A stretch of 64,000 nucleotides of DNA from Botryllus schlosseri (Eukaryota). The notes under the pieces were generated by a model, which did no database searches, had not been told where the DNA came from, and saw only the letters and a list, made by a program, of their open reading frames with translations. The position numbers and the translations under genes were made by a program. Below, in pieces: positions 1 through 64,000 of this stretch (its first letter is position 1; the number at the start of each line of letters is the position of its first letter). The stretch lies in assembly GCA_051294905.1 (NCBI GenBank), contig CM119371.1, positions 29,824,001 through 29,888,000 of the forward strand. The letters are read 5' to 3'.

Positions 1-210
1 GTTAGGGGCGTTAGACCTATAATGTAGCCAATAAGCCACAAATGTCAAATGATAAGTTCACTGACAGTGCAAAATCTACGGTACAAACGAAATGCAGGTT
101 GCAAAAGTTTTTTGAATTTGTAAACAATATCGACATTTTTGACCTAACGCTACAATTTTGACAGAATTTTAACTTTTTTGGCGCGACCAAAAAAAAGTCG
201 CCCTACTCAC

Positions 211-817
211 AAGCATCATTCTAATTCAGTAGCTCCCAACGTGGGCGATATCACCCATCAAAGGGCGATTTTGAGAAACAATGGGGCGAAAATACCAAAG
301 GGAGCGATTAGGGAACGACGGGGTGGGGTGAAAATGTTGAAACATCCAGTGAGATATATTTAATCAACGCGGCCATATAATGCACGTGAAGACGGTTCAT
401 TCTGCATATGAGGCGGAAGTTGACTGTAAGACGGTTTTCCGAGCACCTACTCGGTAAAATGAAGTTTCATTTTCAGTCACTTCACCAGTGATCAGAATTT
501 AGTGAATAAATTTCCTGTTTATATGCCCCGTTTTTCGGATCCGAAAATAAGAGGGGCGAATATTTGTGTCGAGCTTGATATACGGGGGCGATGAGTCGGA
601 AAAGGTTGGGAATCACCGTTCTAATTCAAAAACACGCAGCTTGTCACAGAGCGACGTTCCGTCATGCCAACCTCCTACACGCATTGTAGCTTCATTAAAT
701 CTGAATATCTCGATAAAGTAGCGGACACCCTGATGTTTGCTCGTGAAACTAATGAGGAAGAACCACAGCCACGTATTGGCGGTAGAATCGTACATTTCAT
801 CCGTTGCCGCACAATCC
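211..817 (-). pseudogene. Probable next exon of the LDLa gene, interrupted by a MITE
   Basis: ATTAG|G-DCAATDEMYDSTANTWLWFF...LCDKLRVFELE fits the phase of the LDLa exon and could complete its D..DE motif. MITE 227-618 is inserted; beyond it the frame reads TGA-C and then a GTGAGT donor at 210. Confidence 0.5.
227..618. mobile_element. hAT-type MITE
   Basis: CAGTAGCTCCCAAC...GTTGGGAATCACCG; 8-bp TSD TTCTAATT; related copy at ~53608-53900. Confidence 0.85.
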
Positions 818-865
818 CTAATGATTATAGCGATACAAAATTCTATTCTAAGATATATCCTAATC

Positions 866-2364
866 CAGGGGTGTCAAACTCAAATTGCGCCGCGGGCCAG
901 ATTCTACCCTTCAAATCGCCCGCGGCCGGACGGATCAGTCAACTGATTCCAAACCGTTACCTCGTGTCCTTGCTTCTCACTTGAACACTAAGCATATATC
1001 AACAATACACCGATCATATAGGAGGGGTTCTATTCCAACAAGTCGCAACATCTTTATTTGCAAACAATTGTGTTGGCAGAAATACGGTGATTGTCCGTTT
1101 GAATATAGTTAAGAGCCGATAAAACAATAGCGTTAACGACAATGTAAGTTGGCATATTTCAATGCTCTCTTTGCTGTAGTCGTAGTCTGCCATTAGCCCG
1201 CGTATGTGCTGTGAGGAATACATGATATTGAACTTTAAACTTGGTCGTAGGAGTTCGGGTTGTTATCATTAAATCGCCAGTCGCGGTTCTTTTCCGAAGT
1301 CGAGGAATATATAATCGATGGGAAGTGACACAGCAGTGCGACAATAGGTATTTGAATTATATATCTGTGTAACATGCAAATTGCAGATATCGATTCCGCA
1401 TTGGCGTTCTCACTTCAGTGCATAGCTACTACTTGGTCCATTTTTCCATAAAACTCTGAATTCAGTGTCCACTTTTTGCCTTCTCGAAGTAGAGAGAGCA
1501 CAACACCATAGTCGGTTGGTTCTAATGTGGCCTATGAACATTGAACATGCTCGGCATTTTCTGTCTTACGAACATTTCACAAATTAGATTCGATTTATAA
1601 TTAGAGCATATAAACATTTCACAAATTATAGATTAGAATTAGAATTAGAGATTCATTTCACAAATTATATTACAGTGAGATTACTTGCCTTTCGCTCTAA
1701 TTTAGTGAAATCAGACAACTAGAATTATCTAAATGTCCAAGTCTGAGCTCAACACTCCGCGCATAAGAATCCATAACACATCATCACCACAGCCTATACC
1801 TGAGCTGAAAGGGTTCCAAAACACAATTTGTATAAGGGTCACTTCATCAGATATCCCTATACATGAAAGGGTACCATCACCAGAGATTCCATAAGAAGCC
1901 GTGTTAGTTCACCAGCGATGGGGGGTCTAAAAAGGTGGGGTCCCCTACACGGGTTTTCGTGTGAGCTAACCAGAGACCACTTAAGACACAACGCCAACTT
2001 GCCACCGATCTACTATTCTACTAACGCTTCCACGTCTGAAGGCACTCCACACGTACCGCCGCATCTGCTGATGATCGAGAACTGCTCACGGACCACATTC
2101 TTAGTTTTAGAAGACGCCGTAGATCGTAGCATCAATAACGGCAATCAATGTTTATCCCACGTCGGACTTGTTTGACGGGATGAAGCCACGCCACCAAGCA
2201 CAGGGAATATTTGACTAAAGTATTTCCTGCAGAAAATCTCAACATTTGTGACAAACTTGCTGGATAATATAAGATTTTCTGAATCTACTCAGGATTGCTT
2301 CGCGGCTGGATGAAATCGTCTGACGGGCCATATGCGGCCATCTGCCGTATGTTTGACACCCCTG
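866..2364. mobile_element. Non-autonomous hAT (Charlie-like) element
   Basis: TIR CAGGGGTGTCAAAC; TSD TCCTAATC; opposite-orientation relative of 34528-35414. Confidence 0.9.
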
Positions 2365-2921
2365 TCCTAATCGAATGTGGCAATAGCTTTGTTTTATGTA
2401 ATTTTGTAGGTATATGATTACTCCATATGACTTCCAACAGTGCCTTGCCACCCTAGTTTTACATGCCATGGGCTTTCGTGCTGATTCCCAAATATTCCCG
2501 CATATATTTCGAGTTTCGTCTGTGATGATTAGGCAACTTACATCGCTGACATATGCTGACACAAAGACATTTGGAGGTAGAATTGATGCATCAAGGTTGT
2601 TGGAGTGTATACTTGCATCCAAAATAATTAGAATATAAATGTCGGATATTTTCCTCACATGAAAAATAGAATATCGTCTGAGAGGCTGGGCAACTGCGAA
2701 AGTTTGGAAAAGTACCACGTATGTCATGAAAGAATGTTGCTATGGTATGGAAAATTGTAACAATGGTATGGGACAATTGAGGCTGGTATGGAAAATGGAA
2801 ATTTGCCACTTCATACGATACCATGCCATTATGACTGACAAGTGGCCTCGTGGGATATAATATGTGAATGTGAATAATGAATATGGTCTGATTGCGTGTA
2901 ATTACTAAAGTAAATGCTTAC

Positions 2922-3012
2922 CGGCAATTTGCATATCCATTGCAAAACCAAGACGACGGAATGCAGTGTGTACCATCCGAACACTCGAACTCGTCGCTTC
3001 CGCATGACGAAC
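2922..3012 (-). CDS. Exon encoding an LDL-receptor class A repeat (copy 1)
   Basis: TGCAG|...|GTAAG, 91 bp; translates (G)SSCGSDEFECSDGTHCIPSSWFCNGYANC(R), with the LDLa Cys/Phe pattern. Confidence 0.85.
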
Positions 3013-3132
3013 CTGCATCGAAATTGACATATGCTAATGATATATGGATAACTCAAATTAAAAACAGTATCATCTCAAAACATTTCTCTTAGGCTTAAAG
3101 CAAACGTTCTCGTTCGACATGAAATGTCCTAC

Positions 3133-3284
3133 CGTCACAAAGATCATCCTTAAACGACGCCAGATGCGATGGTAGCTCGCATATCCACCGATGTTCTGTG
3201 TCACGATGTTTGTGTCGACAAAGTGTGGCGTTTGGCGGGTAAGCTTTGCTTCTATTTCTCAGTGGTGGCTCGTCGGAGTGATCG
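3133..3284 (-). CDS. Exon preceding the LDLa exon (copy 1)
   Basis: TTTAG|...|GTAGG, 152 bp, open: DHSDEPPLRNRSKAYPPNATLCRHKHRDTEHRWICELPSHLASFKDDLCD. Phase-compatible with 2922-3012. Confidence 0.8.
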
Positions 3285-4669
3285 CTAAATTATAAAGTAC
3301 AGAATTTTATCCCTTATTTGTATGTTGGTATGTCTTTGGTATTCTGTATAATGATATCACTCCATAGAATATAGGCTATACCATCTTTGCACTGTGGCGC
3401 AGCGTGCGCATCCAGCATACTGGACATAGTGCTCGTACTCTTTGTACATTATGTTACGGAACTCATGAGGATAAGTTAATCAGCTCTTGCAAATGTCACA
3501 ATACAAGCAATATTCAGCGGAACAAACATTTTCGAATTCCTTTATAGAATACTGAATCGTCGATTTCATGATAAATATTCATTTATTTCATTATTAATGC
3601 CGATTATTTGCGACATGTAATACGAAATTTTCTGCCGTGGTGCACCAGACCGATTATCACAATTAGTGATAATATTTATAATAATTTCATTATTAATGCC
3701 GAATCCACTGATACACCTTATCAGCGGCGGATCAACATACAAACTAAATCCAGGATATAGCGAATAGTTAGGGGTATCCGGTTAGGACAGAGTCGGGCAA
3801 ATTCTCCAGTCGGCGGACCGATATCGGAAAAATGAAATGCTTGGCGGGCCGGATTCCTGAATCGATACATTAAACGCGTATTTATCCGACTATACAAGGA
3901 TTAATCGCATATAATGTAAACTTTAACTTTGAATCATAGAGAGGCAGGTATGGTGTGTACCTCACGACGTCACGTGACGTAATATAGCTAATTCCTACCA
4001 TATATTTCAGTGAATCGAAATATTAATATACACGATACTTGCACCAATGCTGAAGTACATACTGACTTTTTAACCGTCGCTTAATGTATCAACTGGTGCA
4101 ATCAAATGATATAATAATCCCATAAAATCAATATCTTCCGTCGCTTTGCCAACAATTTCGACGAGGACTTGCAAGGGAATATGAGCTTTACGCCTTAACA
4201 GTAGAGGCCAGACCAGATAATATATTCGTCGTCTAAGTATTGTTGCATTGATATTGAGCAGAGTGTAAAACGTGTTTCTATACTTGCTACCGCCGATATT
4301 ATCCCATTAACAAGTTTTACAGGAGTATCCAACACCCCAGCAATCACAAGGATTTGGTTTGTATGATACAATAAGCATATCAAATCAATATGGACCCTAT
4401 ACGCCTGTTAGATTCCTGACATTAGACAACGATGTATTATTTATATGAATTTCAATGATTGGTTGAACAAGCATCATTCTCTGACTACCTATAAGTGGCG
4501 TATTTCGCTCTTGGTGTTATGTGATTGCGGGTCAAGCTCATAGCATAGGGTCCCTAAACATTCGCAAATGGAAAATTGGATATTTCGAGCGAACTTTTGT
4601 AACAAAGTGAAGAAAATTTTTGAGATTGTCGAGGTGCATGCTCGTTTAGTGTTGATTTCTTATGGAAAG

Positions 4670-5007
4670 GAAAAGAAAGGACGTAGTTTATTTTTGTCCT
4701 TGATTTTTTTTGCGGCATATACACCGACTCATGATACACATAGCCTACACACGATCTGTGCTTATGCATACCATGGAGTGCATGATGCGCATATGCTGCT
4801 GGACAAGGAAGTGAAGATATAGCCTTTACGGTTTTCTAAGTCATCCACCACCCCTCCGTGTTATCCCAGTAATGCATGAGCGCCAAACAGGGAAGTCACG
4901 GATACCAGTGTTACTAATCAGGTCATTGGTCTGACCCGGCCGGGGATCGAACCCACGACCTACCGATCAAGGAGCCGGACGCTTCACCATTACGCTATCT
5001 TGTCGGT
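4670..5007 (-). mobile_element. tRNA-derived SINE
   Basis: Minus-strand head ACCGACAAGATAGCGTAATGGT (A box)...GGTTCGATCCC (B box) with a ~260-bp body; absent at the paralogous site near 27735. Confidence 0.8.
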
Positions 5008-5234
5008 AATGGTATGGTGTTAGCGCCATGCATAGAGTGACCCGCAGTTGACATACTAAGAAATTCAACCAAAGATATCATATTGACGTGGAAAATTATA
5101 ATATATGAAAAAGGTTCACAGTGCAGAACCTACCAAAGTTCGTTTGTGAACGCGAACCTCTTAATTTCTGAGGTTCACACACAGAACCCGAACGTGAACC
5201 TCACGTTCACACCATCTATAATAGAGACCTAAGC

Positions 5235-6827
5235 CAGGGGTCGGCAACCTTCTGCTAGTCACGGGCCAAATTTAGAGTGCACGACTTTTTGACGGGCCGG
5301 AATCTTTCTTAACACTATATTTAACGCTCACTTCGGTATATTACCCTACATTGCTTCAATCTCAATCATAAAAATCACAAAATGAGCAAAACACATGTAA
5401 TTACACTTCAACAACGCAGGATAAATGTGACACTTGGCGCAGCTTGCTTTGTGAAAGGTTTTCAACTTCTGGTAACAAGCCATATGAAGCAAGAATCATA
5501 CCATATTCTAAATGGACGTTGGAATACGTGATCTTAGCTTGTTCTCCGTGAATTTCATTGTTGCAAACTATTGTTGACATGCGTACGTGCTACCAAAAGT
5601 GGATGCCATTTCTTTTGCATTGTTGGTCAAGCTGTGATAAAGACCCGATTCAAGAACGAAGTCTTTGTCAAAGTCATGTAGCGATATGCTCTTTGTATGA
5701 AATTTGCCATTCAATTCAACTGCATCGCATTTCAAGAGGGCCCATTTGAAATTTCAAACGATGGTATTGGCGTCCGCATTAAACGGAGTACTGAGTAGTC
5801 AGAATTTATTTTGTAGGCCTACAGAACGAATGTCGGAAAAGCGGGTGGAAATCAGTAATTAAATTTCGTGTCACAGTTACAAATGTATAGTGCTGGTGCT
5901 ATTACTCTCCTCCAGTACAGGAAAGTGAGCATAATTTTATTTGTACATTCCCAGAGTCGTAGTTTTGTTTCAAATGCGTCTCAACATCTCATGTAGCCTA
6001 TTCAGTTGCTTTCCCCCAGTTGCAAATTCAACTTGTTTATATGTGACGTTAAATGTACTATACGAAAGCAATATTAGATACCCATTTTCTATTACAAGAT
6101 TATGAATCGGCGATGTTTGTATTTTCAAGGAAAGTTGCTATTTCATTTCTCAGTTCATACACTCGTGCAAGCATGGCTGCTCGACTTAATGCGCAAACAT
6201 GTCAGATACACAGAACATCGTCATATTGATTCTCTGCTTCTAGTAATATCTGGGGTAACTGTCGGTGATTCAGTTTGTGAGACAAAATCAGCTTTCACCA
6301 CAGTGTCTAAAACACTAATCAGGTTTATTGTCTTGGCGGACGATGTCTTCTGGTGAATTAAACTATACAAACGATAACCTACAAAGGCTAGTTATCAATG
6401 GTGAAACAGGGAGATTTGAGATTTTGTCATTGCGTCTGAGATGTTTGAAGCGTTTTTGAAGCATAGGAACGGCAACTTTATTGTCACACCCCACCAAAGT
6501 GGCAAACTCTTTAAAAACTATGGCATGGCCTACTTTCGGTTGCGCGATACACCCGCTTGATAAACACTGGTCTAGTTTACTTCACAGACAATCTCCATCT
6601 CCTACTTTTAGTACGAGATACTAGTCAACCGCACCAGTGTTATGGCGTAACAATAATAGACTAATACGACGTGTGCTACTTATATCGTAGCAATGCCGCA
6701 TTCTTTCCAAGCATTGCTGCGCTGCAGATCGGAACTCATTACGAAACGGCGTGCCGTATTCTTGTGGTAACTAATTATTTTGTCGCGGGCCGGATCCGGC
6801 CCGCGGGCCGTAGGTTGCCGACCCTTG
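5235..6827 (-). mobile_element. Internally deleted hAT/Charlie transposon
   Basis: TIR CAGGGGTCGGCAACCT; TSD ACCTAAGC/ACCTAAGA; carries a transposase relic. Confidence 0.88.
5430..5760 (-). pseudogene. hAT transposase C-terminal dimerisation domain relic
   Basis: Translates NAKEMASTFGSTYACQQ*FATMKFTENKLRSRI, matching the Charlie FGSTYxCExxFSxMKxxKxxxRSRL motif; stops and frameshifts present. Confidence 0.8.
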
Positions 6828-7966
6828 ACCTAAGATAACGTAATGTACTTCAATAACTGTTGAAGTCGATGAGACATCTGTGATCGATCAAATTTGTGTA
6901 CACCTTCTAAGAACTCTTGTGGCATGTCGGACACAAAAAAGCAAACAAACATTATTTGTGTCCGAAAAAAAGAAAGAAAGAATAACTTACAGTCACTATA
7001 ATAATAGCCTATATCAGGAGTGGACATTCTGTCCAACCATTTTACTAATCATGGCGGTATTTCGTTAATTTACGTAGACTACGTCCGCATTCTAGTGCCT
7101 AGTCGTAACGAACTAACTGAACGAAAATACCCATAGTAAACTGCCCGAGTCCATTTCATGCGAACTCCAGACCTACATATTTCATACTATCGGCTTACTA
7201 TATGCACTGAAATCGCGAGTAGTCCTGTCATGAAGAATTACTGGAATTCGTCTTGCATTCGCGCCAGTCGCGAAGAATTTTCAAATTCGTTGCTGAATTT
7301 CATCAATAATATTAGTAGTTTCATATATCACTATCAAATACTTAGCCTATGTCGGCACATCTGATCAAATTCTCCGGTAGAATTGATGGATGGAGTGTTT
7401 TGGAATTTTTGCACAACTTATAAATGATGCTGGGCCGATAGGTATTTGTCCCTTTTTCCATGACAAATACATTGAAGACGGGGCGGTAGAGGGCGAAACC
7501 CAGTTGGGCTTTTAGGATTCGCACGTTGCCGTTCAACATATTTCGAGCTTGAATCGCATCGAATGACCACTCGACTATACTTATCGATCACAAAATTCTA
7601 TGGACTATTTCTGGACTCAAAGCTATCAGGTTTGCGCCCAATACATCCACCTGGATCAGTTCTCAAATTTTTTTAGACACGCCCTACTTTATGATAGTGA
7701 AATATTTTGCGCCCACCTTATCGTCATATTACAAAATGCAACCAGAATGCTAGCAATCCCAACGTATAGTTTGATGACATGTAAGGTTATCACTGCTGAT
7801 GAGTGAATACTTAAATATAAAATTCGGACAATATACAGAACAACAAATATAAACTGGAGGCAAATCGCGCGGAGCGGGAAAAATATTTTCAGTTGACCGC
7901 AACTTCACGCACATCCCCCCTCTTCAGATGCTTTCTCAAGCTAATGTAATAATAAACCCAGTCGTA

Positions 7967-9590
7967 AGTAGTATAGTAGATCGGTCTGGGGGTGGCAGGG
8001 GCTCTTATGGGTGCACCCGACCGGTGCCGCGAAAACTCGTCCTGAACCGGTGACCCTTTTGACCCCCTCTCTCGCTCGTGACTCGTACTTTCAGACCCCC
8101 TTCCACCCGACCGGTGCCTTATGAGTGTAGGGATCTCTCGACCGGTGCCTCGAAACTCGTCTTGAACCGGTGACCCTTTTCGGTATAGGGATCACTCGAC
8201 CGGTGCCGCGAAAACTCGTCTTGAACCGGTGACCCTTTTCGGTATATGCATCTCTCGACCGGTGTTGAATATGTATCAAGTAAATAGTCATGTGAATGAA
8301 TCTTTGTTAATGTGTATATCGTGAAAACTCGTGGTCGTGACTCGCCTTTTTTTACTATAGGTGGTGACGGTGATTCACCTGCCGTGTATTCTTACGGGAT
8401 CTCTGGTGATTCGCCATGTGTTCTTTTGAGTGCGTCGGCATATCGCACTTTCGGGTAAAGACATCTCTCGCACGTCGTACTTTCGCATGTCGTACTTTCG
8501 CGTATAGGCTGTGTTGGTGATTCGCCATGTGTTCTTATGGTTGCGTCGGCATATCGTACTTTCGGGTATAGGCATCTCTCGCATGTCATATTGGAAACTC
8601 GTGTTGGCACATCGTACTTTTAGGTATAGGCATCTCTCGCATGTCGTACTTTCGCGTATATGCTGTGGTGGTGATTCGCCATGTGTTCTTATGGCTGCGG
8701 TCGTGATTCGCCCTTTCAGTATAGCCATCTCTCGCATATCGTACTTTCGGGTATAGGCATCACTAAACAGGAAATTCACTAATCTGCAGTGCATTGTGCG
8801 ATTTTGAAAACCAGACGTCGGTGGTTGTATTTTGACCTGTGTGACCCACTAAATACGGTCCGTTTTGGAAATTCGGAGCGCGCACTATCGCATCGATTAT
8901 TCCACTAATCCAGTCGATGCTATTACATTCAGCAGTATTCAGTATTCAGCAGCGACACGAAAAGCGACCAACAAATAACCGCGCTCGTAAATTAACACTT
9001 CAAAAAGTGTAAAATTGATTGCAAATCCCGCGATCGCTGACAAGATAATGTCTCGGGCATAACCATTTTTAGTGACTTGGTGTTACAAACATACCGATCG
9101 CTCACGCGGTGAAATTTTAGTAATCAGTTTGTCACAGAACTTGATTTCGCTGGTAAGATTTAATAAATACCGACTAACAGAACCATCAGTGTGGGTAACT
9201 TGAATAGCAACAAATTATCACTTATTTCCGCCCTAACCCTAATCCTTTGTGAGATTACCACATACTCAAAAAGGTGTGAAATAATTGTAAAATCCTACGA
9301 CCACTCACAGGGTAATGCTTCAGACATAGCGATCGCTCATGATTTGGTGTTACAGACATACCGATCGCTCACAAGGTAATATTTCCGCAATAAGTTTGTC
9401 ACAGAGCCGTCGCAGACGGTGATTCGTAAACCAACAATTTGACACTTTCTGGTGGTTGCTATATGTTTTGACACTTCGGAACGTGGTTGACTTTAGTTGT
9501 ATGATAAGAATCATGCGAATATTCAAGCAATGTGTCAATTTGTCAACTTGAAATGAAACTTACTACACAGCTCAAGTTGATTCGTATCTG
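7967..9590 (+). repeat. Left TIR (1624 bp) with internal subrepeats
   Basis: Reverse complement of 14859-16482. Contains ~59-bp ACCGGT-rich repeats (8019-8262) and GTGATTCGCCATGTG / CGTACTTTCGGGTATAGGC modules (8400-8760). Confidence 0.95.
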
Positions 9591-12500
9591 CATGTTTTAA
9601 ATCGGAAGGAAAATGTATTTTTACTCGGTTAAGTGCTGTGGTTTCAGTGTTTCCAGTGTCGTTGGTATTGTTAAACATTGTCGCCGGTAGCCGTTGGTAT
9701 ACTATTACGAGTGTGAAAACGATTTGCACTCCCTGTGCAGAGTATCGCGATAGTGAACATATTTTTCGCGTGACAAAACAAGATCGTTGTTCAAATGTTA
9801 ATGCATGCATTTCGATTACCGAGTTGCTGTACAATAGAGATGGCTCTACATTAGACCGTGCTGTGTACTTCGATTAAAACCACATGACCCCATGTAAATC
9901 TATTTGCACAACTCGATGATGTTGATATAGTGTTACTAAAATTAATTATTACCTATTTACACAACATAAAAATAACAGTTTATGTCGTAGTAAGTAAGTT
10001 TCTTGAACTCGTGCTTGATGGAAACGAATGGTGACAAGTATGCTTTTGTGTGAAAAATAATTATTTAGAGTAGTGACAGTTTGTGACCAGCGAATGCAAA
10101 TCGATCATGACATTACAATATACGCTTTCGTCAACATAACGACTTGGCGTAGAAACTCTTTCACGTTTTTTCAATAACTGGATTCTCGGGACTTGTTACT
10201 TGTACGATGTATCGTTGGTGTGCAAACTATAACGACCATTTTGTATGATAGTATGTTTTAGTTGAGTTGTATTGTTGTGAGGACAATCATGTGATGACTC
10301 AGCACTTTTCGTTAGCAAAGTAGATTGATTTGTGTGTAAGATGTACGCACCGTAACTAGAAAACGTATGTACTCTGTTGTTGGAGTAGCTGATTTATTGC
10401 TATGACATGGACATATCCTGCAGGCTTGGTTGGATGGTTTTTCTTACGAAAGATGACGCGACCTCGGTGTCGTAAATTGTGTTAACTAAACTCGGATGGA
10501 TACCACAATTGTGCTGGACTTACACATGGTATTCGCATACTGTACACATACAAACTTTTGTGTAAACAACTCTGGTGTTTCTGTTAATACTAGTTCTGTG
10601 TTGAACTACTTGATTATTAAGATACATGAACAACCATTCAGACAATAAAGTTCTTGAGGTATCGAAACAGTTTGAAAGCAACACCAATCATTGTACAGGT
10701 TTGTAGCATGGGAATATCGATTATTTTCGTTTACCATGAATATATTTCATATACCTTTGGTAAGAAATGAGTTGCGTGGGGTAATCATACACAACCTACT
10801 AAAGTTAAACTTGTAGCGTTTGATTGCCTACTTTTTTTTATCATTGTTTGTTGTTAAAAGACGACTGAGTTTACGTCTAAATGTAGTAAGCGGAGAAACT
10901 CAAGTAATAAATTTTACTCGTTTGAAAATATCGATCAATGAAGTAACAGTATCAATATGAGTGGTATATTATTTTTCGCGATATGCAACAAACCTTCTAA
11001 GTAAACTTGTCAAAAATGTATCATGTCATAGTCGGTTGTTATGAAATCGAAACAAAAGTACTTTGATTATCACGACAAAGGGAGTTGAGATGAATGCAGT
11101 ATTTCAGAAGTGAATGTGTATCGTTTGGTATGTTCAGCAATTACTAAATGACCAAAATATCAAACTGTGCATACAACTCGGTTAGTTAAACGATAGAGTT
11201 ACAAGTCGGATGTAATCTCGATTTACAGATGACATCTTGATGATGTAAAGCTCAACCACTCAAATGTGTTCATTGCAAAGTATTTGACACAAACAAAATA
11301 TCGAACGAAGACCCACCACTTGGTTTCATTACCGGGTGAGTGAAAATTGTTTTCTGTTTGCTAGGTATGATTTGCATTTAGAAAATAAAAACGAACTACA
11401 CCGATTAAGCGACGCTGTTTAATATCCGATGAGTGAGTGAAATTTCTTAGGGTTTGATTTAGCGAGTTAATTACCGGCGATTCAATCACATACGAGTAAC
11501 GTCTTTTAGTGGCAGAGTATTGTGACGACATTTACTTTGATGAATGACAATCTCCGATTTCTTTGGTCGTGAGCGTTCTACAAATATTTCCGGCATACAT
11601 TTAGCAAGCAACCTACAATATTCCTTTGTTATGGTAATGACTTTCACAAGTTTGGTTTTACGATTACAATTACTTTAGAAGATTCAAATGAATATTCATG
11701 ATCACTACTTTGAGCAAGAATACAAACACATTTTGCAAATTTCAGTGTAGCGCCTATTGCGATTTTGTTAATGCAATGAGTTTTGTGTATACTCAAGTCT
11801 AGTAGAATAGGATGCGTCCAGTAAAGATATTCCAAATTGCTTCTGTGTTGATCAAAGTCTTGAAGTGTAAATCCGTAGATTTCACAATGTCTTGGAGAGT
11901 GCGACCGGAATTATGTATTGATAGCGCGCTTCAAAGGGTACTCGATACCCAAAGTGATATTTTCACACTCTGTAAGTTGTGTGTGTTTCAATGCGCTGTC
12001 ACAAATCCCGACAATAAATCGTATCAATTACTGGATTCAATAGTAACGATATTGTGATATATTGACTCTACACTTAGTCGTTTCAATTACCCGTTGCGAA
12101 TCGGGATAATAAAACATTTTGTATTGGGTGTTCAATGTATGAATAATGGAATTATTGCATCTTTAGCGTTGTTTATCGCAAACGATAGATTTTAATAATT
12201 GTACTGGTTGTTGAATGTAATAATACCGATATTGCTCTTTCATCTTTAGTCTTGGTTACTGGAAATAATTACATTTGCAAAATATATTTCCTGATATCGC
12301 GATACGCAGAGTGATTTTTATCGAGGTGGAGTAATTCTCCAATCAAGAACATTTCAGACACGTATAGTTTTACAACTTAATATGTTAAGAACAATGGCAC
12401 TGAAAAGTTTGTTGCTGTCATAACATTTACCACAACGCCGTGTCTAATTAACGCGAATAATTTAATAATCAAGTCATGATCAACTATAACATATGTCAAA

Positions 12501-13143
12501 TCAATGTGTCAATCCTTATGTTTACAGCATGATAACTTTGAATATAACACCAGCGTTCGATTGTAAGAAATGAAGTCGCAACTACGTTGATCAGACTTTC
12601 AAATCTCGTATACTCAAACATAGTATGTTAATCTCAAGTCACCTGCACCGAGTAGAAATTACTTTTGTCTTACAAAATATATCGAGTAGTAATTACTTTG
12701 TCTTGCGAAATAGTAACGACTTTTACAGTTGAAAAAAAAAAGACGCGTCGTAGGGGTATGAATACAGCCGAGCTTGTTACGGACTTTAGGTTTTAGTGAT
12801 TGTATGGACTCGTGTATGCTTGGCTGTTTTCATACTGATAATGTTTGAGTTGATTGGGTGAGTTACAAACGGATTTACTTGGCAAGGTTTTTCCTTGTTG
12901 ACTCTTTGGAGTATGGTAAGATGGTAAGATGTCGATGCGTAATACTATTTCCGTTAACTCAATTGCAACAAAAAATAATCAGACAGCTCGTTCAAGGTTT
13001 CGACAAATAGATTGAAATATTCCGATTTAACTCATCGCGTCGCAACTCGATCGCGGTATGCACAAGTGGTTGTCAAGTAAGAAATATTTACAACAGGTGC
13101 TATTTCATTGATTGACTTGATTGTGTGTAGAAACACATTAAAG

Positions 13144-14287
13144 CAGGGGTGGGCAAACTACGGCCCGCGGGCCGCATGCGGCCCGCCACACCGTTCTGTG
13201 CGGCCCGCGAGAGTCTAAAGAAACTTTTTTTAAATATTGATGAAATGCATACTAAAAATCGAATTAATGCAGGGACTTGATTAAACTTTTTAGTATATTT
13301 CACCATGATATTTTTAAGGAAGTGGTTCTCAAACTGGTGGGCGCGCCCAACTTGAGGGGGGAAAGCATCTTAAGAAGGGCGCGAAGCTGAGATCAACTGA
13401 AAAATCTTTTCGCGCTCCGCGCGATTTACATCCAATTCACAGTTGTTGTTCTGTATTTAGTCTCAATTTCATATTTAATAATCTCTCATCCACAGTCGTA
13501 ACCTTCCATGCCATCAAACTACCCGTTAGGTTTGCTAGCATCCTGGTTGCGTTTTGTGATATGACGAGAAAGGGGACACGTAATCTTTCACCATCGTAAG
13601 GGGGCAAAGTTTGGTCTCTTGCAAAGTTTGAAAACCACTGTTCTAAGGTAAATAATTCCTAGATTATTTTTCATGTTTAATATCTGGCGCGACAGCCCGA
13701 TAATAGAGCTCACGCAGTTTGAAAGGTTCAAACTGCTAAAAATCGCAGAAATCCTGAACGAGATTGACGTAATTCGGGTCACGAGTGTGATTTCAGATTG
13801 GCCACTCCAGTTTCAATTTTTTCAGTGAGGTTCTTATAAAAAACGATTCGCGCTTGTCTTAGGTAGATTCGTTCTCTGTATGCGTAGAATTAGGGTATTT
13901 ATATTTTATCCACACACTGTACAAACGTGTTTGAAGCTAACATGGTTATGATGCTGTCAGCATTGTGTATCCAGGAACTGAACCAAAAGTGGAATTAACA
14001 AATCTATGAACCGATCGCTGCTGACACCGACTTTCATCTCTATAGTTTTGACAAATCGGTTGTTGAGGTCGACCAGCCTATGAAATCTCGCCACTGTTTC
14101 TGGCGCATGTACGATATCATCAACGAAATGCTTGGTTTGTCTTTTAATAAGCATCTACATGTCATCAATATATAATCAAATACCAATATTGCGTTTTGGT
14201 TTATAATCCCAATTTTATATAGTGCGGCCCGCGAATGGATTCAGATGTTGAATGCGGCCCGCGAGCTCAAAAGTTTGCCCACCCCTG
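13144..14287. mobile_element. hAT MITE nested in the Polinton-like element
   Basis: TIR CAGGGGTGGGCAAACT; perfect TSD CATTAAAG at 13136-13143 and 14288-14295. Confidence 0.92.
13320..13640. mobile_element. Smaller hAT MITE nested in 13144-14287
   Basis: AGTGGTTCTCAAACT...AGTTTGAAAACCACTG; TSD TTTTAAGG/TTCTAAGG; relatives at ~7655-7935 and ~46978-47250. Confidence 0.8.
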
Positions 14288-14858
14288 CATTAAAGTATCG
14301 CGATAGCATAGTGAAATTATTTACTGAAACTCTATTTGACAAACGGAAAACTCAGTCGTGAATAGAGTTGTAAGGTTTCATTACTTGTTTCAAATCAATA
14401 TGCGTATAATCTTTAAATATGACTGGGTTGAAAGTTGGTAGTCATGTTTGTCAATCTATTTCAATTCAGACTATGTCAAAGCCCAAATATTTCATTTTGT
14501 ATTATCTGGATTTACCTTTAGTAGCCTATACATCTCGCGAGTGGATTCCGACGCCGTACTATAACATTTTTTGATTATTAGGTTTCAAGGATTTTCATGA
14601 TAGAGTTGACAAGTGATAGGAGTTTGATTTCAAGTTGATAAAGACAATAACTGTATAATGCACATACTTGTGATTCTTGATTCTTGTAGAGTTATAGTTG
14701 GTATTGATTCGATAGGTGTGAAAACGGCGGCGCGCAATGTGCGAATAATTCGATGTGGCTAAAAGTCGGCGTCAGTAATATTCAGGTTACGGTCGAATCA
14801 AAAGATCCCGTTAAAAAGATTTCTCAAATTAATTAGAATTGTACCGAATTAACACATT

Positions 14859-16482
14859 CAGATACGAATCAACTTGAGCTGTGTAGTAAGTTTCATTTCA
14901 AGTTGACAAATTGACACATTGCTTGAATATTCGCATGATTCTTATCATACAACTAAAGTCAACCACGTTCCGAAGTGTCAAAACATATAGCAACCACCAG
15001 AAAGTGTCAAATTGTTGGTTTACGAATCACCGTCTGCGACGGCTCTGTGACAAACTTATTGCGGAAATATTACCTTGTGAGCGATCGGTATGTCTGTAAC
15101 ACCAAATCATGAGCGATCGCTATGTCTGAAGCATTACCCTGTGAGTGGTCGTAGGATTTTACAATTATTTCACACCTTTTTGAGTATGTGGTAATCTCAC
15201 AAAGGATTAGGGTTAGGGCGGAAATAAGTGATAATTTGTTGCTATTCAAGTTACCCACACTGATGGTTCTGTTAGTCGGTATTTATTAAATCTTACCAGC
15301 GAAATCAAGTTCTGTGACAAACTGATTACTAAAATTTCACCGCGTGAGCGATCGGTATGTTTGTAACACCAAGTCACTAAAAATGGTTATGCCCGAGACA
15401 TTATCTTGTCAGCGATCGCGGGATTTGCAATCAATTTTACACTTTTTGAAGTGTTAATTTACGAGCGCGGTTATTTGTTGGTCGCTTTTCGTGTCGCTGC
15501 TGAATACTGAATACTGCTGAATGTAATAGCATCGACTGGATTAGTGGAATAATCGATGCGATAGTGCGCGCTCCGAATTTCCAAAACGGACCGTATTTAG
15601 TGGGTCACACAGGTCAAAATACAACCACCGACGTCTGGTTTTCAAAATCGCACAATGCACTGCAGATTAGTGAATTTCCTGTTTAGTGATGCCTATACCC
15701 GAAAGTACGATATGCGAGAGATGGCTATACTGAAAGGGCGAATCACGACCGCAGCCATAAGAACACATGGCGAATCACCACCACAGCATATACGCGAAAG
15801 TACGACATGCGAGAGATGCCTATACCTAAAAGTACGATGTGCCAACACGAGTTTCCAATATGACATGCGAGAGATGCCTATACCCGAAAGTACGATATGC
15901 CGACGCAACCATAAGAACACATGGCGAATCACCAACACAGCCTATACGCGAAAGTACGACATGCGAAAGTACGACGTGCGAGAGATGTCTTTACCCGAAA
16001 GTGCGATATGCCGACGCACTCAAAAGAACACATGGCGAATCACCAGAGATCCCGTAAGAATACACGGCAGGTGAATCACCGTCACCACCTATAGTAAAAA
16101 AAGGCGAGTCACGACCACGAGTTTTCACGATATACACATTAACAAAGATTCATTCACATGACTATTTACTTGATACATATTCAACACCGGTCGAGAGATG
16201 CATATACCGAAAAGGGTCACCGGTTCAAGACGAGTTTTCGCGGCACCGGTCGAGTGATCCCTATACCGAAAAGGGTCACCGGTTCAAGACGAGTTTCGAG
16301 GCACCGGTCGAGAGATCCCTACACTCATAAGGCACCGGTCGGGTGGAAGGGGGTCTGAAAGTACGAGTCACGAGCGAGAGAGGGGGTCAAAAGGGTCACC
16401 GGTTCAGGACGAGTTTTCGCGGCACCGGTCGGGTGCACCCATAAGAGCCCCTGCCACCCCCAGACCGATCTACTATACTACT
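14859..16482 (-). repeat. Right TIR (1624 bp)
   Basis: Reverse complement of 7967-9590; no net indel and no mismatch in spot checks. Confidence 0.95.
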
Positions 16483-16627
16483 GTCGTACAAAGACCATAC
16501 AAAATTCGGAGTGAGTTCAGCTACAACTTTTAACTTTCAACTCTCGGAAAAAATAAAACTAAAACGGCACCAAACCATCTACAAATCATGAAGCGATATG
16601 GATTAATATTGAGATATATAGTGATTA

Positions 16628-16848
16628 CCGGTGTTGAGTTGACTCGTTTTTATATTTGATATGTTTGAGCATGAGGCAACAAAACATTTCACCAAATATC
16701 AACGAAGTCGGAAAATGAGTGTATAGGAATCTGCCACTGGCAGACGATCAGTTGAAAACGATTGATTCACATTCCTTGGCGAATTTGAGGGGGTACTGGT
16801 GCCTGCCATTGTTAATATTCGGATTTTCGGAATCAGTGCAACAATAGC
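16628..16848 (-). pseudogene. Degenerate exon, paralog of ~24385-24665 and ~59755-59983
   Basis: Shared motif FN*SSASGRF / FQCSYASGRF / CQCSSASGER; ends H-cg|GTAAT; in-frame TGA at the conserved Cys position. Confidence 0.45.
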
Positions 16849-19189
16849 CTTTGATTGATATTAGTTATTATAAATTCTGAGCTATTTATGCTGAATTGCA
16901 TTATCACAAGTGCGGCACGACTCGTGACATTTGGCTTTAAAAATAACTCTGTTCTATGTCCTTTATCGTGCCAGTTGCTCGTGATAAGAGGCACGCGCAA
17001 AGTTCTCCGCGTCAATAGACGTTACTATGAATGTATTGTTGAAAACTATATTCAGTAAAATACGTAAATGTGTCTATATCACATGGGTTGGGGCAAAACT
17101 GTGTCATGGGACCAGTGTTGTAACTATCTGACAATGCTCAGAGTCTCAAGTCAATCTCAATTTTATAGTTTTGACTCGAGTCAAGTCGAGTCATTTTCAA
17201 TTCACCACCTAGTTAAGTCCGAATACGAGTCATCGAGCAGGGTACATGTAAGGTAGGTTTAGTAATGCTATATAGGATGTTAAGACGCTTCATATGAACG
17301 GAAACAAAACCATTTCGAATACGAATGTGATGTCGCTTTTTTCTATCACATCAAAGATTTTCATAATCTGTGAATAAAAATCTGCTAAAAACAGCTTGTT
17401 CTATGACGTTTCTTGCTGTTTGGTCATAGCTACAAATATTGTGAAGTCATCAGAGGTCGTCAAAGTACTTAACATATGTACTCAAGTAGAAGTAGAAGTA
17501 ACGGCGTCCATTTCTACTAAAGTAGAAGTAAAAGTAACTTTTTATAAGTATCTGAAAAGGTAATTATTCTAGGCCTGATTTTTGCTATCAGGATCAATTT
17601 ATTATTATTTTCTTCCCTTCAGAACATCACAAGACTACGATACAATTAAAAAATAGGAAGGCGTCGAAACGCCTTGGAGTAGTCTTTGAAATCAGACACG
17701 GAGCTGGGCCTAGGCGATGTAAAGAAGAGGTATGCACAGCACACTCAATGAGACATAAAGCGACATTGAGATTGTGAAGCATTTGAAAATAAAAAGCTTT
17801 AGCATTTGGTGTTTCAATGGTTCGGAGAGAGAGCCACATGGACATGGAAAAGATTGTTAATTTTGCTCATGTTTTTATTTATTCAATTTCAAAAATCAGC
17901 TGTGTGATTCAATGCAAAAATTAATTTTCTCCTATGATATACATAATCGCTATTCCAGAATAACTGTTATATAGATATGACTGGCCTGGACATTATATGT
18001 TCATTAAAAATAAATTTCTCAATTCATGCCTCATATATGTTACGATGATGCCCAAATGTGTCGTCAGGAGCGTTACGCTTTAATATTATAGATTCGCCAC
18101 CATCTATCTTTGTGGAAATGGATATTCGTCCCTCGCTCATATCAAATAAACGGCACGAATATTCAAGACACGACCGCGTATTTCAAGAAATGATGCTACA
18201 TACTTCGCTTCAAAATAATATAAGTATTCCTAATTTAAACAAAAATCGTATGATGAAGGGTCATTTTGTTACTGTTTATTACTAGCCTGCAGTTAATATA
18301 TACACACGACAGATGACGGTTTTGCACGATAATTGAGCTACATTAGAACTGAAACTGAGGGGTCGGCGGGGGTCCGGGGTGGTCAAAAACGGGTTCACGG
18401 AGACAAAAAGGTTCGGAACCACTGCTCTAGATGTTTTTGTGCATTTCAAGTATCTCAGCCACTGTTTTCAATTCGAGATTTCAGGTACATTCATAACGCA
18501 AACTCGACTGCACATCAGTGCTTTTCAACATGTGGGTTAGCACGCACTTGTGCGGCTGACAAACGTGGTATGGATGTGTGCGGATAAAAATCATAAATTA
18601 TTGCTACTTATTATGACATGGAATAATTCAAACAAACCTAATAGAAAATTCAGGTGCAGTGGCTCCCTAACTTTTGTCGTTGCGGGGCAATTATAACACT
18701 AATTTGACTTGCCACGCATCGCTAATCGTAGCTCGTACAACAACTTTATCTTGCACAAGCCCCAGTGGAATAATATTTGCGCACTATTGTTATTATTATT
18801 ACGTCATCAAAAGTCCAGTTCGAAAACGGGTGTAGTAGCAGACATACAGTGCATCAGGACGTATGAGCCTTCGACATGCTTGCATAAATTACGTACTAAA
18901 GTATCGTTTAGCACTAGACACGAAGATGGTGGTAAACGCTATCATTATAGACTCACATTGGCAAGTTACTGTAACAAAAACTGATCCCCTGCAGGTGTTT
19001 TAAAGTATCGGCCGCGAAGGAATAATTTTGGGTCGCAAAAATAGTTCCATGCGATAGTTTTTGCATGTCAAAAGTCACTGTGTTGAGTACTGTATCCAAT
19101 AAGCGGGACACCCAGGAAATATAGCTTGATCATGATAACGTTCCAACCTTTGTATTACACACATTGGTTTGAATTCATGATAAGATTTA

Positions 19190-19503
19190 GGAATAGGACG
19201 TAGGAATAATTTTGTTCTTGATGTTTTGCAGACATATGCACCGATTCAAGATATATTCATGCACACGATCTGTGCATTAGCATACCGTGAGTGCATGATG
19301 TGAATATGCCGCTGAAAAAGGGAGCACACATAGCCTTCTAAGGCTTTCTGAGTCTTTCATCTCCCGTGCAAGCTATCCGCCAAGCGGCGACGCCGTGGAA
19401 ACAAGCAGTACTACTAATCAGGTTTTTGGTATGACCCATGGTGGGATTTAACCCACGTCCTCCTAGAAATTCGGTCTCTCCGCCATTACGCTATCTTGTC
19501 GGT
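19190..19503 (-). mobile_element. tRNA-derived SINE (diverged copy)
   Basis: Same head (CCATTACGCTATCTTGTCGGT on +) and body as 4670-5007. Confidence 0.75.
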
Positions 19504-20517
19504 AATTTGTCCGACGGGTTTCTCTGGAAAACACCGTCGCAGACAGCTGGGATGCTTTATGGTAGGTGTGTGCAACGACAGGGTGCGAGCCTATGAGACG
19601 CATTCATTTTGAGGTCAAACCCTTCTGCGCCGGAATACAACAAAAATAACTAAAACTTATTAGGGCGAAATGGGTTTTAGTTCACTATAGTTGATATGAA
19701 AACCAGGGGAAATAGTTGTCTTTTTAATGCGATACTCCATGGCCTAAACCGGTAGACGATTGGTTGAACATCTGACTAAAATATTGTTAAGTATCTTCAT
19801 TTCCTTTTCGTATATCAATTTTCGGTTTGTTTGTAAGATGATTTTCTTTTGCAAAAAAAGTGCGGATGGTGCTCACAGAGGATGGAAAGTACTGGTCTAG
19901 AACATTGGTATATAACAGTCAGACTTGTACAAACTACCCATTTAGTTAGTTGACGGGCAACTAACTAACGGGTTTTTGAGTAGTTCTAGTTCTAGTTCGA
20001 GTCGCGGATTTTGAAAATTGAGTAGTTGTGGTTATAGTTTTAGTTGCATATTTTGAAAATTCGGTAGTTCTAGTTCTAGTTTTAGTTGCAGATTTGAAAA
20101 AATATTAGTTGTCGAACAACTAGAAAACATGTGTCGTGGTTTTGAGCGAATTGACATGCCGGTGTTCTGTTGAATGATGTTTGTACAGCCATTGCTCGCT
20201 CAGAACCATCACTGCTAGTTGCGTAGCCAGCGGGTGGCTTTTCTGGGTAGGACGTTCTCCCATTTCAAGTTAGAAACCCCGTTCTTTTGAGGTGTCGGTC
20301 CTATGTCTGATATTTCCGATGAAATGAAAATCAATATGTTGCCTAGGAGAATGAAATTCAGTTCAGTACGGTACTGAACATTTAATGACTTGGGAACCCC
20401 TATGTTTGCGATTGCGCATGTTTTTTCTATCCTTTATTTGATAACGTTTTTAAAGGAATCAGTTCGACTTTCGACTGTCCTATTAACGTTTTTAGAGGAA
20501 TCAGTTCGACTTTCGAC

Positions 20518-21512
20518 CAGTGTTGGGATCAAGTCACTACCTTCGAGTCACGAGTCATCTCGAGTCATTGCAGATTTTGACTCGAGTCAAGTCAAGTCAA
20601 TCGATTTTCAAAGGTGACTCGAGTCAAGTCAAGTCACTCGTTTTTTGGTGGTGACTCGAGTCAAGTCGAGTCAAGTCAAGTCAAGTCACGAGTCAAGTCA
20701 CAATTCAAGTCAAATTGAGTTTTTGACGTACGAGTGATGATTCAAAGTCATTACAATTTGCTAGCTGTGTGAAAGACAGATTAATTGATCATTTATCTTG
20801 AATCAAATAACGAATATCTAGCTAAATATACATGCAAAAAGACGCTGTATCCCTCACGCACACGTAGAACTGCTAATAAAATACGGGAGTTGTACAGCTA
20901 CATGATACAGTCAGTTATTATCATCCAAAATATAGGACCTAATCCGAAGCTTCGAGAAGTTGAAACAAATTGATATGGTACAATAGCCTACACTACCCGT
21001 CACACATCCGTGAGAATATAAACGCACCAACTATATTTGTTCGATTTAAATCATATAAGATGGTTGGTAAATATGAGCACTGCGCAAGGTGAGCATTGAG
21101 CCGTCTAAGACACAGAGGCACATTTCTATTTAGATTAATCCACTACTACTACTTCGACAACGTAAGCTGTGATCGTTTAGTTTTCGGTCAATTTATTTGT
21201 GATGTAACAATGAAGGATCAGTGTAACATAGAATCAGTGAATGACTGGTTACCCTCACAAGTGACACCGGCGTATCTCGAACAATCCGAACATACACAAG
21301 ATACAGTGATTTATTCGACAGTGTTTACTTGATGACTTGAAATTGACTCGTAAATATTACTCCGAGTCACGAGTCAATGCCCATTTTTGAAGCTCCGAGT
21401 CAAGTCAAGTCAAGTCATTTTCCCAAAGTGACTCGAGTCAAGTCAAGTCATACGAAAAAGTTGACTCGAGTCTGACTCAAGTCAAGTCATGACTCGAGTC
21501 ATCCCAACACTG
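20518..21512. mobile_element. hAT-type MITE with GACTCGAGTC/(CAAGT)n subterminal arrays
   Basis: TIR CAGTGTTGGGAT; TSD CTTTCGAC. Confidence 0.9.
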
Positions 21513-23231
21513 CTTTCGACTGTCCTTATTTGTATTTTGTGTCTGTACTAATTGTATTTGTACGATTTTAGTGATTTGATTGTTTGATTACTGTTTTAAA
21601 TTGTCTTTTTTTGCTAGTATAAATTCCCCCCGCTACCGTTGTCTCGGCCTCCATACCATCGAGCAACTGACGAGCGAGCACTATTGCGAATCTCACTCTC
21701 TTGTATTAGCATCTTTGTATTCTCCAAGCAATTCTGAAGATACCACTGTGTATTATTCGATTTGGGTTGCTTGATTCGTTTTGAATACAAGATTGATACG
21801 CAAGGTTAGCGAGTCCAAGAGCAGATTCAGCTGAGCGGACAGGGTTCGACGCCTGGTAAATCGGCACTCATTTACATCGGAGTGTCGCGTCGAAACAATT
21901 CGCAATAGTGCTCGCTCGTCCGTTGCTCGATGGAATGGAGACTCTGGCATTAGTCGGGTAGGGAATCGTCTGTGTACGGCTTCTGAACAAATGTAGTTGA
22001 TCACTGACCCAAGTCGCTTAACTTGATGGATTCAACCGGCTGATCCATCGAACTATTCTGTTTCGGCGTTGACTGCACGTGAGATAAATATTACTTACCC
22101 TTCTTTGTTTTGCGCTCTTAAACCCCCATTGGTTGTCAGAAGTTGTTACGTGACCACAAGGGAACGTGCCATTTCGAATCAACACAGCAGAAGTCGCAAT
22201 GATTCGCAATAATAATCATAAAAATGGTTTTGCTCTTTTGACATTCTGTTGATGCACAGTTCAATTTCTCGAAATTAATCGTTATACTCAATTATTAGTT
22301 GTGGATAGTTAGATGTGTATTCTAGTAAATTTTTCTTGTTCTTATGATTCAGCGAATATTTGGATCATTTAGTCAGTGATTTTTAACCTTTTATTGCTTC
22401 GATCGCCACTTTTTAAAAATCGATCCGATATGGCGCGCGCCCCCTATTTTAAGGCCTATATACTGCAGAGGAGGGGGCAGAGGGCGAAGTGCAGTCGGGA
22501 TTAGGGATTGGGCCATTGCCGTTGAACATAGTATTTTTCATACTCACTTCAGGGCTCGAAGCTATCAGACTGTTGACCAGGGCCCACTAGTAGGTCACAG
22601 GAGCACTTTGAGGTGGGCCACAGAGCTATTTGGACAATTAGTGAATTAGTGAAAGTTAAGTTCTATTTTTATGTTATTCGCCGAAATATTTCTTCATATT
22701 ATCGAATTATACCTAGGCCACATAAAGATTTTCATCCCACTCTGATGAGACGCAGTGACATGTATGGAGTCATAATGTTCATGTCGAAAATGGTTGGGAA
22801 ACCGGCCGCTTTTGTCCAATCACAATCATCACGTTTCATCATTATAGTCAGTAAATGCATCTATGTTTCCCTTGTTGGAGCAAGACGTTGCATCGTAGAA
22901 TCGTTTGTAACTTATATATTTCGACATTGCAATCGTGCGGCCCGCGGTTCCTGTCAACTTGAAAAAGTGGCCCGTCATATATTTTGAGTTGGTGACCCAT
23001 CAGTTAGGTATAGCCATAGTAATTCCCTTATCGTTTATAAATTTCGGTACATTTTCAATATCTTAGACTATGCTTTGAATGATATATTCCAGTTATATTC
23101 ATACCCGAGAGCTATAGCATACTTGATAACTAACAATGCATTCCTGGTCTGGGAAACATCTGGTCGATACGTCAACACTCAAAAGTTAAGATAGCCTGGT
23201 AGTATAAGCAACCGATAGAGTAAGTAATTAT

Positions 23232-23731
23232 TTGGGTTGGGCACAATGATTCGAGTACTCGAATCTGAATCGAGTAAATATTTTAATGTTTCGACTCGAG
23301 TAGCAAAAGTCGATTTTTTCGAGTACTGAAATTATACGCTCCTCGCTACTGAAAGTTATATTATCAACGAGAATCATAGTTTAAGAACTACTTTCCACTG
23401 TGGAAGCCTTGGAACCTTGATTGGCCGTATCCCAGCATACGAAACATATAGTACAAAGCTACGGCCGTTACTGGAAAGCCATTCCGAAGTCATGATCCTC
23501 TCACAACATTGTCACAAAGTGCAATGAAATCGGTAGGGTCGAAGAAATACCAAAATATCTTTAATGTGATGGATAACGGGTTTTATATTCTTTGTGGTGA
23601 CACAAAAGGTACATATTTGAACTTCACCATATCACATATTGTTGTGACGTCATAAACTCGAACACTCGACTCGAAGCATATTACGTGATTCAGAATCAAA
23701 TCACTCAGGTACTCGATTTTTCCCAGCCCTA
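23232..23731. mobile_element. hAT-type MITE
   Basis: TTGGGTTGGG...CCCAGCCCTA; TSD GTAATTAT; ACTCGA subrepeats. Confidence 0.8.
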
Positions 23732-24974
23732 GTAATTATATGTCTAATTGTCTATATTGGTCGAATTTTAGAAAAATGGTGAACTGAGCGACGAATCATC
23801 GTTATTGATGTTTTGATGTTGCCTGAGGCCTTGTCAAATTGAAAAAGTGTCCCTTCGCCCATTTTGAATTGATTGGCTTTATTTAGGTGTAGTAAGTAGA
23901 CGCTTTAGTATCTGTACTTATAATACAGTCGAATCATTTGGATCCGTACACCGGATAATTTGTACAGCCGCTTTATTCGGCCACAGTGCTCGCGGAACTG
24001 GAAGAAGCGGAAAGTAGAAGTCAAAAACTATCGGTAATTCGGACGATACTCCTCTTTATTCGGACACAGGTTCGCAATTCCTGTCGTTAGGTTATGACAT
24101 AATAAACTATACTTTGTTCGTTTTATAACATCAGATGAGTGACTATTGTGAAGCAATGGCGACCTATGCAGTAACATGGACAATGAACTCAAAAAAGGTC
24201 GTGGCAGCTTCATGTAGTCGCTTTTCTTTCGATACTATTACTCAACACACTTGACGCCTTCTTTCGGTCACGGTTGTGTTGTTTGCTTTTAATTCCTATT
24301 GTGCACTTTTATCAAGTGAAAATGACGTTTCAGCCCTTACTGCATAGAATAGTACTGTATATGAAGAATTGCTGTACTATTTTACCACGACATAGAACGG
24401 AAGCGGTGTGAAAAATCATGAAGAGGTGTGTCATAATAATGAAATATATTGTTGATACCAACGTCGAGTTGTGGCGTTTTTTGTCTGTCGCGTTTGATCA
24501 AGCAGCGCAACTCTTTACGAATCCCAAGTTTGAAATTGAATGCAAATGAATCTGCCACTGGCATACGAACATTGGAAAGCCATCATAAAAGTGCCCACGA
24601 TGACATTAACCCGATATTGACGACTTCGTCGTTGCTAAGCCTAGCCAAACATACGGGGTGTTATAATATAAAATAATATCGATCATTTATCATAATATCA
24701 ACTTTTCGTCAAGATAGTAAGTCTATGTGTCTATATCGCTTCTCATGTAAGTGGAGCCAAAGTCCGATTTACGCGAGGTCGACTGTATTTGCAATTGTGA
24801 TCGTGCTTTTTTTTCGAAGAAAATATCGGGTCTATATTTTCAACGTAAACCATGCTACAGAAGTAAACATATGTTCTCATGAATATACCATCGGAAAATC
24901 AAGCTGCTCTGAACGCAAGCGATTACTACTATACTTACGGTAAGTACAACTACAATACTGCAATATCAGTATAC

Positions 24975-25065
24975 CTGCAATCCCAACGCCCATCACAAAA
25001 CCTCGACGACGGAAAGCATAATGAACCATCGGAACACGCGAACTCGTCGATTCTGCATGACGAAC
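24975..25065 (-). CDS. Exon encoding an LDL-receptor class A repeat (copy 2)
   Basis: TGCAG|...|GTATA, 91 bp; (G)SSCRIDEFACSDGSLCFPSSRFCDGRWDC. Paralog of 2922-3012. Confidence 0.85.
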
Positions 25066-25181
25066 CTGCAACGAATTTAAAAAATGCTAATGAGACATTA
25101 ATAAATCAAATCGAGAACGATATGATTTCAAATCTGCTGGCTTAGAGCCAACGCATTCATTCAACTTGAATAAAGTCCTAC

Positions 25182-25333
25182 CATCACAAAGATCACCATC
25201 AAGCGCCGCCAAATAAGTTGGTAGCTCGCAGATTGAATGAAATTCTCTGCGAAAATCTTTTCGTCGACAAAATGTGGCGTTTAGTGCATAATTATTGCTG
25301 CTGAAGTTTATTCGGATCTCGTCGGAGAAGTCG
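25182..25333 (-). CDS. Exon preceding the LDLa exon (copy 2)
   Basis: TTCAG|...|GTAGG, open: DFSDEIRINFSSNNYALNATFCRRKDFRREFHSICELPTYLAALDGDLCD. Same length and phase as 3133-3284. Confidence 0.8.
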
Positions 25334-26887
25334 CTGAAATATAGAAACTATGAAACTGTATCCGCTATAATTTTGAATGGATGTTGTTGACAGTTTTGTC
25401 CAAGCCAAGAGCATTAAAACAACGAGGTGGGCTTTGCACACCTTCCATTTTTCACTCGCGAAGGATACGCTGTGTTTTGGATTGGGATGCTGGATATAGT
25501 TCTTATAAAGACCTGGTCATTGAAGCACTAGAAGTTCTTGTACAAAACCAGACAACTTATTTGGTTGAAAAGTGATTTAGAGCACTATAGTTGCAAACAA
25601 AACGACGGAAAAGACCTGTCTTTTCAATGAGTCACTGGATGACGTAAGCCGGTATCCTACTAATTGCACATCTGAACAAAAAGATTTTAAATCACTTCAT
25701 TTCTATTTGTATAACAACTTTAGGTTGGCTTGTGCGGATGAAGTTTGTTTGTAAAATACATGCGGTTATGGCTCAAAAAGATTGAAAAGCACTGGTCTAG
25801 AACATTGGTTCTTAAGTGTTGTTATCGGGGACTATTTGAGCCAGTCTCAGGGTTCCCTGGAGATCAGAACACGCTCAACTAATGTATATGAGATGAGTTC
25901 CTTTTAGCTATCGCTCTCGTTGGTTTCAGGAATTAAGCTCGATTAGTAGTCGTAATATGACTGTTGTGGTCGTATGCAGTGGTATACGAGCAGGACCGTA
26001 ACTGCCGCACACCAAACCCCCCAATAGTGGGGGGGCGAGCTCGAAGGGGCCAAAAATTATTTCGTGAATTAACATAAATTATAGAGTAATTTTTTGAAAA
26101 TTTGTGCAACTTTTGCAAATCATTTTCGCGGTGTGCGCGATTTGCTGCTGCAACATATCTTGATTATTATTCACAGTAAAACTGGTAAATGGTACACACG
26201 TAATCCGGGGAGCAACCTGCCCCCGAAGGAAAATGGCGAGATTGGAGTATTTTTTTAATTTCTGTAATACAGTCCAATTGTTATTCCTATGCAATATTTG
26301 AACAGCTCAGATTACATATTTGTGGTAGATGAAGTATTAGCAATGATTGCAGAGCAGAGGTAAAGATGATTGAAAATGAAGAAACAAAATCACAGAAATT
26401 ATTCTGTGATTCACAAGTGTAATTTTAGTCCAGTGGTGCATTCAAGGCCTTCCGAAGAATATGCGCGTTGCCCAATAACATGATATTTTGTCGAATCGAA
26501 TGTTTCCCTTGTTGCTCAATCTAACTCGAAGTTCATAGCAATACAATAACTTGACATCAGTTGTTCTGAAACTTAAAGACCGCGACTAAAATGTGGTGTG
26601 GTGCCATCCTAAAAAATATAGGCCTACTCACATTTATTTAGAGGGAATGTAACACCCAACATCAAGAGTGCTGGCCTAGACTAACAAGCTATAGACAATT
26701 CGAATCAGGTATTGTGTTCGGTGTAGAGCCCTAACTCTCATATATGTATATCACGCCATATATGCCACAATGCTGAAGTAGCCTACATATTGACGTTTTA
26801 AGCGTCGCCAAATGTATCAACTGGGGCACTCAAATGATATATTAATCCCATAAAATCAATATCTTCCGTCGCTTTGCAAACAATTCC

Positions 26888-27272
26888 GGTCCTGCCATTG
26901 TCGCCTAAAAGGGCATTTATTTAAAATAGGCTGCATCGACACGCCTTTGTGTGACTTATGCCTCGTACCCGAGAATGTGGACCACTTCCTCCTCGCATGC
27001 CCAAAATACGATTGGCACCGAGCATATTTGATTGATTTCTGCTTGAACTTGAAAGTTGAGTTCACCGCATATAACCTTCTCGTACGACCAGAACTTCTCT
27101 CGCCTCTCGTCGAGTTCGTCCTGGCCAGCAATGTTTTGATTTGAACAAATTTTCTTTAAGGTACACGATTTGCGATAGGTAATACGACATTTCTGTCGTG
27201 GCGCACCAGACCGATAAGGTGGCAAGCGCCACAATGTCCCATTGTCAAAATTAATAGTAATAATAATAATAA
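26888..27272 (+). mobile_element. 5'-truncated LINE 3' end (I/R1-like C-terminal CCHC finger)
   Basis: LKGHLFKIGCIDTPLCDLCLVPENVDHFLLACPKY; short 3' UTR and (TAA)n tail; absent from the paralogous site near 4160. Confidence 0.75.
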
Positions 27273-28785
27273 CAAGGTTACGACGTAACGGTCAAGGCCA
27301 GACCGGATAATGTATTCGGCGCCTGAGTATTGCTACGTTGATATTGAGCAGAGTGTAAAACGGGTTTCTATACTTGCAACCGATATTACCCCATTACCAA
27401 GTTAAACAGCAGTAGCCAACACCCCAATCGCACGGATTATGTTTTTATGATACAGTAAACATGTGAAATCAAGATTGACCCCGTACGCCTGCTAGATATT
27501 TTACATCAGACAACGATATCAATTTCATTGATTAGTTGAATAAGCATCATTCGCTCACTACATGTAATGTATTTCACTCTTGATGTTGCGTGATTGCGGG
27601 CCAAGCTCCAAGCAGAGAGTCACTAAATATTCACAAACGGAAAGCGGGATATTTCGAGCAAACTTTTGTAACAAAGCAAGTAAAATTTTTAAGGTTGTCA
27701 AGATGCATGCTCGTTTAGGGTAGATTTTTTTATGCTGCCAGCGCCATGCATAGAGTGGCCCGCAGTTGAAATGCAATAAATTTCTACCAAAGATGTTATA
27801 CTGAAGTGAAAATTGTAATATATGAAAACGGTTCACAGTGCAGAACCTACTAAGGTTCGTTTTTTAACGTGAACCTCTAGATTTCTGAGGTTCACACACA
27901 GAACGCGAACGTGAACCTCACGCTCACACCGTCCCTACTATATACGCTATCGCGCCATAAGTTAACGGTTGTTTTGGTAATCCCTATAATCCTACCGCGT
28001 CGCTGAAAGCACGGCGTTATATCCAACGTATTGCACATACTGTAGCAATAATTTGTAAGTTCTGCTAAGTAATACATGAGGAGGAGCTGGCTTGCACGTA
28101 CTTATGTTTTAGATCAGTGGTTCTTAACTAGGGGTCCGTGAAACCTCCAAATTTACAACATGGTTATAATTACCTAATTTATATATAGGCTATTTTTCTA
28201 AGTTAAAGGAATGACGAGCAGTTTCGCTTCATAATTGCTAAAACTTAACGACTGCGTGTCCGTCAGAAATGAAATATTCTACTGTGCAAACTCATGTTAA
28301 TTGACAAATTGCCAGTAGCCTACTGATATAAACTTATTGCTATTTAGAGATGTTGTGTTGGGGTTTCGGAAGAAATTTGCTGGTAAAAATTGATTTTCTC
28401 CTGTTATATACATAATCGCTCCATAATCCAAAATAACTTCAAAATGAGCTGCTATATAGAAATGACGGGGCTGGACATTATATGTTCATTAAAATTATAT
28501 TCCTCAGTGGGAGACATTTACATCTTTGGTCAACCAGTAGAGGCGCGCAATTCCAGTCCTTGATTCATAACTGAGGTATATGTCGACGGCTTTAAATAGA
28601 CGGTATCTCGTTGTTGTATTGCGCCCTTGCGACGGAGATTGGATGGATGGTGACCAAATTGTTGAACATGTGTGTTGAATGTGGAGAATTGTTTTGTGCA
28701 TGAGAAACGCAGTGAGGGAGCAACACGGGGGTAACTTCGTGAGATCAGTCGATACAACTTTTGCATAAACGCTTCGAAATCCCAA

Positions 28786-29722
28786 TTGCTGACAGTAAAT
28801 TCAAAAAATAACCTAACCGTTAATATCGCTGGACAGCCCGCTTCCAACACAGATAATGCCAAATATCTCGGGGTTTTAATGGACTCGAACATGTCCTGGA
28901 AGAGTCATATTCAATCCCTAGACACTAAATTATCACCGAAGTGCGGCCTGTTCTACAGCCTTAGGCGCTTCATGCCAGCATGGGTTCTTCTGATACTCTT
29001 TAAATCCTTAATCCAATGGAAGTTACATTATGGCATCCTGTGTTGGGGGGCACTCAAGCCACTGCAAAAACTATACAGCATAAAGTACTCCGAATCATAG
29101 CTAGAGCCCCAAAGGGGCCTGGTTGCGCATCCATCAAGTCGCTGCTGAAGAGATTCAGCGTCCTAAACATAGAAGATATGCGGAAACTAGAAATCGCCAA
29201 GTTTATGTATCAGTTCCACTGCGGTCGTTGCCCCGAATATTTCAATGATTTCTTTACCTCGGAATCAAAATCGCACAAGTACAACACACGCGCGTCCACG
29301 TCGTCCAAATATCATATGATCGACCGAAAAGATCATCGCTCTATAAAATATGCCGGACCTGATGTGTGGAACAGTATCCCGCCGGCCATCCGACAGTTCA
29401 TTCACAGACATTCAAGTCGAAATACAAGCAATTACTATTAAATAAATACATTGCATCCTCAAGATTACCGGACCACGACTGACCTATCGATCTCTCTTCC
29501 CATGACATGCCGCCCTATTCTTGTCACTTTTTTTTTCTATACTGTATTCTTTACTTTCATTCAGTGTGCATGCCTCCTCTTTACTACGCCTAGGCCATAG
29601 GTGGATGTCTGATTCCATTGACGAATCCAAGCCGCTTCGACATCTTCCTGTCTATTCATTGTATCGCATTTTCTGTGGTGTATTGAACTGATAAAAAATC
29701 TAATAAACCAATGATGATGATG
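28786..29722 (+). mobile_element. 5'-truncated CR1/L2-group LINE (frameshifted RT C-terminus plus 3' UTR)
   Basis: KYLGVLMDSNMSWKSHI...LHYGILCWG, HKYNTR, SIKYAGPDVWNSIP; ends AATAAA..(TGA)n; 3' UTR copies at ~17625-17745 and ~61545-61686 (minus). Confidence 0.85.
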
Positions 29723-30257
29723 ACAAGCAGACTGGTTGAAATGAAAGAATCTTCGCATCCGTCAAGATCTCAAGGTCAAGGCCCAAGGGGTTGAAGAGTA
29801 TACAGTCCGAAAATCAGAATGCGATATATATCGACAGCCATTAGAAAGTGAAGCTGACATATAACTCGACCGACAACGCTCTGCTCGAAGGAAACAGTAT
29901 GCCAAGCAGACATGGGGTAATCGCGATTAGTAATCGTAATCGATTACGACGATTACAGCATTTCCAAGTAATCGTAATCGCAATCGATTACATTCGAAAA
30001 AAATCCAAAGTAATCGTAATCGTAATCGACTACTTCGCATATCTAATCGATTTTTTTGTAAAAGAACGATTACTTTTATTTGTACAATGAATATGACATA
30101 ACCGAACATTCGAGAACAAGGAAGAAATATAATACCAGGTTATTGATAGCGCAAGCGGTTGATTTTCGAATGCCACTGCTCATTATTACGTCAGAAATAT
30201 TAGCTTTGCTCGTCCTTGCGTAAGAAGTATCCACACGTAGTAAATATATATTCGATG

Positions 30258-30839
30258 CAGGGTTGTAATAACTCGAGTCATGACTCGACTCGAGTCAGAC
30301 TCGAGTCACGATTTTCTGATGACTCGACTCGACTCGAGTCATTTTCTCAAAATACGGAAATGACTCGACTCGACTCGAGTCAATCTGTGTATTGACTCGA
30401 CTTGGACTCCAGTCATTGCGCATGACTCGAAGCAAGTCATTGACTCGAGATTCAGACGCCAAGACCGACATTTCATTGTAATTTCGAAGCCAACACACTA
30501 TTGGGATTTCGTTAGTTGGTACTGGTGCTTGAAAATGCGACCAGAAACTGCTAAAAGTGAGGAAAATTGATATATTATAAATGCGAACCATTCATTATCA
30601 CCAAACAGAGTTTAAAAAGTGGTTTAGGAAGACTTTAACTGGAAACTGAGCAGTCAACACAATGACTTGGACTCTGACTCGAGTCATAATATCATGACTC
30701 GGACTCGATCCTCTGTTCGCTGACTTGGACTCGGACTTGACTCGGTGGGAATTGAAAATGACTCGACTTGACTCGAGTCAAAAATATAAAAGTGAGATTG
30801 ACTTGTGACTCGCAGCCTTGTGACTTGGTTACAACCCAG
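30258..30839. mobile_element. GACTCGAGTC-type MITE nested in copy A
   Basis: CAGGGTTGTAA...TTACAACCCAG; TSD ATTCGATG; empty site in copy B. Confidence 0.88.
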
Positions 30840-31423
30840 ATTCGATGTATATTGTTGTGTGATAGTTAGAACAGTGTAAGCCATTCTGTATATCAGGTTA
30901 TCAATACACTCCAGACGCCATTACCGCGCAGCAAGATAATAATCACCACTCTCCCTAGTTTCAAATAGTAACTTATGTATTGATGTTTGGTTATGCTTGT
31001 AGTTAAACGCAGTTTGACCGTTGCTGCTTGGCGAGCAGTAGGCATATATATGTAGTATACGTATGTATTGTACGTACACCGGACAAAGATTTGAAGTTTT
31101 GTACTCGTCAAATAAATCATTACGATGGTTTAAATCAACAGCTGCGCTTATATATCATAACCGAGCCGTTCTTTGCCGTTTCTCGTAACGGCATAACGGC
31201 AGCTTGCAGTATCTGTATTAAGTGGAAGGTAGAATTTAAAGTTCACTTTATCTTATCCTCATATGACTACTTCAAACGGTCGCCAATCGTTATTTCACAA
31301 TTCTCCACTCGACATTTATACCTGCCGCCATAGCCCTCCGCTTATGGTCCATGTAAGCGTGGGTTGTAGGTACAATCAGAACCAAAACAGCAATTCGTCC
31401 CCCACTCCAAACGTTGGTATTGG

Positions 31424-31983
31424 TAAGGTTGTAACCAAGTTTCAATGTTCCGAGTCACAAGTCAATCTCACTTTTATAGTTATGAGTCGAGTCAAGTCTA
31501 TTCATTTGCAATCCCCCCCCCCCCCCCGAGTCAAGTCAGAGTCCAAGTCCAAGCCAGCTAGTATAGGGTCGAGTCCGAGTGATATTTTTTGACTCGAGAA
31601 CGAGTCCAAATCGTTATGTTCTCAGATCAGTTTTCTGATCAATCCGGTTCAACCCACTTTTTTCAACTCGATCTGCTCGAGTGATATAGAATGGCTCGTG
31701 TTCATAATATAGTAATTTTCATCAGTTTTCACAGTTTACGGCCCAATTTCCAAGTATCGGGACTGATAGACGAAATACAAATTATGTGGTAACATTACTA
31801 TTCTTCGAAGCTACATGGAATGTCTGTATTGGCTGTTCTAGTCTCGAGTCATATGACTTGGTTCGAGTCATGCAAAATGACTCGAGTACAAGTCGAGGAT
31901 ATACAAAAAATAGCTCGAGTCAAGTCTAGTCACCAAAAAATCGCGACTCGAGTCGAGTCATGACTCGAGTCATTACCACCCTG
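31424..31983. mobile_element. GACTCGAGTC-type MITE shared by copies A and B
   Basis: TSD GGTATTGG; internally deleted counterpart at 35960-36145. Confidence 0.85.
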
Positions 31984-33072
31984 GGTATTGGGGCCCCGTA
32001 GGGTGGTCAGTTTTCAAGTTGATGACTGAATTTCGTCAATAATATTGGTAATTGCATTATCTTGCTATTCATTCAGATTTACCGGTAGAGCTGGGGGCAA
32101 GTAATTCATAATTATAGCATATGGTATGTTGTTTTAATTTCATTATTGTATGTTGTTAATTCGTGACCTCCCGTCTTTTATATAATCAAAAGATACTGCA
32201 GTCGCCCAAACGTAGCAGACTAAAAGAAAAACTTTCGAGAGACGCACACACAAATTGCCATATCTTCATTCCTCTGTGAGTGCCCCGGGTGGCATTTGCA
32301 TTGTTGGGGCTCAGATTGGAAGGACCGGACTATCCGCCACGCCCACAGAGCGCGGCTACTGACAATAGACACATACCCAAAGTTTTGGCCAAGGTCATTC
32401 TTTGGTAGCACACTTTGTGGAGTTGCATGTTGGCTGAAATTGCTTACGTCTTTTGGTGTGTCTTGGCGGGGTAATGACCGCCACCGAAATGCCTATTCCT
32501 ATAAATTATGCATGTTTTTTTTTTCTTGAGGGGGAGAGGTATCCATTTCAAAATCAAGCTATTTAGAAACATAAAATCCCGAAGCTCGAAGAAAATTTTC
32601 AAGTTAATTAACTCTCTTGAAAATATGTTGATTTACGAAATACTTTTGAGTCCCCTTAGAGCTCGCTCCCGGTCCTATTGGGGAGTTTGGGGTGTGGCAG
32701 TTACCGACCTGGCAAGAATGCAAATCGTTGGGTGCGACGAATAGTCCTGCATAGAGGTGGGCAATGGGTGCATTATGACGTAACAAGCAAATGACGTATG
32801 ATTTATAAAGAAAGTTGTTATCTCATTTTACCTTTTCATCGCAAGCCTTATTTATATTGTCTTCCAATATCTCTTCTGAAATTAGTTCTAAGAAGTAGAC
32901 CAAATGTAATCGGGAGTAATCGTGATTACTTTTGAAAAGTAATGGTAATCGTAATCGACTACTTCCTGATTGGGCTGTAATCGTAATCGTAATCGTAATC
33001 GCGGGGTTCACAAGTAATCGTAATCGCAATCGATTACATTCGGGAAGTAATCACCCCATGTCTGATGCCAAG

Positions 33073-34126
33073 TAGTCAAGTACCGGTACTGAGTTTGCCA
33101 AGCTGTCTGAATAGTCTCGAGCCTTGATGATCTGCAGATCCTGAACTGCGTATTCGAGATACTTCAAGGCTGAATGGTCATTCCATCTTCTATCACAATA
33201 TGTCCTGGCAGTGATTAATCTTTTGCTTCATTTTGGCGGGGTGTTTGCAGTCCAAGACTAGAGCCTGGAGGGAGTACCGGTATTGATTTTTCAAATGCTA
33301 TAACGACTGAAATCCGATTGGGAAATTTTCGAGGACGATATTATGATGGTAAATGAAATGTATCTGCAAAATGATGCTATTTCACTGCGGTAACTTATTA
33401 ACTACTGACTATTGTGGTATAGGTGATGGTAGATGACATGTATCTGCAAAATTATGCTATTTCACTGCGGTAACTACTGACTATTGTGGTGGACTATACA
33501 ATCTGTCAGTCTGAGCCGTATTTGAATATTTTTTTGTTGCCTTGATTGCCAGGGATCTATACAAAGTAATATAAACTGCAATAAGTCTAGCTTATCCCTC
33601 ATGGCTGATTAAACTGAAGATAGATATGATGAATAATCCAGTTTGTTGCATATGCCTAGGTTTCGGTTCATTATGCCTGCATTGCAAGTGGTTCATTTTG
33701 TATTCGATTGCTTTGCTGTTCCAGATTCGGCTAATTGGCTCACATCTAACTGCACTGTACAGTATTATGTGTGTTGAAATTTGTGATAGGTAAATCCCGA
33801 ATCGCTTGTAATGATGATCATTGCATAAATTATACAGACGGTAACTGTGATCTTTTTCATAAAAATATGCAGAAATTAGGAAATTCCTATCACATAGGAC
33901 ACTCTGTTTTCTGCAAAGAAATGATTGTGAAATAATGTATTGTGAAATTTGTTTCCTGAATCTCAAATTTGAGAGTTTTGCAAACATTTTCCCCAAGTTC
34001 TGCAAATTTTGTTTCTAATATTTTTCAATTATATGCACCATACCAGTTCGATGTGTATACCTGCAAAGTTATACATAACATATTTTGTTGATATCATTTT
34101 TCCGTTATATGCACTATAGTTATCGA
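33073..34126 (-). pseudogene. Highly degenerate LINE reverse-transcriptase remnant (probably continues at 37215-37850)
   Basis: LGKMFAKLSNLRF...QSFL resembles an RT motif; FAD-like motif near 33360, locally duplicated. Confidence 0.35.
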
Positions 34127-34134
34127 GTTCAATG

Positions 34135-37100
34135 CAGGCATGGGGTAATCGTGATTAGTAATCGTAATCGATTGCGACGATTACAGCATTTTCAAGTAAT
34201 CGTAATCGCAATCGATTACATTCGAAAAAAATCCAAAGTAATTGTAATCGTAATCGACTACTTCACATATCTAATCGATTTCTTTGCGAAAGAACGATTA
34301 CTTTTTATTTGTACAATGAATATGACATAACCGAACATTCGTGAACAAGGAAGAGATATTATACCAGGTTATGGAGATCGCAAACGGTTGATTTTCAAAC
34401 GCCACTGCTCATTATGACGTCAGAACTATTAGCTTTGCTAATCCTTGCGTAAGAAGTATCCACAGCCCGCACGTAGTAAATATATATTCGATGTACATTG
34501 TTGTGTGATTGTTAGAACAGTGTAAGCCAGGGGTGTCAAACATACGGCCCGCGGGCCGCATCCGGCCCGCCAGACGATTTCATCCGGCCCGCGAATCAAT
34601 TCTGAGTAGATTGAAAATTTTATTTATTATCCAGCACATTTGTTACAAATGTTGAGTTTTTTTGCAGGAAATACTTTCATTAAATATTCTCTCAAGACAG
34701 CAAATGTCGAGCATGGTCATAGGCCATATTATAACCACCGACTTCGGCGTTGTGGTCTCTACCTCTCTCTAATTCGAGAAGGCAAAACGTGCGCACTGAG
34801 TTCAGAGGTTTTTGGAAAAATGTACCATTAACTAGCTATTCACAGAGGCGAAAGCGCCAATGCGAAAACGTTATATGCAGTTTACATTGAAAATATATTA
34901 GTTACAAAAATAGATAATCCAAATATCTATGATCACACTGCTGTGTAGCTTCCCAACCAATAGGTCCCCGCAGACTTGGGAAGAGAAACCCGACTTGCGA
35001 TTTGATAGGCCTAATATTAACCCAAATTCCAACGTCCGGGTTTACAGGTAAATATCTTGTATTGCTCACAACGCATGCGCTGGGCTAACTACAGATTACG
35101 ACTAGGCAAAGGTCGCATAAAAATATGCCAACTTATGTCGTCGTTAGCGCCACTGTTTTATCGGTTATTAACTGCATTCAACCGGACAATTATCGTATTT
35201 TTGCCAATTTCATTGTTCGCGAATAAAGGTGTGGCGACTTGGTCGAATAAAACCTCTATGATCCGTGTATTATCTATATACGCTTGATAATAAAGTATTC
35301 GAATTAAAAACAAGGGCACAAGGTTACATATTCGAATCAGTAGACTGGTCCGGCCCTCGGGGGGTTTGAAGGCTCGAATCCGGCCCGCGAAGCAATCTGA
35401 GTTTGACACCCCTGGTGTAAGCCATGCTGCATATCAGGTTGTCAATACACTCCAGACGCCACTACCTCGCAGCAAGATAATAATCGCCACTCTGCCTAGT
35501 TTCAAATAGTAACTTATGTCTTGATGTTTGGTTATGCATAGTTAAACGCAGTCTGACCGTTGCTGCTTGGCGAGCAGTAGGCCTATCCATGTAGTAGTAT
35601 ACGTATGTATTGTACGTACACCGGACAAAGATTTGAAATTTTGTACTCGTCAAATAACACATTACGATGGTTAAAATCAACAGCTGCTGAAATATATCAT
35701 AACCGAGCTGTTCTTTGTCGTTTCTCGTAAGGGCAATTTGCAGTATCTGTATTGAGTGGAAGGTAGAATTTTAAGTTCACTTTATCTTATTCTCATATGA
35801 CTCTACTTCAAACGGGCTCCAATCGTTATTTCACAATTCTTCACTCGACATTTATACCTGTCGCCATTGCCATCCACTTATCCACAATGTTAGCGTGGGT
35901 TGTAGGTACAATCACGACCAAAACAACAATTTGTCCCCCACTCCAAACGTTGGTATTGGTAAAGTTGTAACCAAGACACAATGTTCCGAGTCACAAGTCA
36001 ATCTAACTTTTATAGTTTTGACTCGAGTCAAGTCAAGTCATTTTCAATTCACCACCGAGTCAAGTCTGAGTCCAAGTCATAGCTAGTATAGGGCCGAGTC
36101 AAGTCTAGTCACCAAAAAATCGCGACTCGAGTCATTACAACCCTGGGTATTGGAGCCCCAATAGGGTGGTTAGTTTTCAAGTTGATGACTGAATATTGGT
36201 AATTGCGTTATATTGCTATTCATTCAGATTTACCAGTAGAGCTGGGGGCACGTAATTCATAATTATAGCATCTGGTAGGTTGTTATAATTACTTTATTGT
36301 ATATTGTTAATTCGTGACCTCCCGTCCTCTATATAATCAATAAATACTGTAGTCCCCCAAACGTAGCAGACTAAAAGAAAAAACTTTCGTGAGACGCACA
36401 CACAAATTGTCATGTCTTCATTTCTCTATGAGTGCCCCGGGTGGCATTTGCATTGTTGGGCCTTAGATTTGAAGTATCGGACTATTCGTCACGCCCAAGG
36501 AGCGTGGCTACTGACAATCGACACATACCCAAATTTTTGGCCAAGGTCATTCTTTGGTAGCACACTTTGTGGAGTTGCATGTTGACCGAAATTGCAGCCG
36601 TCTCTTGGTGTGTCGTAGCCAATGACCGCCACCGAAATGCCTATTCATATGAATTATGCATGCTTTTTTTCTTGACGGAGATAGGTATGCATTTCAAAAT
36701 CAAGCTATTTAGAGACATTAAATCCCGAAGCTCGACGAAAATTTTCAAGGCTATTAACTCTCTTGAAAATACTCTATAATAATTTATGTTGATTTACGAA
36801 ATACTTTTGAGTCCCCTTCGAGCTCGCTCCCGGTCCTATTGGGGAGTTTGAGGTGTGGCAGTTACGGACCTGGCAAGAATGCAAATCGTTGGGTGCGACG
36901 AATAGGCCTGTATAGGGTTGCGCAATGGGTGCATTATGACGTAACACGCAAATGACGGGTGATGTATAAGGAAAGTTGTTATCTCATTAGACCTTTTCAT
37001 CGCAAGCCTTATATTGTCTTCCAATATCTCTTCTAAATTTAGTTCTAAGCAAAACAAATGTAATCGTGAGTAATCGTGATTACTTTTGAAATGTAATCGT

Positions 37101-37206
37101 AATCGTAATCGACTACTTCCTGATTTTGCTGTAATCGTAATCGCGGGATTCACAAATAATCGTAATCGCAATCGATTACATTCGTGAAGTAATCACCCCA
37201 TGGCTG
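34135..37206 (+). mobile_element. Non-autonomous hAT element, copy B
   Basis: TIR CAGGCATGGGGT; TSD GTTCAATG; collinear with 29907-33064. Confidence 0.9.
34528..35414. mobile_element. hAT MITE nested in copy B
   Basis: TIR CAGGGGTGTCAAAC; TSD GTGTAAGC; empty site in copy A. Confidence 0.9.
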
Positions 37207-39084
37207 GTTCAATGTGCATCTCGTCATGCAGTAGCCTATATATTTTTTCTCATATATGACTGCAATAAACTATTTTTAGGAACATTCTGTCTCTGTGTGT
37301 TTGTAGACGGCCAGCATCAGGTAGCATTATGGCATTTTCTGACCAGTTAAGTGCACAGCTGGTGAGGGTTGGAAAATAGACTTTTGGCCTCTTAATTTTC
37401 TTGTAAAAAGGCTGAGTGTAAGGACTGCGGTGGATCACCTTAAACCATTCTACCAATGATAGGACGCATCTATACAAATTTCACAGACTGCTCCAAGGGC
37501 CGAGGTCAATTCTTCCAGTCAGTCGTTTTATTACATGCCAGTTGCCTATCTTTTCCTCGTATGGTGCATTGATTTGGTGAGATTATTAACAAACCGCGCT
37601 GATTGTGCTACTGCCGAGACTCGCACTGCAGCTTCCCAGATAAGAGACAAATTATAGACTATTCCGGTACTTCAAAATGGGGCTATCTACGGTTTGTGTT
37701 GAGCCCGTTTTGGAGTTGAAAAAGACTGCTAATCTACGAAAAAACTGTTGCCATCTTGAATAAATTCATGGTCGAGTATTTTTGCAGTGTTTTTGATGAA
37801 GTCAACGTATTTTCAGCGGCAGGGACTCCATACCTACAATGTAAGACCGTCCATTGACAGCAGTTAACATATACCTCAGTGATGAATGAAGGACTGGAAT
37901 TGCGCGCCTCTAGTGGTTTGACCATAGATGTGAATGTCTCACATTGGTGCCTTATATATGTTACGATAATGCACAAAGGTGTTACGCGTTAATAATATAG
38001 ATTCGCAACCATCTATCTTTGTGGAAATGTATTTTTGCCTCTCGTTCATATCAAATCGACGGCGCGGATTTTCAAGACACGGCCGCGTATTTCAAGAAAT
38101 GTTGCTACATACTCTGCTTTAAAATAATACAAGTATTCCTAATTTATACATAAATCATATGATGAAAGGTCAATTTGTTATTGTTTTTCACTAGCCTGCA
38201 GTTAATACATACACACGACAGATGATGGTTTTGCGCGATAATTGAGCTAAGTTTGAACTAAAACTGGGGGGTTCGGGGCGGTCCAAAGCGGGTCCGCGGA
38301 GACAAAAAGGTGTAGAACCACTGCTCTAGATGTTTTTGTGCATTTCAAGTATCTCAGCCACTATTTTCAATCAAACATTTCAGGTACATTCATAACGCAA
38401 ACTATATTGTACTTCTGTGCTTTTTAATATGTGAGTTGGTGCGCACTTGTGCGGATGACAAACGTGGCACGGATGAGTGCAGATAAAAATCATGAATAAT
38501 TGCTACTTATTATGACGTGGAATCATTCAACTAAACCTAATAGGAAATTCAAGTGCAGTAACTCCCTAACTTTTGACGTTGCGGAGCAATTATAAAACTG
38601 ATTTGAATTACCACGCACGGGTAATCGTAGCCTGTACAACAACTTTGTCTCGCACTGGCCGCAGTGGATTAATATTTGCGCCCTGTTGTTATTATTATTA
38701 CGTAATCAAAAATCTAGTTTGAAAACGGGTGTAGTAGCAGACATACAGTGCATCAGGACTTATGAGCCTGCGAGATGCTTGCACAAATTACGTACTAAAG
38801 TGTCGAATAGCACGGGGCACGAAAATAGTAGTAAATGCCATCATTATAGACTCACCTTGGCAAGTTACTTTTACGAAAATTGTCCCCCTTCAAGTGTTTT
38901 AAAGTATCGGTCGCGAAGGAATAATTTTGAGTCGCAATAATAGTTCCATGGGATAGTTTTTGCATATCAAAGTTACTGTGTTGGGTACTATATCCAAAAA
39001 GCGGGACACCCAGAAAATATAGCTTGATCATGATAACGTGCCGACTTTTGTATTACACAAATTGGTTTGAATTCATGATAAGAT

Positions 39085-39398
39085 TTAGGAATAGGACGTA
39101 GAATACTTTTGTTCTTGATGTTTTTGGGGCATATACACTGATTCAAGATATATTCATGCACACGATCTGTGCATTAGCATACCATGAGTGCATGATGTGC
39201 ATATGCCGCTGAACGATAGAGCAGATATAGCCTTAAGGCTTTTTATTTCTTTCACCACCCGTGCATGCCAACCGACAAGCGGCGAAGCCGTGGAAACCCG
39301 CAGTACTACTAATCAGGTTTTTGGTATGAATCATCAGGGGATTTAACCCAAGTCTTCCTAAAAATACGGACTCTCCACCATTACGCTATCTTGTCGGT
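39085..39398 (-). mobile_element. tRNA-derived SINE (duplicate of the 19190 copy)
   Basis: Same family, with the same flanks as 19190-19503. Confidence 0.75.
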
Positions 39399-39642
39399 AA
39401 AATGTCCGGCTGCATCTCTGAAAAACACCGTTGGAGACCGTTGGGATTCTTGGTTGTGTGTGCAACGAGTGGGTGCGGACCTATGAGACGCATTCATTTT
39501 GAGGCCAAACCCTTCTGCGTCGGGATACAAAAAAAAGCTTATTTGGGCGAAATGGGTTTTATTGCACTACAGTTGATATCAAACCAGGGAACCAGGGACC
39601 AGGGACAGTTGTCTTTTTAATGAGACGCTCGATGGACTAAAC

Positions 39643-40101
39643 GAGGGATGGGCAAACTTTTGGGCTCGCATTCAATATCTGAATCCATTCGCGGGCCGCA
39701 CTATATAAAATTGGCACTATAAACCGAAACGCAATATTGGATTATATGGTGAGGGCAAGGAGATAATATATATGGTTATTCAAACAATCTAAACATTGCT
39801 TTGATGATATCCTGCACGCGTCAGAAACAGTGGCGAGATGTCATAGGCTGGATGACCACAATAACCAATTTGTCAAAACTATAGAGATGAAAGTCGGTTG
39901 TCCCGATTCTTACAACAGGATTGAAATTTAAATCTGCGAGCAGCGATCCATTCAGATTTACTAATTCCACTTTCGGATCAGTTCCAGGACGCACAATGCT
40001 GACAACATCATAACCATGTTAGCTTCAAACACACCTCCACTTCCTTCGATAAAATATAAATACCCTAATTCTGCTCACACAGAGAACGAATCTACCTGAG
40101 G
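39643..40101 (-). mobile_element. First part of a split copy of the 13144-14287 MITE (resumes at 46659-47250)
   Basis: Reverse complement of ~13858-14287. Confidence 0.8.
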
Positions 40102-41054
40102 GTCCGTGGACATATTAGCATGCGACACAATAGCAAGCGACACTTGAGCATGCGACACTTGAGCATAGCGACTTTTGGTCATGGCGACTCGTGGGCATGT
40201 AGACATATCAGCACAGGGACATATTAACATGAGGACATATTAGCATGGGGACACATAGGTATAGGGACACACGAGCATGGATACGCGTGAGCATAGGGAC
40301 ACATCAACATGGTGACAATTTAATATGTGCCACATGAGCATGGTGACACATGAGCATGCGATACATGAGCCTTGACGACACATGAGCATGGGTACACAAG
40401 AGCATTGGCACACATGCGCATATGAACACATGGGCATGGGGACATAAGAGCAAAGGTGCACATGAGCATGGGGTCATGTACGCATGCGACACTTGAGCAT
40501 GCGACACGTCCACATGCAGACACTTGAGCATGCGACACGTGAATATGCAGACACTCGAACCTGCGACACTTGAGCATGCGACAGTTGAGCATGGGACAGT
40601 TGAGCATGCGAAAATTGAGCATGCGACAATTGAGCATGCGACACTTGGGCATGGGACACGTGGATATGCAGACACTTGAGCATGCGACACTTGAGCATGT
40701 GGTCATGCTACACTTGGGCATGCGACACTTGGGCATGCAACACTTGAGCATGCGACACTTGAGCATTCGACACTTGAGCATGCGACACTTGGGCATGCGA
40801 CACTTGGGCATGCGACACTTGAGCATCAGACACTTGGGCATGCGACACTTGGGCATGTGGTCATGCTACACTTGGGCATGCGACACTTGGGCATGCGACA
40901 CTTGGGCATGCGACACTTGAGCATGCGACATTTGTGCATGCGATATGTGTGCATGCGACACTTGAGCATGCGACATTTGTGCATGCGATATTTGGGCATG
41001 CGACACTTGCGCAATGCGACACTTGAGCATGTGACCATATATTAGCGCGTAACC
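40102..41054 (+). repeat. 15-bp minisatellite array (GAGCATGCGACACTT)n
   Basis: Directly visible tandem units; explains the low-complexity ORFs. Confidence 0.92.
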
Positions 41055-42890
41055 TATTTGATTGCCGCGCGAGGAAAGTGGCAAATTGATTGAGTGGGTG
41101 GGTGCATGCATGGTCTGTGACTATATAGATTTGTCTGAAAAGCTCCAAAGATCTGGGTAAAGCGATAAAGGTTGTCATTGCTCCACATATATTGGAATCG
41201 TTTACACCAGACGAACTAAAAGGATATATCCTTTCGTGAGACGAAAGCAATTACAAATTCGCCATTCGACACGGGACTTATTATTTTATTTTGTGGGTCT
41301 CAATTTATACGTGAGGTTCAAGCTGCGAGCGCTGGTCTTTTCGGCGCCTGGACAGTGGTCATATCAATGTTGAACATTTTGGTCAACATGTGGCGGTTAT
41401 TTTATTTCATGGTTTTATCGCCGTCAGTAATTACAAGGATTCGCGTGTTGCCCGAAACGTGGGTCTCGTGGTGTGAAAATGCCAAACGCCGAAATGCCAG
41501 TTCATACAATAGTCGCGCGTTTGTCAAATGTCACGCGTGCCGGGGGTTGCCGACCCCTGATATAGGCCCGTATTCAAGAAACCTTACTCAGTGCTCAAAC
41601 TCATTTTGCGTCAACATTGCGTAAGACTCAAGGCCTTACTCATTCCCTTTTTTACGGTTTGGCCCTGAATATATTGCGGAAATTGCGCTGTGAGCATGTT
41701 TGGTGCCTGCATTCACAATTTCAACTGTAATATATAGCACCGCTATAAGAAGGAAATCATGTTCTAGCGCCGTATGGCTTCATAGTTGGCTGCGTAGGCT
41801 ATTCCCAAATCAACGGACATTTTTCACCAGAAAGGTTTCCAATGGATTCGCAAAATCGGTTAATTCCTCACAACGCTCTGTTTTATCACTTAATATAAAA
41901 CGTAGCATCAGGATATGTACAAACGAATGGAGGATGACTGTTACTGAAAAACCACACACAAGCTGTTGTCTACAATAGCGATCCTCTAATCCTAACAAGA
42001 ACCGAATCTTCGGCGATGCGGACAAATGCAATACACGATGGTAGATGACCTGGCGCTTTATGAATGTACGCAATGTTAGATCATCGCAATACAGTTGATA
42101 AAACCGTCCGTCCCTGTGTATGGCGGAAATATCAACAACGCGGTACCAATACCCATCATCAGTAATCCAATAAATAGCTCGTGCTTACGCCTGAAAACTT
42201 CAGGTTGATGTCTGGTGTTTCATTATTTGAAAATATTTGCTCTGGCTACTACAGTATGTCAAATAGTCATGTTATTGAGCGGTGTTATTTCGTCTATACA
42301 TCCAGCGAATAATTCTAATATAATGTGTTGACGTAATTGAAGGCAATATTAGGCAACCAACATCACACCCAAACCCGCGGATTGCCAGATCGCGAGCCAT
42401 TAAAAAACCGCAGACGTCTGCAAGCAGTCATCAAGCTGTCTAATCTCTCGAGTAAAGACTCGAAACCGAGCAACACTAGAAATCCTACCAGAATACCAAA
42501 CGATCTCTCGAGTCGAGCTGGACTCGGCCATACTTCACATGTAAGGGCTTAGGACTACTGGAGAACAGTAGACTCTTTTAGTTCGATTCAAAACATTCAA
42601 ACCTTGATCGAATTAAACCTTGTTATACTAGCTCTACTTAGCCAAGGTTAGGCGCGAAAGTCCTCTAAAACATTTACACACGACCTGCTGAACGGTATAG
42701 CCGCGAGTAGCCTAGGCTATGTATGGGAAGTTTCGTTCAGCCGAAACTTGATTACAGGTCACGCGGCGGTTTAGCAATAATAGTAGTTAGTTGATCTATA
42801 CCAAATAATGTAACAGTTATTGAGGATTGGAGACTTTAAGCCATCAGGCCTACTTACTGAGGCTTTCGTAGATGTGAAATGCGTTTAGAA

Positions 42891-44829
42891 CAGTGGTTCC
42901 CAGCAACCTATTTGGCTGTCGGATCCACGTTTCAAACTTCGGAGTACCTACAGACGTGGTCAAAGTTGTCAAGAAATCTACTCATGTAGAAGTAGCGACG
43001 AAAAAAATCTACTCTCAAGTACGAGTAGAAGTACTTATTCTTTAAGCAACCTAAAACTACTCGAAGTACAAGTAGAATTGACTGACTTTAAAAGTACTCA
43101 AGTAAGTAAGTAGTTGTGAAAACGATCCTAATTCGCTCACATGGACTGTAAAGAGGTGCAAATTGAGCTATGCGATAGGTGACGAGCTTGATTCATATTG
43201 ATGCATACCAGCAGGTATCCAATTTTCAATAGCATAAGCATTCGTCCACATCATGGGATGAAGATGATAGTATTGATATGGAAATACGATGCTAATCCTC
43301 CGTTTTCTCGAACAGCACGTTTTAGAAAATAGCATGGTATGGCGCCATTCCCCATATTATAAGGCCCGTAGTTTAGTCGAAGAGCAATACGGAGAAGTTG
43401 TATAGGATACGGTGTAAACACTTTGCGCGATCAGTAAAAATTATGATGGACCATAAAAATGCCATATTGTGTAGCTTTATTTCCACTTGCTTTTATACTT
43501 CAACATGTATGTTATCCAGACAAAAGAACTGATATTAATTATAACTCAAAGTATATGATACTGGGAATTGAAAGTGAAATATAAACGCTACTTCTAAAAG
43601 CCGAACATGTATTTCATGTTTTTAGTCCAGAAAGTTTCAAAGGTGGTATGCTAAAACAGCTCTAAAACTAAAAAAAAGTCAGAGTCCACTTTTCCAGATT
43701 TGGACACGCCATGGACAATGGACATGTTAGATTACGATATGACAAGTAAATGCTAGATTGCAAAACATACGTTATGATGAGCCATATATACTGTGATGAA
43801 TTATTTGATATGGGCGAAGGGCGACAATGTGGTGTGAACGGAACCACGCCAACCCTCTACCTAAATTATGTTCACCGATACTTTCGTGGAATCATACTGG
43901 TCACTCCGTATCCACTGCGCGCGAAGCGCGACGAAAATTCTGAGCTTTACTAAACTTTTATGAAAATTAAATGTTGATACTCCGTGAAAACAGCCCCGAA
44001 ATTCCTCAGGCTATCTTCCTGATTGGAAAATTGAACTACTTCTACTTGACAAACTGAAAGTAGCGAAAAGTAAGTAAGTAGATCACAAAATATTACGAAG
44101 TAGAAGTAGAAGTAGCGAAAATCAGATCTACTTGAGTAAGTACCAGAAGTAGAGGATAACTACTTGAGTACTTCAAAAAAGTAGAAGTACTTCGTTACTG
44201 ACCACCTCTGAGTACCTATATGGAGCCGCATGAAAACACTCGCGAAGTCTATACTTATGAAGAAAATTTAATGGTATAGCTATAGCCTTCCTCTGGATCT
44301 CACCGTCCAGCTAATTCAAAGGCATGCACGATGCACTGCACATATAGACTTCTATAGATGCTATATCGATTGTTCTAGCATTGCTAGATAAAGACTGGCG
44401 AGTGCTATACATTGAAATATACTAAAAATGCATATCATCACTACAGTATACTATATATAACGTTATGTAATAGCTCTTCATACATTCCAGCAGTTAATGC
44501 ACAAGTTTGATTGGGATTATACGCTGAGTAATATTGGTAATATTGCAATTTATACTTGACTATGAGCCGATACTTTGATGCCAGTAAAATTGTGTCGAAA
44601 GTTACTCTTCACAGAGACAATCTATAAAGGTCTATGACCAGCAGCACTCAGGATATATCATTTTCTGACGGGTATAAATCCATGGTTTCAACGCTATTCT
44701 GCAAAAATTCTCTTTCTCCGTTTTCAGAAGAGGCCTTTGGCAAACATCAGCAACTGTTTATAATATTTTAGTGGCATATTCAGGGGTCTATTAGAGCCGC
44801 AAGAAGGTTAGCCGGGTTAGGAATCACTG
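42891..44829. mobile_element. hAT MITE
   Basis: CAGTGGTTCCCA...AGGAATCACTG; TSD GTTTAGAA. Confidence 0.85.
42951..44210. mobile_element. hAT MITE with AGTAGA subterminal repeats, nested
   Basis: CAGACGTGGTCA...TGACCACCTCTG; TSD AGTACCTA. Confidence 0.88.
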
Positions 44830-45056
44830 GTTTAGAATCTACTTTCAAACGCTATATCCAGCATCGTGGCGTCCCCGCATCGACAACAAACTTCATTCTG
44901 CATGTGTATGCACATTCACACTGCACAGTGCACAGTCTTGTGATGTGCAGGATTGAAATATACAGACTGCAATTTCCACTGATGTCATGTTTCCCTAACC
45001 GCAGTCGAAGCTAGCCGTGAAATCGAGTTATTTTATTTATTAATAGTAGCATGTTG

Positions 45057-46021
45057 CAGTGTTGGGATCAAGTCACTACCTTCGAGTCACGAGTCATTTC
45101 GATTCATTGCACATTTTGACTCGAGTCAAGTCAAGTCAATCGATTTTCGAAGGTGACTCGAGTCAAGTCAAGTCACTCGATTTTTGGAGGTGACTCGAGT
45201 CAAGTCGAGTCAAGTCAAGTCAAGTCACGAGTCAAGTCACGAGTCAAGTCAAATTGCCTTTTCGAAGTATGAGGCATGATAACGTCATTGCATTTTGCTA
45301 GCTGTCTGATTAACAGATTGATGTGGTCATTTATTCTGAACCGATGAACGAATATAAAGTTAAATATACACGCAAGAAGGCACTGTATCGCTCACATAGG
45401 CATATACGTAGAACTGTTCAACTACGTAAGTAATTGCATAACCTCAGTTTATAGTTACCAGCCAAACTTGAAAAACGAATTGATAAGATGCAATACTTTA
45501 CTCATTTACATGTTGATATGATACCATTCGAGCCTACACCAATGGTTGATGAGTATATAAACTATATTCGAATTCAATTTCAATAAAACAAGAGGTTTGG
45601 TTAAGGTATAAGAACAGAAAACAGAAATGAATATTATGCTATTAAAATACCTCACTACTAGTTTACGACAACCTATGCTGTATACTTCAATTACTACGTA
45701 TGTGGTCATTTTATTTATTTGAGACATCGTGAGACACACGATCATTGAGTGATTTGTCGCTCTCACGGGTTACACCAGCGTTTCGCGAACAATCCGAACC
45801 TATATAAGATACAGTGATTTTTATCGACACCGATTACTTGATGACTTGAAATTGACTCGTGAATTTTGCTCCGAGTCACGAGTCAATCCACATTTTTGAT
45901 GATCCGAGTCAAGTCAAGTCAAGTCATTTTTGCAAAGTGACTCGAGTCAAGTCAAGTCATACGAAAAAGGTGACTCGAGTCTGACTCGAGTCAAGTCATG
46001 ACACGAGTCATCCCAACACTG
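45057..46021. mobile_element. GACTCGAGTC-type MITE (family of 20518-21512)
   Basis: TIR CAGTGTTGGGAT; TSD GCATGTTG. Confidence 0.9.
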
Positions 46022-46094
46022 GCATGTTGTGGTGCTTATAACCGCGTGGTTTTTTGCACCACGTGACAACAAATTCCATCACCAACACAAGCTA

Positions 46095-46658
46095 ACTTGC
46101 TCAAGTGTCACATGCTCAAGGGACGCATGCTAAAATGTGGCACGCTCAAGTGTCGCATGCTCAATTGTGGCATGCTCAAGTGTCGCATGCCCAAGCGTCG
46201 CATGCCCAAGCGTCGCATGCCCAAGCGTCGCATGCCCAAGCGTCGCATGCCCAAGCGTCGCATGCCCAAGCGTCGCATGCCCAAGCGTCGCATGCCCAAG
46301 CGTCGCATGCGCAAGTGTCCGCGTGCTCATTTGTCACCATGCTAATATGTCACCATGCACAAGTGTTAACATGCTGAAGTGTCCCAATCGTTATGTGCCC
46401 CCATGCTCACGTGTCACCATGCCCATATGTAACCATGTTCATTAGTCCCCATGCTAATGTGTAACAATGCTCAAGTGTCGCACGCTAAACTGTCCCCATG
46501 CCCATGTGTCCCCTTGGTCATATTTCAACATGCTCATATGTCCCCATGCTCATGTGTCCCTATGCTCATGTGTTACCATGCTAATGTGTCCTCATGCTGT
46601 AGCGTCGCATGCTCAACTGTCGTTTTGCATTGTGTCGCATGCTCATATGTCGGGCAAC
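46095..46658 (-). repeat. Same 15-bp minisatellite in inverted orientation
   Basis: A (CAAGCGTCGCATGCC)n run plus diverged units; its outer end resembles the reverse complement of 40102-40160. Confidence 0.92.
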
Positions 46659-48029
46659 CGCGTCATCCCGATCACGCGGCCCCGCGCAGGTTGAAAGATT
46701 TCAACTGATAAACATCACATAAATCCTAAACGAGATTGTCATAATTTGGATCACTAGTGTGATTTCAGATTGGCCAATCCAGTTTCAATTATTTTAGTGA
46801 TGTGCTTATAAAAAAACGATTCGCGCATGCCTCAGTGATCCAAATTATGACAATCTCGTTTAGGATTTATGTGATGTTTATCAGTTGAAATCTTTCAACC
46901 TGCGCGGGGCCGCGTGATCGGGATGACGCGCCAGAAATTAAACATAAAAATGATATAGGAGGTATTTACCTTAGAACAGTGGTTCTCTAACTTTTTAAGA
47001 CACCCCCACCCCTTATGATGGTAAAAGAGTTCACGCCCTCTTATCGTCATATCACAAAACGCAACCAGGATGCTAGCAAACTTAACGGATAGTTATATGA
47101 CATGGAAGGTTACGACTGTGGATGAGAGATTTCTAAATATGAAATCCAGACTAAAATACAGAGCAACAAGTATGAATGGGATGTAGATCACGCCAAGCGC
47201 GAATTTTTTTTTAATTTGACCTCAGCTTCGCGCCCATCTTGAGATGCCATAATCAATTACCAGCACTCGGCGTATATCGCGCCGGAAACCTGTGCAATGT
47301 GCCTACGTGCAGGACCGTAACAGCACTTCGTCAGCCCCCTCAATAACAAAACGTTGTTCTTGGGTCACAGAGGGCGATAAACCTAACTTCTGGCGGGCTT
47401 TACCCCCAGACCTCCCCTTACGATACCTTGTTACCGCTACTTCTCAGCGAAGTTTTTGTACCGTTCATTTAGTCGTTTTGTTTCGAATAAACCACGCGAA
47501 GCGCGAAAATATTTCATAATTCATAATTGAATTGGTCAACATGATCGGGAATTGCATATATATATATATATATATAGCTGTAAATTTTTTATGCTATCTC
47601 TGCTCATGCATTCAGATTTATCTGTCGAGCTGAGTGAGGCGTTTTGGAATATGATAAAATGATATAATTTTTCTAAAAAGTTGCATAAATTTTCAAAAAA
47701 TACTCTATAATTTATGTTAATTCACGAATAGTTTTGGCCCCCCTTCGAGCTCCCCTCCCTCAATTAAGGTGGTTTGGTGTACGGCAGTTACGGTCCTGCA
47801 TACGTGTGTATAAAGAGCTGTCCCGGAGGTTTATACCTGACATATTTGGTATGTGAATTGTGAATAGTGAACACGCAGCATTAAATTCCGAGTCCATTCG
47901 TATTAAATTCAAGTCAATCCGACCAAAATTGTAGAGTTTATGACCGTGATAGAATTGCTTATGACAATTTTAGCAATAGGCTACCTCGAACATGAATGTA
48001 GGGCATTTTGAAAAATTCCAGTTGGCGAT

Positions 48030-48170
48030 GATGGGGGTTTTATACCTGGCGTGATTGGTATCAAACCAGGGTGATGCGACAGATGTGCAAAGCATACCCG
48101 TTTTGCCTGTGATACTTGCAACCAACTGGTTTGCCCAAGACACAGAAAATCTCAGGAGAACCAATAATGC
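48030..48170 (+). pseudogene. Possible piggyBac transposase C-terminal Cys-rich domain relic
   Basis: PG*CDRCAKHTRFACDTCNQLVCPRH fits CxxC..CxxC...CxxH; possible GGGTT end near 49030. Confidence 0.45.
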
Positions 48171-50823
48171 TTGGAAGGCTGATCAATTTGTAGTGGTGCT
48201 GTTTCGTTGCTCTTGCGTTTGAAATATACGTGGCCAAACATCGCTTATTGAGGTATCTCTAATATTGCTTTCAAAACTACATTCACTGCGATATAATTTA
48301 TTAACTTGCAGGAATTTCGTATGCCCCTTATCAACAAGAGGTAACGGCACAATAAGAAGCATATCGGAAGAGATTCAAACGAAATCCAAATTGGCAGAAT
48401 TTGACGTAACAAAGCAATAATAAAAAGGAACGGTAGCTGGCCAAAGTCAGCTGTACCGGTACTCCGGCGGTCATAATAAAGGGATAAGAGAGAATCAAAT
48501 TATACAAGCAATATTCAAGTTAAGTACCGCCAGTTAGATATTCGAGGTATCTGTGCATTTTTTATGACAGCTATTAAGGTTACTAACATTTCAAAATAGG
48601 TATTTTGCGAATCCCTCAGCCTAATTCTCAAATCGGAATTTGACGAAACCGGACCGGAACAACGGGGCTCATTCACTTTCGGACCAAAAAGCTATTTTCT
48701 CCGTAAGGCTGCAATGACTTTAGTCCGAAAGTGAACGAGCCCCGTAGGTCTGTCAATTACATGTTCCGAAATCATATCGGAAGTGGAAGAAAAAGTTGAA
48801 AATTTTGACATTTTCGTGGATTTTCGATTTTTCAATCTAAAACTAAGTCCGTAGACCCCTAAATTAGGATCCATGATCGATTCTTAAGGTTTTATCGATA
48901 TAAAATCACCTAAAATATTAAACTCACTATGAGACTGGCGTCTTTCCATTGAAAAACCCGAGGAAATACCAGGTTGACAATCTGTCAACGTGTGTGCCGT
49001 GTGTGCCGTGAGTCCGCGGACTCGGGGTTGAGAAATACTGAATGCTAAGTATCTTCATTTCCTTTTCGTATAACAATTTTCGTTTGGTTTGTGCGATGAA
49101 ATTTTTTGCAACAGAAGTGCGCATGGTGCTCACAAAGGATGAAAAGCACTGGTATGGAACATTGGAAAATAACAGTCAGACTTGTACAAACTACCCATTT
49201 AGATAGTTGACGGTCAACTAACCCGCGGTATTTTTAGTGGTTCTAGTTCTAGTTCTGGTTGCGGATTTTGAAAATTGAGTAGTTGTAGTTCCAGTTCTAG
49301 TTACGAATTTTGAAAATTCGGTAGTTCTAGTTCAAGTTTTAGTTGCATATTTGAAAAAATATTAGTTGCACAACAACTGGAAAACACGTGTCGTCGTTTT
49401 GGGGTAGGAAGTTCTCCCATTTCAAACTCGAAACCCAGTTCTTTTGAAATGTCGATATGTCGGATATTTCCGATAAAATAAAATCAATGTGTTGCCTAGG
49501 AGAATTAAAATCAGTTCAGTACGGTTCTGGACCTTTAATGACCTGAGACCCCTACGTCACAGATAGGCAACCATTTTCCTGAGAATGAAAGGCAGGAAAT
49601 ACGTTGGCGAGCTAAGTCAAAAGTTTGCACTATATTCGGCGGTGTATTAATTTCCAATAATTTATGAATTGAAAGCAATGATTTACGTGGTTAATGCAAG
49701 CTTCTTGGTGGATATCTTACAATTAGGCAATTTGGAATTTAGAGTTAAAGGTAGAAACTAATATTTATCCCTCGTATTTATTCAAAACAATGGTAAACAA
49801 GAAACATTGTTACCTTTTTTAAACACACCAACCCTCTAGACATGCACGTTCTTCTCTCAAGACACAAAAATATATAGGATGTTACAGATGGTCACTATCC
49901 CGACGGGGTGTATAGCTTGGTAAAATCGTCCTGTTGTTTTGGTAATTTCGCAGGCAGATTTTCCGAATTCGTCTTCTCGCAGTCTCAGCCGAATGACTGC
50001 GTTCTTATGTCATAGTCCCGACGTAAATTAATCCGTGTTATATCGACTTTATTTTGAACATAGATTACGCCAGGGATCGGCTACCCCTGGCACGAGTGCC
50101 AGAAGTGGCATACAAGAAGATTTTTCATGCCACGCTAAATGATTTGATGTGCATTATTATAACTATGTTTCTTGTATGCCTATTAAAATCAATATATCTA
50201 GTGACAGTAAATCGCTTAGCACGAACGACCTTTTTAAGTTTATGAAATCTCTCCAAATTCCTCTATAATTTATGCAGATTTCGGCCCCCTTATAGGGTGC
50301 GGCAGTTACGGTCGTAACTAAAATGAATCGCCTCGGACTTTACGCATGATAAAATTGTAATGACTAGTAGAGGTGACAGATTTCCAAATCTATACAGTCC
50401 ACGTTTTATCATATCTTTGGTGACATATGACCATCCGGTCTGCCGCACGTTATTGTCGTTTGGCGAAATATAATAACGAAATTTCGTTCTACTTTGTGCC
50501 CGCACACAAAGGAGAAAAGTTACTTGAATAACTTGCAAGGAAATTTGCTAGGAAGTGTCGAGTCGTTACCTGCAGTCATATTTCCCGTCGCAAAACCAAG
50601 AAGCGGGAATACACCAATTATTCATGGGCTCGGGCGTATGTGACGACATAACCCTTGTTCCGTTGTGGCATTCGAATTGATTCTCTCCACATTTTCTTCC
50701 TGGTAAAACATTATATAGAAGTATAATTTGAGATAATTATTGTATACTGTAGTATAGCCTACATAATATAGTTTGCGTTCGGTGAGCTTTTTCACTGCAG
50801 TTGGCGACCTCCGTGATACTTCA

Positions 50824-52210
50824 AAAGACCGGGGACAAATGTAACTAGGGGCAAATGTAACAATCGACCTCACCGCCAGTAGGGTGGATAAATCACCTTG
50901 ATATTTTGTGTGCGCATGTGGTAGTGATCTCTCCTAACATATCTGAAGTTACGTTGAGATATGACGCGACACTCCGAAATAATTTGAAAAAACGAAATTT
51001 TGGACACTCGCGTAAATATTTTCTGATCTGGAATAATTTGTTCAGACGAATAATACCTCAAGTGGTTACAACGTAATATATGTAGCTGGAACAATGTTAC
51101 TGCAGTCTACCTTGATGATAGAAAAAGTAGGACTTGCATCGCCGGAAAGGACCATACTGAGACACTAATCATGGTCGAGCGTGTCAGGGGCAAACGTAAC
51201 ACTCTGTTACTTTTGCCCCGTTACAACATATTTTCAATGCTGAATATCTTTGTTCATATGTTGGTATAACCATTTATTTACTGCAGATGCTTGACACAGC
51301 CAGAAGTTCAATACCAGAACAGATAATACCTTGCCATACCAATTCTAACATGATCATCTCTCGGAATGGCCATACAGCAGTGGTGACGTGAATCTTACGG
51401 TTCGGTTATTTCCGTGATTCTACCACCCTTTCTCATGTTGAACGACTTTTGGTGTGTCGACCTTCAATGGTCACTTAACAACTTGCCCATGACTGAATCC
51501 TCATCCTCTGACTTTGAGCATGGCCCAATTACATTTTGTCATTTGTTGTGAACAGATTATTTTAATTTCGTACAGAACAGGAGAATGCCATTAGCATTGA
51601 GTCCACAAAATGTTGTCTCCTCGTTTTGCTACACTATCATCGGCGCATTCAACCAAAATATTTTAGCCAGGTCGGTTTCGCACCTTCGCAGGTGACCCAA
51701 TGCCCAACCCATTGTGCACGCTGAACAACAGCACCTTGGTAGAAGATGCCTAATATGTGTAAGGAGATGATGGAATGAATGTGGTTCTTCTACACTTTGA
51801 GCTCATGAAGAAGTCACGAAGGGTGATATTGTATTTAAATGCCAAAATGCTATGGGGCGTATAGCCTGGAAGCGTTCAAACTTCTGTTTCTTTAGTTTGA
51901 TGCAATAATACAAGTTGTGGTCCCGTTTTCGTTGTTCATTTTGTTTGTTTTCACTTATAAATAACACTGTGATAATTGCCACGCATGGGTGGTACAATTT
52001 CACCTGGGTACAGGGCGATTGTAACATTTGAGCAGCGATTTTCGCGACCCAAAATTTCCATGATTGAGTGTTGATTGAGTTCCATTTTAGTTTCTATATA
52101 AACTATCGAGTTGCTGGCTTCCTTATATAAAACTTTGGAAATGAAATTTCCATGAGAACGACACGTAATGTTGGAAAATCCAAAAGTGTTACAATTGTCC
52201 CCGGTCTCCC
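50824..52210. mobile_element. Tc1/mariner-pogo-like non-autonomous element
   Basis: AGACCGGGGACAAATGTAAC ... GTTACAATTGTCCCCGGTCT inverted ends; superfamily inferred from TIR style only. Confidence 0.6.
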
Positions 52211-54106
52211 TTGCTCTAAACTAGTATCAAAAAGAATGTGTATACACACCCAAAGGCCTGAAAAGGGTGATATACGAAAACAGAACCTAAATCAGAAATA
52301 TATCGCGGTCATAAATCCTATACTTTCCTACGTTCCTACGTGCATGCATAATTTGGATTAAAATATTGTACTCGATTTTTACCAAGTATAAGTCCGAGGT
52401 AGGTCCCGGTTTCGTGTGCCATGGGTGTATATTCAAACCTGTATATCATGGGTGGTACAGTGGTGGAAATACACACTCTTTTTGCTACGTGCTCACTACT
52501 CCCAGGCTTTCGCGCGAAGAAGCTCGATTTTAGATGACGATATCATATAAGATGAAGAAGATGTAACTGAGGAGTGAGCCTTATACAATCCAAGTCACGT
52601 CACCAATATGTTGAGTGGAAATAAGAGATATAATCAAGTAACGAGCCATATACAAACTATCTCACCTTGTAGACTTTCCGCCGATATCACGAGAGCGAGG
52701 TACAGCAAATACAGCGACGGCATCATGGATTAGCACGAAACAAATCGACGCTGCAAATCAGTTGATGGAGAGGAACTTTCCGAAATATTTATAGAATACG
52801 ATTCAATTCCGGGGAAATACAATCAATTCCGAAATGTTGTGGTCTACGGATGTTACAGCCAATCAAACGTTTGCTATAATATAACGTTGTATGTTTCGTA
52901 ATGTAGGTTGTCCTGTAAGTGCACCAGAATAAGATTGTTGAAATAGGCTTTGTATTAAACGTAAGGTTCCTTTTTCAGGTTTATCATAATGTCCTCCGAG
53001 GACGCCTAAATGTCTTCCTTTATGGAATTCGCCCATCTTTACAGCTTTTACAGCTAGGATAATGGACAGGTTCAACTGAAAATCGGCATAAATGACGGGA
53101 AGTATGTAATATGGAAGTTCGAGCGGGTCATTCGACAGTCGGACGTAAGTGACGACCCTTTTTTCAGTCAACGCCGCTACATTCAAGTAAAAATAAGGTA
53201 ATCTGGGAGTCGAATGAAATTGATCACTTTTTTCTTTTTATTTAACTCAACAAAATTTCCAGTACATATTGCAAAATCGGCTGTTTTCAGTTTCGATCAA
53301 GTAACTTTACCGACTTGGCAAAAGTGTCCTTTCCCGATTCCAAAATATAGTACCCCTAACACCTTAATTAAACGTCCACCTCAACACATACTATGATCCG
53401 GATAGAAGACGGGCATTGCTTATGATCCATAACAACGGTACTCACATCAGAGCTACGAAGTCCCAAACTCCGACTCCAGTTACTTCATACACAGTACATA
53501 CCGATTCCTAATACTTTCTTACAAAACATGTGAATCAACCTATTTTTGTGAATTTGAAAAATAATGTGCTCGCAAAATATGATTAGGCATATGAAGGTTT
53601 GTCTGCGTCAGTGGTCCCCAGCGTGTGCGGTAGCACCCCCGGTGGCCGATTTACAGAAACAATGGGGCGAAAATACCAAAGGGGACGATTGGAGGTCGAA
53701 CATGTTAGTTAGAACGTCTAGTGAGATATATTTAATTAACACGGATAAAAATTGCACGTTGAGACGGCTTATTCTACATATCTCGTGAAAGTTGACTAAA
53801 AAAGGGTCAACGCAGCGGAGAGTGCTCTCGGAAACTGATTTTACGAGAACCGTTTTGGAAAAATAACCTTTCTTTACTCAATTCACCAGCGATCAGCGAC
53901 TCCAGCCCTTATGCTTCAATCCGACTCGGACTGCAAAGAGGGTTACAAAACAGAGAAAGTACTAGAGATGATTTACTGAGACATTTCACTGGATTGCTAA
54001 AATCATATTCCGCACCATTACTTAGAATTATTGAATTATAAGTTCATAGTCCCTTTATAAACTTTCGCATAGATCCCCATGACTGCGACAACCTCGTTAT
54101 TCCATC

Positions 54107-55021
54107 CAGTGTTGGTATCAAGTCACTACCGTCGAATCACAAGTCGTCTCGAGTCAATGCACATTTTGACTCGAGTCAAGTCAAGTGAATCGATTTTTGA
54201 AAGTGACTCGAGTCAAGTCAAGTCACTCGATTTTTAGGGTGACTCGAGACAAGTCGAGTCAAGTCAAGTCAAGTCACGCGTCAAGTCACAATTCGCGTCA
54301 AGTCGTCTTTTCGAAGTAGGAGGCATGATTAAATTCATCGCAATTTACTACTTGTTTGAAAAAGAGATTTAGTCACCATTTATTTTAAATCGAGGACCAA
54401 ATATGGACTTTAATATGCATGCAAAAGGGCGTTGTATATAGCTCACGCATCCGCCACAAATAGCGAATAGAATAAGAAACCTCAGATAGTTGAAACGAAT
54501 ATATACGATGCACTACCCACATATATATCCACGGGATACAATTTAAGCCTGAGCCAATTAAATTTAAATCATACAAGAGGTTTGGTTAAGGTGAGCACCA
54601 AGCCCAAATGACCAGTCAATAGCAAAGATAGATACTTAGTTGGTACATTTCTAGTTAACGACAAAGTGGTAACATACACCATAAGCTCTCATCACTTATT
54701 TTACGGTCAATTAATTTGTGATAAAACATCGGAGGTTCAGTGAATCGCCAAATCATTGAATGAATGAAAGAAATTGACCGCTCTCACATGTCACACCAGC
54801 GTATCAAGAAGAATCCGAACACATGCAAGATACAGCGATTTTTATCGACACCGATTACTTGATGACTTGAAATTGGTTCGTCAATTTTGCTCCGAGTCAC
54901 GAGTCACGAGTCAATCCAGATTTCAGAAACGCCGACTCTAGTCAAGTCATTTTTGCAAATTGACTTGACTTGAGTCAAGTCAAGTCATTCGAAAATGGTG
55001 ACTCGAGTCATTCCGACACCG
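54107..55021. mobile_element. GACTCGAGTC-type MITE (older copy)
   Basis: CAGTGTTGGTAT...TTCCGACACCG; TSD ATTCCATC/ATTCCGTC. Confidence 0.82.
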
Positions 55022-58000
55022 ATTCCGTCATACCCATGTATTATTCTATTACACCCTGGACCATAACTAATTCCCACAACGTCTGCATTACGGCTATTTT
55101 CGATTTGCCTGCAGTCAAGATATAATGACGCGGCAACAGTCAATCGTGATGATGCTGTGGTCTGCAATTGCCATATAAACTGAGGATTGCAAAAAGATGT
55201 TCATATAACAAGCCACTCTATAGATCCATGTCAGCATATCAATACCAACCGATAAGTTTGAATATTTCTGGTATATATTATTCAGAGAAAAGTACCACAC
55301 AATTTGGCATTTTTAATCAATCCTGGCTATTTCTCCTTGTTGTAGCATCGCCCGAAAAAACTTAAGTTCCTTATAAAGTGTTTCATAGTATTAGACCTGA
55401 CGCCACCATCCTACTGCTCCAACTAATAAGATTTGAAGCTGGTTTGGTGTTCAGTTGAATGCATCACATTAACAACAATTTGTACTTCGGCTTGCTTGCG
55501 GAAGGGAATCATCCGGTAATGCTGTCATTTAAATTTAACCGGACGCGACCGACGCGTAATACCAGCAGACTATATATAACCACTAACCAGTTCGCGACTG
55601 AACCCGTCTATCGCAGTGCCTCTTTTGCGGTCGCGGCCGACTTTCCAATTAGAAAGACTCCGCGGTTGCTTTCCCAAATTTGAACTCGAAACACAGAATG
55701 AAATCAGTCTCTTTGGCGTTCAGTGACAATAAGTAAACAAACTTTTGAATAACATATGATTTGTGATTTTCCCGGGACTTTTAATCGAAGTAGGAAGTTA
55801 CAAAATGCACGCCACATATTATTTATTATGATACCAACGCAAAAACATGAGAGCACTTAACGTATCATCGTTTAGGCGTTTTCTGGTGATGCTTATCATG
55901 ATATATGTTTGTATCAATAGGCCTGCCCAGTGCCCATTGGGAAAATGGCTTGCAGGAAATTACAATGAGTTAACACGGTATGATATTTTATCTAAAACGG
56001 CCATTCGCGTGATGTGGGCCATGAAGCTTTAGCAGTTATGAGGCAAAACTGCTTCATATGATCTACCATAGCTTACAATATCATAAATTCGATTTATTAA
56101 TCTCTTCGCCGAAATGCTTTCCTGAAAATATTTCGCACACCCAGGTTGAAAACCACTATCTTATTGTTGTCCAGTAATGTCGAGCGCAGTTTAGTTTTTA
56201 GCATTAGCATTTCCTATAAATTGCAGCCTCACCCATCCTTATTCCGATTAGAATTACTATGTATTCGATGCATTATGTGGATTCGGATTTTTACATAAAC
56301 TTTGAAACGGTCATTATTCCAAAAATATTAAAGGCACTGGCGCAGGCCTACTTCGTTGTTATGCCACAGTTGGTAATATTATCACGTTAATGCAGAGTGT
56401 TCACAACACTATCAGTTGATATTGTAATCTAAATCCCGATGCCACTGAGCTCGCTACCCGACAAAACGAGAGAATCTCGCCTGTCTACGACTCGGTCACT
56501 AGGTCATGCACACCGGAGTTGCGGCAACTCACAACATGCCGTATGCAACAAGGTTGAGCAACTCCGCGACGAAGTTCAAAATGGATCAATTTTAATGTAA
56601 TAGGCTACCTATTGACATGGAAATAATCCGAGAGTTTATTTTTCAATATTGTTAAAAAAATAATAATTTAAAATGACATTGAAACGCATTTGAATGTTGT
56701 TCTCTACCTTGCGGGGAAATTGATGTACGAGTTCTTGACCGCTGATGCAATCACTGAGGCCATCGAAGTTAAAAACTTTAGCTGTAGCATATAGTAAACC
56801 TATAGAGTTCTAGAAATTTTAATTAGAAACTGGAAATGTCTTCCGCAGATTCTGCGTTTTCAGCATTAAAATATGAGATTGGTTCGTTACGAAAAAGAGT
56901 TTGTATACATGACGCCAGCTAATTCATAGGCGAAAATACTATTCCCTTCGAAATATTCATTTTGTATTTTAGGAGCTGTGTATGCAGTGTAATGTGTATC
57001 CATTTCGGCATTCCGGCTGAACGCGCAAGCAAAATAGTCACCGCTTGTGGGCACTGCAGAGTGCTCATCCGGCTGCGGCAAGCATTGCATCGCGACTTAC
57101 GGCTCGCGATACCAGTGTGCATCGGGTCTAACGCTGCTTTAAGAGCAAAGTAATATATATTATGCAACTTCAGCCTGTGGTAGATGCTTTGTCGGAATCC
57201 GAGAACTTTGATTGGATTAATCCCGGGATCGAGATCACACAATATAGCTTAAAATCCCGGGGTTTCGTGACTGGGATTACCCGGGGTCTCAACGCTATTT
57301 CATTGTCATTTGGGGATAATTTGTATGGGTTGTCTAGTCGCGCGGAGGGCGATCTTGCCTTTTTTCGTACTAATAGCTAACCTGTACGTCTTTATCGCAG
57401 TCAAAATGGAAATTACGGTGATGCGTTGATGAAATGTGCCGGGGCTGTAAAGATTGGCAAAGTGATTCTATCAAACACCCACCTTGGCCTACGAAAGATA
57501 ATGATGAAAGATGAAGCAAATAAGAAGATCGTACATAAGTTTACACCGAGTTAAAAGTAACAGAAGATAAGATAAAAAGGCTAAGCATTGGAAATGAAGT
57601 GGCATGAGTGCGTGCAGGGCGATTTCACCCTCAATTTTTTTCTAAGATTCAAATACACTGCAGCCATGTGGCTTCATATAGAGCGGCAATAGGGTATCTG
57701 AGATCGTTGGCCCCATTTGGCCCGACAGTTATAATCGGGGCTGCATTTATAACAAAAATCAATTTAAAAACATAACATGTTTAAAACATGCCCTTTGTTT
57801 GAAACACGTATTGCTGTGTTTTGTGCCATGACGTCCCTAATATTCAATTGTGACGTCACATAAGATTTCCATTGACGATCGAAAATATATGGTAAATATG
57901 ACTTCTTTGACGGACAAGATTTTCGAACCCCGTCGAGCTGATGAACCCGATGATCGACATTGCTCGGTTGGAGAGTGAGTTAACTTATTTAAATTTCAGT

Positions 58001-58196
58001 ACATCTTTTTCGGAAGTTGAAACCACAAAAACTTTCAACATTTCTGGTTGCAAATTCGCTTTTTATTAACTGTACAGCAGTAACTAGCTTTTTGAATATC
58101 ATTTTGACCACCCCGATTTATTCCGCGGAATCAGAGCATGGCTTCGGCGCAATAAAAGGCACCATGACTTTTCTTAGGAACTGGGTATGCAAAGAT

Positions 58197-58623
58197 TAGG
58201 GTTACCATGCGTCGTCATTTAGGATGATTTGATCCCATTTTCAGATTTTCTTAAATGTCCTGCAAGGACGCCTAAATGTCCTGCTTTCTGGCAATTCGTC
58301 CTCCTTTACAGTTTTCACAGCTAAGATATTGGACAGGTTGGGATGAAAATTGGCATAAATCACGCTAAATAGTAAAGACGGACGTTCGAGCGGGAAATTC
58401 GTGGTTCGATCGAAAGTGACGACTTTAATTTTAGTCAGCACCACTAAATTTAAGTAAAAAGTATGTAAATCGGGAATCGAACGAAAGGAATGACCTTTTT
58501 TTAGTCAACTCGCCAAATTTTACAGCAAAATAGCGAAATCGGCTGTTTTCGTTCTCGATCAACTAACTTTTCGCATTTGGTCAAAGTGTCGTCCTTGACC
58601 AATTCCAAAATATGGTAACCCTA
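58197..58623. mobile_element. MITE with TAGGGTTACCAT TIRs
   Basis: Inverted ends; related copy at ~52970-53358. Confidence 0.7.
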
Positions 58624-60125
58624 ACAAATATAGGCTCAATGCATTGGCTGTGCTCTTGATTCACAACGACGTCAACCTGTATATTCCAGATTTCAATTAC
58701 CTTCTTATTGAATATTTTGCAACTATTAAATCACGACAAACGCCAAAATATTCGTGTGGACTTATTGGACTACTGTATTTTATGATTTGTCTTCAGAATA
58801 ATTTCAACAATGTGGGCACTAGGCATGTCTAATGCCTATACTCGATACACTCCACCCCTGTTGAAAAGCACTGAGAAAAATCCCACATAATCTGACATTT
58901 CTACTCACGCCTGACCTTTATATTATTGTCCGACAAGAGATAGGTTTTTAAAAATATTTTATGTTATTCGACCTGACACCGCCATCCTATCGTTTTAACT
59001 AATGAGATGCGAAGTTGGCTGCGTTTCCAGATAAACGCGTCAGGTCAACAGTCATTTCTACTACCGCTTTCTTATGGGAAGGAATCACCCGCGTTGATGC
59101 TGTCGTTTAAATTTAACCTATCGCGCTATATCCTATAACAGTATACACAGTTTACAATCCCTTCAACCTATCGCTGTGGCTCTTTTACAGTCGAGGCCTA
59201 CATTCCGTTATGAGAGGATGCCGTGACTATGTTCTCAAAGTTGAATTTTGTTTTCATTCTGTTTAAACTACATTGTTCATCTTACACCAGACGGATATAC
59301 TTTCCTACGTTTCCTTATCTGCCGACATATAGCACCGTTTTATTTTATTCTAGGCCAATGTTCTTAACCAGCGTTCCGTGAAACATTGTGGGTTTCCTGA
59401 GCCACTGTCAGGGGTTCCGTGGAGGTCATGAGTCATGACACACACTCACGCCGTTCTTGGCCATCATTGGTTGGTTGCAGGTAATTAGGCTCTATCAGTC
59501 GTCGAATTGTGGCTAATGTGGCGGTATACGCTGGCAGTATATTGTTGAATTTATACTGCGCTTTCTACTGAAAAGCGAAAAAGCGAGTGCAGACGAAAGC
59601 AGATTATTTTAAATAAAATCGGGGTGCAGTTTGGTTTCGAGTGTATTGACCACGCCCATTGTCTCATCTGCTTTGGAAATATTGCTTTCAGAAAGAAATA
59701 CCGTATTAGTCAGCAGCAAGCAGAGATTATAGATAGCCTACTCGGAAACAAAACCTGAACAGACCATTTCTATACGAAGCATCTGATTAGTCAACGCTAC
59801 TTTTTGCCGAATCTCAGCGAAGTCACAAAACGAATGTTGTACTTGAACGTGGCTTACGCTCGCCAGAGGCAGACGAACATTGACAATAGATCTCAGAATA
59901 CCTATTACAAGTGGCATATTTCACCCAATATGAATTCCTTGATCGCTGCTGAGCATTGGCGAATAACAAGTGTGCGTGGATAACTACAAGACGAATATCG
60001 AGCGGCCATTATAATATATCAGATTTGATATTTTTAATCACGATTATTCAATTTACTTGAAGTATGTATCTCTCTCGCCCGAATTACAGAGCAAAAATGC
60101 TCGTTGAGAGACGCGCATAGCTTAC

Positions 60126-60982
60126 CTATGTTTTGCAGTTGTAATATTACAGCCCGAGGCACCAATCACGTAGGCTAGGCAAATTGACATTTTGCTAATT
60201 TCGAGTTGGTAAACCATAGTCAAATTGCTAAAGTATCTGATTGCAGTGTTACTCAGGAACTCTCGATCATTATAACGCGAGTTGTGTTTGGTTGTTGCGT
60301 GGCGATCAAGTATCATTTCCTCTATAGTTCCCCTGCCTAAGGCGTTATGTGATCCTATGCGACGTAGGCTACGACCGGATAAAATGAAACGAGACATAAA
60401 TCGATTCCAGGGAATTTTCCGTAGATGTTTGCCAGTTCTTGTTAGATGATAACAATGGGTGTTTACAGTGAGCCCAGGCGATACATTAGCTCTGCCTTTA
60501 TATCTTGGCCGACATCTGTCTCGCGTAGCATAGAGTTACCATACATCCTATTTTAAGAGGATCTGGCCTATTTTTTGAGATTTTGTCCTCTTTTTAGATA
60601 ATTTTGGTCAAATTCGCGGCCAAATTCGACTGAAATACAGTAAATCAGCACCGAAGTACGCTCCGGCGGGTATTTTGGGAGCTGAGCCGGTAAGTTGACC
60701 TTTATTTAGTCAACCACCCGATAAAGTTAAAGGCAAACTGTATTTTGGGCACTGAGCGAGAAAGGTTAACCTTTTTCTTAGTCAACCCCCATGCAACGTG
60801 AAGGAAAAAACAGTATTTCGGGCGCTGGGCGAGAAAGTTGACCTTTTTTTTAGCCAACCGACCACGATACCATATTTTCCTCCGGTTTTGAAATTTTGAA
60901 CACGTGTCATTTTTTCAGATTTCCAAAATATGGAAACCATAGCTTAGCAATATCGCGGTATCGACACCTATCCGACTGTGCC
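60126..60982 (-). pseudogene. 438-bp open exon disrupted by a MITE
   Basis: TTCAG|...|GTAAG. Removing MITE 60531-60941 and one TSD copy gives a stop-free frame AQSDRCRYRDIATRDRCRPRY...GASGCNITTAKH(R). Product unrecognised. Confidence 0.6.
60531..60941. mobile_element. MITE with TAG(A/G)GTTACCAT-like TIRs, inserted in an exon
   Basis: TSD GCGTAGCA/GCTTAGCA. Confidence 0.75.
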
Positions 60983-61686
60983 CTGAAATCATTACTCCGG
61001 CTTTTTTTTTACGAATGAAAGAGTCCTCGGCATTGTTGAATTGATTTATGAGAACAATATCGTAGTTCACTTCTAGGTGACGATGCTGTAAAGTTGTGTT
61101 TCCTGGAAAGTAAGACTGTTGGACTGGGAGTGGTGCAGTGCTGGTCCAGTTTTTACGGATGGTGAATATATTATTTTAGCATTTCTTTAATACCTATACA
61201 GCCCTGTCCTGTCCACGCAATACACCGATTCCTAATTTGAGTAAGGATAAGCAAGGCCACAAGGTATTGGAGATGAATAGACTCTAAATATACATGTACG
61301 TCATTTAATGACGAGAGCGTTGCAGTTGACTTTCGTCAGTAAATTATGCGAAGCTTACATTGTTTCGAGTGCTCCTCGTATAAGCGTATCAATATCTTTG
61401 ATAGAATTTCCGTTTGTCGTGTGCGAGTTAACAAGGGTGGATGTAGCCGCAACAATGGCAACATGCAGATCGCGTCACAGGGGGATTTTAAAGTACTTGG
61501 CTGGGTATTCCGTTTTTGACACAAGTATCAGTATCAGCTTATTAATATTTTCCTCAATACAAAACACCACAAACTGCGACACAATGAGAAGATCGAAAGG
61601 TGTCGAAACGACTTGGAGTGGTCTTTGGGATCAGACACCCACCTTGGCCTAGGCGAAGTAGAGAAGAGGCATGTACATTGCACAGT

Positions 61687-64000
61687 AGTAGTATATATGA
61701 TCGGTCTGGGTGTGCCTGGGGCTCTTATGGGCGGGGTGGTGATGTGCCTGAAAACCCGGGGTGGTGATGGTACCCTTTTAGACCCCCTTGTGGTGGTGAT
61801 GTGCCATGTGTTCTTATGGGTGCGGTGATGATGGTACCCATTCAGGTATAGGCTGCGGCGATGATGTGCCGTGAAAACTCGTGGCGGTGAGTCGTACTTT
61901 CAGGTATAGGCTGCGGTGATGATGTGCCTATGCGGTGATGATGGTACCCTTTCAGATATATGCTGTGGCGATGATGTGCCCACGGATTCTTGTGTCGTAG
62001 TGAACTAATGTTGTTGGTATAGGCTGCGGTCATGAGGTGATGTTGATTACGAAGTATATTGATCACGTGATTGATCCTTAGTTATTGTGTGTACCCCAAA
62101 TTCTTATATATGACCGATTCGAGGTAATCCTAACGTTTACGGTGAGTGCGACTTCAAGATATCGTTATTCTTATGGCCGCGGCGGTGATTCGTACTTTCG
62201 GGTATAGGCCGCGGGCGGCATGTCGTACTTCCAACAGAAAGGGTGTGAAATAGTTTGCTAAATATAGGAATCACTTGCAAGGTAATATTTCGGTAATTAG
62301 TTTACCACAGAGCCGGCGGTAGACGGCGATTCGAATACCAACAATATCCGCGTTCACATACTAACACTTCAAAAAGGTGTGAAATATTTGTAAAATCCTA
62401 CGAGCGCTCACAAGATAACACATCAGACATAGCCATCTCTCGCGGTTTGGTGTTACAGAGGTAGGAATCACGCACAAGTAATATTTTGGTAATTAGTTTG
62501 TCACAGAACCGGCGTAGACGGTGATTCCAATACCAGCAATAGCCGCGTTCACAAACTAACACTTTAAAAAGGCGTGAAATAGGTTGCAAATCCCGCGATC
62601 GCTGACAAGATAACACCTCACACATAGCGATCACTTGTGACTTGCTGTTACATACATTCCAATCGCCACAATGTAATATTTTGATAATCAGTATGTCACA
62701 GAACTGGATTTCACTGGTAAAATTTAATAACTAACGAATAACAGAACCGTCGCAGACGGTGATTCGAATACCGACAAATTCTCACTTATTTCTGATCCAA
62801 CCCTAATCCTTTGCGAAGTTGACGCTTATTCAAAAAGGTGTGAAACAATTGTAAAACCCCACGTCGCTGACAGGATAACGCATCAGACATAGCGATCTAG
62901 TTATAGCACGTTGTCGGAATCCATTCGCGTTCTATAGGTAAACTGAGGTAATCCGAAACGAAATATTTTGACTTGGCGTAGTGTGAATTGAAATAGGATT
63001 GACAAACTTGACTACCATCTTTCCAAGTGCCATTTCGATATTATACGCACATTGATGTGAAACAACTAATGAAACATTACAACTCTATTCACGATCCGGC
63101 TTTCCGTTTGTCAAAGAGATATTTTAACATCTTACCATACTCAAAAGAATTATTCACAACATTAACCGGTGTTGAAAATATAGTTTTCACTTACTTGATT
63201 TTATCACTACAACTCGCAAACTTGAATTAATTCATCCTGGTTGTATTCATATGACCGATAATTTTTATTCAACTGTAAAAGTCGTTACTATTCTGTAAGA
63301 TAGAGGAATTACTACGCGGTATATTCTGCAAGACAAAGTAATTATTACTCGATATGTTTTGTAAGACAAAAGTAATTACTCTTCGGTACAGGCGACTTGA
63401 GATTAACATAATATGTTTGAGTATACGAGATTTGAAAGTCTGACCAACGTAGTTGAGAATTCATATCTTACAATCGAAAGCTGGTGTTATATCGAAAGTT
63501 ATCATTCTGTAATTTATCATTGACCGTACAGAGTTGCTGACATTCCAATGTCTTTTACGCTGTAATAAACGGATTCATTTGTGATAATTTAATTCTCGGT
63601 TATTGTTCAGACATTCAAATCTCGTATACTCAAAATGTAATTGGTTTATGTCAAGACGTATATGCAGCGATTAGTAAATACTTTGTCTTACAGAATAGTA
63701 ACGACCTTTACAGTTGAATAAAAATTATCGGTCATATGAATACAACCAGGATGAATTAATTCAAGTTTGCGAGTTGTAGTGATAAAATCAAGTAAGTGAA
63801 AACTATATTTTTAACACCGGTTAATGTTGTGAATAATTCTTTTGAGTATGGTAAGATGTTAAAATGTCTCTTTGATAAACGGAAAGCCGGATCGTGAATA
63901 GAGTTGTAATGTTTCATTAGTTGTTTCACATCAATGTGCGTATAATATCGAAATGGCACTTGGAAAGATGGTAGTCAAGTTTGTCAATCCTATTTCAATT
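61687..64000. mobile_element. Second, diverged Polinton-like non-autonomous element, cut by the window end
   Basis: Starts AGTAGTATATATGATCGGTCTGGG..GGGGCTCTTATGGG like element 1. 62230-62900 resembles 9000-9480; 62910-63510 resembles the reverse complement of 14330-14555 and 12525-12733. Confidence 0.8.
62986..64000. repeat. Long inverted repeat (arms ~62986-63300 and ~63686-64000+), axis ~63493
   Basis: Mirror ORFs 63027-63230(+) and 63756-63959(-) differ at 2 of 67 aa. Confidence 0.9.

What the first reader, a model, noticed from the sequence alone, without database searches (positions are those of the whole stretch)
7961..16488. Gene-less 8.5-kb mini-Polinton with pristine 1.6-kb TIRs and a 6-bp TSD
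Seen: apparently identical 1624-bp TIRs, AGTAGT/ACTACT ends, a perfect GTCGTA TSD, and a 5.3-kb interior with no ORF of 100 aa or more. Known: Polintons/Mavericks have long TIRs, AG..CT ends and 6-bp TSDs, and encode pPolB, integrase and often capsids over 15-20 kb. Inference: a non-autonomous, satellite-like Polinton mobilised recently in trans, implying an active helper elsewhere in the genome.
Basis: partly seen in the sequence, partly recalled or inferred. Interest (0 to 1): 0.8.

Follow-up and report, generated by a model that had tools for sequence, protein, structure and literature searches.

The report
Lopsided gene-less Maverick hitch-hiker element
This 8.5-kb insertion has two identical mirror-image ends with the signature of virus-like Maverick (Polinton) transposons, shows no recognisable gene and belongs to a many-copy family; it is likely a lopsided, deletion-shortened hitch-hiker that a helper Maverick copied and inserted recently.

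Summary
The element spans 7967-16482 (8,516 bp), with 1,624-bp TIRs identical at every base, AGTAGT/ACTACT ends and a perfect GTCGTA duplication. It has no interior reading frame of 100 aa and no protein or RNA family hit. It is not a one-off: its whole length is a high-copy, diverged repeat, and in 4 of 4 public runs contigs leave the terminus exactly at 16482 into other flanks. Depth dips over about 11.3-12.3 kb. So it most likely is an asymmetric derivative of a family of palindromic, gene-less Maverick satellites. This scan reported that family many times on other DNA of this genome (unchecked notes). A helper, an empty site and other copies' TSDs could not be tested because no genome was held. 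Whether this 8.5-kb form moved as such or was shortened after insertion is open. New variant of a known kind; interest 0.45.

The parts
7961..7966 (.). left target-site duplication GTCGTA
7967..9590 (+). left TIR, 1,624 bp, starts AGTAGT; holds 59-, 15- and 32-bp tandem repeats and larger internal duplications (8404-8590/8515-8743; 8997-9138/9264-9405)
9591..9606 (+). imperfect continuation of the TIR (12 of 16 bases match the other arm); possible microhomology at a deletion junction (inferred)
9607..11300 (.). left interior: non-coding, high-copy family sequence with arm-like depth and no mirror copy in this element (right limit approximate)
11300..12400 (.). low-depth segment, likely the family's unique centre (limits approximate); two overlapping stop-free frames of 83 aa (+, 11806-12054) and 88 aa (-, 11647-11910), no homologue found
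12400..13135 (.). right interior, inner part; 12522-12739 and 12899-12933 match the arm and turn-round region of the palindromic relative (91% over 191 bp)
13144..14287 (.). nested composite hAT-type MITE: 16-bp perfect TIR, perfect 8-bp TSD CATTAAAG (13136-13143, 14288-14295); family label recalled from TIR/TSD pattern
13320..13640 (.). second MITE inside the first, TIR 14 of 16, TSD 7 of 8; the same nesting recurs at 46835-47247 (81%)
14296..14858 (.). right interior, outer part; 14331-14565 matches both arms of the palindromic relative (77-82%)
14859..16482 (-). right TIR, 1,624 bp, ends ACTACT
16483..16488 (.). right target-site duplication GTCGTA
61684..64000 (+). related element cut by the window end: same terminus (87% over 45 bp), palindromic (62986-63324 vs 63660-64000, 329 of 339 identical), predicted about 3.6 kb if symmetrical

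Best explanation
It is a gene-less element with Maverick/Polinton end signals from a many-copy family, likely a lopsided derivative of palindromic family members that a helper Maverick probably copied and inserted recently. Shown: the ends, the TSD, identical arms, no recognisable gene, high copy number, the same terminus joined to different flanks, and a palindromic sibling sharing terminus, TIR modules and right-interior DNA. Inferred mechanism: (1) the helper's protein-primed polymerase starts at the (AGT)2 ends; (2) the displaced single strand folds into a panhandle through the TIRs, which resets both arms to one sequence; (3) the helper's retroviral-type integrase inserts the linear copy with a 6-bp duplication. 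Inferred history: each arm of a longer palindromic ancestor lost a different block, leaving left-only and right-only DNA around a unique centre. A hAT-type MITE landed in the right arm, and only the outer 1.6 kb can still pair.
For: (AGT)2//(ACT)2 with a perfect 6-bp TSD is the commonest vertebrate Maverick end type (PMC8097293 passages). Other 6-bp-TSD groups end TA..TA or TG..CA (PMC10045372 passages). Arms differ at 0 of 1,624 bases (95% bound 0.18%). Yet at TIR sites 15433 and 16020 about 95-100% of laid depth in 4 of 4 runs carries another base, while both arms here agree, so the arms were equalised after lineage-specific changes. In 4 of 4 runs, 14 contigs (3+6+2+3) leave the terminus at 16482 into DNA that disagrees among them (agreement 0.53-0.68). 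One X5 contig at 12941-13078 has depth 5,288 against 38-50 for flank contigs. The sibling at 61684 mirrors 14331-14466, 12899-12933 and 12683-12739 in both arms and turns round at DNA matching 12522-12556. Summed depth over 11363-12264 is 2.8-3.4 times lower than the left interior and 2.3-2.7 times lower than the right interior in 3 of 4 runs, and 13.5 and 8.9 times lower in the fourth. The panhandle step is from adenovirus (PMC9863843 passage); jumping-back at the end repeats is from PMC8097293.
Against: No autonomous helper was seen here: no genome was held, and the terminal motif matched nothing in viral or metagenome contigs. No empty site was among the 20 of 54 loose-end rows shown. Other copies' TSDs cannot be read from one-ended contigs. 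The tool states that summed depth is no copy number, so the 'arms twice, centre once' reading is a hint. Left and right interiors show no decayed mirror homology (scores 46-53 against shuffle maxima 40-56, control 257), and the left interior is absent from the sibling, so the two-deletion history is not shown. No second copy with the same junctions was found, so the 8.5-kb form may not have moved as such. Vertebrate Mavericks keep about 17 kb +/- 10%, read as a capsid constraint; 8.5 kb is half of that.
Confidence: 0.6

Rival explanations
1. Same family and same helper, but a full 13-15-kb palindrome inserted here and was then shortened and hit by the MITE in place; the 8.5-kb form never moved.
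For: Earlier scan notes describe centre-deleted and internally deleted copies (unchecked). Long perfect palindromes are deletion-prone (recalled). The outer MITE has a perfect TIR and TSD, so it may be younger than the insertion. No twin with the same junctions was seen.
Against: Two large losses and one insertion would have to fall within less than 0.18% arm divergence, or arm-to-arm conversion would have to keep 1,624 bases identical. The deleted sibling in the window has arms at only 97%.
Confidence: 0.2
2. It is a two-ended element: either a classical internal deletion of an autonomous Maverick that kept its left and right sub-terminal DNA, or a mosaic of two family branches with unrelated arms. 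Palindromic members would then be one-end duplications of such forms.
For: No mirror homology inside. Both interiors start right at the TIR end, with 16 bp of fading similarity.
Against: If most members were two-ended, left, centre and right should have similar depth and the two TIRs together twice that. Instead the centre is 2.3-3.4 times lower in 3 of 4 runs, and the summed inner TIR is close to the interior values. No remnant of a core gene was found in six frames.
Confidence: 0.12
3. It is a non-autonomous element of another cut-and-paste superfamily or a foldback element, and the Maverick-like ends are coincidence.
For: No coding link to Mavericks was found here. Long TIRs with internal tandem repeats also occur in foldback elements (recalled). 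IS3EU/GingerRoot also make 6-bp TSDs.
Against: IS3EU/GingerRoot end TA..TA or TG..CA. Ginger1/2 end TGTNR with 4-5-bp TSDs and TIRs up to about 270 bp. The ends here are the commonest Maverick motif.
Confidence: 0.05
4. The identical arms are an assembly or polishing artefact.
For: No contig spans the element. The one junction contig reaches only 25 bases into it, short of the tool's 31-base rule, and may come from the assembled sample.
Against: A perfect TSD at both ends and a 5.3-kb non-mirrored interior are not fold-back products. The same assembly keeps 10 differences in 339 bases between the sibling's arms. The terminus is a real boundary in 4 of 4 runs.
Confidence: 0.03

Closest known systems
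Autonomous Mavericks/Polintons (vertebrate survey PMC8097293; nematode survey 10.1101/2023.08.22.554363; passages)
   Same: (AGT)2//(ACT)2 ends, 6-bp TSD, long TIRs
   Different: No pPolB, integrase, ATPase, protease or capsid gene found; 8.5 kb against 12.7-24.6 kb; TIR 1,624 bp against 46-1,447 bp; high copy number against a median of eight elements per vertebrate genome
polB-less, cargo-carrying polintons of butterflies (10.1101/2025.02.07.637071, passages)
   Same: Lack a core gene, carry a nested transposon and appear to stay mobile; other butterfly polintons in that paper have TIRs of about 2 kb
   Different: Those keep other canonical polinton genes, and the 2-kb TIRs encode hexon and protease; this element has no recognisable gene
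Palindromic Maverick satellites of this genome (earlier scan notes only; unchecked)
   Same: Maverick ends, no core genes, near-identical arms, many copies; the in-window sibling has that shape
   Different: Mirror arms make up 38% of this copy rather than most of it; sequence identity to those noted copies could not be tested (look-ups by sequence were blank)
Adenovirus ITR panhandle replication (PMC9863843, passages)
   Same: Model for how terminal inverted repeats serve as origins and pair on the displaced strand
   Different: An analogy; no replication intermediate was observed here
Non-autonomous Polinton entries in Repbase / Kapitonov and Jurka 2006 (recalled; paper not held)
   Same: I recall that non-autonomous Polinton families are listed there
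   Different: Could not be read, so their structure was not compared

Membership tests
Autonomous Polinton/Maverick | pPolB and retroviral-type integrase genes | tested here: not met
   0 real Pfam hits in 6 of 6 frames read through stops; longest interior frame 94 aa, like shuffles
Autonomous Polinton/Maverick | ATPase, protease, major and minor capsid genes | tested here: not met
   No ORF long enough; Pfam and PHROGs blank; very decayed remnants cannot be excluded
Autonomous Polinton/Maverick | length about 13-25 kb | tested here: not met
   8,516 bp
Polinton/Maverick ends | 5'-(AGT)2//(ACT)2-3' or (AG)3//(CT)3 termini | tested here: met
Polinton/Maverick ends | 6-bp TSD | tested here: met
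   GTCGTA; chance 2e-4
Polinton/Maverick ends | long TIR | tested here: met
   1,624 bp, a little above the 1,447-1,500 bp upper values
Non-autonomous Maverick derivative | same terminus at several insertion sites | tested here: met
   14 contigs in 4 of 4 runs leave at 16482 into disagreeing flanks; sibling at 61684
Non-autonomous Maverick derivative | each copy has its own 6-bp TSD; empty site exists | tested here: inconclusive
   Contigs show one end only; no empty-site row among 20 of 54 shown
Non-autonomous Maverick derivative | autonomous partner with shared termini in the same genome | not testable with these tools
   No genome held; claimed in unchecked notes
Palindromic satellite family (scan notes) | mirror arms cover most of the element | tested here: not met
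   38%; no interior mirror homology
Palindromic satellite family (scan notes) | homology to a palindromic element with the same ends | tested here: met
   In-window sibling, 71-91% over terminus, TIR modules and right interior
Palindromic satellite family (scan notes) | small conserved gene in a unique centre | tested here: inconclusive
   Low-depth centre present; the two candidate frames found no homologue
IS3EU/GingerRoot, Ginger | TA..TA or TG..CA termini | tested here: not met

The most novel reading that the evidence does not exclude
Maverick satellites need neither palindromy nor unit length. This asymmetric 8.5-kb form, with a host transposon as cargo, was itself replicated and integrated by a helper. 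That would confine the cis-acting origin and integration signals to at most 1.6 kb at each end, and show a natural helper-dependent 'gutless' Maverick system that ferries other transposons around an animal genome.
Probability: 0.35. Interest if true: 0.65.

Novelty: new variant of a known kind. Interest (0 to 1): 0.45.

Why it matters
Maverick replication and integration are inferred almost wholly from gene content. A gene-less, many-copy passenger family with freshly equalised ends shows what is needed in cis and bears on whether copies spread inside the cell or through size-limited capsids. This lopsided copy is useful because it separates the ends from the palindrome. If twins of it exist at other sites, mirror symmetry and a 13-17-kb length are dispensable. 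If not, it is a decaying copy of a family already flagged.

Tried and rejected
No whole genome was held, so copy counting, TSD lists and a helper search were not possible. Pfam on 6 of 6 frames gave only a Trehalose_PPase match at E 0.07, below cut-off, rejected. PHROGs gave 0 in 6 of 6 frames of 9591-13143. Rfam gave 0. Protein homologue searches were blank for 3 of 3 queries: centre minus frame, centre plus frame and the TIR frame. Atlas look-ups gave no usable hit for 2 of 2. The deep HMMER search covered one frame of six over 11251-12450. Its one hit, P0002 (E 2e-5), is a BACON-repeat protein scored from 10 weak stretches with no BLASTP alignment, rejected. The terminal motif gave 0 hits in viral and metagenome contigs. 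A 21-base interior word gave 0 viral hits and 5 metagenome hits; 5 of 5 are chance, with no flanking homology. No RNA holder was listed and no RNA run was laid, so expression is untested. The flanks do not form one split repeat, so there is no in-window empty-site control. TTTCGCG words (E2F-like, recalled) occur 4 times per TIR but 0 times in the sibling; not pursued. Kapitonov and Jurka 2006 was not held. Passages of PMC5718144 and PMC2871265 added nothing. Ten literature searches listed no title or abstract start describing a wholly gene-less or palindromic Maverick family; most subscription journals and Repbase are outside the library.

Full report
Observation. The element proper is window 7967-16482 (8,516 bp), framed by GTCGTA at 7961-7966 and 16483-16488. 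It begins AGTAGT and ends ACTACT. The arms match at 1,624 of 1,624 bases and fade out over 16 further bases, of which 12 match. The TSD has a chance of about 2e-4, and zero differences bound arm divergence below 0.18%. The interior's longest stop-free frame is 94 aa, against a median of 99 aa in 100 shuffles. Six frames read through their stops gave no real Pfam hit. PHROGs gave none over 9591-13143 and Rfam none. A 139-aa ATG frame lies over the TIR's tandem repeats and has no homologue.

Positions 13144-14287 are a nested MITE with a perfect 16-bp TIR and a perfect 8-bp TSD. It holds a second MITE (13320-13640, TSD 7 of 8). The hAT label is recalled from that TIR/TSD pattern. The same nesting occurs at 46835-47247 at 81% identity, so the composite probably jumped in as one unit. 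Without it the element is about 7.4 kb.

It is a family, not a one-off. No genome was held, so I used public runs. Twenty listed runs from 10 studies and three organism labels hold part of the stretch. Laying 4 of them over 5500-19000 showed the whole element to be a diverged high-copy repeat. One X5 contig at 12941-13078 has depth 5,288 against 38-50 for flank contigs, and listed contigs differ from this copy by about 5-10%. Closer relatives may exist: 43,883 of 187,370 laid X1 contigs are 99% or more alike, most presumably short. Laying 4 runs on 16395-16800, 14 contigs (X1 3, X5 6, X12 2, X14 3) leave the terminus exactly at 16482 into DNA that disagrees among them (agreement 0.53-0.68). 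One X1 contig matches 16458-16689 without a difference, but it reaches only 25 bases into the element and X1 may be the assembled sample. No empty-site row was among the 20 of 54 loose-end rows shown.

The sibling and the shape of the family. A second element starts at 61684 with the same terminus (87% over 45 bp) and the same TIR modules. It is a palindrome: 62986-63324 mirrors 63660-64000 at 329 of 339 bases. Read inward, it follows this element's right end: TIR, 14565-14331, 12933-12899, 12739-12522. It then turns round. DNA that is single in our element is therefore mirrored arm DNA in the sibling. Summed contig depth over 11363-12264 is 2.8-3.4 times lower than the left interior and 2.3-2.7 times lower than the right interior in 3 of 4 runs, and 13.5 and 8.9 times lower in the fourth. 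That fits a centre present once between arms present twice, though the tool warns that summed depth is no copy number. The left and right interiors here show no mirror homology above shuffles, and the left interior is not in the sibling. Earlier scan notes on other DNA of this genome describe several hundred 13-17-kb palindromic gene-poor elements with Maverick ends, shortened copies, one mosaic, a small centre gene and at least 54 pPolB loci. These are unchecked AI notes. They changed my reading, but I could test only the palindromic sibling, the multi-site terminus and the low-depth centre. Look-ups by sequence were blank. The two candidate frames in the centre found no homologue. The one deep-search hit was a repeat-protein artefact.

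How it most likely works. (AGT)2//(ACT)2 with a 6-bp TSD is the commonest vertebrate Maverick end type. The repeats are expected to serve the jumping-back start of protein-primed replication (PMC8097293, passages). In adenovirus the displaced strand pairs its terminal repeats into a panhandle that acts as a new origin (PMC9863843, passages). I infer that a helper's polymerase and integrase do the same here. One observation fits. At TIR positions 15433 and 16020, about 95-100% of laid depth in 4 of 4 runs carries another base, yet both arms of this copy agree. So the arms were equalised after lineage-specific changes; gene conversion could also do this. I infer that the ancestor was a longer palindrome whose arms lost different blocks, leaving 1.6 kb that can still pair (38% of the length). 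Helper, replication intermediate, deletion history and movement of this exact form are all inferred, not shown.

Rivals. Decay in place after insertion of a full palindrome (0.2) needs two large losses and a MITE insertion within less than 0.18% arm divergence, or continued arm conversion. A two-ended or mosaic origin (0.12) fits the lack of mirror homology but fits the depth pattern less well. Another superfamily (0.05) fails on termini: IS3EU/GingerRoot end TA..TA or TG..CA, and Ginger ends TGTNR with 4-5-bp TSDs (PMC10045372, PMC2836005, passages). Artefact (0.03) is unlikely because the TSD is perfect, the boundary recurs in 4 of 4 runs and the assembly keeps differences between the sibling's arms.

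Comparison with what is known. It is not an autonomous Maverick: core genes and length fail. It works like a non-autonomous Maverick derivative. In print I saw passages on polB-less butterfly polintons that stay mobile with transposon cargo but keep other genes (10.1101/2025.02.07.637071). I also saw C. elegans loci with TIR and pPolB but no integrase (10.1101/2024.01.15.575659), an apparent absence of non-autonomous copies in the anole (PMC3014272), and Tlr once read as a non-autonomous derivative (PMC4028283). General size and gene content come from passages of PMC6431247 and 10.1101/2023.08.22.554363. Ten searches listed nothing on a wholly gene-less or palindromic family. However, I recall non-autonomous Polinton entries in Repbase and could not read Kapitonov and Jurka 2006. 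No supplements were read; those of the bioRxiv papers are closed and might list such elements.

Verdict. Real feature, new variant of a known kind, interest 0.45. The family is of real interest for Maverick biology. This copy adds one testable point: whether a lopsided half-size form can move.

Noticed in passing
window 61684-64000: A second, shorter element of the same family: same terminus, 195-bp repeats in its TIR, palindromic with 97% identical visible arms and an older 83% inner palindrome (63357-63447/63603-63695). Predicted to end near 65300, beyond the window.
   Followed up: partly
window 40108-41035 and 46098-46652: Two arrays of a 15-bp unit in inverted orientation about 5 kb apart, foldback-like, flanked by pieces of the composite MITE; no clear TSD found.
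   Followed up: partly
window 6781-6827, 7689-7935, 34528-34594, 39644-40100, 46685-47247: Further copies or pieces of the composite hAT-type MITE found inside the element (75-87% identity); one lies about 25 bp left of the element's TSD.
   Followed up: partly
window 18013-19749 and 37933-39642: 1.75-kb direct repeat pair at 85% identity, an unannotated dispersed repeat.
   Followed up: no
window 29906-33064 and 34134-37206: A roughly 3-kb duplicated block (86-92%) built of MITE-like pieces with GTAATC repeats.
   Followed up: no
window 20517-21512, 45057-46021, 54106-55009: Three copies of a roughly 1-kb element with AGTCA-rich sub-terminal repeats.
   Followed up: no
window 7967-9590: The word GTACTTTC occurs 6 times on one strand of each TIR, twice in the sibling and twice in 45 kb of other DNA; a candidate protein-binding repeat.
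   Followed up: no
runs X12 and X14: The family terminus also occurs in runs labelled organism B and organism C, so it may be shared by related species or by differently labelled samples.
   Followed up: no

Follow-up and report, generated by a model that had tools for sequence, protein, structure and literature searches.

Copy-back or snap-back defective genomes and the palindromic deletion derivatives of protein-primed linear replicons share a spare architecture: two inward-facing copies of one end, no genes, and the possibility of forming a long hairpin. Non-autonomous Polintons are said to exist in zebrafish. How Mavericks replicate, and how the identity of their TIRs is kept up, has been modelled and little tested. 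The papers cited in this text give the following picture: vertebrate Mavericks most often have 5'-(AGT)2//(ACT)2-3' ends and 6-bp TSDs, with TIRs of 46-1447 bp in intact elements (PMC8097293); TIRs of ~2 kb are reported for butterfly Polintons (10.1101/2025.02.07.637071); an anole study counts fewer than 10 Polintons and no non-autonomous copies (PMC3014272); general gene content is covered in PMC6431247; and panhandle origins are described for protein-primed replicons (PMC4046053). Foldback elements, whose TIRs grow by recruiting interior sequence, have longer TSDs, of 8-10 bp in Tetris and 7-8 bp in Galileo (PMC4079207, PMC4168063). A search by title and start of abstract, in literature outside Repbase, Dfam and most subscription journals, turned up no description of a near-palindromic non-autonomous Maverick.

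The DNA considered here, referred to as the window, is a 64,000-nt stretch of the Botryllus schlosseri genome: repeat-rich, 40% G+C, and with only 10 ORFs of at least 120 aa. One repeat family within it is represented by a complete member (E1), a second member that runs off the right edge (E2), and a third fragment:

7967..16482, no strand assigned: E1, complete family member, with AGTAGT..ACTACT ends, TSD GTCGTA, a TIR of 1639 bp and no Pfam match in the scanned frames
1777..2022, minus strand: third, more diverged right-hand terminal fragment of the family, 62-65% alike (~65% to the first 240 bp of E2)
61526..61686, plus strand: dispersed host repeat that harbours E2, with homologs at 17586-17743 and 29706-29562 (reversed)
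61681..61686, plus strand: predicted left TSD copy of E2, CACAGT, 6 bp, from the register and the host-repeat homolog at 17586-17743
61687..61705, plus strand: left terminus of E2, an end-pattern match with its AGTAGT motif in register with E1
61687..63300, plus strand: left arm of E2, presumed TIR, 1614 bp, mirrored within the window over 62986-63300 only
63686..64000, minus strand: visible part of the right arm of E2, 98.7% complementary to 62986-63300, running off the window

The ends are what define the family. A 19-letter end pattern has exactly four matches in the window, at 2004-2022 (minus), 7967 (plus), 16464-16482 (minus) and 61687 (plus), and none at all in any of 100 shuffled windows; the original prediction, that E2 opens with the terminal motif of E1, is borne out. 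The register of the end at 61687 is shared by the two ends of E1 and by the third fragment ending at 2022 (a partner for which was sought in 1-1750, and none found). Its register with E1 favours 61687 over 61684 as the probable start of E2. In public sequencing runs X1, X15 and X5, loose ends at 61677 have the host repeat continuing without E2. E1 is flanked on both sides by GTCGTA, a 6-bp TSD seen in one insertion only; its TIRs are perfect over 7967-9590 (1624 bp), with mismatches at 9591, 9596 and 9601, and the perfect part has a sharp inner edge.

How do these elements compare with Mavericks? (AGT)2//(ACT)2 termini are present at both ends of E1 and at the left end of E2, the family has a 6-bp TSD (GTCGTA in E1, one insertion), and the TIRs are long: 1639 bp in E1 and at least 315 bp as seen in E2. 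At ~1.6 kb, the TIRs of E1 and E2 lie above the range given for intact vertebrate Mavericks in PMC8097293, and the family is apparently high-copy, unlike the anole Polintons as portrayed in PMC3014272. The Maverick gene set (protein-primed PolB, integrase, ATPase, protease, capsid) was not encountered in the 74 stop-to-stop frames scanned within the window, none of which has a Pfam match at E 0.01 (the scan took in 74 of 89 listed frames, the other 15 being tandem-array frames and those in the right TIR of E1 that are mirror copies). The longest stop-free frame of E2 is 110 aa; the window has no Rfam match. The family's membership among the Mavericks thus depends on its ends and one TSD, its genes being absent. 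E2 also differs from known non-autonomous Mavericks in other respects: no coding remnant was found, and its TIRs are predicted to make up ~89% of its length. The best reading of E2 is nonetheless as a non-autonomous member of a Maverick/Polinton-type family, ~3.6 kb long by extrapolation.

The architecture is that of a foldback element. The left arm of E2 carries short subterminal repeats and ~195-bp modules at 62264-62704, with a partial copy extending to ~62898, and long TIRs with internal tandem modules around a short middle are what PMC4079207 and PMC4168063 describe for Galileo, Tetris and FB. Might the ends, then, merely resemble those of a Maverick, and the family be moved by a cut-and-paste transposase of Mutator or P type? 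Its modular TIRs and short middle would fit, as would the lack of any Maverick gene remnant in the scanned frames. The (AGT)2//(ACT)2 ends and the 6-bp TSD of E1 do not: they are those of Mavericks, whereas P- or Mutator-type foldback elements have TSDs of 7-10 bp, including those of Tetris and Galileo cited above. We regard this alternative as highly improbable. If E2 is what it appears to be, foldback architecture has arisen in a Maverick-type family and not only in Mutator and P types.

E1 is itself a composite. A short TIR element is nested in it at ~13144-14288, bounded by an 8-bp duplication, CATTAAAG; its ends are those of what we take to be a hAT-like element, and it is broken in turn by another repeat (~13361-13860; homologs at 46685-47247 and 7689-7935). 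The nested element shows that the TIRs of E1-type copies stayed perfect even as the copies bore or took up later insertions.

E2 is colinear, in reverse, with the right side of E1, as originally proposed from the letters alone. Four segments make up the correspondence: 62538-62897 with 15475-15115 (79%), 62900-63119 with 14565-14331 (77%), 63262-63292 with 12739-12709 (97%) and 63322-63512 with 12712-12522 (91%); between the 79% and 77% segments, E2 skips ~550 bp of E1. E2 does contain a mirror repeat: when 62986-63300 is set against 64000-63686, 4 of 315 positions are mismatched (63110, 63120, 63174 and 63280), the 100 outermost pairs are identical, and there is no decay at the window edge. 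The two outer arms are also equally distant from E1 (114/133, or 86%, and 113/133, or 85%). These near-perfect arms are better read as homogenised TIRs, comparable to the 1624 perfectly matched bases of E1, and judging by their likeness they appear to have been made alike recently. Only 315 bp of the mirror lie inside the window, which ends at 64000; by arithmetic from 61687, and assuming no further indels, the mirrored end of E2 should fall at 65299, for a length of 3613 and the TIR fraction given above.

The core of E2 (63301-63685) is another matter. Its parts are:

63289..63391, plus strand: 33-bp tandem unit, 3 copies, at which arm homogeneity stops
63322..63512, plus strand: inner half type A, 91% like E1 12712-12522
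63498..63554, no strand assigned: unpaired middle, ~57 bp, holding the A/B junction (63512 to ~63521), with a loose end in run X16 before 63521
63555..63695, minus strand: inner half type B, paralogous to A but inverted and diverged (71-78%), and 77% like E1

Identity falls abruptly at 63301, where the left arm carries two extra 33-bp units (there are 3 copies on the left of E2, 1 on its right and 2 in E1); the step, from 311/315 outside to 103/145 inside, sits at this array. The original prediction placed a fold-back with slightly mismatched arms at ~63493. The inverted, slightly mismatched arms are there; the clean fold axis is not. From 63311 towards the centre, blocks of 25 have just 5-10 complementary pairs when aligned without gaps about 63493. 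What symmetry the inner ~385 bp retain is a gapped inverted match of 63357-63497 with 63695-63555 (103 of 145 columns, or 71%; score 56, against 22 for the best of 500 base shuffles), with its axis near 63526, 33 bp away. In the middle, over 63480-63573, the strand is no more complementary to itself than expected by chance, an equal or better score being reached by 23% of 500 shuffles.

A recent copy-back hairpin, made by one template switch at ~63493 during strand displacement, would account for near-perfect outer arms and for a strand that folds as a long hairpin. Such a fold is indeed predicted for 63240-63746 (-121 kcal/mol, z -17.5, a stability matched by none of 100 shuffles), and the arms would lead one to expect it. 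E2 also shares with copy-back defective genomes its two inward-facing copies of one end, its lack of genes and its capacity to form a long hairpin. It differs from them in being chromosomal and amplified as a family, and in its inner halves, which are old paralogues of unequal ancestry instead of a perfect mirror: arms of copy-back origin should pair all the way to a single junction closed by a short loop, and in E2 the complementarity collapses at 63301; both arms should be equally related to the parent type, and this is true of the outer arms and not of the core. Over one homologous interval, the left half matches E1 at 113/124, the right half matches E1 at 93/121, and the halves match each other at 94/120 (78%); the difference in likeness to E1 (91% against 77%) is significant (Fisher p=0.003). 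Neither inner half was recently copied from the other, since they are only 78% alike and unequally like E1. Inner halves 71-78% alike with indels, an axis off by 33 bp, an unpaired middle, and only one strand-changing joint among 15 joints listed from public runs (208 further) are additional embarrassments to this mechanism, which is largely refuted for this copy, E2, and which we consider very improbable.

A fold-back long ago is a different proposition. The original anatomy is right in that both halves are homologous to the same, right-hand end of E1; what does not fit the core is a single switch at ~63493. In an older version, one intramolecular fold-back would have been followed by decay of the core, homogenisation of the outer arms, and overwriting of the left inner half by E1-type conversion. 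Diverged symmetry reaching to within ~57 bp of the centre, the mosaic relation of E2 to E1 (77-91% by segment) and the absence of B from the left interior of E1 are all compatible with it. It requires an extra conversion event to account for 91% versus 77%; A-type homology to E1 passes the symmetry limit at 63497 and reaches 63512; and B has a different neighbour in two contigs of run X16, where it is preceded, before 63521, by other sequence (this last is also a weak hint that B occurs in longer family members). That the paired ends first came about through an old copy-back we judge unlikely, though not far-fetched.

The left half being 91% and the right half only 77% like E1, the A/B split is old and precedes the parting of A between E1 and E2. 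Halves that differ in ancestry, in an abundant family, might also be produced by two separate copies that came to lie head to head through nested or adjacent insertion, with no shared TSD. Such copies should not have arms 98.7% identical to one another and only ~85% like E1, in a family most of whose aligned run contigs are less than 99% alike; nor is there an end motif at the A/B junction. Two insertions are accordingly quite improbable.

The explanation that we favour, as probable though far from assured, is that two old, paralogous family ends were joined head to head, and that the product has been amplified in trans by a Maverick while its arms were kept alike by correction. The proposed steps are these: 1) An end of type A, corresponding to the right side of E1, and an end of type B, a ~22% diverged paralogue, would have become joined at 63512-63521, either by internal deletion of a longer member whose two ends were of type A and type B, or by template switch or recombination between members of two subfamilies. 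2) TIR copy correction, in which one arm serves as the template for repair of the other, plausibly while a single strand is folded as a panhandle, would hold the outer ~1.6 kb of both ends close to identity. 3) Correction would end where the 66-bp indel in the 33-bp tandem array breaks the register. 4) E2 would have moved in trans, its AGTAGT ends being recognised by an autonomous Maverick, which would supply integrase and protein-primed polymerase and make 6-bp TSDs. That panhandles drive arm correction in E2 is argued by analogy with the panhandle origins described for protein-primed replicons (PMC4046053).

Several points count against this favoured account. The mirror is seen over 315 bp, the predicted far terminus and right TSD falling beyond the window. 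The left interior of E1 has no type B sequence, so that the longer A...B parent is unobserved (nor was an old hidden palindrome found in the interior of E1, where there are only the ends of the nested MITE and one weak 57-bp match at E 0.03). And a family-wide A/B junction can only be presumed: of the pieces from the public runs, none of the 32 listed bridges it (53,919 further).

The public runs bear on several of these points. Part of 62900-64000 is contained in 20 of the 24 runs listed, the best having 0.45 of the words. Four runs (X1, X5, X15 and X16), from four separate studies and chosen apart from the seawater and marine metagenome runs, were aligned to 61300-63690 at 85% likeness, and coverage extends to 30 of 30 bins in all four. 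Summed depth in X1 is 75,000-320,000 over 62980-63690 and 30-38 in the unique flank, bearing in mind that summed contig depth is not copy number; dips in depth, as in bin 63460-63539, were not counted as evidence. The arms, A and B of E2 are multi-copy, because arms and core are far deeper than the unique flank in all four runs. (Against the left flank, 61300-61615, X1 has 0 substitutions and a single gap; possibly X1 is itself the source sample, and it is not counted as independent support.)

Palindromes are a known artefact of long reads, and assembly or library fold-back might be suspected here: the A/B junction is bridged by no contig among the 32 listed. Two considerations make an artefact scarcely credible. 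The two sides of the core have diverged and do not mirror each other; and three of the four runs, from separate studies, contain the strand-changing joint 63295/63689 (three contigs in X1, one in X16 and one in X5; depth is 0 in X15), so that an assembly artefact is unlikely. This joint, the sole one that changes strand among the 15 listed in these short contigs, shows only B adjoining the mirrored arm. Among 24 loose ends listed (2066 further) there is no right-hand terminus with a TSD, and two loose-end motifs have only chance-level matches in the window, the best being 16/21 and 15/23.

The autonomous helper that the favoured explanation calls for was not found in scans of viral, metagenome and prokaryote genome contigs. 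Viral contigs have no match to a core 21-mer and none to the terminus pattern; a looser terminus pattern finds two, both inside ORFs and without flanking similarity, which are put down to chance, as are five metagenome matches, all limited to 21-23 matching bases. Prokaryote genome contigs have none.

One further thought may be offered about where correction stops. The homogenised arms are nearly equal in length, 1624 bp in E1 (edge at 9590) and 1614 bp in E2 if mirrored (edge at 63300), and yet their inner edges are non-homologous: that of E1 lies in the ~550-bp stretch absent from E2. It is conceivable, and decidedly doubtful, that the family is a swarm of gene-less, high-copy, foldback-shaped Maverick parasites in which correction between the two arms extends over a fixed distance: the same speculation likens them to defective-interfering genomes fixed in the chromosome. 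Its basis is two elements, one of extrapolated length, and an indel also explains the edge of E2. Were it true, the replication machinery would measure off ~1.6 kb starting at the terminus, and genomic copies of the family would allow the panhandle model of Maverick replication to be tested directly. As a single copy, E2 is an otherwise ordinary non-autonomous transposon. The family is of wider use: multi-copy and non-coding, with corrected arm sequence giving way sharply to uncorrected, it records correction tracts and could be surveyed in one long-read genome.

Some other features of the window deserve mention. CpG observed/expected is 1.28 in E1, 1.26 in E2 and 1.11 in the window as a whole; CpG not being depleted, heavy methylation decay of these repeats appears unlikely. 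Dispersed repeats of 1.7-2.2 kb without long ORFs (18013-19749 with 37933-39642, and 30874-33064 with 35415-37206; 85-88% identity) are further non-autonomous families. An element of ~1 kb is present in three copies (20517-21512, 45056-46021 and 54106-55009), with AGTCA-rich tandem arrays of 37, 33 and 5 bp near both ends. Finally, two arrays of a 15-bp unit, 40109-41035 and 46095-46651, lie ~5 kb apart in inverted orientation (71-87%): possibly another foldback-like element, or else two copies of an element that bears a minisatellite.
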